This document shows positions 1 to 64,000 of a stretch of 64,000 nucleotides of DNA, one piece after another. The DNA comes from Woeseiaceae bacterium (lineage in GTDB: Bacteria > Pseudomonadota > Gammaproteobacteria > Steroidobacterales > Woeseiaceae): contig JAJFKT010000026.1 in the NCBI GenBank assembly GCA_021773075.1, forward strand, positions 184,356 through 248,355. The letters run 5' to 3'. A program made the translations under genes and the position numbers. Within the stretch, counting starts at the first letter, position 1; every line of letters begins with the position of its first letter. The notes beneath the pieces are model-generated. The model searched no databases and was not told the origin of the DNA. It saw nothing but the letters and a program-made list of their open reading frames with translations.

Positions 1-315
1 GACAGTGTCCAGAAATGAACGCGGTCGAATTGACTGCACCGCGAATGAAGCGCCATCGTTTTCTGGCGTAAGAACGGCAAAAGGACGTGACGGTTCATCT
101 TCTACGGTCAACAGGCGACCATCTTCCAGTTGCACGACGCCAGAAGGCTCGTAAAGACCATCGACAGGCTGAAATCCGAGTTTGCGGGAATCTGAGCGGA
201 CTTCCGTCACTAACAAGGCTAACAATATTAGGACTATCGTAGTACACGCGAGCAGCCGCGATAGGGCGGCCGGCGATGCAACCGCGAATATGTTGGATAC
301 TCTGCTTACTGTCAC
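1..315 (-). CDS. hypothetical exported or membrane-anchored protein, N-terminal fragment (3' end lies beyond window start)
   Basis: Not in the ORF track because it runs off the window. The minus-strand frame is open from GTG at 315-313 to base 1 (105 codons): (M)TVSRVSNIFAVASPAALSRLLACTTIVLILLALLVTEVRSDSRKLGFQPVDGLYEPSGVVQLEDGRLLTVEDEPSRPF... It has a hydrophobic N-terminal anchor followed by soluble-looking sequence. Preferred over the overlapping 95..391 ORF, whose product is Arg/Cys-rich and featureless. No family recognised. Confidence 0.35.
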   Translation of the reverse strand, partial: MTVSRVSNIFAVASPAALSRLLACTTIVLILLALLVTEVRSDSRKLGFQPVDGLYEPSGVVQLEDGRLLTVEDEPSRPFAVLTPENDGASFAVQSIRPRSFLDTV

Positions 316-362
316 TCTCCCGAAATTCTAGATGATGGATCGCTCGATCCGCGTACCGGCAA

Positions 363-947
363 TTACATCGACGAGCGTTCTGCTCCGCCATTGTTGCCGC
401 GTCGTGCCAACACCTCCTGAATCTTGATCTTGAATATCTCAGGGGAAAAAGGCAAAGAGAGAAAGTCTACCGCGTCCGTCGACATCCGCTGTTGTATCGC
501 CTGATCTGGTGCAAAAATGGAATACAGAAGAGACGGTATCCGTTGCTCGGAACTACATAGAGCATCAACGACTTCCAGTCCGGTTGAATGGGGCATATAA
601 GCTGAAACGATGAGGCCGTCAATTCGTTCACCGAGCTGCTGTTGCAACAGAACCGCCTGCTCGAGGTTAGAAGCGACCAGAATTTGATGCCCAAGGACCT
701 CCAACAGCTCGCCTATGGCCGACCTTAAATCCGGGTCGGGTTCCACAAGCAAGATGGCAGTTTCTGTGTCGGGCATCGGTGTATTTTCCGAGCGGGCGTT
801 GGCGGCTGGCATTATCGGACCATACTCTAACGCATGCAACATGACAGGAGGATGACAAACGCAACGGCGCTGACTATCGGCATCTGGGTTTCCAGTTCCC
901 CTGGAAGCGGGCCGCGTGGTTCGCTGATGATTGCCGCTTGAACTCAT
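363..947 (-). CDS. stand-alone CheY-like receiver-domain protein with non-canonical active-site residues
   Basis: Receiver-fold signature: ILLVEPDPDLRSAIGELLEVLGHQILVASNLEQAV...IDGLIVSAYMPHSTGLEVV...FLSLPFSPEIF. The ATG at 947 overlaps the ppk stop (ATGA, 944-947), which favours the long form. The receiver domain proper begins near an alternative ATG at 776. The expected D-x-x-M-P reads S-A-Y-M-P, and K-P-F reads L-P-F. Confidence 0.7.
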   Translation of the reverse strand: MSSSGNHQRTTRPASRGTGNPDADSQRRCVCHPPVMLHALEYGPIMPAANARSENTPMPDTETAILLVEPDPDLRSAIGELLEVLGHQILVASNLEQAVLLQQQLGERIDGLIVSAYMPHSTGLEVVDALCSSEQRIPSLLYSIFAPDQAIQQRMSTDAVDFLSLPFSPEIFKIKIQEVLARRGNNGGAERSSM

Positions 948-3040
948 TTGGCGATCGTCAGCGCGTTACCCGACCGAACATAACTGCCATCGGACTGCAT
1001 TCTCCAGGCGTGGCGCTCGTCGCCCAGTTGATTTTCCATGAATCCCCGAAGTTGGTCTCGTAGCGCCGACTCCTCGACGGGCACCAGCAGCTCGATTCGG
1101 TGCTCAAGGTTTCTCTGCATCAGATCGGCCGACCCAATATAGTACTCCTCGTTGCCGCCGTTACGAAAGTTGTAGATACGGGCGTGTTCCAGAAACCGGC
1201 CGACTGTGCTCGTTACAGAAATATTTTCCGACAGACCCGGTAGACCCGGGCGCAACCTGCAGGTATCGCGGACCAGCAGTTCGACGCGCACGCCTGCGCG
1301 TCCTGCACGATAAAGCGCAGCCACAATGTCGCGGTCCTCGAGGGCATTGGTTTTGAGTCGAATTCGCCCAGGAGATTTCGCCGAATGGAGCACGATCTCA
1401 CGCGCAATCTTTTCAAGGAGCGCAGTTTTCATTTTCGTCGGCGCAGTCAGTATCTTGTGGTATTCACGTTCAACATTGCTGCCACTGGTCAGACTGTTGA
1501 ACAGGTCCGCTATGTCTTCACCAATTTCCGCATCACAGCTAAGCAATCCGAAATCGGAATAGATGCGCGCTGTTCCAGCATGGTAATTTCCAGTACCAAC
1601 GTGAACGTAGCGTTGCAGCGTTTCCTGCTCTCTACGAATAACGAGGATTGCTTTGCAATGTGTCTTTAGTCCGACAACGCCGTAGCTGACGTGAACACCC
1701 GAGTCCTCAAGGCGACGCGCCCAACGCACGTTGGCGGCTTCGTCAAAGCGGGCCTTGAGTTCAACCAGCACAGCAACCTGTTTGCCGCAGCGCGCCGCCC
1801 TGGCAAGACTGTCGACAATGGTCGTGTTCGCCGAAGTTCGATAGAGAGTTGCTTTAATGACCGCAACATGCGGATCGTCACTCGCGGCGGTAACGAATCG
1901 TTCGACCGAACTGACGAATGACTCCTGTGGATATTGCAGCAGTATCGATCCTCGCTTGCGAATCGAGTCAAAAATATCGCTGCCTTCATTCAGGTGAGTA
2001 TTGTCTATCGGGTTATGCGGCGTGTCCCGTAATTCGGGAATATCGAGGTTGGCAATCTCCATCAGATCGGCCATACCAAGCAAACCGTCGTCCTGATAGA
2101 TTTCGGCGGCCGGATCGATATCGAGTTTTGCGGCAAGCATGAAGCGCTGCGACTGCGGCATCGACTGCTCAACTTCGAGCCGAACGCTGGGCGCGAATTT
2201 TCGATCTCGCAGTTCCGCTTCGATCATAGCGAGCAGATCGTCGGCGCCGTCCTCGTCGCGTTCGGCGGCAGCATTTCGTGTGACCCGAAAAAGTTGACAG
2301 CTCTCGACCGCGCAGTTGGGGAACAACAGATCCAGGTTGTTTTCAACTACCTCCTCCAAAAGTACGTAACGGTGCGTACCGCCGATTCGAACAAAACGCG
2401 GTGAATGCGGGCCGACAGGTACTTTTACGCGTGCTGTAAAGTCGTTTCCGTTTACCTCGCTAAGTTTCACCAAGAGATTCAATGAAAGATTGGAGATGAA
2501 TGGGAACGGGTGTGCAGAATCCAGTCCCAGCGGTGTTACCAGCGGCAGGACATCGTGCTCGTAGTCGCTTCGCAGAGTTAGTCGCTCGCCGGGCGCTAAC
2601 TCGTCGTAGTGTTGCAAGTGGACATCGTGCACACGAAGTTCGCGCATGGCAGCTGCGGCCAACTCGGCCTTTTCAGCCATTAGATTACGCACACTTTCCG
2701 CAGCGTCATCAATCTGATGCTGTGGTGTGCGCCCATCAACGGTTCGTTTTTCGTACCCGGCTCCAACCTGCAGTTTCAGGCCACCTATTCGTTTCATGAA
2801 GAATTCGTCGAGGTTGGAGCTGACTATGGCAAGAAACTTGACCCGCTCTAACAATGGCGTGCGCGAATTGCGAGCCTCGTCAAGAACTCTGCGATTAAAC
2901 GCCAGCCAGGTCAGCTCGCGATTGAGATATAGCTCCGGCGCGTAAATATCGGTCCAATCAGTGGCCAAGTCCGCGGCATCCGAGGTTGCAGCGTGGCATA
3001 ACGCGATGGATCGCCCGGGTACCGCTGGTGTCATTGTCAT
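944..3040 (-). CDS. ppk: polyphosphate kinase 1
   Basis: 698 aa. Hallmark PPK1 N-domain LYLNRELTWLAFNRRVLDEARNSRTPLLERVKFLAIVSSNLDEFFMKRIGGLK. The autophosphorylation-His region reads KTHCKAILVIRRE and the C-terminal PLD-like motif reads GRFLEHARIYNF. Confidence 0.95.
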   Translation of the reverse strand: MTMTPAVPGRSIALCHAATSDAADLATDWTDIYAPELYLNRELTWLAFNRRVLDEARNSRTPLLERVKFLAIVSSNLDEFFMKRIGGLKLQVGAGYEKRTVDGRTPQHQIDDAAESVRNLMAEKAELAAAAMRELRVHDVHLQHYDELAPGERLTLRSDYEHDVLPLVTPLGLDSAHPFPFISNLSLNLLVKLSEVNGNDFTARVKVPVGPHSPRFVRIGGTHRYVLLEEVVENNLDLLFPNCAVESCQLFRVTRNAAAERDEDGADDLLAMIEAELRDRKFAPSVRLEVEQSMPQSQRFMLAAKLDIDPAAEIYQDDGLLGMADLMEIANLDIPELRDTPHNPIDNTHLNEGSDIFDSIRKRGSILLQYPQESFVSSVERFVTAASDDPHVAVIKATLYRTSANTTIVDSLARAARCGKQVAVLVELKARFDEAANVRWARRLEDSGVHVSYGVVGLKTHCKAILVIRREQETLQRYVHVGTGNYHAGTARIYSDFGLLSCDAEIGEDIADLFNSLTSGSNVEREYHKILTAPTKMKTALLEKIAREIVLHSAKSPGRIRLKTNALEDRDIVAALYRAGRAGVRVELLVRDTCRLRPGLPGLSENISVTSTVGRFLEHARIYNFRNGGNEEYYIGSADLMQRNLEHRIELLVPVEESALRDQLRGFMENQLGDERHAWRMQSDGSYVRSGNALTIAK

Positions 3041-3189
3041 GCCCTCTATGTTCGGTTTGCATTTCGACTTGGTGGCAAGTCTACGTAGCGCGGCATGACA
3101 ACGGGATGAACACGAGCGTTCATCCTGGTGTCATTTGCTACGCGCTAGGCTCGTCGCCAATGAATGATTGTATTGGCGAGGATGGAACA

Positions 3190-3864
3190 ATGGCGAAGTC
3201 GGAACTGAAAGGGTCTGCAACAAAGCAGCTCAAGAAAGCCGCGGCAAAATGCGACAAGGCTGGTGAAGTTGTGGATTTCTCTGATCAGAAGAAAAGGAAA
3301 AAGGCGAAAACCGAAGTGCAAACAGGATTTGGTACAACGCGTGGCCTTGAGTCAATGTTCCGCAATGCCTATCGCGCGCAGCTGGATATGATAACGCTGG
3401 CTGCGACGAAGGCCAATATCATGATTTCGGTGAATGGTTCGTTGCTGGCGCTGTTGACGCTGTCAAGCGCTTACGTCCTGACAAATGAGCCGCGCTTGCT
3501 GATCTCGGTTGCAATATTTCTGGCGAGCTGCGTTATTTCGATTTTCTTTGCAGTGATGGCAGCGCGACCGCAGAAAATCGCCAAGACGCCGACTGGTCTG
3601 GATGACTTCAGGGCCGACAGGGCTGACCTGCTGGTTTTTGAGCATTTCGCTAAGCTGTCAAGAGACGACTATATGACAGCGATGACGGAACTCATGCGGG
3701 ACAAAGAACGAATTTACAAAGCGATGGTTGGCCATTTGTACTTTCTTGGGCGCTCGGCGGATCGGCGATTCAGGTTGTTGCGTGTGTCTTACACCGCTTT
3801 CTTCGTCGGGCTCGTTATCAGTCTTGCTGCCTTTCTGGTCATGACATTCGCTCTAACTCAATGA
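3190..3864 (+). CDS. membrane protein, possibly DUF5706 / Pycsar-effector-like TM family (tentative)
   Basis: The ORF 2986..3864 overlaps ppk, so the ATG at 3190 (MAKSELKGS...) is the plausible start. It has a Lys-rich N-terminus followed by ATKANIMISVNGSLLALLTLSSAYVL. Further hydrophobic helices are LLISVAIFLASCVISIFFAVMAA and YTAFFVGLVISLAAFLVMTF. The family assignment is from memory of the family pattern only. Confidence 0.5.
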   Translation: MAKSELKGSATKQLKKAAAKCDKAGEVVDFSDQKKRKKAKTEVQTGFGTTRGLESMFRNAYRAQLDMITLAATKANIMISVNGSLLALLTLSSAYVLTNEPRLLISVAIFLASCVISIFFAVMAARPQKIAKTPTGLDDFRADRADLLVFEHFAKLSRDDYMTAMTELMRDKERIYKAMVGHLYFLGRSADRRFRLLRVSYTAFFVGLVISLAAFLVMTFALTQ

Positions 3865-3938
3865 CGCCTATTTGCTACTTTTTGCTTACGACACATCGTT
3901 CACTCGGGTCGGGCACGAAGAAAGAGAACGTGTAAGTA

Positions 3939-4619
3939 ATGCCCAGAAAGAATCTATTTAGTCGCCTGCTACCGAAGTCGCTGGTCACACCACTGAGAGC
4001 GCACATGGCGGTCGTATGCCTGAGTGTCCAGGAATTACCGCTCTTATTGGAGGCACTTATTGCCCGCGATCACCCGACAGTTGAGACGATTAGAAACGCG
4101 ATCGGTCTCTACGAACAGCAAGCCGATAAGGTCGAGGTTGAGCTATGTGGCCGGCTTCCGGAAAGTCTTGTCATACCCCTGAGTCGCATGGACATACTGC
4201 ATATTTTGCAATTGCAGGATTCCATTGTGGATACGGCGGAAGAAATCGCAAGTTTGCTTGTGGTTCGCGAAATGGTTGTTTTGGACGAAATGCGCGATCC
4301 ATTGCTGACGTTAACGCGTCGCTGTGTTGAGGCTTGCGACCAGGCTGCAAAAGTAATCTCAGAACTGGATGAACTACTGGAAGTTGGTTTTCGGGGTCGT
4401 GAGGCGAAACGGGTTGTAAACATGATCGCCTTATTGAGCGAGACTCAAACTGAGACGGCCGCGCTTGCCACGACCCTTGCGGAAATCCTGTTCCATCACG
4501 AGCAAAACTTTGACCCTGTGTCTGTGCTGCTCTGGTTTCGAGTGATCGGACAGCTCAGTGACATCGCCGACTACGCGGAAGGCGTAGGCGATCGTGTACG
4601 TCTTTTGATCGCTCTGTAG
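3939..4619 (+). CDS. DUF47 / TIGR00153-family putative phosphate transport regulator (PhoU-like, Pit accessory)
   Basis: 226-aa helical protein. It has EQQADKVEVELCGRL and PLSRMDILHILQLQDSIVDTAEEIASLL, typical of DUF47. It sits immediately upstream of a PiT transporter, the conserved pairing. Confidence 0.8.
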   Translation: MPRKNLFSRLLPKSLVTPLRAHMAVVCLSVQELPLLLEALIARDHPTVETIRNAIGLYEQQADKVEVELCGRLPESLVIPLSRMDILHILQLQDSIVDTAEEIASLLVVREMVVLDEMRDPLLTLTRRCVEACDQAAKVISELDELLEVGFRGREAKRVVNMIALLSETQTETAALATTLAEILFHHEQNFDPVSVLLWFRVIGQLSDIADYAEGVGDRVRLLIAL

Positions 4620-4701
4620 AAGTCCCGCAACAATATCGAATACTTAGCGCCGATTTCGAAGATCGGCATGCGCTCACCGGAATAAAGAGAATGATCTGAA
4701 T

Positions 4702-5967
4702 ATGGATATCATTGGGAACTATCACACAATTCTATTTGGGCTGGCTATATTGTTCGGCCTGTACATGACGTGGGGCATCGGTGCGAACGACGTCGCGAAT
4801 GCGATGGGAACATCGGTGGGGTCTGGAGCGATCACTGTCCGCCAGGCGATCATCATTGCGGCAATATTCGAGTTCACCGGCGCGTTCCTGGCCGGCGGGC
4901 ACGTTACGTCGACTATTCGCAAAGGGATCATTGACCCTGCACCGATTGCGAACAACCCCGAGATTCTTGTTTTCGGAATGCTTGCATCACTACTGGCTGC
5001 AGGTGTCTGGTTGATGATCGCCTCCTACAGAGGATGGCCGGTATCGACCACTCATTCTATCATCGGGGCGATAGTCGGGTTTGCCATCGCCGGCATCGGT
5101 ATCGACTCCGTCAAATGGGTCAAGATAGGCCAAATCGCCGCCAGTTGGGTTGTGTCGCCGGTTTTGGGTGGACTCATCGCATTCATACTGATGAAGAGTA
5201 TTCGACACTTGATTCTCGAGACCGATAATCCATTTAAAAGTGCCAAACGTTGGTCACCTGCCTACGTATTTCTGGTCGGATTTATCATCTCGCTAGTGAC
5301 GCTTTTTAAAGGCTTAAAGCACCTCAATTTCCATCTTAGTGTGCCGATGAGCTTTGCAGTGGCAACCGCAATCGGTGCTGTTATTACCGGGATAGGGTGG
5401 GTCCTGATCGATCGCATTCATGTTGACGCTGCGGCGGACCGGGAATTTCACTATGCCAGCGTCGAAAACGTGTTTGCGCCGATGATGTTATTTACGGCGG
5501 CGGCTATGGCTTTCGCGCATGGCTCGAACGATGTCGCCAACGGCATTGGACCGTTGGCAGCAGTTGTCAGTATTTTGGAATCCGGCGGTCAGGTCGCGCA
5601 GGAGGCCGCGTTACCGAATTGGATATTGATAATGGGCGGCGTCGGCATAGTCGTCGGTTTGGCCACCATGGGCGTTCGCGTGATGCGAACTATCGGTACG
5701 CGAATTACCGCATTGACTCCGAGCCGCGCCTTTTGTGCGACATTGGCCGCAGCCTCGACCGTCGTTCTGGCGTCGCGGACCGGGATGCCGGTCTCGACCA
5801 CACATATTGCTGTAGGCGCGGTGATTGGTGTCGGACTCGCCCGCGGTATCGGCGCCATCGACCTGCGTGTTATCGGTGGAATCGTCGTTTCCTGGTTTGT
5901 AACTCTGCCAATCGGGGCTGTGTTGGCGGCGCTGGCCTTTTTCACATTGAAAGGTATGTTTACCTAG
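4702..5967 (+). CDS. pit: inorganic phosphate transporter, PiT (PHO4) family
   Basis: 421-aa polytopic protein. Duplicated signature: GANDVANAMGTSVGSGA near the N-terminus and GSNDVANGIGPLAAV in the second half. Confidence 0.95.
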   Translation: MDIIGNYHTILFGLAILFGLYMTWGIGANDVANAMGTSVGSGAITVRQAIIIAAIFEFTGAFLAGGHVTSTIRKGIIDPAPIANNPEILVFGMLASLLAAGVWLMIASYRGWPVSTTHSIIGAIVGFAIAGIGIDSVKWVKIGQIAASWVVSPVLGGLIAFILMKSIRHLILETDNPFKSAKRWSPAYVFLVGFIISLVTLFKGLKHLNFHLSVPMSFAVATAIGAVITGIGWVLIDRIHVDAAADREFHYASVENVFAPMMLFTAAAMAFAHGSNDVANGIGPLAAVVSILESGGQVAQEAALPNWILIMGGVGIVVGLATMGVRVMRTIGTRITALTPSRAFCATLAAASTVVLASRTGMPVSTTHIAVGAVIGVGLARGIGAIDLRVIGGIVVSWFVTLPIGAVLAALAFFTLKGMFT

Positions 5968-6095
5968 TCGAGGCTAAGTCGCGCGGCTTTTTCAAGCGGG
6001 TCATGTCAAAATAACGGTCTGAATGCAGTTACATTGCGGAGCGCGCTGTCAATTTGAACGCGGCGACGACGTACAGACGAGAACTACGGCAAAGA

Positions 6096-6677
6096 ATGCA
6101 TCTTACGACGATCGAAGTTGAAGAAACGGACGACATCCACGGCGTCCTGTTTCCGCGCAGCGTGTCGTTTCGTGACATTGTCGTCACCGGCCCTCTTGGC
6201 AGTGGCAAGACGACGCTGGTGGAGGCAATCCACGGATGGTCCGAAGAAGGATACGTCGATCTGGCGACAAGAAACTGGTGGAGAAGTCGCCTATTGACTT
6301 TCCGGCCGCGCGAGATTCACTTCGGCGTGCCGTTCGTCGGTCACGATGACGTCACCGATGGCAACTGGCCATCGGCCGAAATCGATATTAATCGCATTCG
6401 TTTGCCTGCCATGAAGCGCAGATTTTTCAACTTCGATTGGCGAGCGTTTGTCTTCGATTTTCAGTTGCCACCGGCCGAACACATTTACGATGTCCGCACG
6501 GCTCGCGCCAAAAAGGGCAGTCATCATCTGGATGCCACACTGACTCTGGACAAGGTAAAAAACGAGGTGGCTGCCTACGAGACTCTGGCATCGCATTTTC
6601 ATCAAGCCGGAATGGAGGTTTACGTTCGGCACGAAAATCTGGGCCGCCCGAGGCGAATTATCGATGCCAAAACCTAG
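6096..6677 (+). CDS. P-loop NTPase-like hypothetical protein
   Basis: Walker A motif VVTGPLGSGKTTLVEAI. The ORF opens at TTG 6054 and the first ATG is 6096. No further family recognised. Confidence 0.55.
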   Translation: MHLTTIEVEETDDIHGVLFPRSVSFRDIVVTGPLGSGKTTLVEAIHGWSEEGYVDLATRNWWRSRLLTFRPREIHFGVPFVGHDDVTDGNWPSAEIDINRIRLPAMKRRFFNFDWRAFVFDFQLPPAEHIYDVRTARAKKGSHHLDATLTLDKVKNEVAAYETLASHFHQAGMEVYVRHENLGRPRRIIDAKT

Positions 6678-6686
6678 AAAGTATCT

Positions 6687-7820
6687 TCATACTCCTACAG
6701 CGACCTGCAACGAGCCGGCGGTTGCATGCACCTTGCTAATGAATCGTAATTCGTCCTGGCCACGTTGGTTCAGCCAATTGCACAAGGGCTCGGCCGGATA
6801 AGCCCGGGGTTGCATTTCGCCGTCAATCCGCAGAAATACTCCGACCTGATCCGGCCTTGCGCTGAATACCAGATGATGTTGAGAAACGCGACCGATGTTT
6901 CGCCATACTGTTTCGTCTTTCGCCAGCGGAGTATGAGCAACGATGAACGGAATATCCTCGCGTAATCCAAGCGATTTCCTAAACCGCCGCACGTCTCTGG
7001 CTGTGTAACCGAATGGGCAGGCTGGAGATTGAATTCGGTTCCAGACCAATTCGTGCGAGAGATTCGCAAACTGACTGATGTTGACAATTTTCTCACGCGA
7101 AACTTTGCGTTGTGGCGGTCCGCCATGACAAGCAACAAAATCTGCGGACAGCGCAACCATTGGTGATAGTTCATAAAATCGCTGTAATTCAATACGATAT
7201 GCGTCGCCACGAATCGCCTTCACGTAATTTTCCCAGAGCTGGCATTGTCGCACGCCGTGTTTTGTCAGCTCAGGCGAGAAGCCGTCATGGTTGCCAATCA
7301 GAAAATAGATTTGGTTTGGATAGCGCAGTTTCAACTTGAATATGAGGTCCATCATCAGAACTGATGAGCGCATTGATCCAAGCATTTCAGGATTCTCATC
7401 GTGCACCGCGTCACCAAGAAAGACAATTGCAGCACTGCCGTCGTCCAGATTTTCCATAACTGAATTCTCGCTTAGAATCTTGAGAAGGTTGTCAACATTC
7501 GCATGTAGATCGCCAACCAGTATCGGCGCGAGATGAGGTGGGAGCTCGACCAGACCTCCGGGTTTGCCATCATCACCAACCGGACAATAGGGTGCGTACG
7601 TCATGGCGTCATTAACGCTCTTTAACAATGACAGGCCTTCGTCTGCTTGCAGTACCTCAATTGGTCCGCCGTAGATTTCAAGCACACGTTGTAATGCCGC
7701 GCGGCGTTTTGCACAACTCACACGTAGTTGACGATCCGCACGCGCAGCGGCCAACGGGGTTTCATCGCCAAAATAATCGCTAATGTTACTGACCGTAAAT
7801 TTTCTGCGAAATGCACGCAT
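6687..7820 (-). CDS. metallophosphoesterase (PPP / calcineurin-like phosphatase family)
   Basis: Ordered PPP motifs: LVGDLHANVDNL, IVFLGDAVHDE, YFLIGNHD, VACHGGP, FIVAHTP. Confidence 0.8.
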   Translation of the reverse strand: MRAFRRKFTVSNISDYFGDETPLAAARADRQLRVSCAKRRAALQRVLEIYGGPIEVLQADEGLSLLKSVNDAMTYAPYCPVGDDGKPGGLVELPPHLAPILVGDLHANVDNLLKILSENSVMENLDDGSAAIVFLGDAVHDENPEMLGSMRSSVLMMDLIFKLKLRYPNQIYFLIGNHDGFSPELTKHGVRQCQLWENYVKAIRGDAYRIELQRFYELSPMVALSADFVACHGGPPQRKVSREKIVNISQFANLSHELVWNRIQSPACPFGYTARDVRRFRKSLGLREDIPFIVAHTPLAKDETVWRNIGRVSQHHLVFSARPDQVGVFLRIDGEMQPRAYPAEPLCNWLNQRGQDELRFISKVHATAGSLQVAVGV

Positions 7821-7886
7821 ATGAAACCCCGTCCACTGTGATCTGACTTACCCTGTTATTCGTTTGCCAAGCCTACGCGCAGGCTG

Positions 7887-7928
7887 ATGACAGCGGCATG
7901 AACGGTGTGTTGTTCATGCCGCTGTCAT
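7887..7928. repeat. perfect 17-bp inverted repeat (8-nt spacer) in a divergent promoter region
   Basis: ATGACAGCGGCATGAAC (7887-7903), GGTGTGTT, GTTCATGCCGCTGTCAT (7912-7928). It lies between the start of the phosphoesterase gene (7820, minus) and the porin gene (7987, plus). Confidence 0.6.
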
Positions 7929-7950
7929 TTACGGGTCGTTATTCTGTGCT
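7922..7950 (+). promoter_or_regulatory. possible Pho-box-like array upstream of the porin gene
   Basis: CTGTCAT-TTAC-GGGTCGT-TATT-CTGTGCT: three 7-mers at 11-bp phasing. The first is a perfect match to the E. coli Pho-box half-site CTGTCAT; the others match 4/7 and 5/7. A TACATT -10-like hexamer follows at 7954-7959. Weak. Confidence 0.25.
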
Positions 7951-7986
7951 GAATACATTGAGTAACTGACATAAGCGAATTTCGAA

Positions 7987-9186
7987 ATGAAAATATTGAG
8001 ACCTTTGGCCGGCTTTGCCTTTACCGCATTGATTCTTGGTTTTGCGACGTCGGCATTGGCCGATTTCAAGATCAAATCCAACGGCGCGATGAAAATTGAG
8101 AGCGACAATGGTGACTACGAACTCGAAGTGGGTGGTCGGCTGCAGCAGGACTACAATAGTTTCGACGGCGTTATTAACAAAAGCGAAGATGAAACGGAGA
8201 GCGATTTTTTTACGCGCCGTGCACGCCTGTCAGTTTCGGGGAAAGCGAAGGACTGGAGCTACAAATTCTCGTACAACTTTACCGACGACGGTTCCGTCGA
8301 CGTGCTTAGCATTGCTTACAATGGGTTGGGTAAAATGCTGCGGTTGACGATTGGTCAGCAAAAGGAGTATTTCGGGCTGGAAGAAGCGGGCAGTTCGAAA
8401 TGGACCACCGGAATCGAACGATCAATGCCGTCAAACGGCTTTACGTTTGGCAAGAACGTCGGCCTGAGCGTTCGCGGTGCGAATAAATTCGTAACCTATA
8501 GCCTCGGCACATTTCAGGAGAATATTGAGGCGTCCGGCAATGAGTTGGACCACGCAGTAACAGGTCGGCTCGTGATTCGCCCGCTAAAAACCAAAGACAC
8601 GATTCTGCATCTGGGTGCGGGATTCAGCAAGCGACGTGGACAATTCGATTCGCTTTCTGCACGCCTCGGCGTTCGCGGTGGAGAGGAAAAGACCGCTAAC
8701 TCCGTCGGGGTAGAATACGACGGTGCCGTTGCCAGAGACCTACAAGCCTGGAATTTAGAAGCAGCGGCGATCCTGGGCCGCTACCACATCATGGCTGAGT
8801 ACTTCGACGTGGAATTGATTGCGGCCGACACGGTGCCGAGTATTTCGGCGACCGGTTATTATTTTCAATTCGGCTGGTCGTTGACCGGCGAACGTCGGAA
8901 ATACAAGACCAGCAGTGGCGCCATGGACGTGATTTCGTCGGATCGTCGAGGCGGCGCATGGGAAGTCTTCGGTCGTATTGACAACCTGGACGTCAACGAT
9001 AATCAGTCCACGCCCTTGATCGACATAGACGGTGGCACCGGGATGACAGCGACTATCGGTCTCAATTGGTACGCCACCGATAGCATCAAGCTTGCGGTCA
9101 ACTTCGTTCGGGCACAAACCGATCGCACGATTGGTGGCCGGGACAATGGCAGCGCCATCGCTGCCAGGCTGCAGTACGTCTTCTGA
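7987..9186 (+). CDS. phosphate-selective porin O/P (OprO/OprP) family outer-membrane porin
   Basis: Signal peptide MKILRPLAGFAFTALILGFATSALA. DFFTRRARLSVSGKAKDWSYKFSYNF resembles the Porin_O_P family. Alternating beta-strand pattern and C-terminal ...ARLQYVF. Confidence 0.75.
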   Translation: MKILRPLAGFAFTALILGFATSALADFKIKSNGAMKIESDNGDYELEVGGRLQQDYNSFDGVINKSEDETESDFFTRRARLSVSGKAKDWSYKFSYNFTDDGSVDVLSIAYNGLGKMLRLTIGQQKEYFGLEEAGSSKWTTGIERSMPSNGFTFGKNVGLSVRGANKFVTYSLGTFQENIEASGNELDHAVTGRLVIRPLKTKDTILHLGAGFSKRRGQFDSLSARLGVRGGEEKTANSVGVEYDGAVARDLQAWNLEAAAILGRYHIMAEYFDVELIAADTVPSISATGYYFQFGWSLTGERRKYKTSSGAMDVISSDRRGGAWEVFGRIDNLDVNDNQSTPLIDIDGGTGMTATIGLNWYATDSIKLAVNFVRAQTDRTIGGRDNGSAIAARLQYVF

Positions 9187-9328
9187 CAAAATTTCACCGC
9201 AAAATCGTCGTGCGTTAGCGTCGAGCGCGACGCCTTTGGCCATTGTGCCGCCGACTTAAATACATTTCTCTCAAATTCAGCAATATTTCTGCATTGCGCC
9301 GGCAAACCGGCGTGAATTGTCTACCTGC

Positions 9329-9362
9329 TTGACGAATTACATAAATGGGGTATACTACCCCA
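9329..9362 (+). promoter_or_regulatory. sigma70-type promoter with embedded palindrome TGGGGTA-N3-TACCCCA (copy 1)
   Basis: -35 TTGACG (9329-9334), 16-nt spacer, -10 TATACT (9351-9356). The palindrome TGGGGTATACTACCCCA (9346-9362) spans the -10. The architecture is the same as at 12509 and 14582. Confidence 0.55.
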
Positions 9363-9389
9363 AATATAGTCAATAACAGTAAGAAGACC

Positions 9390-10826
9390 ATGAATTTCCG
9401 AGTTGCCAGGCCGATAAACCAAACTGAGAACGCCCAGGTCGGGCGCACTGCGTTATTGCTCGGCTCTTTCAAACCGCCTCACGGAGGTCATTTACAGATT
9501 GTTTCCAAGCTGTTTGAGTCCGGCGATGTCGAAGAAGTGGTCATCGTTATTTCAGCCGGTTCCAAACCGTTGCCAGGTTCAACGCACGCCATCGACTCTA
9601 CGGCGTCAGAATTGATGTGGCGGGCGATGCTAGGGAACGAGCGGCGTGTGAGGATTGAAAAGGCGGCCGGTACGGCCGCCGAGCATGCCTGCCAAACCAT
9701 GCAACAGGCACCGGTTGGCACACGCATCCTGGTGTGCCTCAGCGATGATCATTCCGAGGCCGTTGATAGTGCCGTACAAAGCTTGAATTTGAATTCCGGA
9801 ACAGCCAAAGCCGTATCCGCAGAGGTAGTACGCATGCCAGCGAATAATGATAGCTACGACACTCAGGAACAACGCAGATTCCTGGCCCGGGGCGAGCAGG
9901 GACGCAAACAGTATGTCTCTATGCAGACCGGCGGATTATCACGAATGGTACGCGAGCGTATGTGGCGAATTTGTCAATCAGAATTACGCGATATCCACTC
10001 AATAACCGCCAATCGACTGCAAGTCCTTACGCCGGAAATTATGGCGGCTATGGATGCCGAGTTCGCGCAGGCAACCAGCACCAGCCAGTGCCTGGAATTC
10101 GATGCGTGTACCGCTGACGGGAATTCTGTGCGAGTGAAATACACGGGTGATGAGAACGAAGACCTGCATTTTGAAAAACGGTCGCAGCCGTATCCGCGCG
10201 ATCGTCTCGCGTACGCCCACCGCTGTCTGCGTTTGCTGGAGTGCCACCACGGTAATGCGCAATGGTTTCCGCGCGTCCATTACTTCGAGAAAAAGCACGG
10301 AATACTTGCCGAGACTAACGCAGTCGCTGACGGCCAAACCCTGATGTCACAGTTTGTTGCCGGAAAATTTGACGACGAGATAGCAGTAAATCTGGGCAAG
10401 GTCGTTGCTGAATTGCATGCGACACCAATTGCTGAAAAGCCGATTCGTGGCTCCTTGAAACAAGAAAGAAGCTGGTGGGAGCGACGTCGAAGGTATTGGT
10501 GTGAGCGATTGGATATTCAAACGAATAAACGCGTAACTGACGGCGATACAAATCGTAGTGGGCGATGCCTGGTGCATCTCAACCTTGCCGCTGAGAATAT
10601 AATTGTCGGCAACGGCCAGGTTGCGCTGCGCGGATTTGAGTGTGCATCCAGCGTCGGCGATCCGGCACTCGATGTCTTGACGATTATTTCTAACTATGTA
10701 ACCAGCGGTGCGGCAACCGGTCAGCGACAGGTTGCGCAACAGGCTGCCGATTGTTTCGTCGACAGTTACGAGCGGCACGCTCTCAAGGGTTCTGAGGTCG
10801 TCCGGCGCGCCAGGGAGATGCTGTAA
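9390..10826 (+). CDS. two-domain protein: N-terminal cytidylyltransferase-like nucleotidyltransferase, C-terminal APH/choline-kinase-like domain with degenerate catalytic residues
   Basis: N-terminus GSFKPPHGGHLQIV is an (H/T)xGH nucleotidyltransferase motif. The C-terminus CLVHLNLAAENIIV...LRGFECASSVGDPALDV aligns to the HxDxxxxN and DFE motifs of the APH kinase fold, with both Asp replaced. The ATG at 9345 lies inside the predicted promoter, so ATG 9390 is preferred. Confidence 0.65.
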   Translation: MNFRVARPINQTENAQVGRTALLLGSFKPPHGGHLQIVSKLFESGDVEEVVIVISAGSKPLPGSTHAIDSTASELMWRAMLGNERRVRIEKAAGTAAEHACQTMQQAPVGTRILVCLSDDHSEAVDSAVQSLNLNSGTAKAVSAEVVRMPANNDSYDTQEQRRFLARGEQGRKQYVSMQTGGLSRMVRERMWRICQSELRDIHSITANRLQVLTPEIMAAMDAEFAQATSTSQCLEFDACTADGNSVRVKYTGDENEDLHFEKRSQPYPRDRLAYAHRCLRLLECHHGNAQWFPRVHYFEKKHGILAETNAVADGQTLMSQFVAGKFDDEIAVNLGKVVAELHATPIAEKPIRGSLKQERSWWERRRRYWCERLDIQTNKRVTDGDTNRSGRCLVHLNLAAENIIVGNGQVALRGFECASSVGDPALDVLTIISNYVTSGAATGQRQVAQQAADCFVDSYERHALKGSEVVRRAREML

Positions 10827-10835
10827 TCGGGTGAA

Positions 10836-12410
10836 TTACTGCCTGCTCGATATCGAGAAGTATCTACTCGGATGTCGATCGACGACGCTATCTTCGAAGC
10901 CGAGAACAGTCGGCTTCACCATGTGCTTGCTGACATAAAAATACAACGGCACGATTGGGTAGTCGCTGAGCAACATCGCTTCAGCATCATGTGCATGTCT
11001 CGCGGCCGATTCTGGATCGACTTGCCGGGCAGCCAGGTTGAGTTCCTTATCGTATTCAGCATTTTGATATTGCGGTAGGTTTTGGGGGCTGTCAGTGCGA
11101 AAAACATCCAGAAATGTGCTCGCGGCATTGTAATCGCCAGCCCACGCAAAGCGCATAATATCCCAATCCACGCGCCGATCACGCGACTGGAGAAAGTACT
11201 TCCATTCTCTTTTTTCGAGCTCTGTTTCAACACCAAGAACCTGGTTCCACATGCCAGTTACCGCCAGTGCCACTTGCTCATGAATGCCGTCGGTATCGTA
11301 TAAATAGGTGATTCTCAAAGCGTGTTCCGCTGAATAGCCAGCACGCGAATAGGCGTCCCGTGCGAGCTTTTCGCGGGCACCTTTTTCGAGGTTCATCCAG
11401 TCAAATGATGCAGCCTCATAGCCGTCCACGCCAGGCGGTACAATCCCGAACGCGGGGCTTTCTCCTCGTCCAATCAGACTAGCTAGTTGCTCTCGGTCCA
11501 CCGCCATCGTCAGTGCCTGGCGAAGGAGGTCGTTGTCAAACGGTGCTTCATGCAGGTCGAATGCGAGGTAATAAAGAGCGAGTGTCGGCGCGATGCGGGT
11601 TTCGGCCCCGTAGTCAGCGATAGCGGCCTTGACCATCTTCCCCGGAATTGTCATCGTGATATCCAAATCGCCCGCGCGATACATATTAAATTCAGCCATT
11701 TCATCGGCTATCGGCAAGTAGATCACTTCGTCGATGCGAACCGAATCGGCATCCCAGTAGCGCGAATTCTTCCTCAGGCGAAGCGCGCCACCCAACTGCT
11801 GATCGAAAAAAATGAACGCACCGTTGCTCACATGCGCCTTTCCTGACGCGTGTCGCGGGAACGCGATCGGCAGCGAAAGTACCGACAAAAAGTGACCCGC
11901 CGGCTTTGATAAGCGAATCTCAAGTTCACTTGCGGAGTGTGCAATAACGCCCAGTTCCGTTGCTGGCATTTCCCCATCGTTCACTGCCCGAAAATTTTGA
12001 ATAGGCTCGAGCAGACTGGCGTATGTTGACAACGTCTCGGGTACCGCATTACGTCGAAATGCCCGAACAAAGTCATCTGCGGTTACCGAATCACCATTGG
12101 ACCAGCGTGCATCCGCGCGCACTGCGAACGTGTATACGAGCCCATCCGCACTGATCTCCCAGGATTCGGCAACGCCAGGCAGCAATGAACCGTCAGCAGC
12201 CTCTGCCAAGAGCCCTTCATACATGTCGATCAATACATTGAAGGTATGGAGGTTCTCAGCAATACCCGGATCAAGCGTGCCTGGCTCGGCACTGTTTCCA
12301 CGACGAACACTCTGCCGTTTTTCGTCATCATCTCGGCCGCTTCCCGACCTGTCGCAGGAGACAGTCAGCACGATGAAGAAAGCGAGAACAAAAGTCAGGG
12401 TAAGACGCAT
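10836..12410 (-). CDS. ABC transporter substrate-binding protein, family 5 (peptide/oligopeptide/nickel type), lipoprotein
   Basis: Lipobox LTVSC. RGNSAEPGTLDPGIAENLHTFNVLIDMYEGLL and the overall length of about 520 aa are typical of SBP_bac_5. No permease or ATPase genes are adjacent. Confidence 0.85.
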   Translation of the reverse strand: MRLTLTFVLAFFIVLTVSCDRSGSGRDDDEKRQSVRRGNSAEPGTLDPGIAENLHTFNVLIDMYEGLLAEAADGSLLPGVAESWEISADGLVYTFAVRADARWSNGDSVTADDFVRAFRRNAVPETLSTYASLLEPIQNFRAVNDGEMPATELGVIAHSASELEIRLSKPAGHFLSVLSLPIAFPRHASGKAHVSNGAFIFFDQQLGGALRLRKNSRYWDADSVRIDEVIYLPIADEMAEFNMYRAGDLDITMTIPGKMVKAAIADYGAETRIAPTLALYYLAFDLHEAPFDNDLLRQALTMAVDREQLASLIGRGESPAFGIVPPGVDGYEAASFDWMNLEKGAREKLARDAYSRAGYSAEHALRITYLYDTDGIHEQVALAVTGMWNQVLGVETELEKREWKYFLQSRDRRVDWDIMRFAWAGDYNAASTFLDVFRTDSPQNLPQYQNAEYDKELNLAARQVDPESAARHAHDAEAMLLSDYPIVPLYFYVSKHMVKPTVLGFEDSVVDRHPSRYFSISSRQ

Positions 12411-12508
12411 CAGGCTAAACCTATGATTTAAAAAGAAAAACCATGATACATGGGTCAGAGGCGATTGAGAAATCCGGACAAGAAGCGGCTTCGGATGAAA
12501 TAAAGTAC

Positions 12509-12542
12509 TTGACGAAAGCTATTATTGGGGTAATATACCCCA
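12509..12542 (+). promoter_or_regulatory. sigma70-type promoter with embedded palindrome TGGGGTA-N3-TACCCCA (copy 2)
   Basis: -35 TTGACG (12509-12514), 16-nt spacer, -10 TAATAT (12531-12536), palindrome TGGGGTAATATACCCCA (12526-12542). Confidence 0.55.
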
Positions 12543-12638
12543 CTTATGAGCTATATCAATTTACATCTCGCGACTCCAATGACCTCTGCATCCGCCATGT
12601 ACGGCGATTTGCGAGGTTTCACGCAAAAGGAATTCGTC

Positions 12639-14084
12639 ATGAATAATCTGTGGAATTATCTGCTGGGCCTCGTTATCTGCTTTTCGATTTCAGCTTGTGG
12701 CGGAGGGGCCCAGACCACAACACAAGCACCGAGCGCTGCAAATCCTGTGCCTGGAATGGCATCCGGACCGATTTCAACCTTCGGCAGCATCGTCGTCAAC
12801 GGCGTTCGTTACAACACGGATTCTGCATCGTTTGAGGTCAATGACGCCCCGGGGACGCAGGCCGATCTAAGTGTTGGGCAGATCGTCACCGTGAAAGGGA
12901 TGATCGATGCCAATGGCACTACGGGCACCGCAAACGCAGTGACATTTGACGATACTGTCAAAGGTCCTGTTCAGAGCATCGATCTGGTCGGGCGACAATT
13001 CGTTGTTCTTGGACAGAATGTTCTGGTCGTGGCGGGAACGTCCTTTGATGACCGTTTCAGCCCCGCAACTATGGATGGCCTTAGCGTTGGTCAGATTGTG
13101 GAAGTGAGTGGCCAGTTTGATGCGAATAACGACATCGTCGCTACCCGTATTGAGCCCAAACCAGCAGGCACTCAATTCGAGGTCCACGGTACGGTCAGCA
13201 ATCTTGACAATACCAATATGCGTTTCAACATCAATAACCTCGTCGTTGACTACAGCGCGGCCCTGCTTGACAATTTTCCGGCCGGGCAAATTAGCAACGG
13301 CGATTTCGTTGAAGCCAAGGGCACCATGCTCGGCGCCGCCGGTGAACTACTGGCGACCAAAGTGGAGCTTGATGCGTTATTGCCGGGAGCCACGGGTGGT
13401 GACCGCATTGAGATCGAAGGTTTTATCACTCGCTTCGAGTCTGCACAGGATTTTGATGTCGCGGGGCAGAAGGTTACAAGCACCTCAAGCACGCGTTTTC
13501 TTGGTGGCAGCGCGTCCGACCTGGGACTGAATATCAAGGTTGAGGCCGAGGGCGATCTCGACAGCGATGGTGTTCTCGTTGCGACGAAAATAGATATTCG
13601 TCGAGCGAAGGCCGTGCGCGCAACCGCAAATGTGGATTCTGTCAACGCAGCTGACAAATCGCTGGTGGTCCTCGGTATTACCGTCAAAGTGGACGCACAA
13701 ACGCGCCTTGAAGACAAAACCGATGCGGACGTAACGCCACTAACCCTTTCCGATATCAGCGCCGGCGATTACATCGAAGTTCGCGGTAGCGAATTTCCTG
13801 CTGGCAGCGGGACCATTCTTGCGGCGCGCTTCGAACGCGAGGATCCGGACAACCGCGCGATCCTGCAGGGCTTTGTCGAAGCCATTAGTGAGCCATCATT
13901 CAATATTCTCGGCGTCAGCATCGAAACGAGCGGTGCTACAGTATTCCGCGAGGCTGACGGTACCGTCATTTCGTCGACCAATTTTTTCGGTCAACTAACA
14001 GAGAACTCGCTGGTCAAGGCGAAAGGAACGGAAGTCGCAAACTCAACAATATCTGCGACAGAAGTTGAATTCGAAATCGAATAA
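12639..14084 (+). CDS. DUF5666-like repeat lipoprotein (paralog A)
   Basis: The start at ATG 12639 has an AAGGA RBS and gives the lipoprotein signal MNNLWNYLLGLVICFSISAC-GGG. Repeated modules of the form G.IxxFGSIVVNGVRY...SVGQIVTVKG / VVLGQNVLV...GQIVEVSG. About 65% identical by eye to 15440..16903 over aligned blocks. Confidence 0.75.
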   Translation: MNNLWNYLLGLVICFSISACGGGAQTTTQAPSAANPVPGMASGPISTFGSIVVNGVRYNTDSASFEVNDAPGTQADLSVGQIVTVKGMIDANGTTGTANAVTFDDTVKGPVQSIDLVGRQFVVLGQNVLVVAGTSFDDRFSPATMDGLSVGQIVEVSGQFDANNDIVATRIEPKPAGTQFEVHGTVSNLDNTNMRFNINNLVVDYSAALLDNFPAGQISNGDFVEAKGTMLGAAGELLATKVELDALLPGATGGDRIEIEGFITRFESAQDFDVAGQKVTSTSSTRFLGGSASDLGLNIKVEAEGDLDSDGVLVATKIDIRRAKAVRATANVDSVNAADKSLVVLGITVKVDAQTRLEDKTDADVTPLTLSDISAGDYIEVRGSEFPAGSGTILAARFEREDPDNRAILQGFVEAISEPSFNILGVSIETSGATVFREADGTVISSTNFFGQLTENSLVKAKGTEVANSTISATEVEFEIE

Positions 14085-14103
14085 ATCAAAAGGACGAACA
14101 GAT

Positions 14104-14454
14104 ATGGAAACCAGGGAAATGATCGGAGAACGCAACAGCTCAGTTGCTGCCGAATTTGCAGAAATTGGCACCTCCTGCCGGCAGTTTCGTACACGGTTTG
14201 ATGTTGATATTCGAGAATTCATTATTCTTGCGACACTTTATGACTCCTGTTCGGCGAGTTCGCAGGCACTGTCCGAAGTGCTTGAGCTAAGCGCTTCGAC
14301 GGTGGACTACTGCTTATGCAAACTGGCAGAAAACGGACTGGCCATGGAATTGGACCGCAATACCTGCGAATTCTGCGCAACAACAGACGGCAGGAAACTG
14401 GTCCGCACAGCCTACCGGCAGTACGAGTCGGCAGCCATTGACATGGCTGCGTGA
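14104..14454 (+). CDS. small MarR-like winged-helix protein (paralog A)
   Basis: FDVDIREFIILATLYDSCSASSQALSEVLELSASTVDYCLCKLAENGLAMELDRNTCEFCATTDGRKLV matches the MarR wHTH pattern (xxxFxhL..L....s...La..l.ls.stv...l..L...Gl......D.R....T..G). At 116 aa it is shorter than typical MarR proteins. The ATG at 14104 is preferred over 14065, which overlaps the upstream gene. Confidence 0.6.
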   Translation: METREMIGERNSSVAAEFAEIGTSCRQFRTRFDVDIREFIILATLYDSCSASSQALSEVLELSASTVDYCLCKLAENGLAMELDRNTCEFCATTDGRKLVRTAYRQYESAAIDMAA

Positions 14455-14581
14455 AAGGATCCGACGTGGAAACAGCGTATGACAACACTATCCGTAACAA
14501 GAACTCCAGATTTGGTCAACAATGGCCGGAGTACACAGCATGACGCAAGAGGCTGCCACGACCGAAACACATCCAAATTCC

Positions 14582-14615
14582 TTGACAATGGATGCAATTG
14601 GGGTAAAATACCCCA
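14582..14615 (+). promoter_or_regulatory. sigma70-type promoter with embedded palindrome TGGGGTA-N3-TACCCCA (copy 3)
   Basis: -35 TTGACA (14582-14587), 16-nt spacer, -10 TAAAAT (14604-14609), palindrome TGGGGTAAAATACCCCA (14599-14615). The ATG of the next gene starts at 14616. Confidence 0.55.
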
Positions 14616-15443
14616 ATGACAGAACAGAGTATCAAGTTACTGCTGCAGAAAGCGTGCCAGGCGTTGCTACGTCCGATCGCCTCGGTGCTGCTAAAAACCG
14701 GCATGACGTGGAAAGAGTTTTCCGACATTTCGAAGACCGTATTCGTGTCAGTCGCTACCGACGAGTTCGGTATCCGCGGTCGGCCAACGAATGTCTCAAA
14801 AACATCAATCTTAACCGGTATTTCGCGAAAAGAGGTGAAACGCCAGCGCGACCTGATTCAAGAAGGTGGCGCGCTGATGCCAAACAAAACCACCGACGCT
14901 TCGCGTTTGCTAACGGCATGGTATCAGGATAGCGACTATGTCGATGAGCAGGGTGAACCGATGACTTTGACGCGACACGGTCCTGCCCCGAGTTTTCAGT
15001 CTTTGTTCGACACTTACGGCGGTGATACGCCCGAACAGACACTGATCAAGGAACTGAGCGGCGTCGGATCCATTGAGATTGACGACGATGGACAACTGCA
15101 TGCAAAGCGCCGCTATCACATGCCGGTGCAAACGGATATCGGCCACATTCAGGTCTTCTGCTCAATCCTGATCGACCATGCAAATACGCTGAGCAAAAAC
15201 CTTTACGGTGACGAGACCGAACGGTTGATCGAGGGCATGGCGATCAACCATTCGATCGATCCGGATGCGCTCGATGCGTTCCGAGAGTTTGCCGACCAGC
15301 GCGGCCAGTTGTTGCTTGAAGAAATTGACGAATGGTTGAGCGGTCATTGCATCGATGTGAACTCGACGGAAAAAACTCCTATAAGGCTAGGACTTGGTGT
15401 CTATGGCTTTGAAGACAAGAATTCAAAAGGAAGAACGAAATGA
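14616..15443 (+). CDS. hypothetical cytoplasmic protein (possible HTH-containing N-terminus)
   Basis: 275 aa with no signal peptide. The N-terminus MTEQSIKLLLQKACQALLRPIASVLLKTGMTWKEFSDISKTVFVSVATDEF looks helical and HTH-like. Its stop overlaps the start of the next gene (ATGA at 15440-15443). Confidence 0.55.
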   Translation: MTEQSIKLLLQKACQALLRPIASVLLKTGMTWKEFSDISKTVFVSVATDEFGIRGRPTNVSKTSILTGISRKEVKRQRDLIQEGGALMPNKTTDASRLLTAWYQDSDYVDEQGEPMTLTRHGPAPSFQSLFDTYGGDTPEQTLIKELSGVGSIEIDDDGQLHAKRRYHMPVQTDIGHIQVFCSILIDHANTLSKNLYGDETERLIEGMAINHSIDPDALDAFREFADQRGQLLLEEIDEWLSGHCIDVNSTEKTPIRLGLGVYGFEDKNSKGRTK

Positions 15444-16903
15444 AAAATATACTTGGCACGATAACCTTACTCTTGGCCTTTTCTTTGCTCCACGGTTGCG
15501 GCGGTGGTGGTGGGGGCAGCGGAACTCCGCCAGTGGTCCCGCCGCCGGTTGACGCAATCATCAGAACCGGAATTGCGGTTGGCCCAATCGACACGTTCGG
15601 AAGCGTTGTCGTAAATGGCGTTCGCTACGACACTGCCACAGCGACCTTCACGAGCGATGGCGCTGCCGCAAGCGAAAGTGATCTGAATGTCGGTGACGTT
15701 GTGACGGTCATGGGCACGATTGAAGATGACGGGCTAACTGGAACGGCAGAAACGGTAGCGACCGACGACACGGTAAAGGGCCCAATTGAGAGTATCGATC
15801 TGGCACTGAGTCAGATCGTGGTGCTTGGGCAAACCGTGCTGATTCGTCCGGAAACGTCTTTCGATGACACGCTTAGTCCTGCCTCGATTGATGGTCTGAG
15901 TGTCAGCATGATTGTCGAGGTGAGTGGACAAATCGACGCCAATGGCAATGTTCTCGCAACACGCATAGAGCCGAAGCCGGCCGGTACGCAATTCGAAGTT
16001 CACGGCACTGTTAGCGGCCACAATGCGACAACATTCGTTTTCTCCCTCAACAATCTGGTTGTTGACTACAGCGGTGCGACGCTGAACGATTTTCCGGGTA
16101 ATGCGATCGCAGACGGAGACTTCGTGGAAGCGAAAGGGGTGTCCCTGGGTGCTGCTGGCGAATTGATAGCAACCATCGTTGACCTCGAAGACAATGGCCT
16201 TAACGGTGCTGCTGACACGCATGTCGAAATCGAAGGCTTCATCACACGTTTCGTTTCGGCGACGGATTTTGATGTTACTGGCAATCCCGTTACGACGAAC
16301 GGCTCGACGACATTCGTCGGCGGCGTTGCGGCAGATCTGGGGCTGAACATCAAGGTGGAAGTCGAGGGTGCTCTCGATGCCGGTGGCCTGTTGGTCGCTG
16401 AAAAAGTGGATATTCGCCGTAGCAAGGCGGTGCGCGGTGTTGCGGTAGCCGATTCTGTCGATGCCGCAGCAGGATCGGTGGTTATGCTCGGAATCACGTT
16501 CACCACGGACGAATTGACTCGATTTGAGGACAAGAGCAGCGCCGATATTCGACCGTTGACGATTGGCGATATCAGCGCTGGTGATTACCTGGAAATTCGC
16601 GGCGCCGAGTTCCCGGCTGGAAGTGGCCAGATACTCGCAACCATTTTTGAACGTGAGGATTTGGATACACGGACGGAGCTGCAAGGATTCGTCGAAACAG
16701 TTGCGGATCCATCATTGACCATCCTCGGTGTCACGATTGATACCAATGGGTCGACGATATTCAGGGATATTGATGACAACGTGATTAGCGCCACAGACTT
16801 TTTTAGCCAGGTCGCGGCGAATTCTCTAGTAAAAGCAAGCGGATCAGAAACAGGAGATACATCCATACTCGCACAGGAAGTGGAATTCGAGCTGGAATTG
16901 TAG
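15440..16903 (+). CDS. DUF5666-like repeat lipoprotein (paralog B)
   Basis: Lipoprotein signal MKNILGTITLLLAFSLLHGC-GGGGGGSG. Same repeat organisation as 12639..14084, for example RIEPKPAGTQFEVHGTVS, NNLVVDYSGA and DGDFVEAKG, which are shared almost verbatim. Confidence 0.75.
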   Translation: MKNILGTITLLLAFSLLHGCGGGGGGSGTPPVVPPPVDAIIRTGIAVGPIDTFGSVVVNGVRYDTATATFTSDGAAASESDLNVGDVVTVMGTIEDDGLTGTAETVATDDTVKGPIESIDLALSQIVVLGQTVLIRPETSFDDTLSPASIDGLSVSMIVEVSGQIDANGNVLATRIEPKPAGTQFEVHGTVSGHNATTFVFSLNNLVVDYSGATLNDFPGNAIADGDFVEAKGVSLGAAGELIATIVDLEDNGLNGAADTHVEIEGFITRFVSATDFDVTGNPVTTNGSTTFVGGVAADLGLNIKVEVEGALDAGGLLVAEKVDIRRSKAVRGVAVADSVDAAAGSVVMLGITFTTDELTRFEDKSSADIRPLTIGDISAGDYLEIRGAEFPAGSGQILATIFEREDLDTRTELQGFVETVADPSLTILGVTIDTNGSTIFRDIDDNVISATDFFSQVAANSLVKASGSETGDTSILAQEVEFELEL

Positions 16904-17028
16904 ATCAGCTCAGGGACGAGCAAAAAGGAAGATTGGGCGCGGCCGGCGAAGAGCGACGCCAGGGAAGTGCCCGCCCAAATTTTCCATTGATAACAAAAAC
17001 AAGAACACGAATAGCAAGGAGCGAACGA

Positions 17029-18354
17029 ATGATGGGACGATTGATTAAGGTACTCATGATTGGCGTCTGCAGTAGTACAACGCTCGCAGCGGGCGGCGCG
17101 GATGCAGACCTGTTCGACAGTGCACAAATTGCCGCCGAAGAGGGTCGTCTTGCTGACATGCAGGAACTCTACGAGCGAATACTCGTCGACGACCCGAACA
17201 ATATTCGAGCGTTAAACGGTAAGGCCGCCGCTCAGGCATGGCAACGCGACTTCGACGGGGCACAGCTTACGTATTCCCGATCAATCGCTGTCGAGCCGCA
17301 AAATACGGATACATTAGTGGGCCTCGGTTACGCCTATGCGTGGGCCGGTGCGTACACCCAGGCCCACACTCAATTCCACCGCGCGCTGGCGATCGATCCA
17401 GGAAGTAGTGGCGCACGCAAGGGTATTGGATACAGTTATCACTGGGCAGGCGAACACGAGTTGGCACTCGGATCTTTCGAAACGGCGCAAAGTATCGCAC
17501 CGGACGATGCAGAAATTGCCGAGGCCATTGGCAGGGTGAAGTTGTCCTTAGGTCACTCACGTGATGCGGTCGCTGACTTTGACCGGGCACTGCAAATCGA
17601 CCCGACTCGACACAGTGCGAGCTTGGCGAGGCGCAGCGCACACCTGTCGGCACCAGCGCTCGAATTGACGACGCGCTTTGGTTCGACAAGCAATGCAGGC
17701 TCGGGTCTGCGGGCCGTCGAAGTCGCGCATTGGTCAGCGCCAACAACGCGATTCGCAGTGCGCTATGACAACAGCCTTGGCCTCGACAATTCGTCGATTA
17801 GTGATCGTGGTGAAGATGCGCGCGGCTACTTCGTCTCGGTGCAGCAGTATATTAACGACAGATGGATCGTTGGCGCCGAGGTTGGCCGACGCCAGCTTGA
17901 TGCTGGCGACGAGAGCATGCTCACTCTGCAAGGTTCCTACAACAGCGCCGTCGGCGTGTTTCGTCTCGGAACACAGATCGGCCGGCACGAAGCCGGCCAT
18001 ACTGACAAACTAGTGTTCGGTGGATTCAACTTTGCACTGGCGAATAATTGGCGTATCGAACCGACTGTCTATCTATCACAGACTGGAGTCGCTCGCGATA
18101 ACGAGTGGCGCAGTGTTGTCAACGCCGAGTATCAATCGCAATCGCTTTGGTCGGCGGGCGCGTTGTTAGGTGTTGGCCAGATCGACTCTGCTGATTCAAT
18201 TTTCGACGGTGATACCTCGATCGCCGGTTTGTGGGGCAGCTACCTGATCGCAGACCGATTCTCTCTGCGCCTTTCGGTGCGGCGCGAAAATACGCCTACT
18301 GCGGACTTTACCGTCGCCGAATTCGGATTCACGTACCGCCTGCCGGGCAACTAG
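17029..18354 (+). CDS. TPR-repeat protein with C-terminal outer-membrane beta-barrel (YaiO-like, tentative)
   Basis: ATG 17029 gives the signal peptide MMGRLIKVLMIGVCSSTTLAAGGADA. TPR-like repeats (YERILVDDPNNIRALNGKAAAQAWQRDFDGAQLTYSRSIAVEPQN...) are followed by about 230 aa of alternating beta-strand pattern. Confidence 0.65.
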   Translation: MMGRLIKVLMIGVCSSTTLAAGGADADLFDSAQIAAEEGRLADMQELYERILVDDPNNIRALNGKAAAQAWQRDFDGAQLTYSRSIAVEPQNTDTLVGLGYAYAWAGAYTQAHTQFHRALAIDPGSSGARKGIGYSYHWAGEHELALGSFETAQSIAPDDAEIAEAIGRVKLSLGHSRDAVADFDRALQIDPTRHSASLARRSAHLSAPALELTTRFGSTSNAGSGLRAVEVAHWSAPTTRFAVRYDNSLGLDNSSISDRGEDARGYFVSVQQYINDRWIVGAEVGRRQLDAGDESMLTLQGSYNSAVGVFRLGTQIGRHEAGHTDKLVFGGFNFALANNWRIEPTVYLSQTGVARDNEWRSVVNAEYQSQSLWSAGALLGVGQIDSADSIFDGDTSIAGLWGSYLIADRFSLRLSVRRENTPTADFTVAEFGFTYRLPGN

Positions 18355-18364
18355 GGGGTATACG

Positions 18365-20137
18365 ATGGAGCTGACATCTTCAAGTACGGTAAGTGTCGAG
18401 CAAGCAGCATCGCAAACGATCAATTTTCGCACTGTCGCAAACCGGTCACCAGCGATGTTCATATTCCTGTTCGCTATGTGGTTTGCCGCCCTGGCATGGT
18501 TCGGGCCACGGCTGCTGCAATCGATGGCTGCGGCACAGGGCCCGGTATCCGCATTCGCGCAGGCCTATTTCATAGTATTCGTGTGCATTGCCTGGCTCTA
18601 CGGATTGTATAACGTGTCAGTGGTGTCGTTTGCGACGTACACGAGAATCCGAAATCGGCTGACCGCAACCGATACGACCCCGCCCGAGAAATTAAATACG
18701 CCGATTGCCGTGCTGTACACGACGTGCAATGACTTCGTCGAAGCCGGCGCGATGTCGTGCGCCAAAATGGAATACGGAAACTTCAAACTCTACATACTTG
18801 ACGACAGCAGCGATGTCGGTTACCAGCGCAAGGTTGATCGTTTCGCAAGTCAATATGAGCATGTCGATGTCGTCCGCCGAAAAGATCGTTCCGGGTTCAA
18901 GGCGGGAAATCTGAATCACGCACTGGAAAGTGTCGTAACGGAGCCGTACTTCGTTATCGCAGATTCCGACGAGATCCTGCCGAGAGATTTCCTGTCCAAA
19001 TTGGTGCCGCGGATTGCCGCCGATCCAAGTTGTGGGTTTATCCAGGCCAATCACCAATGCATCAAGCAGGGGACGAAACTGCAGCGTGACATGTGCCGTG
19101 GGATCGATATTCACTGGGAATGGTATCAGCCTTTGAGGAACCGCTTCGGCTTCGTCATGTTCCTCGGTCACGGCGCGATACTGCGAAAACGTTGCTGGGA
19201 TGAAGCCGGCGGGTTTCCTGAGTTGGTCAGTGAAGATCTGGCGTACGCGATCGCGATTCGCGAACGCGGCTATTACGGGACCTTTGCCTCCGACGTTGTT
19301 TGCATGGAGGAGTTTCCGTCATCCGTTAGGGCTTTCCGCATTAGACACGTCAAGTGGACTCGAGGCACTTGCGAGTTCCTGCATCGGTTTACATCACGTT
19401 TGCTGCGCTCCAGGAACATCTCCTGGTCCGAGAAGTTGGATATTCTTTTTCCAACCGCGAATCTCCCGCTGACGTTGTTTTTTTTCGTCTTCATGATGAT
19501 GACGTCAATAGTGCTGCCACTGACGATTGGCGAGCGGGCGACTATGACGATAGAGATCGGATTGAGCTCGCTACAAATTCCAATCGTGCGCATGCCCGCT
19601 GAGATGAACGTCCTTTACACTTGGGACTTCTACTTAATGACGTTGGTGTCACTGGTGTCGCCGCTGCTGTGCTTTATGCTCGCCATGTGGCGCTCACCAC
19701 TAAAATTATTGCGATTTCTCGCGCATTCTACGTCGTTATATGCCGCGTTGGCACCATTGTCGACTATCTGCGTCATCGGTTATTTGAAAACGCGGGCCGC
19801 CCGATTTCTCGTTACCGGCGACAGTGCAGCAGGTGCCCAGGGCGAGAGTAACTACTGGGCGGAAACTCATCCCGACTCCGAGATTACGCAGCGCTTTGAG
19901 TGGGTTGCTGCCTGGGTATTTCTGATTGGCGCACTTGTCAGTTTTCAAATTGCCTTATTTGGTCTGGCGATTGGATACGCGTTACTGGCAATCATGCACA
20001 GCGCTGACTGGGGTCGGCCCGGACTGCAGACAATGACCTGGGTTCCTTTTACTTTTATTGCCAGTGGAATTGCTCTTGGTGGCATGAGCTTGTTCGGGAT
20101 GCAGCCGGTTTTTTTCGGCTACGGGTTTCATTTCTGA
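18365..20137 (+). CDS. membrane-embedded processive family-2 glycosyltransferase (polysaccharide synthase; OpgH / cellulose-synthase-like)
   Basis: N-terminal TM pair, then GT2 motifs: VLYTTCNDF, YILDDSSD, FKAGNLNHAL, IADSDEIL, VSEDLAYAIAIRERGY and a QxxRW-like RHVKWTRGTCEF. Multiple C-terminal TM helices follow. Confidence 0.8.
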   Translation: MELTSSSTVSVEQAASQTINFRTVANRSPAMFIFLFAMWFAALAWFGPRLLQSMAAAQGPVSAFAQAYFIVFVCIAWLYGLYNVSVVSFATYTRIRNRLTATDTTPPEKLNTPIAVLYTTCNDFVEAGAMSCAKMEYGNFKLYILDDSSDVGYQRKVDRFASQYEHVDVVRRKDRSGFKAGNLNHALESVVTEPYFVIADSDEILPRDFLSKLVPRIAADPSCGFIQANHQCIKQGTKLQRDMCRGIDIHWEWYQPLRNRFGFVMFLGHGAILRKRCWDEAGGFPELVSEDLAYAIAIRERGYYGTFASDVVCMEEFPSSVRAFRIRHVKWTRGTCEFLHRFTSRLLRSRNISWSEKLDILFPTANLPLTLFFFVFMMMTSIVLPLTIGERATMTIEIGLSSLQIPIVRMPAEMNVLYTWDFYLMTLVSLVSPLLCFMLAMWRSPLKLLRFLAHSTSLYAALAPLSTICVIGYLKTRAARFLVTGDSAAGAQGESNYWAETHPDSEITQRFEWVAAWVFLIGALVSFQIALFGLAIGYALLAIMHSADWGRPGLQTMTWVPFTFIASGIALGGMSLFGMQPVFFGYGFHF

Positions 20138-20162
20138 TCGGCAAGCGACGAGGAGTTCGAGA

Positions 20163-20489
20163 GTGTTTTCGCAGACCTCGAAAGATAGGGATAACAAAGA
20201 GCGGCTCGACGAAGTTGATAAGTATGTCGACACCGGTACGTCATGCCCGGAGCTGTGCGCGAAGTACGATGTTGACATTCGGGAGTTCGTGATTCTCGCG
20301 TGTATGAGTGAAACCGGTGAGTCGTGCGTCAATTACCTCAGCGCAGCAATTGGACTTAGCCCGACGACCGTAAGTGCGTGCATCGACAGACTGTTTGAGA
20401 ATGGCTTGATTCGATCGTCGGATGAGAATCCACCGCGTTACCTGCCAACAACCGACGGCATCGCAATGCTGCGTAAAGCAGGTGAATAA
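20163..20489 (+). CDS. small MarR-like winged-helix protein (paralog B)
   Basis: YDVDIREFVILACMSETGESCVNYLSAAIGLSPTTVSACIDRLFENGLIRSSDENPPRYLPTTDGIAMLRKA is colinear with 14104..14454. GTG start, 108 aa. Confidence 0.6.
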   Translation: MFSQTSKDRDNKERLDEVDKYVDTGTSCPELCAKYDVDIREFVILACMSETGESCVNYLSAAIGLSPTTVSACIDRLFENGLIRSSDENPPRYLPTTDGIAMLRKAGE

Positions 20490-20625
20490 CGTCACGCCTG
20501 ATGCGATATCGTAGCGACTCAGGAAACTGCCCAGTTCCGTCCATGACCACGGCAATGAGCCATTCAATAGTAGGTACTTATACGTAACCAGAAATAATGT
20601 GCGCGCTGTTACGGTCCATGTTGAT

Positions 20626-21153
20626 ATGGCAGTTTGGACAACGAACCTGGGAACATCAAGTCGGATATTGCCGCTTACGATGATAGCTTTGCTCATCGTG
20701 ACTGTGCCGGCGACAGCGGCCGATGTCGGTGAGGTTGCTCCGGATTTCGAGATCGCGACACAGGATGGAAATGTACTCCGGCTGTCAGAGTTTCGTGGGC
20801 GAAGGCCGGTCTACGTGGTCTTTTGGAATACCTGGTGCTCTTTCTGCATTAAGAAAGTCCCTCGGTATATCAAATTGCAGGAACGCTTTGGTGACAGGAT
20901 TGAGATCATCGCGATCAATACGACCTGGAGCGATTCTCCCGAGAAGATGCGAGTGTTCGAGGATCGCTTTCAGATCAATTATTCAGCTGTGTTTGATACT
21001 GGCAAACTGATCACGGATCGCTTCGAAGTCACCAATGTTCCTGCCGAATTCATCATTGATGTAAACGGAATAATCCGATACCGAAATAACGTGCCCGAAT
21101 ATCCGATCGCTCATTTGCCTGATTGGTCGGTGACCAATGCCTCTGCCAAATAG
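20626..21153 (+). CDS. TlpA/redoxin-family periplasmic thiol-disulfide oxidoreductase
   Basis: APDFEIATQDGNVLRLSEFRGRRPVYVVFWNTWCSFCIKKVP carries a thioredoxin-fold WCxxC motif. N-terminal signal or anchor. The start is uncertain (GTG 20599, ATG 20626 or ATG 20680). Confidence 0.8.
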   Translation: MAVWTTNLGTSSRILPLTMIALLIVTVPATAADVGEVAPDFEIATQDGNVLRLSEFRGRRPVYVVFWNTWCSFCIKKVPRYIKLQERFGDRIEIIAINTTWSDSPEKMRVFEDRFQINYSAVFDTGKLITDRFEVTNVPAEFIIDVNGIIRYRNNVPEYPIAHLPDWSVTNASAK

Positions 21154-21709
21154 TCGCCTGGACAGGCGAAAATTCCTAAAGCGCGGCGGTGCGGCCGTCG
21201 TGGCCGCCACCGCCCTCGCCGGACTCCCATTCGCGCTACGAAAGGAAATGACAGAAGAGACGTCGTTTGTCTTTTTCTCGTCTCAACAAAAGCAAACGCT
21301 TACCGCCCTCCAGGAGCACCTGTTTCCCAAGGGTCCTGATTCTCCGGGCGCTACGGATATTGGCGCAGCTGCTTATCTTGAATGGGCTATTACCGTACCG
21401 GAATCGGATCCAGATACGCGAAATACCATTGTCAACGGCATCAGTCGATTGCACGACGCCACCATTGAGCGATTCGATACGGCGTTTGTACGACTTGAGT
21501 TCATGCAAAAGGAACAACTGTTGCGCTATCTGGCGGATGAGACCCGTTGGGGCCGAGTTTGGCTTTCAATGGTGTTGACCTACATCTTCGAAGCGCTGCT
21601 TTCCGACCCGGTGTACGGTGGCAATCCCGATCAAGTCGGCTGGCGATGGCTGGAACATCAACCAGGTTTTCCCAGACCTCCGGTGGATAAAATATACGGA
21701 AAGCTGTGA
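21137..21709 (+). CDS. gluconate 2-dehydrogenase subunit 3-family protein (Tat-exported small subunit)
   Basis: Twin-arginine signal LDRRKFLKRGGAAVVAATALAGLPFA. Size and position directly upstream of a GMC flavoprotein match the small subunit of membrane-bound sugar or polyol dehydrogenases. Confidence 0.7.
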   Translation: MPLPNSRLDRRKFLKRGGAAVVAATALAGLPFALRKEMTEETSFVFFSSQQKQTLTALQEHLFPKGPDSPGATDIGAAAYLEWAITVPESDPDTRNTIVNGISRLHDATIERFDTAFVRLEFMQKEQLLRYLADETRWGRVWLSMVLTYIFEALLSDPVYGGNPDQVGWRWLEHQPGFPRPPVDKIYGKL

Positions 21710-23400
21710 TGGTGGATTTCGATGTATGTGTAGTGGGAAGCGGCGCGGGTGGAGGTCCGGTTGCTTTGACATTAGCTGAGGCTGGGTATTCTGTTTTGGT
21801 CTTGGAGAAAGGACCCTGGTTGACGGAAGACGACTTCTACAAAGATGAGATTGCGTGCTGCCGACGCAATACTTACTCACTGAACTTGCGAGAAGAGTTT
21901 CACGTCGTTGAAAAACCCGACAAGAACAAAAGGTGGGTCGCTACACCTACTTACGAAGGCGGCCGAGACTTTTGGAACGGCAATATGGTGGGTGGTTCAT
22001 CAAACCTGATGAGCGGTTTTTTTCATCGCCTAAAGCCCAAAGACTTTCGCTTGTTGTCGGAGTTCGGTCCGATTGACGGTGCGAACGTCGAAGATTGGCC
22101 GATTGCTTATGATGAACTGGAACCTTATTACGAAAAAGTTGAGCGCGAGGTTGGCATTTCCGGCCGAGTGGTCGATCATCCGAATCTGGAGCCGCGGTCA
22201 ACGAACGACTATCCGTACCCTCCAACCGCTGAACATCCGGTAGCCGAATGGTTTGATGATCTCTGCCGACGAAAACGTTTGCATTCGATCCCGGTTGCAC
22301 GGGCAATACTGTCGCGGCCGGCGAACGGAAGATCTGGCTGTCAATACTCCGGGTACTGCGGAAGCTATGGTTGCTCCTCCGGCGCCAAGGGTAGCTCGCG
22401 CGTAGCATTGCTGAATCGTGCTGTTGCTTCGGGGAATTGCGAAATTCGGCCGAATTGTCATGTCTATAATCTAGAGAGCGACTCCACTGGCCGGGTGGTG
22501 AGTGCCAATTTCTATGTTGTAAATGGAGATGCTCAAACAGTCCGCGCGGACCTGTTTGTCGTTGCTTGTCAGGCGGTTGAGACATCCCGTTTACTTCTGC
22601 TTTCGCGTGGGCCTCGTCACCCGAACGGGCTTGCTAACAGCCACAATCAAGTCGGCAAGAACCTGGTATTTTCGGGTGGTGGAGCCGGCACCGGTACTAT
22701 CCTGTATGACAGTCTGGATGCGAAGAAGGCCGCTCAACTCAAAATTCGGGGGCCGTTTGTCAATCGTGCGCTACAGGACTGGTACTACATCGACAACGAC
22801 GAGATAGGAAAGGCGAAAGGCGGCACGATTGAGTTTCTGTTTCGTCACCCGAATCCTACCGGTCGTGCGATTCAACAGAAATGGGAATCGGATCGATTGC
22901 TTTGGGGACACCCATTGAAGAACAAGGTGCACAGATACTTTACGAGTGCTGGTTACCTCCGCTTCGAAACTTTTGCGGACTGGCTACCCAACAATAACTG
23001 CAACGTGACATTGGACACGGCGTTAAGAGATAAATGGGACGCGCCTGTTGCACGAATAAAAGTCGGCAAACATCCGCACGATCTGAAGATCAGCCGATAC
23101 CTGGCCCGCAAGGGCTATCAGATGCTGACTGATTTGGGCGCAGAAAAGGTGAGTTGGGGCGTTAGCAGCAATCCGCCGGGCAACTTAATGGCCGGTGGAT
23201 GCCGGTTTGGGAACGATCCAAAGCAATCGGTACTTGACAAGAACTGCCGCGCGCACGACGTTGAAAACCTGTACGTGACAGACGGTAGCTTTATGCCGAC
23301 CGGCGGGAGCGTCCCTCACACCTGGACGATCTACGCGAATGCATTTCGAGTAGCGGAGAAGATATTGGTTGAGCTCGGTGGCGAGAAGGCGGGCCGTTGA
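21706..23400 (+). CDS. GMC-family FAD-dependent oxidoreductase (dehydrogenase large subunit)
   Basis: FAD-binding DVCVVGSGAGGGPVALTLAEAGYSVLVLEKG. C-terminal GMC region GGCRFGNDPKQSVLDKNCRAHDVENLYVTDGSFMPTGG. Confidence 0.9.
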   Translation: MMVDFDVCVVGSGAGGGPVALTLAEAGYSVLVLEKGPWLTEDDFYKDEIACCRRNTYSLNLREEFHVVEKPDKNKRWVATPTYEGGRDFWNGNMVGGSSNLMSGFFHRLKPKDFRLLSEFGPIDGANVEDWPIAYDELEPYYEKVEREVGISGRVVDHPNLEPRSTNDYPYPPTAEHPVAEWFDDLCRRKRLHSIPVARAILSRPANGRSGCQYSGYCGSYGCSSGAKGSSRVALLNRAVASGNCEIRPNCHVYNLESDSTGRVVSANFYVVNGDAQTVRADLFVVACQAVETSRLLLLSRGPRHPNGLANSHNQVGKNLVFSGGGAGTGTILYDSLDAKKAAQLKIRGPFVNRALQDWYYIDNDEIGKAKGGTIEFLFRHPNPTGRAIQQKWESDRLLWGHPLKNKVHRYFTSAGYLRFETFADWLPNNNCNVTLDTALRDKWDAPVARIKVGKHPHDLKISRYLARKGYQMLTDLGAEKVSWGVSSNPPGNLMAGGCRFGNDPKQSVLDKNCRAHDVENLYVTDGSFMPTGGSVPHTWTIYANAFRVAEKILVELGGEKAGR

Positions 23401-23486
23401 TTTGCATGGCTTCTTGGGTGGGCAGAGTCGGAGCTGAAAAACCGTACAATCCTTCACTACCACGCGCTCGAACAATATTGCTACCC

Positions 23487-26153
23487 TCATAAATACTGGG
23501 TTTCGGTAGCATCCAGAACAACACGAATTCGTTGCGCCAGCTGTGCGGAGGAATAGGGCTTCGGTAATAACGGAATCTTTTGCGCGCTTTCAATTTCTCT
23601 ATCGCTTTCTGGCTCCATCCCGGTAGTAAGCAATACCTTCATGTCCGGCCAGGTATTCATCGCAATATGCGCAAGCTCTCGACCATTGGTCTCACCGGGC
23701 ATGACAATGTCGGCAAACAGAAGGTCTATCTGCTGGTTCTGTTGCAGAATATCCATCGCCGCGGCTGCATCTTCGGCATAAAGAGTTTCATATCCGAGAC
23801 GATTCAGAGTACGGCAAGCGAACTGGCGTACCCTCTTATTGTCTTCCACAACGAGTATGATTTCCTCGCCCGTTGGGAGATCCTCATCTACGACTTCAAT
23901 TTCAAAATCTTCCGTTGTAGCCACACTTGGAAACGATAATTTGATGCAGGTGCCTTTGTCCGGGCCACTATCGATGTGAAGAATACCGCCGCACTGTTGA
24001 ACAAAATCACTGACCATCGTTAATCCAAGTCCGGTACCTGTCTCAACGGTCTTGGTTGTAAAGAATGGCTCAATGGCCCGGCGTCTGGTTTCGTCGTCCA
24101 TTCCGACGCCATCGTCTGTCACAGTCAGTACAATAAAATCGCCGGAACCTAGATCACCATCCCCTTCTGTTTTATTCACCATCTCCTGCAGGGTCGAGAT
24201 TATTATGTTCCCCCCATCTGGCATGGCGTCACGAGCGTTGGTGACCATATTGAGTACCGCGCTTTCCAGACGATTCTTATCAACAAGGATATTGTCGATG
24301 TCATTATCCAGTTCCATTCTTATACTGATCTCCGGAACCGATCGCTGTATGAGTCTCTCCATAGCTACAAGAATGTTGTTGATGTTCATAGAATGAACAT
24401 CAAGTTCCTGACGGCGAGAATAGGCCAGTAATCGCTTGATTAGGTCGGCCCCGTCCTGGGCTGCGGACAGCGCATCATCAAGCAGATCGTTATGATCCTG
24501 GTCTTCATAAACCACATCCAGCTTAAGAAACCGCAGGTTGCCTCGAATGACCGTCAAAAGATTATTGAAATCGTGAGAAATGCCGTCTGTCATGCGGCCA
24601 ATTGCCTCAAGTTTCATGGCCTGGGTCAGCATACTCTCCTTCTTGCGTGCATCCGTAATGTCTTCATTGATCGAGATGTAGCGGGCGATTTGACCTTCCT
24701 GATCTCGGACGGGGCAGATCGTGGAAGACAGCCAGAACGGGTCGCCGTTCTTTGTCCTGTTTTGAAATACCCCTCGCCAAATACCGCCTTTTGAAACAGT
24801 TCCCCAAAGTTCCTTGTAGTTTTCCTTCGAGGTCTGGCCGGAGCTCAAAAAACGGGGGTTCTCACCGATTACCTCATCCTCACGATAACCGGTGATATCG
24901 TAAAAACGGGGGTTAACGTATTCAATGTTTCCTGCAGCATTGGTAATCATTATCGATACCGGGCTTTGTTCAACGGCACTGGAGAGCTGTTGCAGCTCGG
25001 CGTTCATTTTTTCCTCACCGGACAGGTCACGCATGATGCCGGTAAATGAAACGTTCTGCCCTTCTTGCACCTTACTGACAGTGAGGTAAATCGGAACGAA
25101 ATCACCATCCTTACGCCGCGCCTGTACTCTTCGGCCGGTGCCAATGATCGTGGCAATATCTGTTCGCAAATATTCTCTTATATAGTCATCATGCGTTTCA
25201 GCGTCTGGCAAAGACATAAGCATTGATACGTTTTGGCCCAACACCTGATCGGCCGCATAAGCAAAAATTGACTCTGCGGCCAGATTGAATGTCTGGATGA
25301 TTCCCGCTTCATCTATTGTGACAATACCTTCACCCGCGTTATTCAAGATTGATTCCAGGCGTAATTCGCGATCCAGTATTTCTTCTTGTTTGCCAATCAA
25401 ACTCCGGTGCATTACCTCAAGGTCTTCCGTCAGACTCTTGAGTTCGGAAATGGTAGTGTTGACGCGGAATTCGATGGAATGATCGCCAGCGGCAATGCTT
25501 GTAGCCAAACCTCTCAGAGATGAAACAGGCCGGGTAAGAAACCGGCCAAAGAAAATCGCCAGCAATATGCTGAATACGATATAGCAACTCGCTATGAATG
25601 AACCATATTGGTACGCAGTATTAATTTGATCCTGCACTGCTAATTCGTCATAGCCTAATCTCAAAGTACCCAGCGATCTGCCATCCACATCACTGAACAA
25701 TTGCACCGCGATAAAATATATCTGGTCTGCATGCTGACCGAAATCAAAGTCTTCCCTAAAAACTATCGGTTCTTTAGTGCCGTTCGTTTCGGTGCCAATC
25801 GTCGTATCATTGTTGTTAATAAGCTCCGCGAAGATCACGTCACCGCTAAATTGTGTCTCGTAAAAAAATGAGGCCTGTTTCTGTGCGTCCTGATTCTCGG
25901 CCGCAGGCTTAAGTATTTCGGAATACAGCAGAGTATCGTTGCGTACCTGATCGATAAACTGGGATTCAAAACTGCGTTCGACGATAAGCAGGATACCGAA
26001 GAACAGCAGGGGAGTAAGCGGGATATGGATAATGAATACCCCAAGCATCATGCGGCCGGTAATGCTATGCCAGAACCGTTTTAGTTGTTCGAATCTGTCC
26101 ACAATATACCCAGCGATTTTAGTCCGGATTGACGCCCGAGTTGTTCGGACCAC
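23487..26153 (-). CDS. hybrid sensor histidine kinase / response regulator (periplasmic sensor, HAMP, 2 x PAS, HisKA, HATPase, REC)
   Basis: H-box region GRMTDGISHDFNNLLTVIRGN. N-box and G-boxes LNMVTNARDAMPDGG...DDGVGMD...GTGLGLTMV. C-terminal receiver ILVVEDNKRVRQF...DLLFADIVMPGETNG...LPKPY. The ORF start overlaps the upstream gene by 73 nt; the ATG at 26051 (MMLGVFIIH..., first TM) is an alternative start. Confidence 0.9.
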   Translation of the reverse strand: MVRTTRASIRTKIAGYIVDRFEQLKRFWHSITGRMMLGVFIIHIPLTPLLFFGILLIVERSFESQFIDQVRNDTLLYSEILKPAAENQDAQKQASFFYETQFSGDVIFAELINNNDTTIGTETNGTKEPIVFREDFDFGQHADQIYFIAVQLFSDVDGRSLGTLRLGYDELAVQDQINTAYQYGSFIASCYIVFSILLAIFFGRFLTRPVSSLRGLATSIAAGDHSIEFRVNTTISELKSLTEDLEVMHRSLIGKQEEILDRELRLESILNNAGEGIVTIDEAGIIQTFNLAAESIFAYAADQVLGQNVSMLMSLPDAETHDDYIREYLRTDIATIIGTGRRVQARRKDGDFVPIYLTVSKVQEGQNVSFTGIMRDLSGEEKMNAELQQLSSAVEQSPVSIMITNAAGNIEYVNPRFYDITGYREDEVIGENPRFLSSGQTSKENYKELWGTVSKGGIWRGVFQNRTKNGDPFWLSSTICPVRDQEGQIARYISINEDITDARKKESMLTQAMKLEAIGRMTDGISHDFNNLLTVIRGNLRFLKLDVVYEDQDHNDLLDDALSAAQDGADLIKRLLAYSRRQELDVHSMNINNILVAMERLIQRSVPEISIRMELDNDIDNILVDKNRLESAVLNMVTNARDAMPDGGNIIISTLQEMVNKTEGDGDLGSGDFIVLTVTDDGVGMDDETRRRAIEPFFTTKTVETGTGLGLTMVSDFVQQCGGILHIDSGPDKGTCIKLSFPSVATTEDFEIEVVDEDLPTGEEIILVVEDNKRVRQFACRTLNRLGYETLYAEDAAAAMDILQQNQQIDLLFADIVMPGETNGRELAHIAMNTWPDMKVLLTTGMEPESDREIESAQKIPLLPKPYSSAQLAQRIRVVLDATETQYL

Positions 26154-26563
26154 ATATAGGAAACAGATCCCGGGTTATCGAGCAATGCCTTAACCAGCGC
26201 ATCAATGTTTTCATATTCAGGTGGCCGCTGGTCCCCAAGCCGGAAAACACGTGAAAGTAATTGACGTTCATATTCACGTTTGGACATGAAAACAATCTGT
26301 TGCAGAAATACGTCTGTTGCGAATCGATCACTCGTATTCAGTAACGGCCTAAGTCGTACCTGAGCTTTAGTCATTGGTACACCCAGGAATAACTTTCGTA
26401 CCTCTGCATGGGCAAGTGGTTCTATCGTTAAATTGTTGCTACAGACCAGCAGCAAGCTGCGTTGCGTCGTCTCTGCGCTGCTGTTTGTGCAAACCAAACA
26501 CAGACACATCAACAAGACTTTGAGTTTCGCCGCTTTCCTCTGCATCAGAACATTGCATCCCAC
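26081..26563 (-). CDS. hypothetical exported protein, periplasmic-binding-protein-like (short)
   Basis: Signal peptide KLKVLLMCLCLVCTNSSAE. LLLVCSNNLTIEPLAHAEVRKLFLGVPMTKAQVRLRPLLN resembles the start of PstS-like type-2 binding folds. Co-oriented with the downstream kinase gene and abutting it. Confidence 0.5.
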   Translation of the reverse strand: MGCNVLMQRKAAKLKVLLMCLCLVCTNSSAETTQRSLLLVCSNNLTIEPLAHAEVRKLFLGVPMTKAQVRLRPLLNTSDRFATDVFLQQIVFMSKREYERQLLSRVFRLGDQRPPEYENIDALVKALLDNPGSVSYMWSEQLGRQSGLKSLGILWTDSNN

Positions 26564-27612
26564 TGCAGCATGATTTGGCCAAAATTGTCTCCTTGCGTAC
26601 GATTTCCGGAAATTTCGAGTTTAAAGGCATGTCGACCAAACGCATTCAAACGAACCCCACCAAGAAGCCTGTCAGTGATGTGACGCGGAAATAGCGCTAG
26701 ATAGGCGTCATCCTCTTCGCCAAAGGTCCATTCACCGCGGCCGAAAATTGTCCATCGATCGTCCAGGTTGTATTCCGTTTGAAGATAGCCGCTAAAAAAA
26801 TTATCTGTTAGCGTCCCCGCCAACTGTTGCAGGCGATTATCGACGTAGAATGTTGAACCTACCAATCGCCACGGGTGGGATTCCCAGTTCCCATACGCTC
26901 CTGCGTTAATTTGGCGAATTTTTTCAATTTCCTGGTTGGTGGCAGGGATTTCAGTGTAATTGACAAACAGGCCGTATCGCGTCGGACTGTATATTACCGG
27001 TTCAAGATAAAGGTTCAGCGCGAGGCTGAGGTCCTGCGAACCCGATGCCGGCTCCAAAACATCCAGCGGTTCCAGTTTGTCGGCCATTTCAGGTCCAGTG
27101 GCCACTGCCAGCGCATAACCCAACCCCTTCTTGTCGTATTCCTTGATGCCTTCAACGAGTAGTCCCGTTAAATGCATAGGCAGGATTCCGTCGTCGTCTT
27201 CGAAGTCAACAATTGATGGCCGACTGATACTGGTTTCCAAATAGGAGCCATGATGAAACTGAGTATTCCAGTAACCTACAGGGTTATGAAACCGTCCGAA
27301 CCAGACCTTGCCATCGCCAATCGTCCAACCCAATTGAATTCGCTCAATATCCTGTTCATCTTTACTGAGTAGCAATTCACCGAGAAAAAGTAGTTTTCCG
27401 TACTCGGCCGTGGCAAATACACCTACACCATAGTTGTAATCATCATCATCGAGTAACGAGTCAGTTGCCAGATTGGTACGATAAACCGTGCCTATGTGAG
27501 GGAATAGCAGGTAATCGAAAGTAGATTCACTGTGACTGGGCGGCGAATAAATCGCTATTGCAATAACAATCAGGACATAGATCAATCCGCCTCTATTATC
27601 GTTACAGTTCAC
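26545..27612 (-). CDS. putative outer-membrane beta-barrel protein
   Basis: N-terminal signal or anchor LIYVLIVIAIAIYSPPSHSE. Alternating hydrophobic pattern, Gly/aromatic-rich, C-terminal ...IMLQWDAMF (terminal Phe). No named family recognised. Confidence 0.5.
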   Translation of the reverse strand: MNCNDNRGGLIYVLIVIAIAIYSPPSHSESTFDYLLFPHIGTVYRTNLATDSLLDDDDYNYGVGVFATAEYGKLLFLGELLLSKDEQDIERIQLGWTIGDGKVWFGRFHNPVGYWNTQFHHGSYLETSISRPSIVDFEDDDGILPMHLTGLLVEGIKEYDKKGLGYALAVATGPEMADKLEPLDVLEPASGSQDLSLALNLYLEPVIYSPTRYGLFVNYTEIPATNQEIEKIRQINAGAYGNWESHPWRLVGSTFYVDNRLQQLAGTLTDNFFSGYLQTEYNLDDRWTIFGRGEWTFGEEDDAYLALFPRHITDRLLGGVRLNAFGRHAFKLEISGNRTQGDNFGQIMLQWDAMF

Positions 27613-27790
27613 CTAGCTATGCTCCCTCGATTAAGCGTCGTTATGTGCTGACCTGCCTCATCCGTGGATGTGACGGGCTAGCGAATGTGGACTAATTATA
27701 CTATGTTGATCGGGAGACAGCGTTTCAGTAGATTTACCTAGTCTTGGCCCAGGGTTTCGTTCGACCCGATCACACCTTAAGAATTAAAGA

Positions 27791-28519
27791 ATGACCGAAT
27801 CCGCGAAAATACTAATTGTTGATGATGATGTTCGAATATGCCGAACTCTGAGGTTGTACCTGAAGCGAGAAGGCTATCAGGTCAGTATCGCAACCGATGG
27901 CGAGGAAATGTGGAAGTGTTTCGAGAATGACCTGCCCGATATGATATTGCTCGATATCATGTTGCCCGGCGACGATGGCATAACTCTGGCCCGCGAGCTG
28001 CGAAAAATTTCTGACGTTGGCATCATCATGCTGACTGGAAAAGATGACCCTGTTGATCAGATTATCGGCTTGGAAATCGGTGCCGATGATTACGTGACCA
28101 AGCCGTTTGATGAACGGCAGTTACTCGCCAGGATTCGGAGTCTGCTGCGTCGGCGCGCGATTCCTGTATCGAACACGACGGTTGAAACCGAAGACCAAAA
28201 TAAGAAGATTATTTTTGACGGTTGGGAAATGGATTTATTCACTCATGAACTGGTTTCCCCGGCAGGTCACAGGACGGAACTGACTTCCCATGAATTCAGA
28301 CTCCTTGAGATATTCGTACGAAATCCAGGGGGGGTCTTAAGCCGCGATCAAATTATGCAGAAACTGTACGAACGTGACTGGTCCTTGAATGATAGAAGCG
28401 TAGACGTGCTCATCGGAAAACTGCGCAAGAAAATCGAGGAAGACTCCTCACGACCAAAATTGATTCTGACCATCCGTAATTTTGGCTATAAGTTCGCTGG
28501 TCGAACTTCGAAAAAATGA
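27791..28519 (+). CDS. OmpR/PhoB-family response regulator (receiver plus winged-helix DNA-binding domain)
   Basis: Canonical receiver ILIVDDDVRICRTL...DMILLDIMLPGDDG...IIMLTGKDD...DDYVTKPF. C-terminal trans_reg_C region LTSHEFRLLEIFVRNPGGVLSRDQIM...RSVDVLIGKLRKKIE...ILTIRNFGYKF. Confidence 0.95.
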   Translation: MTESAKILIVDDDVRICRTLRLYLKREGYQVSIATDGEEMWKCFENDLPDMILLDIMLPGDDGITLARELRKISDVGIIMLTGKDDPVDQIIGLEIGADDYVTKPFDERQLLARIRSLLRRRAIPVSNTTVETEDQNKKIIFDGWEMDLFTHELVSPAGHRTELTSHEFRLLEIFVRNPGGVLSRDQIMQKLYERDWSLNDRSVDVLIGKLRKKIEEDSSRPKLILTIRNFGYKFAGRTSKK

Positions 28520-28593
28520 TCGTATTGGATGGGTCCGGTGCCCAGCGCTGTGCGGCTTGAGTGCAGCGCAGTCGTACTAATATCTGCACGAAT

Positions 28594-28670
28594 TTACATG
28601 TAGTTACAATAAATAATTAATCCTTACGAAATCTTGTTTCTCGGGTTACATAGACTCAGTAAGATTACAT
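28594..28670 (+). promoter_or_regulatory. array of TTACAT-like direct repeats upstream of the trihaem cytochrome genes
   Basis: TTACAT 28594, TTACAA 28604, TTACGA 28624, TTACAT 28646, TTACAT 28665 (spacings 10, 20, 22, 19 nt). They lie in the AT-rich 215-bp gap between the OmpR-type regulator gene and the first cytochrome gene. Confidence 0.45.
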
Positions 28671-28734
28671 CTGGGAATGTATTCCAGAAACGAGACATCC
28701 GGCGAGAAACTCAGAACGTAGTCACAGGTGATAA

Positions 28735-29097
28735 ATGAACAGAATGCGAAACGCGAACACTTCAAAAAAACTCGCAGTACTGGTTTTTGTGTTCTTGATT
28801 GCATATTCCACGTCGTATTCAGAATACGGCGATGTGGTATTGGATCGATATAAAGACACTATGGCAGAAGTCGGCCTGGCACCGGTGGTGTTCCCCCACT
28901 GGACGCATCGAATTCAATTTAAGTGCAAGGCTTGCCATGAAGGTATCTTCCCCATGAAAAAGGGGGCGAGTGACATCACTATGTCAGCAATTATCGACGG
29001 CGAGTTTTGTGGCAATTGCCATAACGGAAAAATCGCCTGGGACCCACTTTATTGCGATCGATGTCATTCGCTGACAGAAACCGAAGATAAGCAGTAG
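28735..29097 (+). CDS. trihaem c7-type cytochrome domain protein (paralog 1, minimal)
   Basis: Signal peptide, then FPHWTHRIQFKCKACHEGIFPMKKGASDITMSAIIDGEFCGNCHNGKIAWDPLYCDRCH. This gives three CXXCH motifs in the spacing I associate with the c7-type trihaem domain (TIGR04257 from memory). Confidence 0.85.
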   Translation: MNRMRNANTSKKLAVLVFVFLIAYSTSYSEYGDVVLDRYKDTMAEVGLAPVVFPHWTHRIQFKCKACHEGIFPMKKGASDITMSAIIDGEFCGNCHNGKIAWDPLYCDRCHSLTETEDKQ

Positions 29098-29100
29098 CCC

Positions 29101-29700
29101 ATGTATATCAGGAATTCTCCAAATTTTGGCAGAATGGTGGTCCGGTTTTTCGTTTGTGCGGTCCTTGTGGGCTACGGCAGTCATCAACTTGTGCTGGCAC
29201 AGGAGCCAACAGCGCAGCCGTCAAAACCGGCAGCGGATGACGTGGTTGATCCTGTAGACACAGATGAGTTCGTAGGAGAAATGTACAAGATTGGACTCGG
29301 CTGGCATCCCACCGATCTTGAAGAGTTTCCCACGGACAAGTTCGGTCTGGTTGACTGGGTGGCAACATTGGAAAAGGGACTGATCCAACCAAGAGGCAGC
29401 ATTGCTGCAAACGCTGTGGAGGGAGTTCCTTTCGACATGAATGTACTCATGCCATCGAAAACCGGCATGATTGCAGGCGCACACTTCCCACATAAAACGC
29501 ATACCACCTGGATGGGGTGTGACAGCTGTCATATCAAAATATTTATGCCGCTTGCCGGCTCCAACGATCTAACGATGTCCACGATTGTTGAGGGAAAAGC
29601 ATGTGGCGTCTGTCATGGGAAAGTGGCTTTCCCACTCAATGACTGCGCCCGATGTCACGTGCCGCCGCCGCAGCCCGGTGATAGCGAAGCTGCCAAATAA
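29101..29700 (+). CDS. trihaem c7-type cytochrome domain protein (paralog 2, with N-terminal extension)
   Basis: HFPHKTHTTWMGCDSCHIKIFMPLAGSNDLTMSTIVEGKACGVCHGKVAFPLNDCARCH (three CXXCH). Signal peptide present. An alternative ATG lies at 29134. Confidence 0.85.
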   Translation: MYIRNSPNFGRMVVRFFVCAVLVGYGSHQLVLAQEPTAQPSKPAADDVVDPVDTDEFVGEMYKIGLGWHPTDLEEFPTDKFGLVDWVATLEKGLIQPRGSIAANAVEGVPFDMNVLMPSKTGMIAGAHFPHKTHTTWMGCDSCHIKIFMPLAGSNDLTMSTIVEGKACGVCHGKVAFPLNDCARCHVPPPQPGDSEAAK

Positions 29701-29734
29701 TGGTCAATTACATGTCTTTTTCTAGTCTCTTATC

Positions 29735-30310
29735 ATGCGCACTGCATCGACTTCCCTTCGCGTAGGTTTGGCTATGCTGATCTTCGTTTGTGGTGTCGCT
29801 GCAAACGAAAACATGCCGGCTGCGCTGGCTGAGGCAGATGATGAAAACTCGTCGCCAACGATAGATGCCGAAGCTACCTTCCTGGAGTCGTTGCATTATT
29901 CCCACGAAGAATTCGTGCGTATCTATGCATCTCTTCCAAGAGATGAAGACAACAAGGTTGATTGGGAGCGGGCAACCAGCGAAGGACTTATCAATCCCCT
30001 CGCTTCCATCGATGTAAACAGTGGCGAAGAATTCGTAATGGACCTTAAGGTTGTAATCAAATTCGACGACATGCTGATCAAGGATGTTGTTTTTTCCCAT
30101 GCCGTTCATACGTACTGGCTTAATTGCAGCTCATGTCACCCAAAGCTCTTCAAGCCGGAGATTGCCGCGAATCGTATGACGATGAAAGAGATACGCGCAG
30201 GAAAATATTGTGGTCATTGCCATGGGATGGTTGCATTCCCGACAGATGTGGTAGACGCCCCGAATTTCCGTGCTAATTGTCTAAGGTGCCATCGCGCTCA
30301 AAGAGGATAA
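29735..30310 (+). CDS. trihaem c7-type cytochrome domain protein (paralog 3, with N-terminal extension)
   Basis: FSHAVHTYWLNCSSCHPKLFKPEIAANRMTMKEIRAGKYCGHCHGMVAFPTDVVDAPNFRANCLRCH (three CXXCH). Signal peptide MRTASTSLRVGLAMLIFVCGVAA. Confidence 0.85.
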   Translation: MRTASTSLRVGLAMLIFVCGVAANENMPAALAEADDENSSPTIDAEATFLESLHYSHEEFVRIYASLPRDEDNKVDWERATSEGLINPLASIDVNSGEEFVMDLKVVIKFDDMLIKDVVFSHAVHTYWLNCSSCHPKLFKPEIAANRMTMKEIRAGKYCGHCHGMVAFPTDVVDAPNFRANCLRCHRAQRG

Positions 30311-30316
30311 TCCGAA

Positions 30317-30940
30317 ATGCGATACTACTTAATACTTCTTCTCCTAACCTCGATCTGGACGTTAACTCCGGACTCCATTCTTCTAGCCGAGGATGACGAT
30401 CCAGTGGATACCAAAATCGTCATAGAAAGAGCCAAAAACCTCAAAACCATGCTTGATCACCTGCTTGTTGATTCAAACCACAGCAGTATCCAGAAGGTCA
30501 TCAATGAAGGGGGCGAATCGAGCGAGCCACTCATTGCAGAGGCGCTCAGACTAAAATCGAGTGGTGAGCGATTGCTCACAGAAAAAAAATATTTGGAGGC
30601 CGCGATCGCGCTCCAGTCCGCGCTCGATCACGTTTTTCAGGCTATCAGGTCGGAGCACGACGAGAATGAGCCAGCGGATGCGCTGGAGTTCAGACTGGCA
30701 GAAAGTGTCGAGATAAACGACACGTTTATCTCGGCTGCGCTACGAGTCGTGAACGGCGAGCCGAGCAAGGAAGCGTCTGGTTTGCTGGAAATGGCCAAGG
30801 ATGTTCGAAGTAAAGCGGACATGCAGATCGCCAACGGTGATGTGGTAGCGGCGCTTGATAATCTGAAACAATCAACTGAAATGGCACAGCAAGCCATCAT
30901 GTCGGTCAGAAATGGCAAGGTCATTGAAAGACGCCAATAA
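30317..30940 (+). CDS. hypothetical exported all-helical protein
   Basis: Signal peptide MRYYLILLLLTSIWTLTPDSILLA, then a charged helical sequence with no Cys or haem motifs. It starts 7 nt after the preceding cytochrome gene. Confidence 0.5.
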   Translation: MRYYLILLLLTSIWTLTPDSILLAEDDDPVDTKIVIERAKNLKTMLDHLLVDSNHSSIQKVINEGGESSEPLIAEALRLKSSGERLLTEKKYLEAAIALQSALDHVFQAIRSEHDENEPADALEFRLAESVEINDTFISAALRVVNGEPSKEASGLLEMAKDVRSKADMQIANGDVVAALDNLKQSTEMAQQAIMSVRNGKVIERRQ

Positions 30941-30993
30941 ATAGCTCGAGATTTTGCTAGCGCACGATCCATTGTAGAGGGAGCACAACGATC

Positions 30994-31734
30994 ATGACAC
31001 TTCGAATCAAATACCTATTGATATTATGCGTGTGTTTATCCGCCGGCCTCTTAATTACGAACACAATAGGCGCAGGCCACGCTGCGCAGACAGATAGCGC
31101 GGTGGGAATACAACAGGACGTGCCGAGCACTATTGATGGGAAGGTATCGAAATCTATTAATGTTCCGGGATATACCTATGTTGAGGTTGATACTGGTGAT
31201 GACAAAATCTGGGCCGCTGTACCCAGCACCTCTGTAACTATTGGCGAGCAGGTGTCGTTTTCAATCGGGATACCGATGCAGAACTTCTACAGCAAGACCC
31301 TGCAACGCAATTTTCCAGTCATTTATTTTGTGGACCATTTTATCACTGACGACGGGGCCACAAGCATGAGTGCGGCCGCCGCGGCGGCACATGGCAGCAT
31401 CAGCCAGGAGCCGGTTGCGGAATTATCCGCAGATATCAGCAAGGTGGAAGGCGGCAATTCGATAGCCGAGGTGCATGCGCAAAAAGACGAACTTAACGGG
31501 GAAACGATACGTGTGCGGGGACAGGTAACCAAGTTCACCGCCGGCGTCCTGGGCAAGAACTGGGTTCATATCAGGGACAGAAGTACCACCAATGATCTGA
31601 CCGTTACCACCGATGCTACAGTTGCAGCCAGCGATGTTGTAATTTTCGAAGGAAAACTCGCACTGGATAAGGACTTTGGTTATGGCTATATTTATTCAGT
31701 CATTCTGGAGGATGCAAGTGTAACGAAGGAATAG
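30994..31734 (+). CDS. hypothetical exported protein with OB-fold-like C-terminal region
   Basis: Signal peptide. GYTYVEVDTGDDKIWAAVPSTSVTIGEQVSF, and later ETIRVRGQVTKFTAGVLGKNWVHIRD. I recall this pattern from proteins annotated as OB-fold in metal-reducing bacteria (from memory, unverified). Confidence 0.45.
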   Translation: MTLRIKYLLILCVCLSAGLLITNTIGAGHAAQTDSAVGIQQDVPSTIDGKVSKSINVPGYTYVEVDTGDDKIWAAVPSTSVTIGEQVSFSIGIPMQNFYSKTLQRNFPVIYFVDHFITDDGATSMSAAAAAAHGSISQEPVAELSADISKVEGGNSIAEVHAQKDELNGETIRVRGQVTKFTAGVLGKNWVHIRDRSTTNDLTVTTDATVAASDVVIFEGKLALDKDFGYGYIYSVILEDASVTKE

Positions 31735-31739
31735 TTGAT

Positions 31740-32402
31740 CTAATCAGGAGCGTGCTCTGCCAACCATTCCTTTGCCAATTCCTCTGCTTCCGCAATTTGC
31801 TCTGAATTCATTACTTGCTCAAGCACAGATATGAGTCGTTTGGCAGCCGCGTCGTTATTCGTTGCTGCGATGTTGAACCACTTGTGTGCGTGCACATTAT
31901 CTTCCGCCGCACCCTCTCCGCGAAAATGCATCACGCCAAGCTGACTTTGCGCATCCGCATGACCTTGTTCTGCTGCTTCTAAAAACAGATCATACGCTTG
32001 CTGATAGTCTTGAGTGAGGTCGCTTCCTGAGAGATATCTTTTGCCAATCGCGAACTGTGCCATTGCAAGACCCTGCTCTGCGGCTTTCAACTGCCACGAT
32101 ACACCCAGTTCAACGTTTCGCGTGATGCCATTCCCGACGACGTACATCCTGCCCAGATCAAACTGGGCAATTGCGAGACCTTGCTCCGCCGCTTTGGCAT
32201 ACCAAAGCACTGCGTTCTTATCGTCCCTGGCCTTGCCCTTACCCGTGCGTTCCTTATTGCCATAAAAGCGTCCCAGATTGTACTGGGCGCGGGCATCGCC
32301 AGACTTTGCGGCTGATCTAAGCTCAGAAAAGTCGTTCGCAGTGGCCGGAGAATTTGAACACAGAATAATGAACAGAAATATTGATATCGGGATCCGCAGC
32401 AT
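31740..32402 (-). CDS. Sel1-like (SLR/TPR) repeat protein, exported
   Basis: ATG 32402 gives the signal MLRIPISIFLFIILCSNSPATA. Repeated SLR units: AQYNLGRFY...AVLWYAKAAEQGLAIAQFDLGRMY...GVSWQLKAAEQGLAMAQFAIGKRY...AYDLFLEAAEQGHADAQSQLGVMH... Confidence 0.85.
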   Translation of the reverse strand: MLRIPISIFLFIILCSNSPATANDFSELRSAAKSGDARAQYNLGRFYGNKERTGKGKARDDKNAVLWYAKAAEQGLAIAQFDLGRMYVVGNGITRNVELGVSWQLKAAEQGLAMAQFAIGKRYLSGSDLTQDYQQAYDLFLEAAEQGHADAQSQLGVMHFRGEGAAEDNVHAHKWFNIAATNNDAAAKRLISVLEQVMNSEQIAEAEELAKEWLAEHAPD

Positions 32403-32501
32403 AGCCGTTTGCAATTTCTCGCTCTGATTGGTTCTGGGATAATTATCTTAGAACGTTCTGGACGACGATGTCCAACGATACTCCGCGGCTTTCCGCCTCG
32501 T

Positions 32502-32559
32502 TTACATACGTTTACATTTCATTACAAACAAATATCGGCCGCTCATACGGAAATTACAT
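32502..32559 (+). promoter_or_regulatory. second array of TTACAT-like direct repeats, upstream of the tetrahaem cytochrome gene
   Basis: TTACAT 32502, TTACAT 32512, TTACAA 32522 (exact 10-nt phasing) and TTACAT 32554. Same hexamer family as at 28594-28670. Confidence 0.45.
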
Positions 32560-32636
32560 CCGCCCCATATTATTGCTGTCAATGGAGAGGGAAATTCATC
32601 CAGCTCAGCTTTGAAAACAAACGAAGGGGACATGTA

Positions 32637-33332
32637 ATGAAGACTTTAATCTCAGGCCAAGGGAATCGCATGCTAACGACCCTGTTGTCGGGGTTATTGA
32701 TGGGAATGGGAATCCTGTTCTCAACATCCGCGTTGGCCCAGGACAATACGACGATCGTCGGCTCTCCCCACGATTTTCGAACTCAAGGGTGGGTTAACAA
32801 TGGTAACAACGAAATTTGCGTGGTTTGTCATACACCGCATAACGCAATTTCCCCTCAAGACGGACCGTTGTGGAATCGTTCTTTGACAACCTCGACTTTC
32901 ACGTTGTACACGGCCAATTCTGCAACTCCTGGTAGCGATATTCAGGGCACAGGCTTCAATCAACCGTCGGGTGTATCAAGGCTATGCTTATCCTGCCACG
33001 ACGGGACCATTGCGATCGACGCTTTTGGTGGCTTGACTGGAACGGAAACGATGGATGACATTAACGTCGCCGCAAATCTCGGTGACGTGGTTGGCGGCGT
33101 CGGTGATTTGAGCAACGATCATCCGGTGGCCTTCACTTTTCCGACTACCGATCCTGAAATCGTTCCTAATGTAAACGGCCTGGTCGCGGGTGTGATGCCG
33201 CTATTTGGCGTAGGTCAAGATCAGATGGAGTGCGCTTCCTGCCATGATGTGCATGCTACAAATACATTTGACCAGCTACTCAGGGTTGACAATGACGGTA
33301 GCGCACTCTGCCTGACCTGCCACACAAAATAG
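32637..33332 (+). CDS. tetrahaem c-type cytochrome (stand-alone copy of the N-terminal module of the dodecahaem proteins)
   Basis: ATG 32637 gives the signal MKTLISGQGNRMLTTLLSGLLMGMGILFSTSALA. Motifs CVVCHTPH...PLWNR, CLSCHDGTIA, DHPVAF, CASCHDVH, CLTCH (4 CXXCH). The upstream part of ORF 32409 has no coding character. Confidence 0.85.
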   Translation: MKTLISGQGNRMLTTLLSGLLMGMGILFSTSALAQDNTTIVGSPHDFRTQGWVNNGNNEICVVCHTPHNAISPQDGPLWNRSLTTSTFTLYTANSATPGSDIQGTGFNQPSGVSRLCLSCHDGTIAIDAFGGLTGTETMDDINVAANLGDVVGGVGDLSNDHPVAFTFPTTDPEIVPNVNGLVAGVMPLFGVGQDQMECASCHDVHATNTFDQLLRVDNDGSALCLTCHTK

Positions 33333-33386
33333 CGTGTAAGGTAGTCACACCGCTGTTGGCTCCGACAGGAACCAGGGAAAATCAAC

Positions 33387-33420
33387 ACACCCCCTTCCGG
33401 TTGGTTGGGGGTGTATTTTT
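33387..33420 (+). terminator. rho-independent terminator after the tetrahaem gene
   Basis: ACACCCCC (33387-33394) pairs with GGGGGTGT (33407-33414). An inner CC/GG pairing is possible, and ATTTTT follows. Confidence 0.7.
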
Positions 33421-33492
33421 GTGAAACAATATCTTCATGATCAGGAAGAGCTTGTAAGGCGACATCATAAGATTTTGAAATGAGGTAAGAAG

Positions 33493-34626
33493 ATGCGACG
33501 AGTGCGAAGCAGAAACCTAAAAAATCATTTCCTGGTCGCGGTTTTTCTGTCCGTCTGTCTGGTTCCGGCGTACTCACAAGATCGGATGGACAGCGAAGAT
33601 GGCACAAGCACACTTTTCTATCCAGCGTTGCCGGAAGCTCCACGTATTCAGTACCTGACCAGCTTCTCGGTAGCTGGCGATGTAAAAGAGAAAAAGAAAA
33701 AGAGAAGTGGCTGGTTAAGCGATTTTGTCCTCGGCGAGCAGAACCCCGAGGACGATGAGGGACCGCAAAAACCCTATGGTGTGTCGCTCAACAATGGCCA
33801 GGTCCACGTCGTGGATACTCGGGGAGGCGGTTATGCGATCTTCGATGTGCCCGGTAAAGACTATCGGTTCACCCTCGGGTCAGGGTCTGCTGTTATGTCG
33901 AAACCCATCAACATAGAAATTGACGATGCGGGAACGAAGTATGTCACCGATACCGAGAGAGGTCAGATTCTTGCTTTTGACAGCAACGATAAGTTTCTGA
34001 GGGCCTACGGCAAACGCGGGGAATTCCGGCCGACGGATATTCTGGTTGACGAAGGTCGTTTGTACGTGGTCGATATTCAGGGGCACCGGATCATGGTGCT
34101 CGACAAAGATACTGGCGTCGAACTCAGTTCCTTCGGTGGGCCGGGCGCAGAAGAACATAATTTCTTTCAACCGACCAACATCGCCCTCGGGCCGAACAAG
34201 CATCTATATATTAGTGATACGGGCAATTTCCGTGTGCAAAAATTTACGCGGGACGGTGAGTTTGTGCAAAGTTTTGGAGCAGGCGTTGGCACTGCACCGG
34301 GTGACTTCGCACGCCCCAAAGGTATAGCTGTGGATCGTATGGGCCGGCTTTACGTCGTAGACGCCGCGTTCGAGACTGTTCAAATCTTCAGCAGCCAGGG
34401 TGAGCTGCTATTGTATTTTGGCGAGCCGGCGTCGACGCATCGAGGGGGGCTGGACCTGCCGGCAGATATCGATATTGACTATGACAGCGTCCCCTTTTTC
34501 CAGCAGTACGCGGATCCGGGTTTCAATCTCGAATATATCATTGTCGTTGCCAATCAGTTTGGCAGCAGCAGTGTCAATGTTTTTGGCTTCGGGCGCTATG
34601 AGTCGATGAGATATGAAGACGAGTAA
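33493..34626 (+). CDS. NHL-repeat six-bladed beta-propeller protein 1 (exported)
   Basis: Signal MRRVRSRNLKNHFLVAVFLSVCLVPAYS. Repeated NHL units such as LYVVDIQGHRIMVLDKDTGVELSSFG, FFQPTNIALGPNKHLYISDTGNFRVQKFTRDGEFVQSFG and FARPKGIAVDRMGRLYVVDAAFETVQIFSSQGELLLYFG. Confidence 0.85.
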   Translation: MRRVRSRNLKNHFLVAVFLSVCLVPAYSQDRMDSEDGTSTLFYPALPEAPRIQYLTSFSVAGDVKEKKKKRSGWLSDFVLGEQNPEDDEGPQKPYGVSLNNGQVHVVDTRGGGYAIFDVPGKDYRFTLGSGSAVMSKPINIEIDDAGTKYVTDTERGQILAFDSNDKFLRAYGKRGEFRPTDILVDEGRLYVVDIQGHRIMVLDKDTGVELSSFGGPGAEEHNFFQPTNIALGPNKHLYISDTGNFRVQKFTRDGEFVQSFGAGVGTAPGDFARPKGIAVDRMGRLYVVDAAFETVQIFSSQGELLLYFGEPASTHRGGLDLPADIDIDYDSVPFFQQYADPGFNLEYIIVVANQFGSSSVNVFGFGRYESMRYEDE

Positions 34627-34687
34627 TCGCACCCGCGGCGCATAAATTCTCGATAGAGGTCGGCAAACGGATCTCTGAGATTTACTG

Positions 34688-36697
34688 ATGCGTGAAATCG
34701 TTCTAACTTGCGTTGCACTGGTGTCGATCCTGTTGCCTGACTTCGCGGCCGCCGAGGACGAACTGGCTATTTTTAGGCTAACGAATGTACAGGCCTATAT
34801 AGAATTGCTATATCGAAAGAACGTGTTTAATAATCGAGCGACAGGGATTGAGACTGCTATTGACGATTACAGACCGCAAATCGAAGTCGGCACGTCCACC
34901 AATAGTTACATCTTTCATCCAAAACTGTTGCAGATAAGTTTGGCCGGGAGTTTGCTGTCCGATCGACAGGATATTAGCCGTCAGCAGTTATCAGTAGCGA
35001 CTAATGGGACAACAGAGTCGATCAGCCGTCAAAAACAAGTCTTACTGAACATCAACACAACGTTGCGGCTCTTGAAGGACAAACACTTTCCAACGACTTT
35101 TTCTTATCTGCGCGAAAATCCGGTTGTGCGAACTGGTCTGGAAGGTAGCTTTACACAGACAACAGAAAGATACGGCGTTGACTTTCAATTGCGAGACGTA
35201 TTACCCGTAAGCCTTTCAATAAACGCGTTCACCGATTCGTTCTTTGGGGAGTCCCTTGACCGGATAGTGGACTTTACCTCCGATCGTGTCACCGTAAAGT
35301 CGAGGAAAACCTTTTCCTCGGGTGACCGGTTTGCACTGAGTTACGAGGTGTCGAATCGAAATTCGCGAAACGGAGATCCCAGGAGAATGATCCAGGAAAC
35401 CCTGCGTCGATCGCGAAATCTGGCATTGACATCTAACTGGCGCCTGGGCAGCGGCGATCAGTTGCATATTGATCAAACCGCCAGCTTTAATCGGCGCGAC
35501 AACCCGGATGTGACAGACATCAATTTTTCACCCAGATTTCGCTGGCTACATTCCTCCACACTCCAGTCCAGGTATCGTTACAGTTTCAACCAGTCCGAAA
35601 GACCGGAGTCCATGATCAAGAACCGAACGGAAAGGTCAAGCGCTGCACTGCACTATTCGCCGACGCCGACAATGAATGGTTTCGTTCGCGCCAACTTCGA
35701 TCAATCGGAGGAAAAAAGTCGACTTCTGCAGAGCGCTTTTGGGCTGACGTCGAGAGGTAGTTTCAAGAAAACCTCGAAGATCGGGCTACTCAATTTGTCC
35801 CTTGGGCTTGGTTATGAACGCAAGGATAGGGAGTCCCTGGTAACGCAGATTAGTGTCATAGAGGAATCCGTCGAACTAGTCGGAACTCTACCGATTTTCC
35901 TGTCGAGGGACTTCGTCATTATTGGTACCGTGACGGTCCGCAATGAAACAGGCACCCAGATCCTTAGCGAGGGTGTCGATTATCGCCTGGTTGAGATCGG
36001 TTCCCGGACGCAGATAGAACGATTGATCGGCGGCGGTATTCTTGATGGAGAAACCGTGTTAGTCGACTACGATGCGCAAACTGGCGGGACCTTCGAGTAC
36101 TCACAGATAAGCCAGACGGCGAACCTCGACTTCAAATTTGCGAAATATCATAATATTTTCCTACGCTACCGCAATAACAGGCAAATACTGGAATCCGGTT
36201 TCTCAACGCTTCCGTTTAATTCGGTGAGGTCTGTGGAAGTCGGTCTGCGAGAACAAGTGCCTCTGCGCTGGATGGGACTCCAGCTTTATGGAGAGGCAAG
36301 GTATCTTCACCAGGATGAAGACATCAACCCGTATGAGCAGAAAAGTGTCCTTGTTTCCGTACAGGCACCGTTGCCGTATCGGCTGAAGTTGAGTTTATCG
36401 GCATCGCGGAACTTTGTGGATAATCTGAATTCCGTTGAGGACACGGACATGACGGTATTCAATGCCAACTTGAACTGGAACCCAAGAAGAAACCTGACGG
36501 TCAGGGCGGAAGGATATTACGATAAAGATACCGGAGGGACAATATTACGTAGCAGGACCAAGGGGAAACTAAGAGCGCAATGGCGATATCGAAAAATCCT
36601 TGTTGCAATGGACGCGACGTATGAAAAACAGCGGCAAGGAATTATCGAGAGTGATAATTACGAGCTTTGGTTGCGAATCAGAAGAGAGCTATTTTGA
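34688..36697 (+). CDS. large putative outer-membrane beta-barrel protein (no recognised family)
   Basis: 669 aa. Signal peptide ...LLPDFAAA-ED. Long run of short alternating amphipathic segments rich in R/N/S/Y/F. C-terminal ...YELWLRIRRELF (terminal Phe, OMP-type signal). No Cys or haem motifs. Confidence 0.6.
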   Translation: MREIVLTCVALVSILLPDFAAAEDELAIFRLTNVQAYIELLYRKNVFNNRATGIETAIDDYRPQIEVGTSTNSYIFHPKLLQISLAGSLLSDRQDISRQQLSVATNGTTESISRQKQVLLNINTTLRLLKDKHFPTTFSYLRENPVVRTGLEGSFTQTTERYGVDFQLRDVLPVSLSINAFTDSFFGESLDRIVDFTSDRVTVKSRKTFSSGDRFALSYEVSNRNSRNGDPRRMIQETLRRSRNLALTSNWRLGSGDQLHIDQTASFNRRDNPDVTDINFSPRFRWLHSSTLQSRYRYSFNQSERPESMIKNRTERSSAALHYSPTPTMNGFVRANFDQSEEKSRLLQSAFGLTSRGSFKKTSKIGLLNLSLGLGYERKDRESLVTQISVIEESVELVGTLPIFLSRDFVIIGTVTVRNETGTQILSEGVDYRLVEIGSRTQIERLIGGGILDGETVLVDYDAQTGGTFEYSQISQTANLDFKFAKYHNIFLRYRNNRQILESGFSTLPFNSVRSVEVGLREQVPLRWMGLQLYGEARYLHQDEDINPYEQKSVLVSVQAPLPYRLKLSLSASRNFVDNLNSVEDTDMTVFNANLNWNPRRNLTVRAEGYYDKDTGGTILRSRTKGKLRAQWRYRKILVAMDATYEKQRQGIIESDNYELWLRIRRELF

Positions 36698-36726
36698 CTG
36701 TAGCAACGAAAGTTTACCGGTATGCC

Positions 36727-37749
36727 ATGCGAGCAGCTATTTGCTTTGTCGTTGTGCTTGCGGCGTGCGTGCCGGTCGTGCACGGGCCGATCTACGAAAT
36801 GGAGATTGCAGAGCCAGTGTGGCCGGCAGCCCCCTCAAGGCCACGATTGGCTTTTGTAATGTCTTTTTCGGGCACGGAAGAACTCGGAATTAGAAAAAAC
36901 TTCTTGCAACAGTTACGGGCGTTGATCGGCGGGGCGCGTCAAGTCCGGTTGGTTCGGCCGGTGGCAGTTGTCGAAAGCTCCGACAAGCAGTTGTTTGTCG
37001 CTGATCCCGGAATGCGTGGCGTACATCGTTTCGACCTAGAGAGAGGCGGGTACCAGTTGATTCAGGGAGAGAACGGTCAACCGTTGTCATCGCCTGTCGC
37101 GCTTGCCGCCGGGTTGAGTGGTGAGGTCTATGTTACGGATTCACGTTTGGCCGCCGTATATGTTATTGAGCCCGGTAAAACCGTCGCCGAAAAAGTACCT
37201 CTTGAGGCCCTATTGGCGCGGCCGACCGGGCTGGCGCTGGACCCCTCAAGTGGGCGACTCTATCTCGTCGATACGGGCAGTCATGAAGTAAAAATATTCG
37301 CTCGCGACGGAGCTTTGCTGAAGCGATTTGGTCGCCGCGGTACAGGAACAGGTGAATTTAATTTTCCGACTATGATCTGGATGAACAATGCTGGTGAAAT
37401 TCTGGTTTCAGATTCCATGAATTTTCGGACACAGGTATTCGATTCTGCCGGAAACTTCCTGCGCCAATTTGGTGAAGCTGGCGATGGCGCAGGACATCAG
37501 GCACAAGGCAAGGGAATAGCGACAGACAGTAAGGGCCATGTGTATATCGTTGATTCGATGATGCACGCAGTTCAGGTTTTCGATCCGTCGGGCAACTTTC
37601 TATTCAAGTTAGGCTTTCGAGGGGAAGGTCCAGGAGAGTTCTGGTTACCGGCCGGCATCTTTGTCGGCGAGAGGGATACGATTTATGTGGCCGATTCCTA
37701 TAACGGCCGAATTCAGGTGTTCCGGTATATTGGTGGTAACTCGCCATGA
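36727..37749 (+). CDS. NHL-repeat beta-propeller lipoprotein 2
   Basis: ATG 36727 gives MRAAICFVVVLAAC (lipobox). NHL units: FNFPTMIWMNNAGEILVSDSMNFRTQVFDSAGNFLRQFG, GKGIATDSKGHVYIVDSMMHAVQVFDPSGNFLFKLG, FWLPAGIFVGERDTIYVADSYNGRIQVF. Its stop overlaps the next start (ATGA 37746-37749). Confidence 0.85.
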   Translation: MRAAICFVVVLAACVPVVHGPIYEMEIAEPVWPAAPSRPRLAFVMSFSGTEELGIRKNFLQQLRALIGGARQVRLVRPVAVVESSDKQLFVADPGMRGVHRFDLERGGYQLIQGENGQPLSSPVALAAGLSGEVYVTDSRLAAVYVIEPGKTVAEKVPLEALLARPTGLALDPSSGRLYLVDTGSHEVKIFARDGALLKRFGRRGTGTGEFNFPTMIWMNNAGEILVSDSMNFRTQVFDSAGNFLRQFGEAGDGAGHQAQGKGIATDSKGHVYIVDSMMHAVQVFDPSGNFLFKLGFRGEGPGEFWLPAGIFVGERDTIYVADSYNGRIQVFRYIGGNSP

Positions 37750-39437
37750 AATATGTAGGTTCGTCCTGTCTGATCTTGTTGGTGCTTTACTTGGCCGGCG
37801 GTATGTCCATGGCACAGCAAACATTCAATATGGAAGACAGCCGGCATGATCTGGCCATAGTCCTGTCGACCGGCTATGAAGGCGAGGTCAATGATGCTCA
37901 GTGTATCTTCTGTCATCCTCCCCGCAGTCAGACGCTAAAGATTGGATTGTGGAATGAGGCGCCAGCGGAGAATCTCTTTGACTACCCCTACGGCAGGCAG
38001 GATGAAAAAGGGACACCGGGCAAACCGGACGGTTCTTCGCTTGTCTGCCTCGGCTGTCATGACGGAACTATTGCTCTGGGCGACATACTCAGTCGTACTC
38101 AGTCGATCAGCAATAGTCGAGACACAAAACGTACTGACTTGTCCGACGGTCACCCTATCTCATTCTCGTATGATTCAACTCTGGTGGACAAGAATGATGA
38201 ACTTGAAAATCCAAAGACGTTAAGGCAACAGGTGAGGCTTGACACAACAGGCAAGATCCAGTGTACGAGTTGCCATGATCCCCATGACGATACCAATGGA
38301 AATTTCCTGGTAATGGACAACAGTTCAACAGCGCTGTGTGTCACGTGCCATAAAAAGGCCGGTTGGGGTACATCTCTGCACAATATTTCATCAGCGACCT
38401 GGAACCGTAGGGGACAGGATCCATGGCCATTCAATAATTTGAGAGGTTCAGTTGTAGAGCACGGTTGTTCTAATTGCCACACGCCCCACGCGGCAGGGAA
38501 TGGCCAATATCTTCTCAATTTCAATGTCGAAGAAGACAATTGCGCGGCATGTCACAATGGCAATGTGGCGGCTACAGATATCAGTGCAGAATTTAACAAA
38601 ATCTCGCATCACCCCATTGAGCAGACGACCGATATTCATGCAACGGATGAAGCGATCATTGTGAATGCGGAGGATCGTCATGTTGAGTGTGTTGATTGTC
38701 ATGACCCTCATTCCGTGAGTACGGCCGATGCGAACGGTACCACTGTCACCTGGAAAAATGTTCGCGGCGTGGATGTTAATGGTGGAGAAAAAACAGAGGC
38801 TATCGCAGAATTTGAATCGTGTTTTCGCTGTCATGGTGACAGCCCGGGAAAGGCCGCCATGCCAACCCCGCGCCTGCACGACCAGAATAACGTTCGGCTT
38901 CAGTTTGATAATGGTAATCCATCATTTCATCCGGTAGTTGGCCCCGGTAACAACTCAAACGTCCCATCTTTGATAGCACCATTGAGCGAAAACAGTACTA
39001 TCGCCTGCAGTGATTGCCACTCCAGTGATAACGACTCGAGTCTCGGTGGGAACGGGCCTGATGGACCGCATGGGTCGATTTACCGGTCTTTGTTGATTCG
39101 GGCCTATCAAACACAGGACCAGACACCTGAGAGTCCCGGCGCTTATTCCTTGTGTTATATGTGTCACGATCGGAACAGCATTCTTGGTGATGAGAGCTTT
39201 GCGCAGCACAGATTACACATCAGCGATAACAACACCCCTTGTAGTGTCTGCCACGACCCGCACGGGATAAGCTCTGTACAGGGGAATACAGTCAACAACT
39301 CACACTTGATTAATTTCGATACATCTGTCGTTTTCCCAAACAGCGGTAATGACCTTCATTTTGAGGATCGTGGAGATCTCAGCGGAGCCTGCTTTTTGGC
39401 ATGCCACAATCTTGAACATGACGGTCTTTCATATTGA
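37746..39437 (+). CDS. dodecahaem c-type cytochrome A (11 CXXCH + 1 CX3CH)
   Basis: Signal peptide. Haem motifs: CIFCH, CLGCH, CTSCH, CVTCH, CSNCH, CAACH, CVDCH, CFRCH, CSDCH, CYMCH, CSVCH, plus C-terminal CFLACH. Conserved DGHPISF and NPSFHPVVGPG blocks. Confidence 0.9.
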   Translation: MKYVGSSCLILLVLYLAGGMSMAQQTFNMEDSRHDLAIVLSTGYEGEVNDAQCIFCHPPRSQTLKIGLWNEAPAENLFDYPYGRQDEKGTPGKPDGSSLVCLGCHDGTIALGDILSRTQSISNSRDTKRTDLSDGHPISFSYDSTLVDKNDELENPKTLRQQVRLDTTGKIQCTSCHDPHDDTNGNFLVMDNSSTALCVTCHKKAGWGTSLHNISSATWNRRGQDPWPFNNLRGSVVEHGCSNCHTPHAAGNGQYLLNFNVEEDNCAACHNGNVAATDISAEFNKISHHPIEQTTDIHATDEAIIVNAEDRHVECVDCHDPHSVSTADANGTTVTWKNVRGVDVNGGEKTEAIAEFESCFRCHGDSPGKAAMPTPRLHDQNNVRLQFDNGNPSFHPVVGPGNNSNVPSLIAPLSENSTIACSDCHSSDNDSSLGGNGPDGPHGSIYRSLLIRAYQTQDQTPESPGAYSLCYMCHDRNSILGDESFAQHRLHISDNNTPCSVCHDPHGISSVQGNTVNNSHLINFDTSVVFPNSGNDLHFEDRGDLSGACFLACHNLEHDGLSY

Positions 39438-40456
39438 GCGAGCGAACCGTGACCAGGTCAATAATAATACTGACGCTTTTGATTGCTGTTGCCTGTACGC
39501 CAGCAAGGCTAAAGGATGCTGATATTTCTGCCTCTGAAGCGCAGGCAGTCTGGCCTGATCCGCCACAGGAGGCCCGGATTCGATATCTGTATTCTTTCAG
39601 CGAACCCACTGATCTGGGAATCAAACCCAGGGCGTTCTCGCGTTTCTTACAGGTGTTTACAGGTAAGGAAAGTCAGCGAATGTTGAGGCCGTATTCTATT
39701 GCTGCCGACGATGACATGATTGTTATTGTCGACCCGGGGCTCAAGGTCGTTCACCTCTATATGACCAAGCGAAAGAAATATGCAGTGATTAGCGATGTTG
39801 ATGGTGAAAGCTTTGTATCACCGGTCGGGATCAGCCTGGGGCATGACGCCATCTACCTCACTGACTCCGCCCTAGGCAAGGTTTTCGTTTTCGATCGGCA
39901 AGGTGAACATAAAAATACGATCACAGGTCTGATGCGTCCTACTGGGATTGTCTTTCATTCTGCCAGTCGGCGCCTTTACGTCACCGATACGCTCGAAAAT
40001 CAGATAGTCGTATTCGACGACAAAGGCGTACAACTGAACGCATTTGGAGCAAGAGGGGGAGCGGTCGGTGAATTCAATTTCCCCTCATTTCTCACCCTGC
40101 ATGGCGATATCCTTTACGTGAATGACACGATGAACTTTCGCATACAAGCGTTCACTCTGGATGGATCTCCTGTTGCTTCCTTTGGCAAATCCGGCGATGG
40201 GTCTGGACAGTTCGCGCTTTCAAAAGGGCTGGGTGCAGATAGGCAGGGGCACCTCTATGTTGCTGATTCCCTGTCAAACTACATTCAAATATTCGATGCG
40301 GAGGGCCGCTTTCTATTGTCCTTTGGTGGCATGGGGGGAAACATAGGACAATTCAGGTTGCCGGTTGGTATTTACATATTGAAAAACAGGATATTCGTCG
40401 CTGATTCCCAGAATCAGCGCGTGCAGGTTTTTGAATATATCGGGGGTGACACCTGA
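39434..40456 (+). CDS. NHL-repeat beta-propeller lipoprotein 3
   Basis: The start is either TTG 39434 (TTGA overlap with the upstream stop) or GTG 39449, giving (M)TRSIIILTLLIAVAC (lipobox). NHL units: FNFPSFLTLHGDILYVNDTMNFRIQAFTLDGSPVASFG, LSKGLGADRQGHLYVADSLSNYIQIFDAEGRFLLSFG, FRLPVGIYILKNRIFVADSQNQRVQVF. Confidence 0.85.
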   Translation: MSERTVTRSIIILTLLIAVACTPARLKDADISASEAQAVWPDPPQEARIRYLYSFSEPTDLGIKPRAFSRFLQVFTGKESQRMLRPYSIAADDDMIVIVDPGLKVVHLYMTKRKKYAVISDVDGESFVSPVGISLGHDAIYLTDSALGKVFVFDRQGEHKNTITGLMRPTGIVFHSASRRLYVTDTLENQIVVFDDKGVQLNAFGARGGAVGEFNFPSFLTLHGDILYVNDTMNFRIQAFTLDGSPVASFGKSGDGSGQFALSKGLGADRQGHLYVADSLSNYIQIFDAEGRFLLSFGGMGGNIGQFRLPVGIYILKNRIFVADSQNQRVQVFEYIGGDT

Positions 40457-42213
40457 TGCGGTGCGCGGCGGTTTTGATTGTTCTCCTGCTGTGCGTCGCG
40501 CCCGTTGGAACGGCGTCGGATATCTCTGCTACAAGGCATAATCTGTCCGTTTCCGGATCGGGGTCAGTGACGAGCGGATCCGTTAATGAGGTCTGCGTCT
40601 TTTGTCATACGCCGCACCATTCTTCACAAAGTGCGCCGTTGTGGAACCGCGAACTTCCCACCGGACAAACCTACCAGTTGTACGGTAGCAGCACTCTCGA
40701 TGCGTCACCTGAAAACCCGCAGCTAAGGTCAGGTAATCATTCCCTGCTTTGTCTTTCATGTCATGACGGCACGATTGCATTGGGGGATTTTATTAACCCA
40801 TCCCAGGAAGATACCGGCTTTGTATTTGGGGCTGGCGACAGGGGCAGGCTGGGTACTGATTTGAGTAACGATCATCCGGTTTCATTTACTTACGACAACA
40901 GTTTGTCACTCAGTGATACGCGTCTGCATCCGCCAGGGATCAATGGTGCGAACATCGCACCTCTGCCGTTGCAGGGCGGGCAATATCTTGAATGTACGAC
41001 TTGTCACGACGTACACGACAACACGCTGCAACCATTTCTTTATGAGCAATCACTGAATGGCGACCTTTGTCTTAAGTGCCATGATTTTGCAACCTGGGAC
41101 TTTGCGGTTTCATCGCATGCCACGCAGACCGGAAACACGCCAGGCTCACCCGGACCCTGGGATAACAGGAGAGCGGAATGGCGCGGTTTCAATGTTGCCG
41201 AGAACAGTTGTTTCAACTGTCACACTCCACACGGTGCTCCATCGCCGGAACGATTGCTCAAGGATGTTGAAGAGAATACCTGTTTGCAATGTCACAACGG
41301 CACCGTTGCCGACACCAATATCGCTGCCGAGTTTAACAAGGCCTCCAGCCATCCAATTGATATGACAACGGACGTTCACGATCCCAGTCCAAGCGTCGAG
41401 TCTGCCATTGTCCAGTCCCGGCATGTGGAATGTGTTGATTGCCATAACCCGCATGCGGTCAGTGGTACTGATATTGGCAATCTGCCTGGACCACTAAACG
41501 GTGTCAGGGGGCTCGACTCGTCTGGCCTCGGCGAAGTAAATCCAATTACCGAGGTGTACCAGCTGTGTTTTCGCTGTCATGCCTACAGTGGCAGTAAACC
41601 GGCACCACCGACGGCACGCGTGCACGAACAGACCAATGTCGCAATGGAGTTTGATACCGGTAATCCATCATTCCATCCGATACTCGGACCAAGCGTTAAT
41701 CCTAACGTACCCAGCCTTATCATTGCGCCGGGTAGTATTATTACGTGTATCGACTGTCACAATAGTAATACATCCAGCACGGCCGGTGGCAGTGGCCCTG
41801 ATGGACCGCATGGTTCCACCTTTCCGACATTGCTCGCTCGTCGATATGTGACGGCAGACAATACTCGCGAGAGTGCTGCTGTATATGCGCTGTGTTTGAA
41901 TTGTCACGACTATGACAGCATTCTTAACGATGATAGCTTCGGTGAACATTCCAGGCATCTTGAGAATGGTGATGTGCCCTGTAATGCTTGCCATGACCCG
42001 CACGGTGTCTCATCGACCCAGGCGACATCCAGTAATGGCTTTCCCAACAATACACATTTGATCAACTTCGACACCGGAATTGTCTCGCCTACGCTGGGCA
42101 ACCCCGCACCATTATTTGAAGACGGTGGTACTTTCCGCGGCACGTGTACTCTCAGCTGTCACGGCGAGCAACATTGTCCGGGTGACAATTGCGATATTGA
42201 TGCCCGTTATTAG
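40456..42213 (+). CDS. dodecahaem c-type cytochrome B (11 CXXCH + 1 CX3CH)
   Basis: The start ATG overlaps the upstream stop by 1 nt (TGATG). Signal MRCAAVLIVLLLCVAPVGTA. Motifs: CVFCH, CLSCH, CTTCH, CLKCH, CFNCH, CLQCH, CVDCH, CFRCH, CIDCH, CLNCH, CNACH, plus CTLSCH. Colinear with 37746..39437. Confidence 0.9.
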   Translation: MRCAAVLIVLLLCVAPVGTASDISATRHNLSVSGSGSVTSGSVNEVCVFCHTPHHSSQSAPLWNRELPTGQTYQLYGSSTLDASPENPQLRSGNHSLLCLSCHDGTIALGDFINPSQEDTGFVFGAGDRGRLGTDLSNDHPVSFTYDNSLSLSDTRLHPPGINGANIAPLPLQGGQYLECTTCHDVHDNTLQPFLYEQSLNGDLCLKCHDFATWDFAVSSHATQTGNTPGSPGPWDNRRAEWRGFNVAENSCFNCHTPHGAPSPERLLKDVEENTCLQCHNGTVADTNIAAEFNKASSHPIDMTTDVHDPSPSVESAIVQSRHVECVDCHNPHAVSGTDIGNLPGPLNGVRGLDSSGLGEVNPITEVYQLCFRCHAYSGSKPAPPTARVHEQTNVAMEFDTGNPSFHPILGPSVNPNVPSLIIAPGSIITCIDCHNSNTSSTAGGSGPDGPHGSTFPTLLARRYVTADNTRESAAVYALCLNCHDYDSILNDDSFGEHSRHLENGDVPCNACHDPHGVSSTQATSSNGFPNNTHLINFDTGIVSPTLGNPAPLFEDGGTFRGTCTLSCHGEQHCPGDNCDIDARY

Positions 42214-42255
42214 GGGTTCGCACTGACAAACTCTTACGTTGCTGGAAACGCATGA

Positions 42256-42804
42256 CTAAAGTTTTGGCGTGGGACGGTCCCTGCCTTCGCCAAATAGGCG
42301 GCCGACGCTCATTCGCATAGCGTCAGTTGCGTCGGCGGTCCGCAGGGCCAGACGAAGGCATGTACCAATTGCGGGTTGCAGCGGCATCGCATCCAAATCC
42401 ATGCCGTCCAACAGGTTCTTCACGTAAAGGCCAAGTTCGGTGTCCCCCGAGGTGCTTAGGTGGCGACGAAAGAACAGCGTGTCTGTGTCCTCGGTGCGCG
42501 TCATTAATTGCAGGAACGCGTAGGCTCTGCCGGATATCTGCAGATCACCGTCCCGGGTTGCGCGTAGAACACGAAGCTTGTTTTCCACCAACGTCAGGCT
42601 GAAGCCAAGATCCACGTCTTCGAAAAAAACCGTCACGACCCGGTCACCGAGAAAGTCGAGATCTCCGCCAGCCAGATGCTCCGCGAACATGAGGTTCAAT
42701 GCATGTTCGGTTGGCAGCCGGGCAAAACGTCTGGGCAACCAACCCAGCGACTTTGCAACGATGAACGGTACGACCGGTGGTTTTGCATTGGCTTCGGTCA
42801 TCAT
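42256..42804 (-). CDS. ubiT: SCP2-domain ubiquinone anaerobic biosynthesis accessory factor UbiT (YhbT-like)
   Basis: 182-aa protein of SCP2 lipid-binding type, in an operon with ubiU/ubiV homologues. ATGA overlap with the ubiD stop. Confidence 0.7.
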   Translation of the reverse strand: MMTEANAKPPVVPFIVAKSLGWLPRRFARLPTEHALNLMFAEHLAGGDLDFLGDRVVTVFFEDVDLGFSLTLVENKLRVLRATRDGDLQISGRAYAFLQLMTRTEDTDTLFFRRHLSTSGDTELGLYVKNLLDGMDLDAMPLQPAIGTCLRLALRTADATDAMRMSVGRLFGEGRDRPTPKL

Positions 42805-44333
42805 TGTATGCCCAGGTCATTCCAAATTTTGTCAACACGTTTCCTGACGTCGTCGCTCATGCGAATCGGCTGTCCCCAATTGCGCTCGGTCTCACCGGGC
42901 CACTTATTGGTCGCGTCCAGGCCCATTTTCGACCCCAGACCGGATGTAGGACTGGCGAAATCAAGGTAATCCACCGGCGTGTTATCGACGATCATCGTGT
43001 CGCGCGCAGGGTCCATGCGCGTACTGATAGCCCACATCACGTCGTCCCAGGAGCGCACGTCGATATCGTCATCGGTAACGATGATGAACTTGGTGTAAGT
43101 AAACTGCCGCAGGCAGGACCAGATTCCCATCATAATTCGGCGGGCGTGTCCCCGGTACTGCTTGTTGATGCTAACGATGGCCACTCGGTAGGAACAAGCT
43201 TCTGGCGGCAGATAGAAGTCGGTAATCTCAGGAAACTGCGCTTGCAGCAAGGGAATGAACAATTCGTTCAGAGATTTTGCGAGCACCGATGGCTCGTCCA
43301 GTGGTGGCTTGCCCATATAGGTCGCCTGGTACACAGGATTCCTGCGATGCGTTATTCGCTCGACCGTGAAAATGGGGAATTTCTCGACGGAATTATAATA
43401 GCCGGTGTGATCGCCAAAAGGCCCCTCATCGCGAACCTGGTCGGGCTCGATGAAGCCTTCGAGCACGATCTCAGCTGTCGCAGGAACGAGTAGATTGTGC
43501 GAAAGACAGCGTGTGACGCGTGTCTTCGAGCCGCGTAATAATCCAGCAAACTGATATTCGGAAATCGTGTCGGGGACCGGCGCGACCGCGGCAAGTGTTG
43601 TCGCCGGATCGCAGCCGATGGCAACGGCCACTGGAAAGCGCTTGCCCGGGTACTTTTTCGCAAAATCGGCGAAATCGATTGCGCCACCGCGATGATGCAA
43701 CCAGCGCATGATCAGCTGATTGCGGCCGACAACCTGCTGCCGGTAAATTCCTACGTTGAGCCGCTCCTTGTTGGGGCCTTGCGTCACGACGAGTCCAAAG
43801 GTGATGAGCCGTGCCGCGTCCTCGGGCCAACATTTCTGAATGGGCAGCATTGCCAAATCGACGTCGTCCTTCTCAATAATGGTCTCTTGGCAAACTGGAT
43901 GAGAATCGTGCAGTGGATTGACGTGTGCAAGATTGCCGAATGTGGCCAGACTTCTGACGGCAGAACCAACGTCATCGGGAATGTGTGGCGTCTGCAAATT
44001 CCTGAGCTGCTCCCCGAATCCGCGTATCGCGGTCAGGTCTTCGAGCCCCAGGGCCGCGGCGACGCGTTGGGGCGTCCCAAAAACGTTGCCAACAATCGGC
44101 ATCAAGTTGCCAACAGGATGTTCGAAACGAAGCGCGGGGCCCTCGTGTCGAATTGAGCGATGACACAGTTCAGTGATCTCGAGTTCCGGACTGACCGGCG
44201 CAGTCACACGCCTCATCCATTGTCGTCCTTCGAGGAACTCCAGGTATTCGCGTAGGCTGTGAAAGATCTGGCGACTGTCCTGCGCCAGCGCGGTGAGTCC
44301 ACGACCGATAATCTGCCGGGTTCTATCGCGCAC
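42801..44333 (-). CDS. ubiD: 4-hydroxy-3-polyprenylbenzoate decarboxylase UbiD
   Basis: Colinear, high-identity match to my recollection of E. coli UbiD. Shared blocks include NLGIYRQQ-type (LNVGIYRQQVVGRNQLIMRWLHHRGGA), PVPDTISEYQFAGLLRG, GPFGDHTGYYN, FLRQFTYTKFIIVTDDDIDVRSWDDVMWAISTRMDPARD and GLGSKMGLDATNKWPGET. Confidence 0.9.
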   Translation of the reverse strand: MRDRTRQIIGRGLTALAQDSRQIFHSLREYLEFLEGRQWMRRVTAPVSPELEITELCHRSIRHEGPALRFEHPVGNLMPIVGNVFGTPQRVAAALGLEDLTAIRGFGEQLRNLQTPHIPDDVGSAVRSLATFGNLAHVNPLHDSHPVCQETIIEKDDVDLAMLPIQKCWPEDAARLITFGLVVTQGPNKERLNVGIYRQQVVGRNQLIMRWLHHRGGAIDFADFAKKYPGKRFPVAVAIGCDPATTLAAVAPVPDTISEYQFAGLLRGSKTRVTRCLSHNLLVPATAEIVLEGFIEPDQVRDEGPFGDHTGYYNSVEKFPIFTVERITHRRNPVYQATYMGKPPLDEPSVLAKSLNELFIPLLQAQFPEITDFYLPPEACSYRVAIVSINKQYRGHARRIMMGIWSCLRQFTYTKFIIVTDDDIDVRSWDDVMWAISTRMDPARDTMIVDNTPVDYLDFASPTSGLGSKMGLDATNKWPGETERNWGQPIRMSDDVRKRVDKIWNDLGIQ

Positions 44334-45225
44334 TTATCATTCCGGCAGCGCCGTGCCAGTAACCGTCGCACAATCCCTCAGGCGCATAGACTCTAAGGTC
44401 TCGAGTAGCCGCATCGCCGGTAACCTCGCCGCGGCGCAGCGCGTCGATCATTGCAATTATCGATTTTGTACCGCCTGCCTGTGGGCTGATTCGAAAAATG
44501 TCGGCGATACCCGAGTTGTCTTCAAGTTCAGATAACAGGCAGGACGTGCGGGCCGACATAGTCTGAATGCCGTTGATGACAAGGAAGTTCTCATCCTCCC
44601 GGGTCTGCAGCGATAAGCCGTCTGGATAGTCAATGCAACAGTTTGCGCAGTCATCCTTTGGCACCTTGTGAGCGCGGGCCGTATAGCATCGCGCCGAGTA
44701 GGCAAGCGGCAGACGGCCCCAGGCAGGCAGCTCATACTCAATGGGCGCGAGAATATCAGCGCGAATCTCGGTCAGCATACTTCGGGACATTTCCACCGGT
44801 ACGACCCAACGTCGCAGCCCAAGGTCGATTAACTTCTGCAGCGCACGTTGATTAAGGAGGTTCAGTGTTGGGCCGCCGACAAATGGCACTTTGCCAGCCA
44901 GCATTTGTACAGCGGACATGTCGTTGGCTTCGACCAGCATTTCGCCGTTGTCGCAGAGCCGCTTGATGTAACCAAGTTCCGACTGGGCCTCGACGAGCGC
45001 AAACGTCGACAATACGACTTCCTTACCCGCTGCGGCAAGCATCTCAGCCGTGTCGATCCAGTCCTGGCGTCGAAACTCCCGGCGCTTGGAGCAAACGGTT
45101 TCGCCGAGGTAGACGATGTCGATTGGACTATCCGCGACATGCACGTAGAGGTCTTGCATATCCGCTTTGGGCCAATGGAACTGCAGTGGGCCAAGCGATA
45201 ATCTCGTCGCTGCAATTTCGCTCAT
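44323..45225 (-). CDS. ubiV: U32-family ubiquinone anaerobic hydroxylase subunit UbiV (YhbV-like)
   Basis: LSLGPLQFHWPKADMQDLY...IVYLGETVCSKRR...VLSTFALVEAQSELG...LPLAYSARCYTARAH...CANCCIDYPDG is colinear with E. coli YhbV as I recall it. The start ATG 45225 overlaps the ubiU stop (TAATG). An alternative ATG lies at 45234. Confidence 0.85.
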   Translation of the reverse strand: MSEIAATRLSLGPLQFHWPKADMQDLYVHVADSPIDIVYLGETVCSKRREFRRQDWIDTAEMLAAAGKEVVLSTFALVEAQSELGYIKRLCDNGEMLVEANDMSAVQMLAGKVPFVGGPTLNLLNQRALQKLIDLGLRRWVVPVEMSRSMLTEIRADILAPIEYELPAWGRLPLAYSARCYTARAHKVPKDDCANCCIDYPDGLSLQTREDENFLVINGIQTMSARTSCLLSELEDNSGIADIFRISPQAGGTKSIIAMIDALRRGEVTGDAATRDLRVYAPEGLCDGYWHGAAGMISAR

Positions 45226-46220
45226 TACTGCCATCCCCTGTTGTAAGCGCCAAGAGTTGTTTGTGCTCCCTCTGATAGGGAAGTAAGGGTGGCAAGCCAT
45301 TCTTTCTCGGGGCGGTAAGCCTTTGTGTCGGCCAGGCATTTGTCGATCGCCTCACGAAATACTGAAGTGACGCGACTCACATAGGCCGGGCTGCGCTGCC
45401 GCCCTTCGATCTTGATCGCGGCGACGCCGATCTCGACGAGATCGGCAAGAATAGGCAAGGTGTTCAGACTAGTGGGTTCTTCAATGGCATAGCCTATGTC
45501 GCTTTTTACGCAATAGCGCCCTTTGCAGATCGTCGGATATCCGGCATTTTCGTTATCCGCAATACGATCGATCAGGACATCATTCAGGCGGGTTTCCATG
45601 CCGGCATTCGTTTCCGACCAACGCACGAATTTGGCGGGGGAACAGGCGCCATACATGTTCGGGCCCTGGCCGGTCACGTACGATGACAGGTAGCAACGAC
45701 CTTCGACCATCACGCAAAGGCTGCCGAAACCAAAAGTCTCGATCGGTACCGGGCTGTTTTTGGCGATGGCTGCGACCTGGCGAACCGACAGGACGCGTGG
45801 CAGGACTGCCCTCTTGATGCCGAACTGCTGTGCGTAGAATTGAATCGCGTCCTGAGATGTTGCAGAGCCTTGGACGGACAGGTGCAGGTTCAGATTCGGC
45901 CAGGATTCAGCCGCGTAATCCATGACCCCGATGTCGGCGAGGATCAATGCATCGGCGCCTATGCTGGCAGCCATATCGACCGCATATTGCCATTTCTTCA
46001 GATTGCCGGGTTGCGGATAGGTATTGATGGCGATGAACACCCGTACGCCGCGTTCATGTGCGTATTCCGTTCCTTCAGCAATCTGTCGATCGGTGAAATT
46101 GAGACCCGGGAAGTGCCGCGCATTAGTTTCATCCCGGAAGCCAATGTAGACTGAATTTGCGCCTGCATCCACAGCGGCTTTCAGCGACTGAAGATTCCCG
46201 GCCGGACAAACGAGTTCCAT
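45225..46220 (-). CDS. ubiU: U32-family ubiquinone anaerobic hydroxylase subunit UbiU (YhbU-like)
   Basis: MELVCPAGNLQSLKAAVDAGANSVYIGFRDETNARHFPGLNFT...FGFGSLCVMVEGRCYLSSYVTG...GACSPAKFVRW...YPTICKGRY...IKIEGRQRSPAYV...TTLGAYNRGWQ is nearly colinear with E. coli YhbU. The ATG at 46220 is preferred over 46292. Confidence 0.9.
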   Translation of the reverse strand: MELVCPAGNLQSLKAAVDAGANSVYIGFRDETNARHFPGLNFTDRQIAEGTEYAHERGVRVFIAINTYPQPGNLKKWQYAVDMAASIGADALILADIGVMDYAAESWPNLNLHLSVQGSATSQDAIQFYAQQFGIKRAVLPRVLSVRQVAAIAKNSPVPIETFGFGSLCVMVEGRCYLSSYVTGQGPNMYGACSPAKFVRWSETNAGMETRLNDVLIDRIADNENAGYPTICKGRYCVKSDIGYAIEEPTSLNTLPILADLVEIGVAAIKIEGRQRSPAYVSRVTSVFREAIDKCLADTKAYRPEKEWLATLTSLSEGAQTTLGAYNRGWQ

Positions 46221-46558
46221 CTTTGGACCTGTGTTCAAGCGAATCTTAAATTGTCCATACTCCTGGGCGGTTTGGCGATACATACTTTCCACAGCTTGCC
46301 ACGCCTGATCGGAGGGTAGTGCGGCTGGCTAGATTGTTCCTGGCACATAATCCGTGGTTCTACGAAAGTACAGACAATTTAACCGCCGCTGATCGATTGT
46401 TGGCTCCCTTCGCGAAACACGGAGCGAGCCTCCGAGCCCACCGATTCGCGGTAGCGGGGTAAAACCCTTACAAAATCTCGACGGTGTTTATAGATCTTGC
46501 TGTTTTCGACGAATTAGAATATGAATGGGTTGACCTTGGATACTAGATTTAGCCCAAT

Positions 46559-46876
46559 TTGACCGGCATCCGGAAGAACGTATTGAAATTTGAGCATGGA
46601 TTACTGGCCGCACTGCTTTTGCTTAGCACGTTCGTGTTTGCCGCATCCGACTGGGTCAATCGTATCGTCGAAATTATCCCGGTCAGCGTTACGCTGACCG
46701 ACGTCCAGGAAAAACCGGATTTCCTCCAAATTATTGGTCACGCCTGCGATAATTCCGATATTTCCAGTCTACTGCGTGCAATTGACAAAGCTGATCTGGG
46801 GTCGCCGAATCTACAGAAGGTTGAGCGAAAGAATGGCATCAGCTATTTCGTCCTGCGGGTCAACAGCAAGCACTAG
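46559..46876 (+). CDS. hypothetical small membrane-anchored protein
   Basis: 105 aa with a TTG start and no in-frame ATG. One N-terminal TM (LLAALLLLSTFVFAA), then a region vaguely PilN/GspL-like (LQIIGHACDNSDISSLLRAIDKADL). Weak. Confidence 0.3.
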   Translation: MTGIRKNVLKFEHGLLAALLLLSTFVFAASDWVNRIVEIIPVSVTLTDVQEKPDFLQIIGHACDNSDISSLLRAIDKADLGSPNLQKVERKNGISYFVLRVNSKH

Positions 46877-46981
46877 AGCCTAGAGTACATATCACGTTCT
46901 GTACGCCGTCAGGAGTGGTCCGACCGTCGCTGTATTGAGGTTAGTTAAACATCGATTCTTATGAAAAAAAGACCGTTCTGA

Positions 46982-47944
46982 ATGCGCGATGATAATCTCG
47001 AACATACCGGTGTTCACCGACTGATCGACGCCGAACTTCTTCCGGTAATTGAAAGTCGCCCTCCGAATATGGGGCCGGTGTGTCGCGATAATCTCGTAGA
47101 AGTTAGACGTTTGTCCGACGAGGCTCGGGAATTACAATGCGGCACAGCGCCTGAATTCGCTGCTGAATCGCACGTGATCGAGTCGGAAGAAGGGGAAGTC
47201 GTTGTGCGTGTTTTTCGACCGGAGTCATCGTCCCGGCGAAACGCATTGCTTTGGTTCCACGGCGGCGGCTACATCATGGGCTCCAGTGATGACCTGTTGG
47301 GAAAACAGTTCGCGGCGAATGTTGGCTGTACGGTTTTCTCTGTTGAGTACCGATTGGCACCGGAGCACCCACACCCAGCAGCAGTCAATGATGGAATTGC
47401 AGCTCTCAAATGGCTTCGCAACGAAGCTGAGTCGCTCGGTGTGAGCGGTGACAAAATCGCCATTGCTGGTGCAAGTGCTGGTGCAGGTCTGGCCGCTGGC
47501 GTGACACTGCTGAATCGTGACTCCAATGGACCGATGCCGGTATTCCAGTTGTTACTGTATCCGATGCTCGACAATCTGCACGATACAGTCTCCGGTAGGG
47601 TCGAAGAATATCCGATTTGGAATCGACAAACATCGCTCAACGCGTGGAACATGTATTTGAATGGGTCGCCTGGTACACATGCTTCGCCTTACGCGGCACC
47701 AGGACGAGCAATGGATCTCTCCTGTTTGCCGCCGACGTTTCTAGGCGTTGGTGACGTAGATTTGTTTCGCGATGAAAATATCGCCTTCGTGCAGAAGTTG
47801 ATCGCGGACGGTTCGATTGGAGAGCTGAAAATCTACCCAGGCGTTTACCACGCCGCGGAATGGCAATACCCCGACGCTGGCATCAGTCAGCGCATGATCG
47901 CCGACACGTTCGCTGCTCTTCGCGCCGGTTTCAATATAGAATAG
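46982..47944 (+). CDS. alpha/beta hydrolase fold-3 esterase/lipase (HSL-like)
   Basis: Oxyanion motif LLWFHGGGYIMGS, nucleophile elbow IAIAGASAGAGLA (GxSxG), late His in YPGVYHAAE. Confidence 0.85.
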   Translation: MRDDNLEHTGVHRLIDAELLPVIESRPPNMGPVCRDNLVEVRRLSDEARELQCGTAPEFAAESHVIESEEGEVVVRVFRPESSSRRNALLWFHGGGYIMGSSDDLLGKQFAANVGCTVFSVEYRLAPEHPHPAAVNDGIAALKWLRNEAESLGVSGDKIAIAGASAGAGLAAGVTLLNRDSNGPMPVFQLLLYPMLDNLHDTVSGRVEEYPIWNRQTSLNAWNMYLNGSPGTHASPYAAPGRAMDLSCLPPTFLGVGDVDLFRDENIAFVQKLIADGSIGELKIYPGVYHAAEWQYPDAGISQRMIADTFAALRAGFNIE

Positions 47945-48048
47945 TCGTTATTGGCAATAACATGAGCATTTTGACGAATCCCTTGCCACGCGAAATTGGC
48001 TTATATTGGTTCTAGCCTGAGCTGCCGGGCAATTCCAGGAGAGACAAC

Positions 48049-48789
48049 GTGGATTCTCGTAAATTGAGCTTCGATACCAATGGTTATGTTGCTATTCAGT
48101 CCTTTCTTAGTGAAAACGAAGTCGATCGGCTTCGCGATCAGACCTTGAAGTTCATTGATCAGGATGTACCGAACTTGCCGGATGACGTCGTCTACTGCGA
48201 GGTCAAAGGCAATTATTCAACGCTGAAGCAAGTTCAGAAACTGAACGAATATGGCAATCACTTCAATGAGCTTGCGGCGTCGGACAGGGTTGTTGGCCTG
48301 GCGGAGGAGCTCCTTGGCGGAGCTGTCGTACTACAGAACATGCAGTATTTCGACAAGGTGCCAGGGCTTGGCAAGCCCACCCCTCCACATCAGGACGGCT
48401 ACTACTTCATGATCAAGCCACAGCACGCAGTAACCATGTGGCTATCGCTGGGAGATGCGGATGCCGATAACGGTGCCGTTCGCTACATACCCGGTCCTCA
48501 CAATGAAATGCGGCCACATGGGCTCACAGGAACGCTTGGCTTCTCTCAGGGAATCTCGGACTGGGACGAACGTGACGAGGACGCCTGTGTACAAATGCTT
48601 GCCGGGCCGGGCGACCTGTTAGTGCATCACAGTTTGACAATTCACTGCGCGAACGGAAACCCTACAGATCGTGATCGCAAGAGCATTGGTCTTATTTTCT
48701 ATCGTGACGACGTCGAGATTGACGAGGAGGCGCACGAGGCCTATCAGCAACAACTAAACGAGTCTCTCAGAAGTCAGGCCAGAATCTGA
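48049..48789 (+). CDS. phytanoyl-CoA dioxygenase (PhyH) family Fe(II)/2-oxoglutarate oxygenase
   Basis: GTG start. GYVAIQSFLSENEVDRL, PPHQDGYYFMIKP (HxD facial triad), GAVRYIPGPH, LVHHSLTIHCANGN, typical of PhyH. Confidence 0.75.
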   Translation: MDSRKLSFDTNGYVAIQSFLSENEVDRLRDQTLKFIDQDVPNLPDDVVYCEVKGNYSTLKQVQKLNEYGNHFNELAASDRVVGLAEELLGGAVVLQNMQYFDKVPGLGKPTPPHQDGYYFMIKPQHAVTMWLSLGDADADNGAVRYIPGPHNEMRPHGLTGTLGFSQGISDWDERDEDACVQMLAGPGDLLVHHSLTIHCANGNPTDRDRKSIGLIFYRDDVEIDEEAHEAYQQQLNESLRSQARI

Positions 48790-48921
48790 ATCCACCCATC
48801 GGACAGAATTATCGAAATAATTTTCAGCAGCTTTGGCGAATTCAATAACGATCGCCCTATTGGCCCAGCAATCTGGCCGCATTTCGATCTGCTGTTCGTT
48901 CACGATGGCGAGATCGCGATT

Positions 48922-49617
48922 GTGATAGACGATGGTGAATCTCGCCGGGTCCGCAAAGGACAGGGCGTGCTGATTTTTCCGCACACCTCATTTCTGGGCG
49001 AAAGTATCAGCAATCGAGCGCTTGCTTCTGTGCATCACTTCGTTTTGGATGCGCAGCGATCGAAAGAAACCAGTTCTTCCCTTGATCGATTTCTTGGCAA
49101 GCGGCGAGGTTTCGAATTTCTCGATTCGGAGGGCGATCGCCGAATTGATCGAGACCTGGAACGTTCAATCCGCCTTGGCGACGATCAGTCTGATGAACTC
49201 AATCACGAATCGCAGACTTGCCTGTTGCGCCTGGTATTGCTTCAGTTGCAAGTCGAACGCGCTCCGATTTCTTCGTCATCAAGGAAAACGCAGATAAAGC
49301 TGCATCGTCTTTTGTCGTGGTTGGCTGAAAATATTTCGGCTTCGATTGCTGTCCGTGACATGGCAGCCACCGTCTCGATCTCTGAAAGCCACTTACGACG
49401 TTTATTCCGGGCTGAGTACGGTACCGGGCCTGCTCGTTATTTCCAGGAAATGAAGATGCGAGAAGCACGAAGGCTGCTACGCGAAAGTGCCGAACCCATT
49501 AAGGCGATTTCGAGCCGCCTGGGTTTTGACGACTTGCCCCACTTTTACAGAAGCTTCAAAAATTACACAGAGATGGCGCCGGCCGAGTATCGCGATCGGT
49601 ATAGCCCGATCGGCTAA
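48922..49617 (+). CDS. AraC-family transcriptional regulator (N-terminus uncertain)
   Basis: C-terminal AraC HTH: IAVRDMAATVSISESHLRRLFRAEYGTGPARYFQEMKMREARRLLRESAEPIKAISSRLGFDDLPHFYRSFKNYTEMAPAEYR. GTG 48922 is the first canonical start, but cupin-like sequence continues upstream in frame to 48790 (see findings). Confidence 0.8.
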   Translation: MIDDGESRRVRKGQGVLIFPHTSFLGESISNRALASVHHFVLDAQRSKETSSSLDRFLGKRRGFEFLDSEGDRRIDRDLERSIRLGDDQSDELNHESQTCLLRLVLLQLQVERAPISSSSRKTQIKLHRLLSWLAENISASIAVRDMAATVSISESHLRRLFRAEYGTGPARYFQEMKMREARRLLRESAEPIKAISSRLGFDDLPHFYRSFKNYTEMAPAEYRDRYSPIG

Positions 49618-49635
49618 ATCCAGGTTTGATCAAAT

Positions 49636-49695
49636 TAGTACCAATCCTAATACCACTTTACTGATTTTCCCCTAAGAGGTACTATCAAGGTACTA
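49636..49695 (+). promoter_or_regulatory. three copies of GGTACTA upstream of the GntR-family gene (candidate operator)
   Basis: TAGTACC (49636-49642, inverted), GGTACTA (49678-49684) and GGTACTA (49689-49695; 11-nt phasing). They lie 33-92 nt upstream of ATG 49728. Confidence 0.35.
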
Positions 49696-49727
49696 ACTCA
49701 TTGTGATCTCGATAGGGGAGTGGTGAG

Positions 49728-50462
49728 ATGTCGCTGCAGTCCGTTGCTCGGCCGTTAGACCGAACAAGCAAGAAGCCGCTGTACCAACAGCTTCGCCATA
49801 CTCTGCGCGAGGTTATTGAGCAGGATGTACTTGCACCCGAAGACGTATTACCGGCAGAGCGTGATATCGCAGTCGATTTTGGTGTTTCCCGAATCACGGT
49901 CCGTAAAGCTATAGAGGGGCTCGTCGATGAGGGCTTGCTCGACAGACGTCATGGTGCCGGTACGTTCGTCGCTTCACGTATCCAGAAGAATATGGCGGCG
50001 CTGTCGTCGTTCTCCGAAGATATGGCCTCTCGCGATTGGGAGGCTAGAAGCGAGTGGCTGGGTAGGACGGAAAGCCAGACCTCACCGGCCGAAGCTTTGG
50101 AGTTGGGTTTGCCGCCGGGATTGTCGATCTACCGGTTTGACCGAATCCGTTACGCCGAAGACACACCGTTGGCAATTGAGCACGCGATCGTCCCCGCGGC
50201 ATGTCTGTCTTCTATAGATTCTGTTGACACGTCGCTCTATGCAGCGCTTGAGTTGACGAATCACAGGCCGACAAAAGCGGTGCAACGACTGCAGGCCATT
50301 GCCTTCAATCAGGATCAAGCGTCGGTCCTGGATATTAGCTGCGGCGATCCGGGTCTCTTTATCGAGCGCCGCGGATTTCTTGACGATGGTCGAGTTGTCG
50401 AAGTAACGCGCTCGTACTATCGCGGCGACGCGTACGACTTCGTTGCTGAGCTTTCCCTGTGA
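49728..50462 (+). CDS. GntR/HutC-family transcriptional regulator with UTRA effector domain (NagQ-like)
   Basis: N-terminal wHTH PLYQQLRHTLREVIEQDVLAPEDVLPAERDIAVDFGVSRITVRKAIEGLVDEGLLDRRHGAGTFV. C-terminal UTRA-like region. Precedes the nagB-II and nagA homologues. Confidence 0.85.
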   Translation: MSLQSVARPLDRTSKKPLYQQLRHTLREVIEQDVLAPEDVLPAERDIAVDFGVSRITVRKAIEGLVDEGLLDRRHGAGTFVASRIQKNMAALSSFSEDMASRDWEARSEWLGRTESQTSPAEALELGLPPGLSIYRFDRIRYAEDTPLAIEHAIVPAACLSSIDSVDTSLYAALELTNHRPTKAVQRLQAIAFNQDQASVLDISCGDPGLFIERRGFLDDGRVVEVTRSYYRGDAYDFVAELSL

Positions 50463-50475
50463 GGACAGAAGTAGT

Positions 50476-51504
50476 ATGAGCGTCGCTACTCGCATGCACA
50501 TAGAGGCGGGATCGTCGTCGGCGGTCGTTTCAGCACAGCTTCGCAAGAATGAATCTCTGGTCGACTCAATCGGTGAGCAGTTGCGTGCAGAACCACCGCA
50601 GTTTGTCGTTACCTGTGCAAGAGGCAGCTCGGACCACGCGGCAACCTACGGTAAGTATCTGATCGAGACGTTCGCCGGTATCCCAACGGCGTCGTTCGCG
50701 CCCTCCGTAAGCTCGGTCTACTCCGTGAAACAAAACATGCGTGGCGCACTGTTTCTGGCATTGTCGCAGTCCGGTGCCAGCCCGGATCTGCTGGCATCGG
50801 CCAAAGCAGCAAAGCAAGCGGGAGCGCGTGTTGTCGCGCTTGTCAATGTCACCGCGTCTCCTCTGGCCGAAATGGCGGACGATGTTATCCCGCTGCATGC
50901 TGGCACCGAAACGAGTGTCGCTGCCACAAAGTCCTATATCGCGACACTCACGGCACTGGTGCAGCTTGTAGCGGCCTGGAGCAGAAACGAGCAACTAAAG
51001 CGAGCGCTGCAGAAATTGCCCGGGCAACTTGACGAGGCCTGGCAGCTTGACTGGCAAGACGGTATCGATGCCCTTGAGAACGCCAGAAACTTTTTTGTCA
51101 TTGGTCGCGGTGTCGGCCTGGGGATCGCTCAGGAGGCGGCGCTGAAATTCAAAGAGACTGCCGGTCTTCACGCTGAAGCTTATAGCGCAGCGGAAGTTCG
51201 GCACGGTCCGATGGCGATTGTTAATCGCGGCTTTCCCGTTCTGATTTTCACGCAAGACGACCGGACACGTGCTGGTGTTGATGACGTCGTGACCGATTTT
51301 ACGAATCGGGGCGCGGTCGTACTGGTTTGCGGAAAGGACTACGACAACGCCATCAACCTTCCGTCCGTAAGCAACGTCGTCGCGGCAACAGCACCCATTT
51401 TGTTTATTCAGTCCTTTTACAAGATGGTAAATGCTCTCGCAATCAAACGTGGTTACGACCCGGACAGCCCACCGCACCTTCGCAAGGTTACTGAAACGAT
51501 ATGA
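50476..51504 (+). CDS. SIS-domain sugar-phosphate isomerase/deaminase (GlmS C-terminal-like; NagB-II type)
   Basis: Two SIS modules: FVVTCARGSSDHAATYGKYLIE...FLALSQSGASPDLL and FFVIGRGVGLGIAQEAALKFKETAGLHAEAYSAAEVRHGP. The ATG at 50476 avoids overlap with the regulator gene. Confidence 0.8.
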   Translation: MSVATRMHIEAGSSSAVVSAQLRKNESLVDSIGEQLRAEPPQFVVTCARGSSDHAATYGKYLIETFAGIPTASFAPSVSSVYSVKQNMRGALFLALSQSGASPDLLASAKAAKQAGARVVALVNVTASPLAEMADDVIPLHAGTETSVAATKSYIATLTALVQLVAAWSRNEQLKRALQKLPGQLDEAWQLDWQDGIDALENARNFFVIGRGVGLGIAQEAALKFKETAGLHAEAYSAAEVRHGPMAIVNRGFPVLIFTQDDRTRAGVDDVVTDFTNRGAVVLVCGKDYDNAINLPSVSNVVAATAPILFIQSFYKMVNALAIKRGYDPDSPPHLRKVTETI

Positions 51505-52646
51505 CTTTGAGCGCCATAAGCAACGCCTGTGTATTGACCGACCAAGGATTCGTTGAGCGGCAAACAGTCGTTATTCGTGACGGCTTGATCGATGTCGTAG
51601 CGGACGACGGGGAAGCCGATCTGAGCAATGTGAATGCTCAGAACGCAGATGGGCGATTTTTGCTGCCGGGATTTATCGATATCCAGGTCAACGGTGGTGG
51701 CGGTGTGCTATTTAATGACGAACCCACCGTCGAGGGCATTCGGGCTATCGGCGCCGCCCACCGTGTTTTCGGTACGACCGGGTTTCTGCCAACGCTCATC
51801 AGCGATGATCTTGATAAAGTCGCGTCTGCGATCGCCGCGACTGACGCAGCCATAGATGCCGGCGTCCCCGGTGTTTTGGGCATTCACCTCGAAGGTCCGT
51901 TTCTGAGTGAGCAAAAAAAGGGCGCTCACGACGCTTCGAAGTTTCGCACGCTTGATGAAGACGCGGTCGATCTGCTGAGTTCATTGCGCCGCGGAAAAAC
52001 TCTGGTCACGCTTGCGCCTGAAGCGAATTATCCGGCGCTTATTCGAAGTTTGATCGACGCGGGCGTGATTGTTGCGGCCGGGCACACGAATGGGACGTAC
52101 GAGGAAACGCGAACCGCTCTGGATGCCGGCGTTTCGGGTTTCACGCACCTTTTTAATGCAATGTCACCTCTAACCGGCCGCGCGCCAGGTGTCGTCGGCG
52201 CGGCATTGGAAGACGCAGAAAGCTGGTGCGGAATCATTGCTGACGGTCACCACGTTCATCCCGCGTCGCTGCGAATCGCCATAGCTGCCAAGCCTGATGG
52301 ACTTTGTCTCTTGGTTACAGACGCGATGCCGAGTGTTGGCGCTACTGATAAATCATTTGAGTTGGACGGGCGGGCAATAAGCGTCGCCAACGGCAAATGC
52401 GTCACAGCGGATGGCACATTGGCGGGTTCCGATCTCGATATGGCGGCTGCGGTCCGAAACGCTGCAAGTATGCTAAATCTCGATTTGACTCAAGCCGTTC
52501 GTATGGGGAGCAAGTATCCGGCCGCGGCGATTCACCTCGACCACGAATTAGGCTCGATAAAACCCGGCTACCGGGCAAATCTGGTACTAGCTGATGCCGA
52601 TTTGAACATCGTCGATACCTGGATCGATGGGGAATCGGGCCAGTGA
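51501..52646 (+). CDS. nagA: N-acetylglucosamine-6-phosphate deacetylase
   Basis: PGFIDIQVNGGGGVLFND, GIHLEGPFLS, AAGHTNG, FTHLFNAMS, IADGHHVHP and LVTDAM are the ordered NagA metal and active-site motifs. Confidence 0.9.
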   Translation: MTLSAISNACVLTDQGFVERQTVVIRDGLIDVVADDGEADLSNVNAQNADGRFLLPGFIDIQVNGGGGVLFNDEPTVEGIRAIGAAHRVFGTTGFLPTLISDDLDKVASAIAATDAAIDAGVPGVLGIHLEGPFLSEQKKGAHDASKFRTLDEDAVDLLSSLRRGKTLVTLAPEANYPALIRSLIDAGVIVAAGHTNGTYEETRTALDAGVSGFTHLFNAMSPLTGRAPGVVGAALEDAESWCGIIADGHHVHPASLRIAIAAKPDGLCLLVTDAMPSVGATDKSFELDGRAISVANGKCVTADGTLAGSDLDMAAAVRNAASMLNLDLTQAVRMGSKYPAAAIHLDHELGSIKPGYRANLVLADADLNIVDTWIDGESGQ

Positions 52647-52653
52647 GTACGTC

Positions 52654-53670
52654 ATGTATCAGGTAGGCGTCATCGGGTTGGGACAAATCGCCTGGTCGAT
52701 TGATAGTGACCCGCATCGCGAGACCATCTGGTCGCATGTCGGCGCGTATGACAGCTCACCTCAGGTCTGTATTCGTGCTGTAAGCAGCCGTGACGAGGCG
52801 GTCTGTAAAACGGTACAGAAACAGTACTCAATACCGAGTTACTACACGAATTATCACGAAATGTTGTCAACGGAAAATCTGGATATCGTGAGTATCTGTA
52901 CTCCGATCTCAACGCACCACGAGATCGTGATGGCTTGCGTCGATGCCGGTGTCAAAGCCATCTTTTGTGAAAAGACATTGTCATTCGAGACTGCTGAGGC
53001 GGAAGAGATGGTTCGTGTTTGCAGCGAGCGTGGCGTTGTCCTCGCGGTCAATTTCATACGACGATGGGACAGTCTCAGCATTCATGTAAGCGATTTACTC
53101 GCTGAAAATTCCATTGGTGATCTGATGACGGTCGTTGCTTATGGCGTGACGGCGTTGCATACCAGCACAAGCCATTTAATTGATCAGATGTGTCTTTATG
53201 CAGGCACTCCATCCTGGGTTGTGGGCGATGATCCAGGCGGATTTGTACGTGAAGTGCACGGAGCGAACGATCCGGGGGGCATCGCGATGATCAAATTCGA
53301 GTCCGGAGTGGTTGGTTTCATTAAGGGTTCCAGCGCGAGTCCAAGCCGGTTCATGTCGGAGCTGGATATCGTGGGCGAGCGGGGAAGGATACGCGTGGAC
53401 GGCGATTGTGACCGCTTGTCTCTGTATCAATTTGCAGAAACACATTCGGTTGGTACAGGTTACGAGTCACTTGTCGAAGTTGAAGTCTCGCTTCCGGGCA
53501 AGAACGAACGAATGATCGACGCAGTCGCAGACATTGTTGATTGCATCTCCAGCAAGAAGAAACCGAGAAGCAGCGGCTCATCATCGCTGGACTCTTTAAA
53601 AATAATCGATGGCATCAGACGATCCGCTGAAAACGACAATTCGAAGACCGAAATCGAAACGGCCGCGTAA
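52654..53670 (+). CDS. Gfo/Idh/MocA-family NAD(P)-dependent oxidoreductase
   Basis: Rossmann N-terminus MYQVGVIGLGQIAWS, and DIVSICTPISTHHEIVMACVDAGVKAIFCEKT (EKP-type motif). Confidence 0.85.
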   Translation: MYQVGVIGLGQIAWSIDSDPHRETIWSHVGAYDSSPQVCIRAVSSRDEAVCKTVQKQYSIPSYYTNYHEMLSTENLDIVSICTPISTHHEIVMACVDAGVKAIFCEKTLSFETAEAEEMVRVCSERGVVLAVNFIRRWDSLSIHVSDLLAENSIGDLMTVVAYGVTALHTSTSHLIDQMCLYAGTPSWVVGDDPGGFVREVHGANDPGGIAMIKFESGVVGFIKGSSASPSRFMSELDIVGERGRIRVDGDCDRLSLYQFAETHSVGTGYESLVEVEVSLPGKNERMIDAVADIVDCISSKKKPRSSGSSSLDSLKIIDGIRRSAENDNSKTEIETAA

Positions 53671-53688
53671 CGGCTCACGGAGAATATT

Positions 53689-56331
53689 ATGGGGTGGCTC
53701 AATAGGCGGTACTTAGCGACATTTCTTGTACTGACAACAAGCTTCGCAGCGAATGCGAACACCGGCCCGGAAGAACGGACGACCGTCGCGTGGCGTGAGC
53801 TTGGAGAAATTGCCGCCAAAGAAACTAACTCATGGCCGGGTGCGGCCGGATCATTTGTAGGCACCCACAACGACGCACTTATTCTTGCCGGTGGTCACAA
53901 GGGCGAGTACTACGACTCGATTTGGATCGCGACTCAGAGCGGCGTTTCGGACGCCGATAGCGAATCGGCAGTGCGCCTTACCTGGCACGACACGAAACTG
54001 CGATTGCCCGGCGGGCGAGCATTCGGTGCATCCGCCAGTCACCGTCTTGGCGTGATTGCAATTGGCGGAAGTGACGGCGAATCAGGATTGACTGAAGTTC
54101 TGTTGATTCGCTGGAACCCGGACTCATCCAGTGCCAGTTTGCTGAGTCTGCCTTCCATACCCGGCGGCTCGAGTAACGGCGCGGCAGCGGTAGTTGGCGA
54201 CACGCTCTATGCATCGGCCGGAGATATCAGCAGCGAAATTTTCGCATTCGACTTGTCGGGAATCGCAACCGATGCCTCGGGTTCAGTGCTGTCTGACGGA
54301 TCGGTGGTGCAACTTATCCCAGGAGATATTGAGCAGGATAGACTTGCCAGTTCATGGCAACTGCTACCGACAATACCGGGATCAGCGGACGAACTGGTCG
54401 GCCGAAATTACGTCTCAATGGTGGCGCAAGACACGGGTCGCGGTAATCAACTATTCGTAGTCGAAGACCGCCAGAGTAGCGCAGACCTGTGGGCCTACTC
54501 TCCATCTGGCGAAGAGAGCGCGACACCGTGGTTAAGGAAAGCAAGTGCTCGCGCGGGACCTCAGGACGCGGACATCGCTGGAGGATCGGCAATCGCATTA
54601 GGCCAATCACATATTCTTTTCCTGACAGGACTCGGCCAGGTCGGTGTCCGCCAGTCCTTGTCGTACAACACGATCACAAATGTCTGGGCTCAGTACAACG
54701 ACGCGCCACGTGCAGCGGTATTAGCTGATGCGACAACTCACTCGGTCCAGTGGCTAAGTAATATCGTTCTTGTCAGTGGTAGTACGAGTGCCGACGCAGC
54801 ACTAGATAAATTTTGGACGATCGAGGTCAACGGTCCGGAGCTGACGTTCGGCTGGGTAAATATGTCGGTCCTCGTGGTGTATCTGTTGTCGATGGTAATG
54901 GTCGGCGTTTACTTCGTCTTCAAGAACAGCAGCACTGACGATTATTTTCGGGGCGGCCAGAATATTCCCTGGTGGGCGGCGGCTTGTTCGATCTACGCTA
55001 CGATGTTGAGCTCCCTTACCTATGTTGCCTTGCCGGCACTGGTCTATCGCACGGACTGGCTTATCTACATTGGCACAATGATGATTCTGGTCGTCGCGCC
55101 AATCGCCATCTACGTTGCTATGCCGTTTTTTCGGCAGATCGATGCCACCAGCGCATACGAATATCTTTCGAAGCGCTTCAATATGCCAGTACGCATGTTC
55201 GCGAGCGCTCTGTTCACTTTGTTCCACATTGGTCGCATGGGAATAGTTTTGGCGCTTACTGCACTAGCGCTCGCTGCAGTGACGCCACTTGACGCGTGGC
55301 AATCGGTTCTTGTTATGGGCGTGTTGTCACTAATCTACTGCACACTTGGTGGTGTCGAGGCGGTCATCTGGACTGACACCATTCAGACCGTCGTCCTGCT
55401 CATCGGTGCTGTGATCTGTTTCAGCATCATTCTGGGTGGTGTCGATGGTGGAATGGCCGGATTTTTCAGTACCGGCATGGCCGATAACAAGTTCAATATG
55501 GTCAATCTGGATTTCGGTCCGGGGAGTATTACCACGCTATCGATCTGGGTTATTGTACTGGGCGGCATCGGACAGAATATTTCGAGCTACACCGCAGACC
55601 AGGCTGTCGTACAACGCTACATGACGACCAAAGACACGAAGGCCGCCGCAAAATCAATCTGGGCGAACGGTATTCTCGCCGTTCCCGGCGCGTTGCTGTT
55701 CTTCTGTATCGGTACGGGCCTCTACGCGTTTTATCGGTCGCAGCCCGAGAAGCTGGATCCGACAATCCAGATCGACCAGATTTTTCCAACGTTTATCGGC
55801 GCGGAGTTACCGATCGGTATCGCTGGTCTGATTGTTGCCGGCATTTTCGCCGCGGCACAATCCACGGTTTCGACGAGCATGAATTCAATTGCGACGACTA
55901 TTGTCACGGATTTCATGCGGCCTTTTGATGCGTGCCGGTCCGAGAAGGCGTATCTGAATGCTGCTCGTCTTCTTACCTTCACGATGGGTGTTATTGGAAC
56001 GCTGGCGGGTCTGTTATTTATTAGCCCGGAGATTCGCTCTCTGATGGAAGAATACTTCAAGGTGATCGGCATGTTTATGGGGGCTTTGGGTGGCCTGTTC
56101 GTTCTCGGTGTCACGACCCAGCGGGCCAACGGTTGGGGTGCGATGACGGGCATACTTGCTGGCGTTGCAGTGATGATTACCGTTTGGCTCATGAAGTGGG
56201 CGGACGGCTATCTTTTCGCGACCATTGGCATACTGACCTGCCTCGTGGTTGGCTATCTGGCGAGTTTGTTACTTCCTTCTGATGATCAGGACATCAATGG
56301 ACTGACAATTTATACGATGCGGAATCAGTGA
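53689..56331 (+). CDS. fusion protein: N-terminal exported Kelch/beta-propeller domain plus C-terminal sodium:solute symporter (SSS) permease
   Basis: Signal MGWLNRRYLATFLVLTTSFAANA. About 380 aa with Kelch-like blades (ALILAGGHKG, GVIAIGGSDGESG, GAAAVVGDTLYASAGD, NQLFVVED). An SSS permease follows from about residue 390 (YFRGGQNIPWWAAACSIYATMLSSLTYVALPA..., about 13 TM). Confidence 0.75.
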   Translation: MGWLNRRYLATFLVLTTSFAANANTGPEERTTVAWRELGEIAAKETNSWPGAAGSFVGTHNDALILAGGHKGEYYDSIWIATQSGVSDADSESAVRLTWHDTKLRLPGGRAFGASASHRLGVIAIGGSDGESGLTEVLLIRWNPDSSSASLLSLPSIPGGSSNGAAAVVGDTLYASAGDISSEIFAFDLSGIATDASGSVLSDGSVVQLIPGDIEQDRLASSWQLLPTIPGSADELVGRNYVSMVAQDTGRGNQLFVVEDRQSSADLWAYSPSGEESATPWLRKASARAGPQDADIAGGSAIALGQSHILFLTGLGQVGVRQSLSYNTITNVWAQYNDAPRAAVLADATTHSVQWLSNIVLVSGSTSADAALDKFWTIEVNGPELTFGWVNMSVLVVYLLSMVMVGVYFVFKNSSTDDYFRGGQNIPWWAAACSIYATMLSSLTYVALPALVYRTDWLIYIGTMMILVVAPIAIYVAMPFFRQIDATSAYEYLSKRFNMPVRMFASALFTLFHIGRMGIVLALTALALAAVTPLDAWQSVLVMGVLSLIYCTLGGVEAVIWTDTIQTVVLLIGAVICFSIILGGVDGGMAGFFSTGMADNKFNMVNLDFGPGSITTLSIWVIVLGGIGQNISSYTADQAVVQRYMTTKDTKAAAKSIWANGILAVPGALLFFCIGTGLYAFYRSQPEKLDPTIQIDQIFPTFIGAELPIGIAGLIVAGIFAAAQSTVSTSMNSIATTIVTDFMRPFDACRSEKAYLNAARLLTFTMGVIGTLAGLLFISPEIRSLMEEYFKVIGMFMGALGGLFVLGVTTQRANGWGAMTGILAGVAVMITVWLMKWADGYLFATIGILTCLVVGYLASLLLPSDDQDINGLTIYTMRNQ

Positions 56332-56334
56332 CGC

Positions 56335-57360
56335 ATGAGTCGCGATCACAGAAATAGCACCGGAAGCAAGATGAACGATTCAGACTTTGGATCAGAGAAC
56401 ACGCGCGGGTATTGGATACCGAACAAGCGTATTCAATATCCGCCAGTATTCGTCTGGCCGCCGCAGCTTGTCGGTTTCCTGAAATGGCTGCCGAAATACG
56501 TATTCCCATGGGGAATTTCCTATGCACTGCTGGCAGTTTTCGTTTGGACATTTCTAACGCCGTCGATGGAGCGACTCACGACCTTTTCTGCGGACTGGAT
56601 TGGCCTGGTATTTCTACGGAATATTGTGCTGACAATTCTCGTTGTTGGTACTTGGCACTTGTGGTTTTACGTTAAGCGCGCGCAAGGAACAGCGTTCAAA
56701 TTCAATAGGCGGTGGCCACTCGAGGATAGCCCTGCATTCTTGTTCAACAATCAAACGAAGGACAACATTTTTTGGACCTTTGCCAGTGGCGTGCCGATCT
56801 GGACGGCATGGGAGGTCGTATCGTTGTGGCTCTACTCGAATGGCTATGTCGGTGGACTTTCTTTTGCCGAGGACAAGGTATTGTTTGTCGGCCTGTTGTT
56901 ATTATTGCCGCTGCTGCACGAATTTCATTTCTTTTGCATTCACCGGCTATTGCACTGGCCACCGCTGTATCGGCGGGTGCATCGACTGCACCACCTCAAT
57001 ACAAACCCAGGGCCGTGGTCTGGTCTATCGATGCACCCGGTTGAACACTTAGTCTACTTCTCTGGTTTCTTGATTTATTGGATTATCCCATCGCACCCGT
57101 TGCATGCGCTAAATCTCGGATTGATGGCAGGTCTGTCGCCGGCACAGGGTCACACAGGATTCGATCGAGTTGTTTTGGGCGACAAAGTATCCCTCAACTT
57201 GCCATACTACGCCCACTACTTGCATCACCGTTTTTTCGAAGTGAATTACGCCGACGGAAACATCCCGTTGGACAAGTGGTTCGGATCATTTCACGACGGA
57301 TCGCCGGAAGCGGATGAGGCGCTAAAACAACGGCGTAAGATTCGATCGAGATCTGAGTGA
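56335..57360 (+). CDS. fatty acid hydroxylase / sterol desaturase superfamily membrane di-iron enzyme
   Basis: Histidine boxes HEFHFFCIHRLLH, HRLHH and HYLHHRF. Several TM segments. Confidence 0.75.
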   Translation: MSRDHRNSTGSKMNDSDFGSENTRGYWIPNKRIQYPPVFVWPPQLVGFLKWLPKYVFPWGISYALLAVFVWTFLTPSMERLTTFSADWIGLVFLRNIVLTILVVGTWHLWFYVKRAQGTAFKFNRRWPLEDSPAFLFNNQTKDNIFWTFASGVPIWTAWEVVSLWLYSNGYVGGLSFAEDKVLFVGLLLLLPLLHEFHFFCIHRLLHWPPLYRRVHRLHHLNTNPGPWSGLSMHPVEHLVYFSGFLIYWIIPSHPLHALNLGLMAGLSPAQGHTGFDRVVLGDKVSLNLPYYAHYLHHRFFEVNYADGNIPLDKWFGSFHDGSPEADEALKQRRKIRSRSE

Positions 57361-57383
57361 TCGTGACTCATGGAAAGTACCCA

Positions 57384-58532
57384 TTATCGAAATCGCAGGT
57401 TGTTACGATTCAAGTCGGCGATCGATTTGCAGCCCATGAGCTTCATGTCGCGTTCGATCTCGGCGCGTAAGTTACTGAGCGCTTTCTCAACGCCGGCCTG
57501 TCCGGCGGCTGCGAGCGCATATAGATAGAAGCGCCCGCCAGAGCAAGCTTTGGCGCCAACTGAGAGCGCTTTTAATACATGAGTGCCACGTCGAATGCCG
57601 CCGTCGCAGATAACGTCAATCTGATCGCCCACCGCATCGACAATCTCGGCAAGTTGATCAAATGGCGCTCTCGATCCGTCGAGTTGTCTGCCACCGTGAT
57701 TGGAAACCATGATTGCTGACGCACCGATGTCGACAGCGCGCTTCGCGTCCTCGACGGACATCACACCTTTTAGCGCAAACGGTCGGCCCCAGTACTGACA
57801 GATTTCTTCAGCCGCTTTCCAGTCCATGGACTGATCGAGCATATTGGTAAAGTAGTCGGATACGGAGGTGGCAATATTTGTACCGTCTTTTGCATAGTCC
57901 TTGATCTGGGAAAGCTCAAATTTCTCGTGTGTGAAATGATTAATCGCCCAGGCTGGATGTGTTGCGAAACTCAACAGGCTCTTGAGCGTTAGTCGTGGCG
58001 GAGAAGTGAATCCTGTGCAGAGATCACGTTCCCGGTTGCCGCCGACAATTGTGTCGACCGTCAGCGCCATGCATTCGAAGTTGGCTTCGATACAACGGTC
58101 GATCATGCTTTTGGTGAGCCCCTTATCTTTATGAAAGTAGAGCTGAAACATCTTCGGCGACTTGATCGTTGAACCGATTTTTTCAATGCTCACCGTGCCG
58201 AGCGACGAAATTCCAAACAGCGTCCCAAACTTTTCGGCGGCCCGACCGACCGCGCGTTCACCGTCGTGGTGAAATAATCGTTGTAGCGCTGTTGGTGACA
58301 GAAACAGGGGTAAATCGAGCTTCTGGCCCATGACGGTCGTAGACAAATCGATCTCTTCGACTCCGGCGAGAACGTTCGGAACCAGATCACAGTCGTTATA
58401 CGCTTCCGTGTTTCTTCGATAGGTCACCTCATCATCGGCGGCGCCGTCGATATAGTGAAATATCGGACCGGGAAGTCTCTTCTTCGCTAGCTCGCGAAGA
58501 CGTGCGGTGTTGTGGCAGTCCTTCAGGCGCAT
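57384..58532 (-). CDS. FMN-dependent alpha-hydroxy acid dehydrogenase (LldD / glycolate oxidase family)
   Basis: FHYIDGAADDEVTYRRN, LSPTALQRLFHHDGE, MVSNHGGRQLD and DGGIRRGTHVLKALSVGA are typical FMN_dh motifs. Confidence 0.85.
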   Translation of the reverse strand: MRLKDCHNTARLRELAKKRLPGPIFHYIDGAADDEVTYRRNTEAYNDCDLVPNVLAGVEEIDLSTTVMGQKLDLPLFLSPTALQRLFHHDGERAVGRAAEKFGTLFGISSLGTVSIEKIGSTIKSPKMFQLYFHKDKGLTKSMIDRCIEANFECMALTVDTIVGGNRERDLCTGFTSPPRLTLKSLLSFATHPAWAINHFTHEKFELSQIKDYAKDGTNIATSVSDYFTNMLDQSMDWKAAEEICQYWGRPFALKGVMSVEDAKRAVDIGASAIMVSNHGGRQLDGSRAPFDQLAEIVDAVGDQIDVICDGGIRRGTHVLKALSVGAKACSGGRFYLYALAAAGQAGVEKALSNLRAEIERDMKLMGCKSIADLNRNNLRFR

Positions 58533-58578
58533 CGTGCTAATCCCTTAAACTGTGGGCGAGGGTCGAATTATGTCTTGC

Positions 58579-59274
58579 CTAAGACTTCGCCAGACTAGCA
58601 GGAGAGCCTGCAGCTTCTGAGACCGCATCTGAAAACCATGTCGTAATGTATTCCACACGTGTTATCGCTGAACCTACTACGACCGCGTCCGCACCATTCT
58701 CGATTGCGCTGGCCGCATCGTTCGGGGTTTTCAGCCGTCCTTCGGCGATCACGAATGTATCAAGCTTCGCGAATTCACTGAGTAGCGCCAATTCAGGCGC
58801 AGTGTTTTCTGAAATTTCTTCGTATGCGTAGCCGGAAAGTGTTGTGCCCAATGCATCCGCACCCTCGGTGATTGCCTGCGCCCCATCTTCCCTACGCGCG
58901 CAATCGGCCATCGCCAGTATGCCGTGGCTGTGAATACGTTTGACCAGCTCCGCAGTGGCCACCGGACGCTCACGCTGGGTCGCGTCATAGGCGATGATCG
59001 CAGCGCCTGCCTCTGCCAAAGCATCAATATCTTCAATCAAAGGCGTTATTCGGACGGGCGAAGATTCAAGATCTCGTTTGACGATACCAATGATCGGTAA
59101 GCCGCAAACCTGTGCCAAACTTCGAACTGATTCGACACCTTCGATACGCAGGCCAGCCGCACCTCCGCTCTCCGCCGCGAGGCCGAGACTGGTAATAATT
59201 TGAGTACTGTCCATTGGACCGCCAACGATGGGTTGGCACGAAACAACAACCTTGTTTTTCAACTTTTTTAGCAT
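58579..59274 (-). CDS. nanE: N-acetylmannosamine-6-phosphate 2-epimerase
   Basis: VVVSCQPIVGGPMDS, GAAGLRIEG, PIIGIVKRD and SGYAYE resemble E. coli NanE. ATG 59274 is preferred; GTG 59292 is possible. Confidence 0.8.
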   Translation of the reverse strand: MLKKLKNKVVVSCQPIVGGPMDSTQIITSLGLAAESGGAAGLRIEGVESVRSLAQVCGLPIIGIVKRDLESSPVRITPLIEDIDALAEAGAAIIAYDATQRERPVATAELVKRIHSHGILAMADCARREDGAQAITEGADALGTTLSGYAYEEISENTAPELALLSEFAKLDTFVIAEGRLKTPNDAASAIENGADAVVVGSAITRVEYITTWFSDAVSEAAGSPASLAKS

Positions 59275-59552
59275 CTTGCTGGTCGTTCCCACGGTTCACC
59301 TTCCCTAAGTGTGTATTGAGGCTCTATTGCGTGAATTTGAATAAGTAGTGTAAAAACAATAGCTTAACTATTCTGGTCGGGCATATCTATTGATTTCGCC
59401 GCAAAGAATAATAATATAATCTTTTTTCCTTGACTAGTGCAATAAAAGTTTTTATTCTCGAGGTGTTGTAAATGTCGCAACACATATTCGCTATCGTTAA
59501 TAAGCTAGCAAGCAGGTCGCGATACCATCCAGTTGATCCCGAGGGGGCTAAA

Positions 59553-62426
59553 ATGAACATCGTGGGTAGATCGAAGATCCAAAAACTGGCGCTTACCGCC
59601 ATATCGTCAGCAGTTTTATTGATCGCGCTTCCAGTTGTTTCAAGTGCGCAGGAGGAAGTAGTCGAGGAAATTATTGTGACTGGTTCTCACATTCGCAAAG
59701 ATACTTTCTCGTCGTCATCCCCAATTTCAGTACTGGATGCCCAATCGATCGAAGGAATTGGTGCTACAAATGTTGGTGATTTGATTGCCCGCGTACCGTC
59801 GGTTGTTGCAGCGGTTGACGGATCCAGCGCCAATGTTAACGAGCCGTCGAACAGCGGTCTCAGCACGATCGCACTGCGTAACTTGGGTTCATCAAGGACT
59901 CTGGTTCTGGTCAACGGTCGCCGATACGTATCTGGCACTGGCGCCGGCGCTGGATACGGTGTTGACCTCAATACCCTCCCTACTACGATGATCGAGCGAG
60001 TCGAAGTGCTAACCGGTGCACAGTCAGCGGCTTACGGTTCGGACGCGGTTGCCGGGGTTGTCAATATCATTACCAAAACCGATTTCGATGGCATTCGAAT
60101 ACACGCTCAAACGGGCCAGGCGTCAGAGGGCGACCGCGAGAGGCAGGACGTTGACGTGACGATTGGCCATAATTTCTCAGACGGCAATGTCTGGTTTTCT
60201 CTTGGGTTCTCGGATGACGAGGGCCTGCAGGCTATTGACAGGGCGAACTCGGCTTTTAGTCGGCGGTCTATTGATACTACTGGCGATGGATTATTCGATT
60301 CTCTGGCATTTGAAGGCTCTTCGCATGTTCCAGGCGCTCGACTAATTGCTGGTGGCCTTAGCCTCAATGGTGATGGCACACCGTTCGATGGTGGACGTGA
60401 TCTAGCAACTACCGACCGATTGAACTTCAATGAATTTCGGTCGATCTTGATTCCGCTGGAGCGTCGTTTTGCCAACGCGGGTATGACGCTCGACGTAAGT
60501 GAAAAGGCGACCGTATCGATGGAACTGGGCTTCGCTCGTGTTGAGTCACGCGCAACATTTGAGCCGATTCCGCTGAGCGTTTTCGGCGATGTCTTCAAGT
60601 TGTTCAAGGGCGGCACTTCAGGAATGGACCTTACGACGCATCCGCTTTGGGTCGGAAGCTCGGCAGGCGCTCAAATTGTTGCCGCTGGCGTCACCAATTT
60701 TGATGATTTCGGAAATACTTTCCGTCGCACGGTCGAACTGGGTAGTCGTGGGTCGGGCAATATTCGAGAGACGTTTCGGATAGCGGCAGCATTGGACTAT
60801 GAATTCGACAACGGAATGTTCCTCGATATCCATGGTACCTACGGTGTAACCGATCAGGTGCAGACTGACTTTGGCGACATAAACCTCGAGCGGGCTCAAC
60901 TTGCACTCAACATGGAGGCCGATGGATTAGGCGGTTTCCAATGCGTTGATGAAATCGCCCGCATTCAGGGTTGTGTGCCATTCAACCCATTTGGCACAAT
61001 CGACAGCATCGCGGGCCAAGCAGGAATTACCGGTATATCTCCCGAGGCAGCGGAATATCTCGCCGCGGCAGTTGGACTGACAGGCAACATTGAACAGACT
61101 GTTGTTGCGGCTGTGCTCTCCGGTGATTTGCCGTTCAGTGTGGGCAATCAGGACAATGCTGGTTTCGCCTTCGGCCTGGAGTACCGTGAAGAGCGCGGGG
61201 AAGAGACTCCGGACGGGCTGCGCCAAAAGGGTATTACTCGCGGCTTCAACATTCAGCCAACCAAGGGCAACTTCAACGTGATTGACGTATTTGGCGAGAT
61301 CCAGCTGCCGCTTACAGATATGTTGACACTGGACGCTGCAGTACGAGCAGGTGACTACTCAAGCGTCGGAAGTACGTTTACCTGGAAGGTTGGACTGGAC
61401 GCGGCGGTCAACGATTCAATTCGTTTCAGACTGGCGGCCTCCACTGCGGTTCGGGCACCGAACGTCACTGACTTGTTCGGTGGAGCATTTGCCAGTGCAG
61501 CCCTGTCGTTCGACCCATGTAATGGAGTTGACCTTACAACGACAGGCACCACCGCCGACAACTGTCGCTCGGTCCCTGCCATCATGACCCGAATCATTAA
61601 TGACGGTTCATTTGCGCTCACCCAGGTTGAGGGACAGAACACGACGACATTCAGTCAGGGTTCGCCAACGGTTGAAGAAGAAGAGGCTGATTCGTTTACG
61701 ATCGGTGCAATTTTCACACCGACGGGTCTTGAGGGTCTCTCAATCGCTGTAGACTTCTACTCCATTGAAATTGACGACGCCATTCGGGTGCCCTCGGGAA
61801 CCGATGTATTGAATCGTTGCTATGCCGTTGCGCCAGGTTCGTTCGACCCTACCTGCGGTGGTCTGGTATTCAGAAGTCCCGCTTTCGGCCCTGTTCTCGA
61901 TGTACGTGCGGCAGCGAATAACGAAGATACGATCGAAACTTCAGGCATTGATGTGGAAGCATCCTACTCATTCGATAATCTGGCCGGTGGTGACCTACTT
62001 ATTTCATTCGGTGCCAATTTCCTTACGGAGTTTGACGTCACGGGTCGAGCCGGTGATAAGCAGGATTTGAGTGGCGAAGTGTTGTTTCCAGAGGTTCGAT
62101 TCAACTTGAACTTTGACTACAATATCAACAACTTCAATATCTTCAGCCAGGTACGATTCCGAGATGAAACCAAGGATCGAAATGACAATACGATCCATAC
62201 TGCGGAACTAAATGATATCGACTCCGTAGTGTATGTCGATCTTCGCGGCAGCTACCGATTCAATGACTCTGTCAGCGCGTACATCGGATCAAACAATCTG
62301 TTCGATGAATCGCCGCCAGCCATGGGATTTACCCATAAGAACTTCCAGCAGGCTGTCAACACCAACGGCACGGCTTTCGACACCGTAGGTCGCCAGTGGT
62401 ACGCAGGTATAACCGCCACTTTCTAG
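59553..62426 (+). CDS. TonB-dependent outer-membrane receptor
   Basis: ATG 59553 gives the signal MNIVGRSKIQKLALTAISSAVLLIALPVVSSA. TonB box/plug EEIIVTGSHIRKD...IERVEVLTGAQSAAYGSDAVAGVVNIITK. Long barrel with terminal ...RQWYAGITATF. Confidence 0.9.
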   Translation: MNIVGRSKIQKLALTAISSAVLLIALPVVSSAQEEVVEEIIVTGSHIRKDTFSSSSPISVLDAQSIEGIGATNVGDLIARVPSVVAAVDGSSANVNEPSNSGLSTIALRNLGSSRTLVLVNGRRYVSGTGAGAGYGVDLNTLPTTMIERVEVLTGAQSAAYGSDAVAGVVNIITKTDFDGIRIHAQTGQASEGDRERQDVDVTIGHNFSDGNVWFSLGFSDDEGLQAIDRANSAFSRRSIDTTGDGLFDSLAFEGSSHVPGARLIAGGLSLNGDGTPFDGGRDLATTDRLNFNEFRSILIPLERRFANAGMTLDVSEKATVSMELGFARVESRATFEPIPLSVFGDVFKLFKGGTSGMDLTTHPLWVGSSAGAQIVAAGVTNFDDFGNTFRRTVELGSRGSGNIRETFRIAAALDYEFDNGMFLDIHGTYGVTDQVQTDFGDINLERAQLALNMEADGLGGFQCVDEIARIQGCVPFNPFGTIDSIAGQAGITGISPEAAEYLAAAVGLTGNIEQTVVAAVLSGDLPFSVGNQDNAGFAFGLEYREERGEETPDGLRQKGITRGFNIQPTKGNFNVIDVFGEIQLPLTDMLTLDAAVRAGDYSSVGSTFTWKVGLDAAVNDSIRFRLAASTAVRAPNVTDLFGGAFASAALSFDPCNGVDLTTTGTTADNCRSVPAIMTRIINDGSFALTQVEGQNTTTFSQGSPTVEEEEADSFTIGAIFTPTGLEGLSIAVDFYSIEIDDAIRVPSGTDVLNRCYAVAPGSFDPTCGGLVFRSPAFGPVLDVRAAANNEDTIETSGIDVEASYSFDNLAGGDLLISFGANFLTEFDVTGRAGDKQDLSGEVLFPEVRFNLNFDYNINNFNIFSQVRFRDETKDRNDNTIHTAELNDIDSVVYVDLRGSYRFNDSVSAYIGSNNLFDESPPAMGFTHKNFQQAVNTNGTAFDTVGRQWYAGITATF

Positions 62427-62455
62427 TCGATACTGACTCAAAGTGGGCCCCCGAG

Positions 62456-62494
62456 AGCATGGCTTCTCACTTCGGTGAGAAGCCATGCTTTTTT
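62456..62494 (+). terminator. rho-independent terminator after the TonB-dependent receptor gene
   Basis: Perfect 15-bp stem AGCATGGCTTCTCAC / GTGAGAAGCCATGCT with a TTCG loop, followed by a T-run. Confidence 0.9.
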
Positions 62495-62521
62495 CAACGG
62501 ACGATGAGTTCGAGGCTGCTA

Positions 62522-64000
62522 ATGCTTAGATTGTGCTTCACTGTATTCGCCGCGTATTCGATTGCTGCGATTCTCGCTGCGTGTCAAGCGGATACGGAGC
62601 GGAGCGCCGAAGGCCCGATACCACCAAACATCATTCTCGTGATGTCTGACGACCAGGGATGGGGTGACGTTGCATACAATGGTAATTCAGTCGTTCAGAC
62701 TCCGAATCTGGATGCGATGGCTCGAGAAGGCGTCCGTCTTGATCGGTTCTACGCGGCAGCCCCTGTCTGTTCCCCAACAAGGGCAAGTGTCCTCACAGGA
62801 CGCCATCCGTTTCGCTATGGAATTGAGTGGGCGGGACAAGGACATTTACCTGAAGATGAAATCACAATCGCGGAAGTGCTTAAATCGAACGGTTATCGCA
62901 CGGGAATTTTTGGAAAATGGCACGTCGGTGAATTGAGCAGGACCGTCAATCAGAGTTATTTCGCGGGTGATCAAGCGGATCCAGAGCACTATGCGCCGCC
63001 CTGGGATAACGGATTCGATGTCACATTCGCGACCGAATCGATGATGCCCACCTACAATCCATACTTCCACGTAGGCGGAGCTTATGGCGCTGACGACTAC
63101 CGATTTATCCAAAATGTCGCGGTAGAGCGCGATCAGATTTCGGATGGGTTTCGCTGGCGAGACTATTTTTGGACAGGGCCTGGCCAGTTTATTGACGAGT
63201 GGCTCGGCGGTGATGTATCCGAAATCGTAATGGACAGGGCACTGGAATTTATCGAGTCGAAGGATGTATCCAATAAGCCGTTTCTCGCCATTATTTGGTT
63301 TCACGCGCCGCACACACCGGTGGTTGCTGGAAACGCCGATCGAGGAGTGTATCCAGACCTGAAAATCGAAGCACAACACTGGTTTGGCACACTTACCGCC
63401 ATGGATCGTCAGGTTGGCCGGCTCCGGACCAGATTGCGCGAGTTGCAAATTTCCGACAATACGATCGTCTGGTTCAACTCCGATAACGGGCCTTCGTATA
63501 TTCACGATTATAATTCTGCGGGGCCGTTTAAAGGGAAAAAGGCCGAGCTGACTGAAGGTGGTGTCCGCGTACCGTCAATTGTGGAGTGGCCTGCAAGATT
63601 CGATGGGCAGCGATCAATTAAGGCTGCAGTTTCGACAAGCGATTTTTATCCGACCCTCCTCGCAGCCGCCGGCGTAGATACCCCAGTTAATCAGCCGACG
63701 CTAGACGGAGAAAATGTTCTTCCGTTACTCATTGGGGAGGTGACTGATCGTCATCAGGCAATCGCGTTTCAATCACCAATTCGAGGTAGCGGCTACGACG
63801 CGGACAAGACACAATTACAATTTGCGCTATCTGGCGATCGCTACAAGCTCATAAGTGGAGATGGAGGAGCGTCATGGCAGCTCTACGATCTGCAGAACGA
63901 TCCGTCGGAATCGAATAATATAGCTGAACAAAAATCTGCTGTGGTGCGTTTAATGCGAGCGCAGCTGGACGAGTGGCGAGTTTTGGTAAGCGAAGACGCT
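62522..64000 (+). CDS. sulfatase (formylglycine-dependent arylsulfatase family), lipoprotein; 3' end beyond the window
   Basis: Not in the ORF track (no stop in the window). MLRLCFTVFAAYSIAAILAAC (lipobox), then PPNIILVMSDDQGWGDVAYNG...APVCSPTRASVLTGRHP (C-x-P-x-R FGly motif) and GKWHVG. The frame stays open to base 64000. An alternative ATG lies at 62504. Confidence 0.9.
   Translation, partial: MLRLCFTVFAAYSIAAILAACQADTERSAEGPIPPNIILVMSDDQGWGDVAYNGNSVVQTPNLDAMAREGVRLDRFYAAAPVCSPTRASVLTGRHPFRYGIEWAGQGHLPEDEITIAEVLKSNGYRTGIFGKWHVGELSRTVNQSYFAGDQADPEHYAPPWDNGFDVTFATESMMPTYNPYFHVGGAYGADDYRFIQNVAVERDQISDGFRWRDYFWTGPGQFIDEWLGGDVSEIVMDRALEFIESKDVSNKPFLAIIWFHAPHTPVVAGNADRGVYPDLKIEAQHWFGTLTAMDRQVGRLRTRLRELQISDNTIVWFNSDNGPSYIHDYNSAGPFKGKKAELTEGGVRVPSIVEWPARFDGQRSIKAAVSTSDFYPTLLAAAGVDTPVNQPTLDGENVLPLLIGEVTDRHQAIAFQSPIRGSGYDADKTQLQFALSGDRYKLISGDGGASWQLYDLQNDPSESNNIAEQKSAVVRLMRAQLDEWRVLVSEDA

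Follow-up and report, generated by a model that had tools for sequence, protein, structure and literature searches.

The 64-kb stretch of DNA analyzed here (the window) contains three exact matches to the palindrome TGGGGTA-N3-TACCCCA (TGGGGTANNNTACCCCA), at 9346-9362, 12526-12542 and 14599-14615, where none would be expected by chance (0 matches in 100 dinucleotide-preserving shuffles). All three palindromes have CTTGAC on their 5′ side, with 12 nt between, and each encloses a -10 hexamer of the form TAnnnT. Judged by the usual features of a sigma-70-type promoter (-35 and -10 hexamers 16-18 nt apart and a gene downstream), all three sites qualify, with 16-nt spacers, and in a consensus promoter scan they rank among the best promoter-like matches of positions 9000-15000. 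Cassette 1 (9329..9362, + strand) combines TTGACG (9329-9334) with TATACT (9351-9356), scoring 10/12, and has the operator sequence TGGGGTATACTACCCCA at 9346-9362. Cassette 2 (12509..12542, +) has TTGACG (12509-12514), TAATAT (12531-12536; 9/12) and TGGGGTAATATACCCCA at 12526-12542, and cassette 3 (14582..14615, +) has TTGACA (14582-14587), TAAAAT (14604-14609; 11/12) and TGGGGTAAAATACCCCA at 14599-14615. The first-pass annotation of this DNA had described these three copies of one promoter-operator cassette, with perfect 7-bp arms around each -10, and had considered a palindrome over the -10 to be the arrangement expected of a dimeric repressor. Our searches bear out the copies, the arms and the layout, together with its statement that the window has no further full copy: tolerating three mismatches added a single match, at 54305, which is at chance level, and a PWM built from orthologous sites returned the same three sites only. 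What had been taken for a half-site at 18356 really consists of the TAG stop codon that ends a TPR gene and, after it, a GGGGG Shine-Dalgarno sequence for the glycosyltransferase ATG at 18365.

The genes behind the cassettes are also those it had pointed to, and can now be named more closely. Cassette 3 precedes a DUF6502 gene (14616..15443, +), whose product contains a helix-turn-helix (about residues 60-82, NVSKTSILTGISRKEVKRQR) and which heads an operon with DUF5666 lipoprotein B (15440-16903), a TPR protein (16933-18354), a membrane GT2 synthase-like glycosyltransferase (18365-20137) and, as the last gene of the downstream operon 15440..20489, small winged-helix protein B (20163-20489), all on the + strand. 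Proteins of the DUF6502 and DUF5666 families are common in marine-sediment Gammaproteobacteria such as the Woeseiaceae. Cassette 2 precedes DUF5666 lipoprotein A (12639..14084, +), with six DUF5666 repeats and a lipobox signal peptide, behind which lies small winged-helix protein A (14104..14454, +), a paralogue of protein B that is presumably co-transcribed with the lipoprotein gene. Cassette 1 precedes a gene (9390..10826, +) for which Pfam gave weak hints of an N-terminal CTP_transf_like domain, below the cut-off, and an APH-like C-terminal part. Between cassettes 1 and 2 lies a gene for an OppA-like family-5 solute-binding protein (10836..12410, - strand), which is divergent from cassette 2.

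How do these three arrangements relate to one another? Our comparison set comprised 78 genome loci from MAGs of the Woeseiaceae, Steroidobacteraceae and Chromatiales, with about 10 kb on each side per locus. DUF6502 is present in every one of these loci, DUF5666 comes after it in every locus with downstream sequence available, and an OppA-like gene adjoins the operator-DUF6502 unit in most of them. The TPR and GT2 genes follow DUF6502-DUF5666 in a few loci only, and a winged-helix gene does so in just two. The position of cassette 3 is conserved, with TGGG-N9-CCCA at most 90 nt upstream of DUF6502 in 63 of the 78 genome loci (about 80%) and TTGAC before it at a fixed distance. Synteny with locus L118 identifies cassette 2 as the likely head-of-locus promoter adjoining the divergent solute-binding gene. 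Its predicted transcription start (~12543) and the ATG at 12546 retain the CCCA-N3-ATG layout, and that ATG opens a 31-codon reading frame (12546..12638, +), predicted to be leaderless and in frame with lipoprotein A. With low confidence, this frame may be what is left of a deleted DUF6502 paralogue (MSYINLHL, as against MNSYTHSEL in copy 1 of L118); the putative remnant aligned alone gave a result no better than shuffles. The consensus scan also placed a promoter-like site on the minus strand, TTGATA-16-TATATT at 12559..12532, overlapping the operator of cassette 2, and this site was not conserved in the ortholog sequences when inspected by eye. In cassette 1 the predicted start (~9363) and the ATG at 9390 are separated by a leader of about 27 nt. 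The flank of this cassette, CCCCAAATATAG, is similar to the promoters of orthologous DUF6502 genes, for example CCCCAAATATGG in L008, which suggests a copied cassette whose ATG has since decayed. None of the 117 operator-bearing loci has a homologue of the 9390..10826 gene adjoining the operator, and by this measure the gene is a lineage-specific addition to the putative regulon.

The perfect 7-bp arms are peculiar to the window. Orthologues keep only the outer TGGG and CCCA at fixed spacing, and the conserved core of the operator is TGGG-N9-CCCA rather than the 7-bp arms. The -35 is kept as TTGACN in 59 of the 97 orthologous sites, and to the left of the operator the spacer is conserved as CCATAAT, the mirror of ATTATGG on the right, extending the dyad to about 31 bp. 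Nor is the element a dispersed repeat, the outcome against which the first-pass annotation had cautioned: a PWM scan of 1.2 Mb of related loci found about one site per 20-kb locus, in constant orientation and always at the head of a DUF6502-DUF5666 operon or, in L033, L040, L055 and L065, of a DUF5666-DUF6502-DUF5666 operon. A scan of metagenomes with the exact pattern, made regardless of gene content, agrees. It gave 37 matches, 31 of them with DUF6502 directly 3′ of the operator; three more, at contig ends, open with DUF6502-like codons (read by eye), and the remainder are one fusion and two unrelated sequences.

The operator also stands in a fixed relation to the start of the gene. The start codon lies 3 nt past the palindrome in 78 of the 97 orthologous sites and 0-1 nt past it in six more; in these 84, the ATG is 7-10 nt beyond the last base of the -10. 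The first base past the palindrome is A in 72/97. For cassette 3 the predicted start, 14616, coincides with the A of the DUF6502 ATG itself; the window offers no upstream in-frame start for DUF6502, and the Pfam DUF6502 model begins at residue 10. Because the start codon follows the palindrome by 0-3 nt in 84/97 sites, we predict that the DUF6502 mRNA is leaderless, starting at the ATG or 3 nt before it. Could the palindrome then act without any protein, as an RNA or DNA hairpin (for instance a 5′ stem-loop for translation or stability) or as a promoter-intrinsic feature, G-rich before the -10 and with a C-rich discriminator? The 17-mers, if transcribed, would form hairpins with 7-bp stems at about -10 to -12 kcal/mol, the dyad reaches the start codon in the ortholog consensus, and a C-rich discriminator alone could tune open-complex stability. 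However, to judge from the conserved -35 and -10, transcription should start just past the palindrome, so the hairpin would be absent from the RNA, and the upstream gene is divergent in many loci, which leaves no read-through across the palindrome. In lineages with leaders of at least 22 nt the palindrome remains at the promoter, away from the ATG. Across the orthologues, the bases at inner stem positions fail to pair in about 45% of cases, and only 7 of 54 unique sites retain all three inner pairs, whereas the outer tetranucleotides persist at constant spacing, a pattern more in keeping with a pair of protein half-sites than with a hairpin. We found no Rfam match and no T-tract of a terminator on the + strand at the three sites, and we regard an explanation without a protein as highly improbable.

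Which protein, then, would bind the operator? The first-pass annotation had put forward the MarR-like genes of the module as obvious candidates, that is, one or both of the small winged-helix proteins (14104-14454 and 20163-20489) would act as dimeric repressors of the three promoters by binding the palindrome. Both proteins have winged-helix matches, with protein B (27.7 bits) above the Pfam MarR cut-off of 24.6 and also above that of HTH_24, they are paralogues of each other, and, as both genes lie inside cassette-driven operons, they would autoregulate. A dyad operator over a core promoter with a small winged-helix regulator in the regulated operon is, in addition, the arrangement of MarR-family repressors. 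But protein A (18.9 bits) falls below the MarR cut-off, and at 108 and 116 residues both are shorter than typical MarR proteins (~140-150). A profile HMM of the family found homologues in only two of the 117 operator-bearing loci (L043 and L046, in both behind the glycosyltransferase gene), and the operator is conserved in families with no MarR-like gene nearby. The co-conserved protein is DUF6502, which, unlike the regulators of MarR-family systems, had no significant match to MarR in Pfam. The earlier suggestion has thus lost most of its force, and we consider it quite improbable; the cognate regulator is probably the adjacent DUF6502, to judge from its linkage to the operator and its predicted fold.

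Further indications come from the helix-turn-helix of DUF6502, in which the segment TG..R.E..R is invariant: position 62 is R or K, E73 is invariant, and K75 and R76 are nearly so (E73-x-K75-R76). The five loci that lack the operator, those of the Lentisalinibacter clade, are the very ones in which the helix-turn-helix is altered, SRTSILTGLTRREVKRQR, and they bear other palindromes in its place. A divergent paralogue in L034 has a different palindrome again, TATGTGC-N9-GCACATA. This covariation amounts to one or two phylogenetic events. Moreover, L118 has the canonical operator before a DUF6502 paralogue with a degenerate helix-turn-helix and a half-degenerate operator at the copy whose helix-turn-helix is canonical, and the linkage is therefore not one-to-one. 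Such partial uncoupling, and the span of only ~10 kb on each side in the loci surveyed, would be compatible with an unlinked regulator that binds TGGG-N9-CCCA, DUF6502 being merely the product of a regulated gene. If the regulator were a global one, other promoters should bear its site as well, yet across the 1.2 Mb of loci and the metagenome scan the motif is essentially limited to the DUF6502/DUF5666 promoter. DUF6502, for its part, combines a conserved helix-turn-helix with a predicted fold like that of a transcription factor, and the operator changes along with that helix-turn-helix; for these reasons we think an unlinked regulator unlikely.

The predicted fold of DUF6502 leads to an unexpected comparison. 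An AF2 monomer model (pLDDT 86, pTM 0.75) was searched against the PDB with Foldseek, and the top six matches were all chains of HetR, the best with an E-value of 6.7e-4 and a probability of 1.00, albeit for a monomer prediction and with a TM-score of only 0.50 over ~300 columns and an rmsd of ~8 Å. The next fold had an E-value of 0.06, and no PDB fold other than HetR was significant for the full-length model. HetR (PDB 4YRV, 4IZZ, 4J00), whose fold joins an N-terminal helical DNA-binding domain to a flap and a hood domain, has its sites at the hetP, hetZ and hetR promoters of filamentous cyanobacteria. It binds a 17-bp palindrome, GAGGGGTCTAACCCCTC (G4-N5-C4), requires GGG-N5-CCC, reads the site with Arg62, Glu71, Lys73 and Arg74 of its helix-turn-helix, and also binds its own promoter (PMC4649674; PMC4192349). 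It has been treated as a cyanobacteria-specific protein with a novel fold (PMC4649674; bioRxiv 10.1101/2023.12.23.573081). DUF6502 proteins are like HetR in their length (~275-300 residues), in an N-terminal helix-turn-helix at about residues 60-85, in the Glu plus Lys/Arg of the recognition helix (a correspondence by position only), in a 17-bp dyad made of a G-tract and a C-tract (here TGGGGTA-N3-TACCCCA, core TGGG-N9-CCCA) and in having this site at their own promoter. They differ in that the tract spacing is 2 bp longer (G4-N7-C4 vs G4-N5-C4), the site overlaps the -10 whereas HetR is chiefly an activator acting from upstream sites, the hosts are Gammaproteobacteria without heterocysts, and the genes that would be regulated are lipoproteins and a glycan-synthase-like module. 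Homology is also not detectable at the sequence level: a Pfam scan of the DUF6502 protein, its three segments and 83 family members gave no HetR family (PF03574 Peptidase_S48, PF18460 HetR_C) even at E<=10, hhalign of DUF6502 against HetR and against a diverse HetR alignment gave a probability of 0.3, and phmmer with HetR against 1.84 billion representatives returned 53 clusters, 0 of them DUF6502-like. Is DUF6502 nevertheless a true, very distant relative of HetR, the first factor of that superfamily outside the cyanobacteria, with the same Glu/Lys/Arg chemistry on a G-/C-tract dyad and leaderless autoregulation? We consider this possible, but on balance doubtful.

Taken together, we lean towards the interpretation, drawn from comparative sequence data and a structural model, that DUF6502 is a HetR-fold autorepressor that binds the operator and occludes its own -10, with two extra cassettes recruiting other genes in this genome. 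Each element would be a strong sigma-70-type promoter (TTGACN, 16 nt, TAnnnT) whose -10 sits in the variable center of a dyad operator, the conserved contacts being TGGG and CCCA, 9 bp apart. DUF6502 would be a helix-turn-helix factor of HetR-like fold, with DNA-binding, flap-like and hood-like parts, and the dyad symmetry of the operator implies that it acts as a dimer. The overlap with the -10 implies repression: DUF6502 bound from about -16 to +1 would stand in the way of RNA polymerase and keep its own operon repressed, in negative autoregulation, until some signal freed the operator. The repressor genes of lambda (cI, from PRM) and of Tn1721 (tetR) likewise have an mRNA starting at or next to the start codon and a promoter overlapping their own operator. 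The DUF6502 arrangement differs from these in protein fold and operator sequence, and in being chromosomal and conserved in at least three gammaproteobacterial families, with its leaderless status predicted from spacing. The ancestral unit would have been operator, DUF6502 and DUF5666 lipoprotein, in that order, and its duplication and rearrangement in this genome would have placed further genes under one operator type. Site 3 would also control the TPR and glycosyltransferase genes that were added to the DUF6502 operon, site 2 would control lipoprotein A and winged-helix protein A, and site 1, an extra copy of the site 3 cassette, would control the CTP-transferase/kinase-like gene.

What might the signal be? 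HetR, an intertwined homodimer, is inhibited by RGSGR-type peptides (PatS/PatX/HetN) bound to its hood domain. The conserved OppA-like, oligopeptide-binding neighbor of DUF6502 raises the idea of a comparable control by peptides, as of HetR by PatS, although by analogy this is only a lead.

If our interpretation is correct, it would give two uncharacterized families a testable function, DUF6502 as a regulator and DUF5666 as a regulated lipoprotein. The compact and deeply conserved promoter-operator pair, with its predicted leaderless transcript, is of a kind rare in Gammaproteobacteria and would be handy for genetics. Should the HetR-like fold reflect real homology, DUF6502 would provide the first outgroup for HetR and would open to experiment the question of where the heterocyst master regulator and its recognition of G/C-tracts came from. 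In that case HetR would not be an invention of the cyanobacteria but would go back to an older family of autorepressors of small operons.

The first-pass annotation had described three copies of one promoter-operator cassette, and that count held: TGGGGTANNNTACCCCA has exactly three matches over the 64 kb of the window (9346-9362, 12526-12542 and 14599-14615), against none for the palindrome pattern (TGGGGTA-N3-TACCCCA) in 100 dinucleotide-preserving shuffles of the window. Relaxing the search to 3 mismatches added just one match, which is at chance level. CTTGAC lies 12 nt upstream of the palindrome in all three copies, and a consensus promoter scan reads TTGACG-16-TATACT at site 1 (9329-9362; 10/12 consensus matches), TTGACG-16-TAATAT at site 2 (12509-12542; 9/12) and TTGACA-16-TAAAAT at site 3 (14582-14615; 11/12), all of which rank among the best promoter-like matches within 9000-15000. 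The downstream genes are as previously described: at site 1, a gene whose CTP_transf_like and APH matches are weak (9390-10826); at site 2, DUF5666 lipoprotein A (12639-14084) and after it the small winged-helix protein A (14104-14454); and at site 3, DUF6502 (14616-15443), followed by DUF5666 lipoprotein B, a TPR gene, a membrane GT2 glycosyltransferase gene and the small winged-helix protein B (20163-20489). The minus strand at 10836-12410 encodes an orphan OppA-like oligopeptide-binding protein. The half-site reported at 18356 (GGGGTATAC) proved to consist of the TPR gene's TAG stop codon and the GGGGG Shine-Dalgarno sequence of the glycosyltransferase ATG at 18365 (18354-18367). A terminator-like match at site 1 (minus strand) was rejected, as it is the palindrome itself plus a T-rich spacer and is absent at the other sites.

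Conservation across orthologues supports the promoter-operator reading well. DUF6502 homologues were found in Woeseiaceae, Steroidobacteraceae and Chromatiales MAGs, and we fetched 80 genome loci around them, with upstream DNA readable in 78. In 63 of these 78, TGGG-N9-CCCA lies no more than 90 nt from the DUF6502 start and is preceded at a fixed distance by TTGAC. An operator PWM scan of 1.2 Mb of loci returned essentially a single site in each locus, in every case oriented with the coding strand and heading the DUF6502-DUF5666 operon, or, in L033, L040, L055 and L065, a DUF5666-DUF6502-DUF5666 operon instead. A gene-blind search of metagenome contigs for the exact pattern TTGAC-N12-TGGGGTA-N3-TACCCCA gave 37 matches; DUF6502 is directly downstream in 31, three are cut by the contig end and open with DUF6502-like codons (sequences read by eye), one is a fusion (L116) and two are unrelated. 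With about one site per locus and 31 of 37 gene-blind matches linked to DUF6502, a dispersed repeat is therefore ruled out, and the element is the signature of one promoter. Every locus with downstream DNA has DUF5666 after DUF6502. The usual neighbour of the operator-DUF6502 unit, in most of the genome loci (L001-L080), is an OppA-like solute-binding gene, often divergent from it.

The -10 hexamer occupies palindrome positions 6-11 and transcription usually starts 7 nt past the hexamer, which therefore places the start on the first base after the palindrome. Of 97 operator-gene pairs, 72 have A as this base; in 78 the start codon follows the palindrome at exactly 3 nt, and in 6 more at 0-1 nt. 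Such a start leaves a leader of 0-3 nt, from which we predict that the DUF6502 mRNA is leaderless. At site 3 transcription is predicted to begin on the A of the DUF6502 ATG at 14616; no in-frame start lies upstream of this ATG in the window, and the DUF6502 Pfam model starts at residue 10. Regulator genes that are leaderless and repress themselves are familiar from lambda cI and Tn1721 tetR. In Chromatiales-like lineages with leaders of at least 22 nt, the palindrome keeps to the promoter and not to the ATG.

Across 54 unique orthologous sites the outer TGGG/CCCA and their spacing are kept, whereas mismatches occur at the three inner arm positions about 45% of the time; the perfect 7-bp arms claimed for the cassette are thus a property of the window's three copies and not of the orthologues. 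In some lineages the -10 is shifted one base within the same frame (e.g., TGGGTATAATTTACCCA). The left spacer is conserved as CCATAAT, mirroring ATTATGG on the right (69 unique orthologous sites), and the consensus dyad therefore extends over about 31 bp, CCATAAT-TGGGGTA-N3-TACCCCA-ATTATGG (flanks at -7 to -1 and +18 to +24 relative to the palindrome), with the start codon in its right arm. The seventh flank pair shows modest covariation (0.70 complementary vs. 0.51 ± 0.05 with pairings shuffled). As judged from these alignments, outer contacts that stay fixed, a centre that tolerates change and conservation of the spacer-side flank are what two protein half-sites, and not a hairpin, would predict. 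A structure acting without any protein might also account for the palindrome, and the window's 17-mers have a predicted folding energy of about -10 to -12 kcal/mol if transcribed, but the often mismatched inner arms beside the retained outer positions, and an Rfam search of 8800-21000 in which no family matched, make this very improbable.

If a protein reads the operator, which one is it? The two winged-helix proteins had been put forward as MarR-like regulators, but a profile HMM found their homologues only in L043 and L046 (2 of 117 loci), both behind the glycosyltransferase gene, whereas DUF6502-DUF5666 is present in every readable locus. This synteny is decisive against them: the two MarR-like candidates are unlikely regulators of the operator. 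DUF6502, in turn, has an invariant segment with the look of a helix-turn-helix (...TN.SR.SILTG.SRKEVKRQR...), and the five operator-less loci, which form the Lentisalinibacter clade (L073, L075, L076, L077 and L079), are exactly the five in which this segment reads SRTSILTGLTRREVKRQR. Other dyads lie about 60-130 nt upstream of DUF6502 in this clade; in L075 the palindrome in place of the operator is CGCTCGCGCG-N9-CGCGCGAGCG, and a second conserved dyad of the clade is GGATACTGTGC-N9-GCAGTGTATCC. The clade's CG-rich dyad surrounds TTATGT, its arms are perfect over 10 bp in L075, and the arm differences between L073 and L075 are symmetric. In L034, TATGTGC-N9-GCACATA lies ahead of a divergent DUF6502 paralogue (SRVAMLTGLSRRESARVR). 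Co-change of helix-turn-helix and operator comprises few independent events, but its direction is the predicted one. That a regulator unlinked to the locus binds the operator instead seems to us unlikely.

What kind of protein is DUF6502? Our literature search found no papers on it, and DUF5666 was mentioned only incidentally. A first AF2 model, built on 20 close sequences, had a poor pLDDT of 58, with no significant PDB match and HetR ranked second, while the model obtained after adding diverse homologues reached pLDDT 86 and pTM 0.75. In it, four helices come first at the N-terminus (the last two spanning 60-67 and 71-82), the middle part combines helix and strand, and long helices make up the C-terminal part. 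With this better model, the top six Foldseek matches in the PDB are all HetR chains, the best being 4j00_A (E 6.7e-4, probability 1.00, TM 0.50, about 300 columns, full length), and every non-HetR fold has an E value of at least 0.06. HetR, the master regulator of heterocyst differentiation, is an intertwined dimer of DNA-binding domain (1-98), flap (99-216) and hood (217-299), called a novel fold; its target at the hetP promoter is gcgaggggtctaacccctcat, in which GGG-N5-CCC is required, its DNA contacts are Arg62, Glu71, Lys73, Arg74 and Lys76, and it also binds its own promoter (PMC4649674; PMC4192349). The DUF6502 operator resembles that of HetR in being a 17-bp G-tract/C-tract dyad, although it is G4-N7-C4 here, and in the recognition helix of DUF6502, R/K62 and E73-x-K75-R76 are comparable to the HetR contacts as matched by position alone. 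Tandem operators, with starts 20 bp apart in L055 (6832-6868) and L065 (8071-8107) and 39 bp apart in L049 (1996-2051), hint at cooperative or higher-order binding, and HetR is reported to form tetramers on longer DNA.

Sequence methods miss this relationship. A PDB profile search found no HetR link, two hhalign runs of DUF6502 against HetR gave a probability of 0.3, and Pfam scans of 83 family members (E ≤ 10) had no HetR match; exhaustive phmmer with HetR returned only 53 representative clusters, none DUF6502-like and none forming a bridge, and a HetR homologue search returned only relatives at least 86% identical. For this reason the modeled likeness leads us to propose a HetR-like fold and HetR-like DNA reading, and not HetR-family membership. 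The literature search found nothing on HetR-like proteins outside cyanobacteria.

The basic operator-DUF6502-DUF5666 unit has undergone duplication and rearrangement in the window genome. The closest relative found of the window DUF6502 (69% identity) belongs to a tandem duplication in L118 (1-6695), which runs from a minus-strand solute-binding gene through a canonical operator, a DUF6502 paralogue with a degenerate helix-turn-helix (STDSVVAAVTGLSPEEF) and DUF5666 to a half-degenerate operator (TGGAATAAACTGCCCCA), a DUF6502 with a canonical helix-turn-helix and DUF5666. Synteny makes site 2 the ancestral head-of-locus promoter. It retains CCCA-N3-ATG, and its 31-codon frame begins MSYINLHL, which resembles MNSYTHSEL in L118; the frame does not align with the L118 DUF6502 paralogue above shuffles, and we suggest with low confidence that it may be what is left of a paralogue since deleted. 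Site 1 (CCCCAAATATAG) has the appearance of a cassette copy with a decayed ATG (cf. CCCCAAATATGG in L008), and its downstream gene adjoins the operator nowhere else among the compared loci. In the L116 fusion (436-3560 on the minus strand of the locus as stored; 3523-3556 for the cassette), the cassette and the first ~18 DUF6502 codons (MGSNIKTTLRNACQTLLR) are joined to an unrelated 1027-residue exported protein with Ig-like repeats and cysteine-rich motifs of the CxxC(H) type; apparently this cassette was co-opted for another gene by the same process as site 1.

A minus-strand promoter-like TTGATA-16-TATATT (12532-12559) shares the AT-rich operator centre of site 2 and faces the solute-binding gene, and the operator might control both directions there; a conserved divergent promoter over the operator was rejected, being plausible only at site 2, as the would-be -35 of the orthologues sits 19 nt away (hand calculation). 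The TPR protein, weakly similar to the TPR regions of PgaA/BcsC, and the 590-residue membrane GT2, weakly similar to cellulose synthase, MdoH and PgaC, are a synthase-like pair (16933-20137) added on to the DUF6502 operon. Few lineages (L002, L005, L043, L046, L048, L098) and only five genome loci have this pair behind DUF6502. The segment 24001-34000, with a G+C of 0.47-0.50 vs. 0.51-0.56 in its flanks, may be foreign DNA.

The best-supported mechanism, and on balance a probable one, is that DUF6502 is a HetR-fold autorepressor. Its dimer would sit on the DNA from about -16 to +1, covering as much as ~31 bp, and would exclude RNA polymerase from the near-consensus promoter, giving negative autoregulation of DUF6502 that a signal would release. 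A small peptide turns HetR off, and this precedent, together with the conserved OppA-like neighbour, offers a lead that the signal for DUF6502 may likewise be a peptide.

Follow-up and report, generated by a model that had tools for sequence, protein, structure and literature searches.

Several described envelope systems resemble the locus analyzed here. The Bcs system combines an inner-membrane synthase, BcsA, with a TPR/beta-barrel outer-membrane pore, BcsC, which has a 16-strand barrel and many more TPRs than the approximately 5.5 of the protein described below. In the Pga system, the gene of a TPR plus barrel porin, PgaA, adjoins that of a polytopic GT2, PgaC, and OpgH (MdoH) is a polytopic GT2 as well. 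The Slam translocons consist of an N-terminal TPR part and a 14-strand DUF560 barrel, and are encoded beside their lipoprotein cargo. In E. coli, the NfrB/NfrA/YbcH proteins are associated with the N4 phage receptor glycan (PMC8669469, PMC8669472). No Nfr family occurred among the NCBIfam matches of our locus, a comparison made with the family models and not directly with NfrA and NfrB themselves.

The locus occupies positions 12639–20489 of the window, i.e., the whole analyzed stretch of 64,000 nucleotides from a Woeseiaceae bacterium. It contains seven plus-strand ORFs, in the order LipoA, wHTH_A, the DUF6502 protein, LipoB, the TPR/beta-barrel protein, GT2 and wHTH_B, with consecutive spacings of 19 nt, 161 nt, a 4-nt overlap, 125 nt, 10 nt and 25 nt. 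Exact full-length sequences of all seven products were present in the public protein collection and the gene calls of an independent contig agreed with those of the window, confirming the seven genes as originally described. The Pfam/NCBIfam scans of the stretch detected no deacetylase, c-di-GMP receptor domain, BcsB-like protein or glycoside hydrolase, so the predicted lack of these usual partners was upheld. The original prediction of a self-contained seven-gene module did not survive the second of the tests it had named itself: the seven genes are not co-conserved and split into independent units, and the stretch is therefore likely to be a composite of these.

The TPR-barrel and GT2 pair

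The TPR/beta-barrel protein (17029..18354, plus strand; 441 aa) has a signal peptide and TPR Pfam hits, and is followed by GT2 (18365..20137, plus strand; 590 aa; Pfam Glyco_tranf_2_3, E 1.5e-19). The ATG at 17029, preceded by an AAGGAG site, was taken as the start of the TPR protein in preference to the TTG at 16933, which was rejected. A co-oriented TPR-barrel gene was found directly upstream of GT2 in all 77 informative loci (76 of the 80 genome loci plus the divergent L024; the remaining three loci end at GT2), distributed among at least six phyla or classes: Gamma- and Alphaproteobacteria, Bacteroidota, Gemmatimonadota, Calditrichota and Nitrospiria. Cultured carriers of the cassette include Altererythrobacter lutimaris JGD-16 (L018) and Flavobacteriaceae bacterium SZ-1-7 (L039). 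No third partner came close, the next-largest real gene clusters being present in 12 loci at most. Among the 137 genes immediately flanking the pair, the Pfam families detected most often were Por_Secre_tail (12), Peptidase_S8 (7) and DUF5666 (6), and deacetylase, glycoside hydrolase, PilZ and GGDEF families were missing from the 25 commonest ones. The two genes constitute a conserved unit and probably an uncharacterised minimal polysaccharide secretion system.

The GT2 sequence retains the catalytic motifs and contains D146/D147, D200xD202, S289-E-D291, R327-HV-K-W331, F481-LVT-G-D486 and a C-terminal FFGYGFHF. The HMMER alignment with BcsA paired DAD with D200xD202, FFCGS with FLGHG, TED with SED (289–291) and QRGRW with RHVKW (327–331); all these BcsA-aligned motifs, as well as the BcsA-like gating-loop sequence FLVTGD, were invariant across 32 homologues. 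GT2 carries RxxKW where QxxRW is expected, and since both Q and R are replaced, acceptor handling may differ from that of the known synthases. The profile of the BcsA GT domain matched GT2 with E of about 5e-15. The AlphaFold model of GT2 (pLDDT 81.4) was in Foldseek most similar to BcsA (E 3.5e-16, TM about 0.55), followed by hyaluronan synthases, plant CesA, cyclic glucan synthase (Cgs) and chitin synthase (Chs1). The synthase ends with the invariant peptide FG[FY]GFHF, which is probably periplasmic and provides a new lead.

The AlphaFold model of the TPR protein (pLDDT 89.5) shows 11 helices followed by 14 strands, the strand count and topology having been derived from the DSSP string and charge counts rather than from inspected coordinates. 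The beta-barrel, only guessed at in the original prediction, has thereby gained support. Foldseek against the PDB placed E. coli BcsC on top (E 2e-13), with the PgaA barrel 4y25 also matching (E 1e-8). The protein is likely to be the pore through which the core cassette exports across the outer membrane. Two features count against a pore: with about 5.5 TPRs the arm looks too short to bridge the periplasm, and PgaA and BcsC have larger barrels, of 16 strands as opposed to 14.

These folds, together with the adjacency of both genes in every informative locus, back the synthase-dependent exopolysaccharide logic proposed originally for the pair. No family threshold was reached by the pair among the curated Bcs, Pga, OpgH, YaiO and Slam families. 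BcsA and BcsC were the best sequence and fold matches, with the DxD, ED, xxxxW and FxVTx gating-loop-like sequences common to BcsA and GT2, and with an inner-membrane synthase and a TPR/beta-barrel outer-membrane pore on both sides. However, the cassette scored 68, 39 and 31.5 against the CelA and BcsA/BcsC cut-offs of 699, 992 and 858, lacks a PilZ domain and BcsB, has RHVKW instead of QxxRW and a smaller pore in both TPR and strand number, and differs in its GT2 by two helices at the N-terminus and by an additional one at the C-terminus, the latter bearing the invariant end. The likeness to Pga lies in the gene neighbourhood and the PgaA barrel structure, whereas the PgaC model gave 44 bits against 422, the PgaA models 32–35 bits against 367 and 1043, PgaB deacetylase and PgaD are absent, and the porin gene precedes the synthase gene.

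Alternatively, GT2 might make periplasmic glucans in the manner of OpgH or glycosylate a membrane lipid like the GT21/HpnI enzymes, with the TPR-barrel protein serving another envelope function. In agreement with this, one MdoH/OpgH NCBIfam model covered residues 27–454 including transmembrane segments and the GT domain (E 7e-15), HpnI matched weakly, Pfam Glyco_transf_21 reached 41 bits, and a c-di-GMP domain and a modifying enzyme are absent. We consider it unlikely, as the scores remained at 54.6 bits against a cut-off of 328 for MdoH and at 21 against 310 for HpnI, the whole GT2 model resembles channel-forming polymer synthases, and the FLVTGD, ED and xxxKW motifs are invariant. OpgG is also missing, and the obligatory partner gene, encoding an outer-membrane pore, is hard to reconcile with a periplasmic or lipid product. 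GT2 is thus not an OpgH orthologue, and the original prediction withstood the test on OpgH that it had set for itself.

The short TPR arm, the 14 strands and the position right after a lipoprotein gene in the window also recall Slam, and the TPR_Slam Pfam model weakly matched the L024 orthologue (E 3e-4, below cut-off). The TPR-barrel protein could then be a Slam-like translocon surfacing the DUF5666 lipoproteins, with GT2 as a passenger or a glycosylator of the cargo. This explanation is highly improbable: no barrel model of Pfam or NCBIfam, that of Slam/DUF560 among them, matched the protein with the E limit raised to 10, the constant neighbour across six groups is GT2 and not a lipoprotein, most DUF5666 lipoprotein genes have no adjoining barrel gene, and the best structural matches are the polysaccharide pores BcsC and PgaA.

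The DUF6502 and DUF5666 genes

The DUF6502 protein (14616..15443, plus strand; 275 aa; Pfam DUF6502, E 4e-42) is cytoplasmic, with a possible N-terminal helix-turn-helix suggested by a weak HTH_29 hit at residues 56–90 (E 0.15). Its stop codon overlaps the start of LipoB (15440..16903, plus strand; 487 aa), which has the lipobox LLHG-C and six DUF5666 repeats (Pfam E 6e-55). LipoB orthologues, among them those of L001 and L012, were 67–71% identical, and a DUF5666 lipoprotein gene lay directly downstream of DUF6502 in 70 of 70 loci. The relatives with this pair are mostly Woeseiaceae-like, judged by named homologues.

The original prediction assigned the DUF5666 lipoproteins a periplasmic or cell-surface role in polymer export, and suggested checking the co-occurrence of their genes with GT2 and TPR barrels. 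In that check the two pairs mostly occurred apart. TPR-GT2 was absent downstream in 32 of the 35 informative metagenome DUF6502–DUF5666 loci (at least 2300 nt downstream) and present in three, absence being scored at this locus only, so that the same genomes could carry the cassette elsewhere; two long contigs, L081 (153 kb) and L082 (232 kb), likewise had no TPR-GT2 at the locus. Conversely, about 66 of the 77 TPR-GT2 loci had neither DUF5666 nor DUF6502 at distances of up to 10 kb. In the DUF6502 tree the cassette-bearing loci were scattered. DUF6502–DUF5666 is a separate unit, independent of the TPR-GT2 cassette; given that the seven genes are not co-conserved, the lipoprotein role proposed originally is left unsupported.

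Could all seven genes nonetheless form one system, with DUF5666 lipoproteins replacing BcsB/PgaB/YbcH, and DUF6502 and the mini-MarR proteins as regulators? They share the strand and short gaps, and no promoter- or terminator-like site was found in the 125-nt LipoB–TPR gap. Each of the ten related gammaproteobacterial genome loci with DUF6502 (L001–L012 without L003 and L010) has the cassette immediately 3' of the DUF5666 gene and in the same orientation, and the order DUF6502-DUF5666-TPR-GT2 was seen in four metagenome loci too. A DUF5666 protein is also encoded 5 kb away from the pair in one alphaproteobacterial locus, L013. However, apart from the mutual absences given above, which on the TPR-GT2 side extend over five other phyla or classes, the neighbours of the pair differ in other lineages: L007–L009 have a GT28-like transferase there, and Alphaproteobacteria an S8 peptidase together with ECF sigma and anti-sigma factors. 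The recurrent order is confined to one related lineage and hence explained by shared ancestry, which makes a single seven-gene system very unlikely. Because the cassette follows the DUF5666 gene in the same orientation and, in the window, no promoter- or terminator-like site separates the two, DUF6502–LipoB and TPR-GT2 may still be co-expressed and have some functional tie in this lineage. A promoter-like site, TTGACA-16-TAAAAT (14582..14609, plus strand), ends 6 nt before the DUF6502 ATG. By its consensus match alone (11 of 12 positions), it is a candidate for the place where a DUF6502-LipoB(-TPR-GT2-wHTH_B) transcript begins.

A proposed secretion route

In our favoured model, which we hold with reasonable confidence, the locus combines a two-gene cassette for synthase-dependent polysaccharide secretion, a separate DUF6502–DUF5666 unit and winged-helix candidates. 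In the manner of BcsA and hyaluronan synthase, GT2 would act as a processive inner-membrane synthase: its cytoplasmic GT-A domain would polymerise a nucleotide-sugar, and the chain would pass through a transmembrane channel formed by the enzyme itself. The short periplasmic TPR arm of the outer-membrane pore would receive the chain and the 14-strand barrel would let it out. The system would do without a c-di-GMP receptor, a periplasmic adaptor and a modifying enzyme; its control would probably be transcriptional, and an unmodified beta-linked homopolymer is the probable product. DUF6502 and DUF5666, plus the paralogue LipoA, would form a separate, translationally coupled unit, which in the part of the lineage (Woeseiaceae-like relatives) with the cassette just 3' of it may share a transcript with the cassette.

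LipoA and the winged-helix genes

LipoA (12639..14084, plus strand; 481 aa) has a lipobox, FSISA-C, read from the sequence, and six DUF5666 repeats (Pfam E 7e-63). It is 62% identical to LipoB and 68–70% identical to the single-copy orthologues elsewhere, and no related locus contains a second lipoprotein gene. LipoA and wHTH_A were found together only in this genome and in two short contigs with identical genes (one of them L084). LipoA is an extra paralogue outside the conserved cassette.

The adjacent wHTH_A (14104..14454, plus strand; 116 aa) matched HTH_24/MarR below the Pfam cut-offs (19 bits). The matches of wHTH_B (20163..20489, plus strand; 108 aa) exceeded them, with 27.7 bits for MarR (cut-off 24.6) and 30.6 bits for HTH_24 (cut-off 21.9). 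The two proteins are paralogues with 39% identity (E 4e-21), and wHTH_A may be what is left of a second copy of the cassette. These small winged-helix genes are candidate lineage-specific regulators of the cassette; apart from the window, such a gene was located 3' of GT2 only in the closest relatives, namely in L001, L012 and L162.

Two gene pairs within the seven-gene region

Seven ORFs, all on the plus strand, occupy positions 12639-20489. A public protein collection holds residue-for-residue entries for all seven products, the gene calls of an independent contig are the same as those of the window, and the seven-gene run of the original prediction was confirmed with two start codons slightly corrected. 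LipoA (12639-14084) and LipoB (15440-16903), each of ~480 aa and 62% identical to each other, contain six DUF5666 repeats apiece and lie well above the Pfam gathering score of that family (209 and 184 bits for the two lipoproteins, cut-off 27); in both, Gly is the residue after the lipobox (FSISA-C in LipoA, LLHG-C in LipoB). The protein described earlier as a cytoplasmic unknown (14616-15443, 275 aa) was placed by Pfam in DUF6502 (144.5 bits, cut-off 27), a family without assigned function. The TPR protein (17029-18354, 441 aa; AAGGAG precedes its start) carries TPR repeats in its N-terminal half, and the polytopic product of 18365-20137 (590 aa) matched the GT2 families of Pfam. The two supposed mini-MarR genes fared differently: wHTH_B (20163-20489, 108 aa) exceeded the cut-offs for MarR (27.7 bits, cut-off 24.6) and HTH_24 (30.6 bits, cut-off 21.9), whereas wHTH_A (14104-14454, 116 aa) stayed under both (18.9 and 19.1 bits). 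Both proteins, 39% identical to each other, comprise hardly more than a winged helix; typical MarR proteins have ~140-160 aa and a dimerisation helix bundle. As had been noticed, the usual partners are absent, Pfam and NCBIfam having detected no deacetylase, PilZ/MshEN/GGDEF domain, BcsB-like protein or glycoside hydrolase in the seven-gene region.

A search of 185,579 species-representative genomes with the GT2 profile (A1) gave 170 relatives, from which 80 loci (L001-L080) with 44-80% identity to the window's GT2 were retained. The genome scan was built on two exact peptide patterns, so distant relatives are under-sampled, and the ORFs of the related loci were called mechanically. The carriers comprise Gammaproteobacteria (Woeseiaceae and others), Alphaproteobacteria (Sphingomonadales, Hyphomonadaceae, Caulobacteraceae), many Bacteroidota (Saprospiraceae, Lewinellaceae, Chitinophagaceae, Flavobacteriaceae), Gemmatimonadota, Calditrichota and one Nitrospiria MAG. 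As judged by phmmer and all-against-all ORF clustering of the 80 loci, a TPR-barrel gene lies on the same strand immediately upstream of GT2 in 76; locus L024 has a more divergent TPR gene at the same place and three others end at GT2, hence the pair is present in 77 of the 77 informative loci. The same clustering revealed no third conserved partner, the other real gene clusters being confined to 12 loci or fewer. Among 137 immediate neighbours scanned with Pfam only Por_Secre_tail (12), Peptidase_S8 (7) and DUF5666 (6) recurred, and the 25 commonest families included none that modifies polysaccharides or relates to c-di-GMP. DUF6502 and DUF5666 genes adjoin the pair in 10 gammaproteobacterial loci.

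The DUF6502 protein has 889 homologues; the 120 listed are all 55-69% identical to it, and the few named entries among these 120 are labelled Woeseiaceae. Two long contigs (L081 and L082) carry DUF6502-DUF5666 beside the same SBP_bac_5 gene as the window, followed by unrelated genes. A metagenome scan added 80 further DUF6502 loci, in which a DUF5666 lipoprotein gene followed DUF6502 in 70 of the 70 with at least 700 nt downstream, and TPR-GT2 was present in only 3 of the 35 with at least 2300 nt downstream, its absence being scored at the DUF6502 locus and not genome-wide. On a neighbour-joining tree of DUF6502 proteins the cassette-bearing loci were scattered among cassette-free ones, which points to repeated loss or gain of the TPR-GT2 cassette at one chromosomal site. 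Small winged-helix genes follow GT2 only in the window, L001, L012 and L162 (a further cassette locus), and none follows the lipoprotein gene in the cassette-free loci. The original prediction had joined all seven genes into one polymer export system with the DUF5666 lipoproteins in a periplasmic or cell-surface role. This integrated system fails on co-conservation, a check that the prediction had set for itself: two pairs are conserved independently, the small genes are lineage-specific, and the seven-gene "module" is therefore a juxtaposition. A misleading association is thereby removed, the DUF5666 lipoproteins and DUF6502 forming a unit of their own, whose function is to be sought separately.

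Predicted structures of the synthase and the pore

GT2 scored 67.9 bits against the NCBIfam model for CelA (TIGR03030, cut-off 699.1), 39 against PRK11498 (cut-off 992) and 44.4 against PgaC (TIGR03937, cut-off 422.3). The best MdoH model, NF003962, gave 54.6 bits against a cut-off of 328 and the other MdoH models scored lower, so the protein is not an OpgH orthologue; the original prediction, which would have failed on such orthology, passes this check. Orthology to OpgH, CelA, PgaC or HpnI was rejected, all scores lying far under every cut-off. Matches of the GT2 family profile in the PDB were confined to the GT domain of BcsA (E about 5e-15), and the alignment equates the BcsA motifs DAD, FFCGS, TED and QRGRW with D200xD202, FLGHG, S289-E-D291 and R327-HVK-W331, respectively; these residues, together with F481-LVT-G-D486, which resembles the FxVTx gating loop, are invariant or nearly so in 32 homologues. 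D146/D147, D200xD202 and E290-D291 are invariant, and the QxxRW position reads RHVKW, with W331 kept, Q replaced by R and R by K.

The AlphaFold model of GT2 (pLDDT 81.4) retrieved whole-chain BcsA as its best Foldseek match (E 3.5e-16), then hyaluronan synthases, plant CesA, the cyclic beta-1,2-glucan synthase Cgs and the chitin synthase Chs1; the top matches had TM about 0.5 over roughly 550-790 aligned columns. All of the fold matches are channel-forming processive synthases, and the model predicts a BcsA/HAS-type fold that would form its own transmembrane channel. An OpgH-like or lipid-glycosylating role for GT2 is contradicted by these fold matches, by the family scores and by the obligate outer-membrane partner.

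The model of that partner (pLDDT 89.5) begins with a disordered signal region of 22 residues and continues with 11 helices, which make up about 5.5 TPRs, followed by 14 strands; these have short loops on the extracellular side and the alternation of polar and apolar residues of a membrane barrel, strand number and topology being taken from predicted models. Its best whole-model match in the PDB was E. coli BcsC (E 2e-13), and the next barrel matches were the PgaA barrel and chitoporin. The TPR-barrel protein is thus modelled as an outer-membrane porin with a periplasmic TPR domain, encoded together with the synthase. The TPR plus 14-strand architecture and the neighbouring lipoprotein gene would also suit a Slam-like translocon that exports lipoproteins; the universal partnership with GT2, the failure of any DUF560 model to match and the fold matches to BcsC and PgaA all contradict this alternative.

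The barrel domain alone (236 aa) matched no Pfam or NCBIfam model at E up to 10, and ten divergent relatives matched no barrel model either; membership of YaiO, Slam/DUF560, BcsC_C or PgaA was consequently rejected. A barrel-only profile retrieved just 201 clusters from 1.84 billion representatives, most of them ~440 aa long. Across 68 orthologues from all phyla (numbering from 17032), R227, D246, G313, R360, E419 and G432 are invariant, and W104, F115, K130-G131 and F149 of the TPR arm are at least 97% conserved. The lumen-facing residues, 11 positive and 13 negative, were uninformative about the charge of a polymer. Some barrel relatives have an N-terminal Big_1 or CarboxypepD_reg domain before the TPRs (about 690-830 aa), one of 1443 aa consists of TPRs and barrel, and some are barrel-only in length (about 270-290 aa); the relatives P0352, P0409, P0419, P0446 and P0373 exemplify these variant architectures.

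To our knowledge, all characterised synthase-dependent exopolysaccharide systems (cellulose, PNAG, alginate, Pel, Nfr) have extra periplasmic subunits and a c-di-GMP switch. The pair would work like Bcs, Pga and especially E. coli Nfr, but is not a member of any: the extra subunits that define those systems and their c-di-GMP receptor are missing, the acceptor motif is a variant, and the pore is smaller and from an unmodelled family. It differs from BcsA/BcsC in unreached cut-offs (PRK11447 BcsC, 31.5 bits against 858) and in the lack of BcsB or PilZ in the seven-gene region, and from PgaC/PgaA likewise in its scores (TIGR03939, 32 against 366.65; PRK10049, 35.5 against 1043) and in the lack of a PgaB-type deacetylase among the neighbours and of PgaD. 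Slam differs as well, since the conserved neighbour of the window's TPR-barrel gene is GT2 and not a lipoprotein gene. The Nfr operon encodes a GT2 with an MshEN domain, the outer-membrane TPR-barrel protein NfrA and a periplasmic YbcH-like protein (PMC8669469). The window's GT2 has no MshEN domain and the pair no third conserved gene, so domains and gene context set it apart from Nfr. Pfam and NCBIfam found no c-di-GMP control domain (PilZ, MshEN or an I-site-like PgaCD/Alg44/PelD receptor) in the seven proteins, a cryptic binding site being possible, and the searchable literature yielded no description of a TPR-barrel and GT2 pair. The view that a TPR-barrel beside a polytopic GT2 follows the logic of synthase-dependent export gained support from both folds and from the constant adjacency of the genes; we rate the pair as a variant of this kind that lies outside every named family.

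Synthase tail and proposed export route

By homology to known synthases and pores, GT2 would polymerise a nucleotide-sugar at the cytoplasmic face and extrude the chain via its own channel; in the periplasm the TPR arm would take up the emerging chain, which would leave through the 14-strand barrel. GT2 enzymes invert the anomeric configuration, so the product should be beta-linked; an unmodified homopolymer is probable because modifying enzymes are lacking, and control is probably exerted at the level of expression because there is no c-di-GMP domain. In this genome and the three relatives with the trailing winged-helix gene, a gap of 25 nt separates the synthase gene from that of the small MarR-type protein. 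The window's cassette may be transcribed by read-through from the DUF6502-LipoB unit; a strong promoter-like site precedes DUF6502 and none precedes the TPR gene.

The synthase ends in FFG[FY]GFHF-COOH in 77 of 78 complete orthologues from all phyla (20105-20137 in the window, the last 11 GT2 codons). This ending fits the C-terminal pattern of outer-membrane proteins, G-x-x-aromatic-x-aromatic, yet the synthase is an inner-membrane protein. AlphaFold confidence is low at the tail. Family-wide charge counts for loop 546-557 (2.1 Lys/Arg versus 0.6 Asp/Glu) resemble those of cytoplasmic loops and, with a modelled helical hairpin at 506-546, favour a topology of seven transmembrane helices with the tail in the periplasm. 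C-terminal peptides are classical ligands of TPR domains, and in the Pga, Pel and alginate systems periplasmic partner proteins are held by the TPR arm, so that docking of the synthase tail on the pore can be put forward as a testable idea. The combined length of arm and tail speaks against it, as it seems insufficient to span a typical periplasm. We consider it improbable that TPR-barrel and GT2 form a self-sufficient trans-envelope machine for an undescribed polymer, in which the invariant, probably periplasmic FG[FY]GFHF-COOH docks on the TPR arm or barrel and so replaces the adaptors (BcsB, PgaB, YbcH) and the c-di-GMP gate of all characterised systems.

A system of synthase and pore only would set the minimal requirements for polysaccharide passage across the Gram-negative envelope. 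The conservation of the cassette extends over at least six phyla, among them lineages often met in marine sediment and MAGs whose names suggest activated sludge. The cassette would also enrich the matrix repertoire of bacteria abundant in the environment by an undescribed polymer. The distinctive invariant motifs of the synthase offer direct experimental handles.

The lipoprotein unit, lineage-specific neighbours and flanks

Searches of PDB sequences with LipoB, DUF6502 and a 12-repeat DUF5666 profile gave nothing significant (best E 0.05-0.17), the best matches being designed double-psi barrels and the uncharacterised protein 4gnx. HTH_29 at E 0.15 is the sole match behind an HTH in DUF6502, which is accordingly put forward as putative. 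Our best guess for the DUF6502-DUF5666 pair is a cytoplasmic protein of HTH type whose translation is coupled to that of a chain of six small beta domains anchored in the outer membrane. In the literature DUF5666 appears incidentally, in gene or protein lists only, and no mention of DUF6502 was found. Within 14582-14618, the region's best promoter-like site (TTGACA-16-TAAAAT) ends 6 nt before the DUF6502 ATG with no obvious Shine-Dalgarno sequence in between, and the DUF6502 mRNA may be leaderless.

The related loci have no counterpart of LipoA and wHTH_A, the sole other copy being identical genes on a short contig (L084). LipoA and LipoB are each 68-71% identical to orthologues of other genomes, and thus nearer to these than to each other, so a recent tandem duplication does not account for the extra copy. 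It may be the leftover of a second lipoprotein-(TPR-GT2)-wHTH unit that has lost its middle.

Neighbours of the pair vary with lineage. In one gammaproteobacterial subclade a gene for a ~404-aa Glyco_tran_28_C protein (GT-B, MurG-like) lies between the DUF5666 lipoprotein and TPR-barrel genes (L007:7418-8632, L008:7355-8569, L009:7386-8603); this GT28-like protein is a possible second transferase for the cassette. In Hyphomonadaceae/Sphingomonadales (L013:5580-8557, L016, L017, L018, L040) a subtilase (Peptidase_S8, 490-700 aa) and an ECF sigma/zf-HC2 anti-sigma pair flank the two genes. In L013 a gene for a 642-aa DUF5666 protein also lies 5 kb upstream in the opposite orientation, and one for a Crp-like regulator comes right after GT2. 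PMT_2 (ArnT-like GT-C) and LPG_synthase_TM genes, which are additional genes of the envelope-glycan type, precede the pair only in the Ectothiorhodospiraceae-labelled L024 (5686-8231).

The flanking genes of the window have no glycan connection: upstream lie those for a phosphate-selective porin, a cytidylyltransferase-like/APH-like protein and an SBP_bac_5 protein, downstream those for an AhpC/TSA redoxin, gluconate 2-dehydrogenase subunit 3 and a GMC oxidoreductase. Most related loci with upstream DNA, among them L001, L002, L005, L006, L012, L081, L082 and many metagenome loci, have a lone SBP_bac_5 gene directly before DUF6502, in one orientation or the other (10836-12410, minus strand, in the window). 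The 493-aa product of 9345-10826 joins a C-terminal APH-type phosphotransferase domain to an N-terminal part with a weak cytidylyltransferase-like match; this unusual fusion shows no conservation beside the cassette. Across 24001-32000 (~8 kb) G+C falls to 0.47-0.49, compared with 0.51-0.57 for most of the window, the drop starting inside a hybrid sensor kinase gene on the minus strand (23487-26153).

Follow-up and report, generated by a model that had tools for sequence, protein, structure and literature searches.

In the Pho regulon, promoters depend on an activator because their -35 element is replaced by direct repeats, set a short and constant distance away from the -10 element. The TorS/TorT/TorR system employs a hybrid kinase and an accessory periplasmic component to activate the c-type cytochrome operon torCAD via direct decamer repeats. 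The published OmpR box is built from the half-site KWWGTTACAT (repeat GTTACATTTTGTTACAT; PMC5438342), and the published RstA box, TACATNTNGTTACA, comprises tandem TACA half-sites at 10-nt spacing (PMC4117788). Gene clusters of the Uet/OmcE type, which serve extracellular electron transfer, have been described from Tenderiales, Gallionella and Desulfuromonadia; the word 'regulator' occurs 0 times in the text of the Tenderiales paper on Uet clusters, and none is named there (bioRxiv 10.1101/2022.05.06.490989, PMC9900912).

We analysed a 64-kb stretch of DNA (the window) that resembles these clusters in its tetrahaem and trihaem c7 cytochromes, NHL proteins, large barrel and undeca-/dodecahaem cytochromes. 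In contrast to them, it has a dedicated two-component system and candidate operators attached. The genes concerned are:

23487 to 26153, minus strand: hybrid sensor kinase of 888 aa (HAMP, two PAS, HisKA, HATPase and REC domains; Pfam)
26081 to 26563, minus strand: 160-aa exported protein (open reading frame), co-operonic with the kinase
26545 to 27612, minus strand: 355-aa putative outer-membrane protein (open reading frame), first gene of the sensor operon
27791 to 28519, plus strand: OmpR/PhoB-family response regulator (REC and winged helix; Pfam), proposed binder of both arrays
28735 to 31734, plus strand: unit 1, three c7-type trihaem cytochrome genes (Pfam Cytochrome_C7) and two further genes
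28735 to 29097, 29101 to 29700 and 29735 to 30310, plus strand: the trihaem genes of unit 1 (Pfam Cytochrome_C7)
30317 to 30940 and 30994 to 31734, plus strand: the two further genes of unit 1
31740 to 32414, minus strand: Sel1-repeat protein gene (Pfam Sel1), divergent from unit 2
32637 to 33332, plus strand: unit 2, tetrahaem cytochrome gene (four CXXCH; paired-CXXCH domain, Pfam)
33387 to 33420, plus strand: intrinsic terminator after the tetrahaem gene (ACACCCCC...GGGGGTGT, then TTTTT)

The regulator shares its receiver and winged-helix design with OmpR (PF00072, 9e-30; PF00486, Trans_reg_C, 1e-24), and its phospho-acceptor pocket (D12/D13/D55, T82, K104) is invariant. It is encoded next to the arrays: its gene ends 75 nt before the first hexamer of array 1, in agreement with an earlier sequence-only reading of this DNA. 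That reading was also right to call it the sole DNA-binding response regulator of the window, in which the other REC domains are the kinase's own and that of a REC-only protein at 363-947. The resemblance to OmpR sites claimed there is borne out by the published boxes and by the DNA-binding domain, whose closest solved structures are the domains of OmpR and RstA. As identities for the regulator we rejected OmpR (220.3 bits, 219.8 in the genome search, versus a cut-off of 331 for NF007005), RstA (154.4 versus 330, NF007977), ArcA (224.3 versus 334, NF008378) and TorR (224.2 versus 275, NF008034; the adjacent kinase has no Hpt domain); the PhoB models of NCBIfam scored far below threshold. TorR is a joint best NCBIfam model, and several orthologues have been named TorR by JGI.

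The kinase, a PAS hybrid, is unlike EnvZ. It was rejected as TorS (94 and 71 bits versus cut-offs of 676 and 982), and whereas TorS has an Hpt domain, Pfam detected none here, which weighs against our best explanation. A kinase of the same architecture adjoins the regulator in 12 of the 13 related loci, and we presume it to be the regulator's partner. The 160-aa protein, without Pfam or NCBIfam match, is kept beside the kinase in most related loci. The 355-aa protein has no Pfam match, and its family is widespread in Gammaproteobacteria, mostly without the array-linked regulator. A hybrid kinase, an accessory periplasmic component, a predicted cytochrome target and several direct repeats are features in common with the TorS/TorT/TorR two-component system, but the box is TTACA rather than the tor box and the 160-aa protein is unrelated to TorT in size.

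All nine TTAC(A/G)(T/A) hexamers lie on the plus strand, the strand of the downstream genes, and the positions and spacings first reported for them are correct to the base. Array 1 consists of TTACAT at 28594, TTACAA at 28604, TTACGA at 28624 and TTACAT at 28646 and 28665 (spacings of 10, 20, 22 and 19 nt). Array 2, contained in GTTTACATACGTTTACATTTCATTACAAAC, has TTACAT at 32502 and 32512, TTACAA at 32522 and TTACAT at 32554 (10, 10 and 32 nt); its first three hexamers show the exact 10-nt phasing that had been claimed. The following elements were mapped:

28594 to 28609, plus strand: distal dimer site of array 1, TTACATGTAGTTACAA (half-sites 0 and +10, predicted -78/-68)
28624 to 28629, plus strand: array 1 half-site TTACGA at +30 (TTAC invariant in alignment A6 and the anchored alignment)
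28646 to 28651, plus strand: promoter-proximal half-site TTACAT of array 1 at +52 (TTACA invariant in A6; 8 nt before the -10)
28660 to 28665, plus strand: predicted -10 hexamer TAAGAT of the trihaem operon (T, A .. A, T invariant in A6)
28665 to 28670, plus strand: fifth hexamer of array 1, TTACAT, overlapping the predicted -10
32445 to 32474, minus strand: promoter-like site of the Sel1 gene, TGGACA-18-TAAGAT, 28 nt from array 2
32502 to 32527, plus strand: distal triple site of array 2, TTACATACGTTTACATTTCATTACAA (half-sites 0, +10 and +20, predicted -78/-68/-58)
32544 to 32549, plus strand: CATACG/ATACGG block at the -35 position of unit 2 (ATAC.G invariant in alignment A5)
32554 to 32559, plus strand: promoter-proximal half-site TTACAT of array 2 at +52 (ATACAC/ATACAT in relatives; 8 nt before the -10)
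32568 to 32573, plus strand: predicted -10 hexamer TATTAT of the tetrahaem gene (T, A ... T invariant in A5)

The half-site is nearly identical to that of the OmpR boxes F1-F3 and C1-C3 of ompF and ompC, where several tandem 10-bp units likewise span 60-80 bp directly ahead of a weak promoter. Unlike in the EnvZ/OmpR system, the presumptive targets are multihaem cytochromes and not porins. The first dimer of array 1, TACATGTAGTTACA, fits the RstA consensus at every specified position; RstA differs in its regulon and in having one box, compared to several sites per promoter here.

The single hexamer is not enriched in the window (103 versus 96 expected). When both strands of the 4.09-Mb genome were scanned (5526 hexamers), clusters of at least four same-strand hexamers within 80 nt occurred exactly twice, and these are the two arrays; the Poisson expectation from the genome-wide density is ~0.15 clusters of at least four and ~0.002 of at least five. 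Thus, AT-rich intergenic DNA does not produce such clusters, and the concern that the hexamer might be equally dense in unrelated AT-rich regions is answered by this uniqueness and by the controls described below. TTACA-N5-TTACA was found seven times in the genome, three of them inside the arrays. A weight matrix whose training set was 39 units, all of them from foreign loci (L191 not included), ranked the arrays as the top three tandem sites of the whole genome. The distal triple of array 2 scored 25.4 and 25.0, and the distal dimer of array 1, invariant in five loci, came third with 23.3, compared with 18.7 for the next best score; the other matches checked fall within coding sequence or in a 24-nt gap. 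OmpR boxes share this arrangement, with the best site farthest from the promoter. Before the downstream NHL, barrel and dodecahaem genes no boxes were found, that is, just two units have them.

In alignment A6 of array 1 (53% mean identity), 19 of the 30 invariant columns are those of the four TTAC(A) elements, and in alignment A5 of array 2 the longest invariant stretch is the repeat block. All 17 aligned arrays have TTAC at offsets 0 and 10, on one strand and hence as direct repeats with a 10-nt period; it recurs at offset 20 in eight of them, at 30 in seven and at 52 in six. TAnnnT starts at +65 to +67 in 15 of the 17 arrays (versus a per-position background of 2.1%), so the half-sites keep a fixed position relative to the predicted promoter. 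Both arrays have half-sites at 0/10, then at 20 or 30, then at 52, followed by TAnnnT at +66 (predicted transcription starts near 28672 and 32580). The proximal half-site is 8 nt from this -10-like element in both units, nearer than in OmpR boxes. The five hexamers ascribed to array 1 are all where they had been reported, but the fifth (GATTGCAT in L001) has no TTAC in L014, L016, L018 and L020; being unconserved and overlapping the -10, it is probably not a site. Two observations weigh against our best explanation: the +66 geometry is absent from L019 and L106, and L107 has a nine-unit array oriented opposite to the adjoining gene. By their conservation, both arrays are most likely real docking sites and candidate operators.

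A promoter scan yielded no sigma-70-like promoter on the plus strand of either intergenic region, and a recognisable -35 hexamer is absent at both units; the block at 32544 to 32549 reads either as a poor -35 or as a degenerate half-site. On the minus strand, the GATGTCC and TA blocks of the Sel1 promoter-like site are kept in A5. The shared geometry fits activation at promoters without a -35. As in pho boxes, repeats would stand in the place of the -35 near the -10, although the half-site sequence differs and the pho period is 11 bp, compared with 10 nt here. Alternatively, the adjacent regulator might bind and repress, with the proximal half-site in the spacer of a constitutive promoter blocking RNA polymerase until the signal is lost. 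OmpR-family proteins do repress at some promoters, and both the proximal TTACAT between the -35 and -10 positions and the conserved block at the -35 position of array 2 would suit such a role. However, the missing -35 hexamer and sigma-70-like promoter are what one typically sees where an activator is needed, the sites of greatest strength lie distally at ~-78/-68, the usual place of activator nucleation, and pho boxes activate from ~10 nt before the -10. We regard repression as unlikely.

The arrays accompany the regulator beyond this genome. In all 13 non-redundant loci with a regulator relative (58-91% identity), not all of which are independent lineages, 10-nt-phased TTACA arrays precede multihaem-cytochrome units, and they are kept despite differing gene order and cytochrome type. 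L014, L016, L018 and L020 (72-80% identity), where unit 1 is syntenic, retain both arrays. Elsewhere, boxes precede a porin and cytochrome c unit (L019, 68%), a sulfide dehydrogenase and NapC-like cytochrome unit (L021 and L191, 62% and 58%), a Uet-like tetrahaem gene (L022 and L107, 58-59%), MtrA/MtrB-like genes (L104 and L105, 59-61%) or a Sel1-cytochrome c gene (L106, 59%). In the controls, ~2.6 Mb in total, arrays were almost absent: 78 loci without the regulator (1.19 Mb) had no cluster and one dimer scoring at least 20, and 80 loci with unrelated OmpR-family regulators (1.41 Mb) had three clusters and two such dimers. Among 201 Woeseiaceae genomes, the triple-phased pattern was present in 2/2 with the regulator and in 1/199 without it, the latter an unrelated 35%-GC tandem repeat. 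The presence of sites thus varies with that of the regulator across genomes; by these counts, the boxes track the regulator and not the target genes. Together with the conserved footprints, this co-occurrence and the near-absence in controls support the earlier proposal that one two-component system may control both units; no computational check capable of overturning that proposal went against it.

Could another OmpR-like protein occupy the arrays, as real OmpR-type operators, with the adjacent regulator a bystander or acting elsewhere? In type, the motif matches the OmpR and RstA boxes of E. coli, and the genome encodes seven other OmpR-family regulators, two of which beat the adjacent one on the OmpR model (285 and 257 versus 220 bits), so the binder is not assignable from the genome alone. 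Candidates are a housekeeping OmpR-like protein (G000:C19:169450-170139) or C37:410580-411266. Moreover, the recognition helix, DRSVDVLIGKLRKK, is nearly identical in ~50%-identity relatives without arrays nearby and does not set the subfamily apart, so no specificity residue backs the link between regulator and arrays. Against such a binder, however, the arrays go with the adjacent subfamily in 13/13 loci of different genomic backgrounds, regulator-less Woeseiaceae genomes lack the pattern bar the one tandem repeat, and the genome lacks the further high-scoring sites, for instance at porin genes, expected of a general OmpR regulon. We consider this reading rather improbable.

That the repeats are no protein sites at all is very improbable and close to refuted. 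On this reading they would have arisen by chance or reflect DNA structure, for example AT-rich curved DNA, -35-like TTTACA of stacked promoters or remnants of repeat elements. TTTACA is indeed one base off the -35 consensus TTGACA, and the spacers of L021 and L104 are A-tracts phased at 10 nt that would bend DNA. However, the TTACA core is invariant while spacers vary freely, and every hexamer stands either 8 nt or at least 28 nt away from the conserved -10, never at 16-18 nt. No other copies suggest a mobile repeat, and the clusters occur nowhere else in the genome and hardly at all in the 2.6 Mb of controls.

In our judgement, both arrays are probably multi-site operators of the regulator at 27791-28519. 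Once phosphorylated, with the divergently encoded PAS hybrid kinase (23487-26153) as the likeliest donor, the regulator would dimerise and dock head-to-tail on 10-nt units (nnTTACAwnn). At ~78 to 58 nt ahead of the predicted transcription start, a high-affinity distal site, with two perfect half-sites in unit 1 and three in unit 2, would nucleate the binding of further protomers to weaker sites that follow one or two turns of the helix downstream. The last half-site, TTACAT, would end 8 nt before the conserved TAnnnT -10 hexamer and so stand in for a -35 element, and the regulator would recruit sigma-70 RNA polymerase, in a manner resembling that of OmpR at ompF/ompC and of PhoB at its pho boxes. 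A single signal might in this way activate the periplasmic trihaem c7 operon (28735-31734) together with the tetrahaem gene (32637-33332), which is monocistronic and closes with a terminator of its own.

The tandem OmpR-type box design is textbook; the regulator and its targets have not been described before. Since the mechanism is textbook, no new principle is involved, and the value lies in annotation and in an experimental handle. What makes uncultured bacteria commit to building extracellular electron-transfer machinery, and when, has been largely unexplained so far, and the circuit offered here comprises a defined regulator, a 10-nt unit, two mapped candidate operators and the promoters predicted beside them. 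With the boxes as a probe, metagenomes can be searched for additional members of the regulon, and a reporter made of the regulator and its promoters could be set up in a laboratory host to search for the inducing signal.

The same pair of regulator and boxes fronts several different cytochrome conduits in other metagenomic lineages. More tentatively, the regulator subfamily, its TTACA boxes and the PAS hybrid kinase may together act as a master switch that is dedicated to extracellular electron-transfer conduits, moves horizontally among uncultured Proteobacteria of sediment and groundwater, and is coupled to the type of conduit present in each host. These conduits may include nanowire clusters of the Uet/OmcE type, porin-cytochromes of the MtrAB/PioAB type and sulfide-dehydrogenase/NapC modules, and an outside cue may often be read via the co-encoded outer-membrane and small periplasmic proteins. 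If this is true, new electron-transfer genes could be predicted in metagenomes from the boxes, and the sensor would give a lead to the signal that induces mineral or electrode respiration.

The two hexamer arrays lie in a gene set of the Uet/OmcE type known from Tenderiales and Gallionella (bioRxiv 10.1101/2022.05.06.490989; PMC9900912). The host is a Woeseiaceae genome of 4.09 Mb and 53% GC (G000), in which the window corresponds to G000:C19:184356-248355.

Features around the two arrays (window positions)
23487-26153, minus strand: hybrid kinase of 888 aa with HAMP, two PAS, HisKA, HATPase and REC domains, sensor operon
26081-26563, minus strand: exported protein of 160 aa, sensor operon
26545-27612, minus strand: putative outer-membrane protein of 355 aa, sensor operon
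27791-28519, divergent from the sensor operon: OmpR/PhoB-family response regulator (the regulator)
28594-28670: array 1, TTAC(A/G)(T/A) hexamers before unit 1
28660-28665: TAAGAT, the TAnnnT hexamer of unit 1
28735-31734: unit 1, three c7-type trihaem cytochrome genes and two genes of unknown family
31740-32414, minus strand: Sel1-repeat gene
32502-32559: array 2, before unit 2
32568-32573: TATTAT, the TAnnnT hexamer of unit 2
32637-33332: unit 2, tetrahaem cytochrome gene
33387-33420, directly past the tetrahaem gene: strong intrinsic terminator, 8-bp GC-rich stem and T-run
downstream of the terminator: NHL propellers, 669-aa barrel, two dodecahaem cytochromes

All nine hexamers described in the sequence-only reading were found on the plus strand at the positions given there. 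Hexamer frequency in the window is unremarkable (103 found versus 96 expected). Of 5,526 hexamers on both strands of the genome, those of array 1 and array 2 form the only two same-strand clusters of at least four within 80 nt, where a Poisson estimate from the genome-wide density predicts about 0.15 such clusters and about 0.002 clusters of five. The concern that AT-rich intergenic DNA might carry hexamers at similar density was thus answered, as no such clusters arise elsewhere in the genome. The genome contains seven copies of TTACA-N5-TTACA, three of them inside the arrays.

A 10-nt weight matrix was built from 39 units of foreign loci only, leaving out this genome and its close relative. 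Its unit reads nnTTACAwnn, with T, T, A, C and A near-invariant, position 0 never T and A/T-rich positions after the core. A genome-wide scan for paired adjacent units (dimers) returned 32500 (25.4), 32510 (25.0) and 28592 (23.3) as the top three, followed by a fourth-best score of 18.7. Candidate further members of the regulon (C24:163225, C19:545680, C4:214052, C7:86536 and TTACAGGTGTTTACA at window position 39647) were rejected. Since the lower hits checked are coding or lie in a 24-nt gap between pilin-like genes, the regulon predicted for this genome comprises two promoters only, a solid prediction of an already known kind (response-regulator boxes). Autoregulation was likewise rejected, as the intergenic region 27613-27790, which separates the regulator gene from the sensor operon, contains no array.

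Alignment of array 1 across five loci gave a mean identity of only 53% and 30 invariant columns, 19 of which make up four TTAC(A) elements at offsets 0, 10, 30 and 52. The longest invariant stretch in the alignment of array 2 was the repeat block TTTACATTTCTTTACATTTCAT.AC. The fifth hexamer of array 1 (28665) was not conserved in relatives and is probably not a site.

The regulator has many metagenomic relatives: at least 66 clusters of proteins share 68-91% identity with it, and the next level down is 62%. Phased TTACA arrays were present in all 13 non-redundant loci with the regulator or a relative of it, upstream of different genes.

Arrays at other loci (regulator identity; array; genes downstream)
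L019: 68%; TTTACAAATCTTTACAT; porin and cytochrome c
L021, L191: 62%, 58%; four to five units, e.g. CTTACAAAAAATTACAAAAAATTACCTGTCGTTACAT; flavocytochrome-c sulfide dehydrogenase and NapC-like cytochrome
L022, L107: 58-59%; three to four units; Uet-like tetrahaem gene, then peptidyl-prolyl isomerase, barrel and c7 genes
L104, L105: 61%, 59%; four to six units; MtrA/MtrB(PioB)-like genes
L106: 59%; one dimer; Sel1-cytochrome c gene

L191, obtained after matrix construction, agrees with the matrix. The regulator is the sole gene common to all 13 loci, and a PAS hybrid kinase adjoins it in 12 of them. The boxes track the regulator rather than the target genes, which is the strongest evidence for the inference that the adjacent regulator acts on them; this co-occurrence supports the link originally proposed between that regulator and both arrays. 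The largest array found, nine consecutive 10-nt TTACA units at L107 (16900-16991, minus strand), is flanked by a cytochrome c gene and an MtrC-like gene of 742 aa. It is oriented opposite to its downstream gene, and no convincing small ORF on its own strand explains the inversion. At L104, the first gene past the array in the MtrAB-type locus (5685-6095) encodes a stand-alone receiver protein of 136 aa, which may point to an additional phosphorelay component there.

Two sets of control loci were analysed. Among 78 loci with the 355-aa protein family and without the regulator (1.19 Mb), there were no clusters and one dimer scoring at least 20. At 80 loci of unrelated OmpR-family regulators (1.41 Mb), three clusters and two dimers of at least 20 were detected, none above 21.0. 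A reference-genome scan for regulator orthologues was dominated by generic OmpR-family proteins (at most 46% identity), and these loci served as negative controls only. Among 201 Woeseiaceae genomes, which are mutually related so that counts are not independent trials, only G000 and G194 encode an orthologue, and TTACA-N5-TTACA-N5-TTAC occurs in these two and in one 35%-GC genome (G020). The latter carries TTACAAATAC three times in tandem before an unrelated membrane-fusion-like (membrane-protein) gene (L188, G020:C72:68774-68797) and has no relative of the regulator at E <= 1e-60; this repeat is probably unrelated to the regulator boxes. Other Woeseiaceae genera have relatives of the regulator at about 50% identity; these were rejected, because nearby cytochromes and arrays are absent and the context is therefore not orthologous. 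In a sample of 400 Gammaproteobacteria, none of the 399 others had an orthologue at E <= 1e-78, a floor given that six candidates were scored per genome.

The 355-aa protein was rejected as an anchor for the system, since it belongs to a wide family (80 loci; Methylomonas, Acidiferrobacteraceae and others) with the regulator in two loci only. Reference genomes hold at least 106 relatives (Methylomonas, Acidiferrobacteraceae, Burkholderiales and others), mostly without the regulator. With the invariant motifs HNP(I/V)GYW and HHGxY and no match in Pfam or NCBIfam, it is an unnamed outer-membrane family.

The regulator itself has a canonical receiver and winged helix with an intact phospho-acceptor pocket. 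Its best NCBIfam models were ArcA (224 bits, cut-off 334), TorR (224, cut-off 275) and OmpR (220, cut-off 331), while RstA scored 154 against 330; with every score under its cut-off, it belongs to none of these families. For the DNA-binding domain alone, the nearest solved structures are the OmpR and RstA domains. The published OmpR site (KWWGTTACAT / GTTACATTTTGTTACAT; PMC5438342) and RstA box (TACATNTNGTTACA; PMC4117788) are both tandem (T)TACA at 10-nt spacing, and the first dimer of array 1, TACATGTAGTTACA, fully matches the RstA-box consensus. The half-sites are therefore OmpR-like, as had been suggested. This also makes other OmpR-family regulators the main rival binders: the genome encodes seven, two of them more OmpR-like than the adjacent one, whose recognition helix does not discriminate, so that a specificity residue in that helix was discarded as support for the regulator-array link. 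The cross-genome co-occurrence of the arrays, however, points to the adjacent regulator.

To describe promoter geometry, 17 arrays were anchored on their first TTAC. Every one of them carried TTAC elements at offsets 0 and 10; eight had one at 20, seven at 30 and six at 52. A TAnnnT hexamer started at +65 to +67 in 15 of the 17 (background 2.1% per position), and in both units of the window exactly 8 nt separate it from the end of the proximal TTACAT. Read as -10 elements, these conserved hexamers put the predicted transcription starts at about 28672 and 32580 and leave 5' leaders of roughly 60 nt. On this numbering, half-sites would fall at about -78, -68, (-58 or -48) and -26. A recognisable -35 is missing from both units, and a consensus scan of the plus strand in both intergenic regions detected no sigma-70 promoter, as is typical of activator-dependent promoters. 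The strongest site would be the most distal, with weaker units toward the promoter and the last one in place of the -35. OmpR at ompF/ompC and PhoB at pho boxes have a matching layout, and on this ground the regulator probably activates both units; repression is less favoured. In the tetrahaem promoter the -35 position is taken exactly by a block, (C/T/G)ATACGG (32544-32549), that is invariant across five loci and unlike TTGACA; another factor might contact it, or it could represent a degenerate half-site placed 9 nt ahead of the proximal one. The Sel1 gene has a promoter-like site (32445-32474, minus strand, TGGACA-18-TAAGAT) that is conserved in four relatives and lies only 28 nt from array 2. 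This places the distal dimer at about -64 to -79 for the Sel1 promoter too, and the dimer could co-regulate that gene.

Given the terminator, the tetrahaem gene would either be monocistronic or serve as an attenuated leader for the NHL, barrel and dodecahaem genes, an arrangement usual for highly expressed filament subunits. Boxes are present at the two units only, so the genes behind the terminator would depend on read-through or a separate promoter for their expression. Domain search revealed no Hpt domain in the 888-aa kinase, which would either phosphorylate the regulator directly from HisKA, its own REC being a side branch, or need an unlinked Hpt protein. A polyphosphate-kinase-like gene (944-3040) is followed immediately downstream by one for a REC-only protein of 194 aa (363-947, minus strand).

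Four loci with a regulator 72-80% identical (L014, L016, L018 and L020) keep the full gene order from the kinase through the dodecahaem genes (window 23487-42213). Outside this stretch the flanking DNA is different, which indicates a mobile or patchily inherited module; this recurrence, together with the patchy presence of the regulator, suggests a horizontally moving island. We found no paper naming a regulator of Uet/OmcE-type clusters, and the word 'regulator' is absent from the Tenderiales paper on such clusters. What is new here is that one predicted regulator-box pair accompanies extracellular electron-transfer conduits of several kinds among uncultured Proteobacteria.
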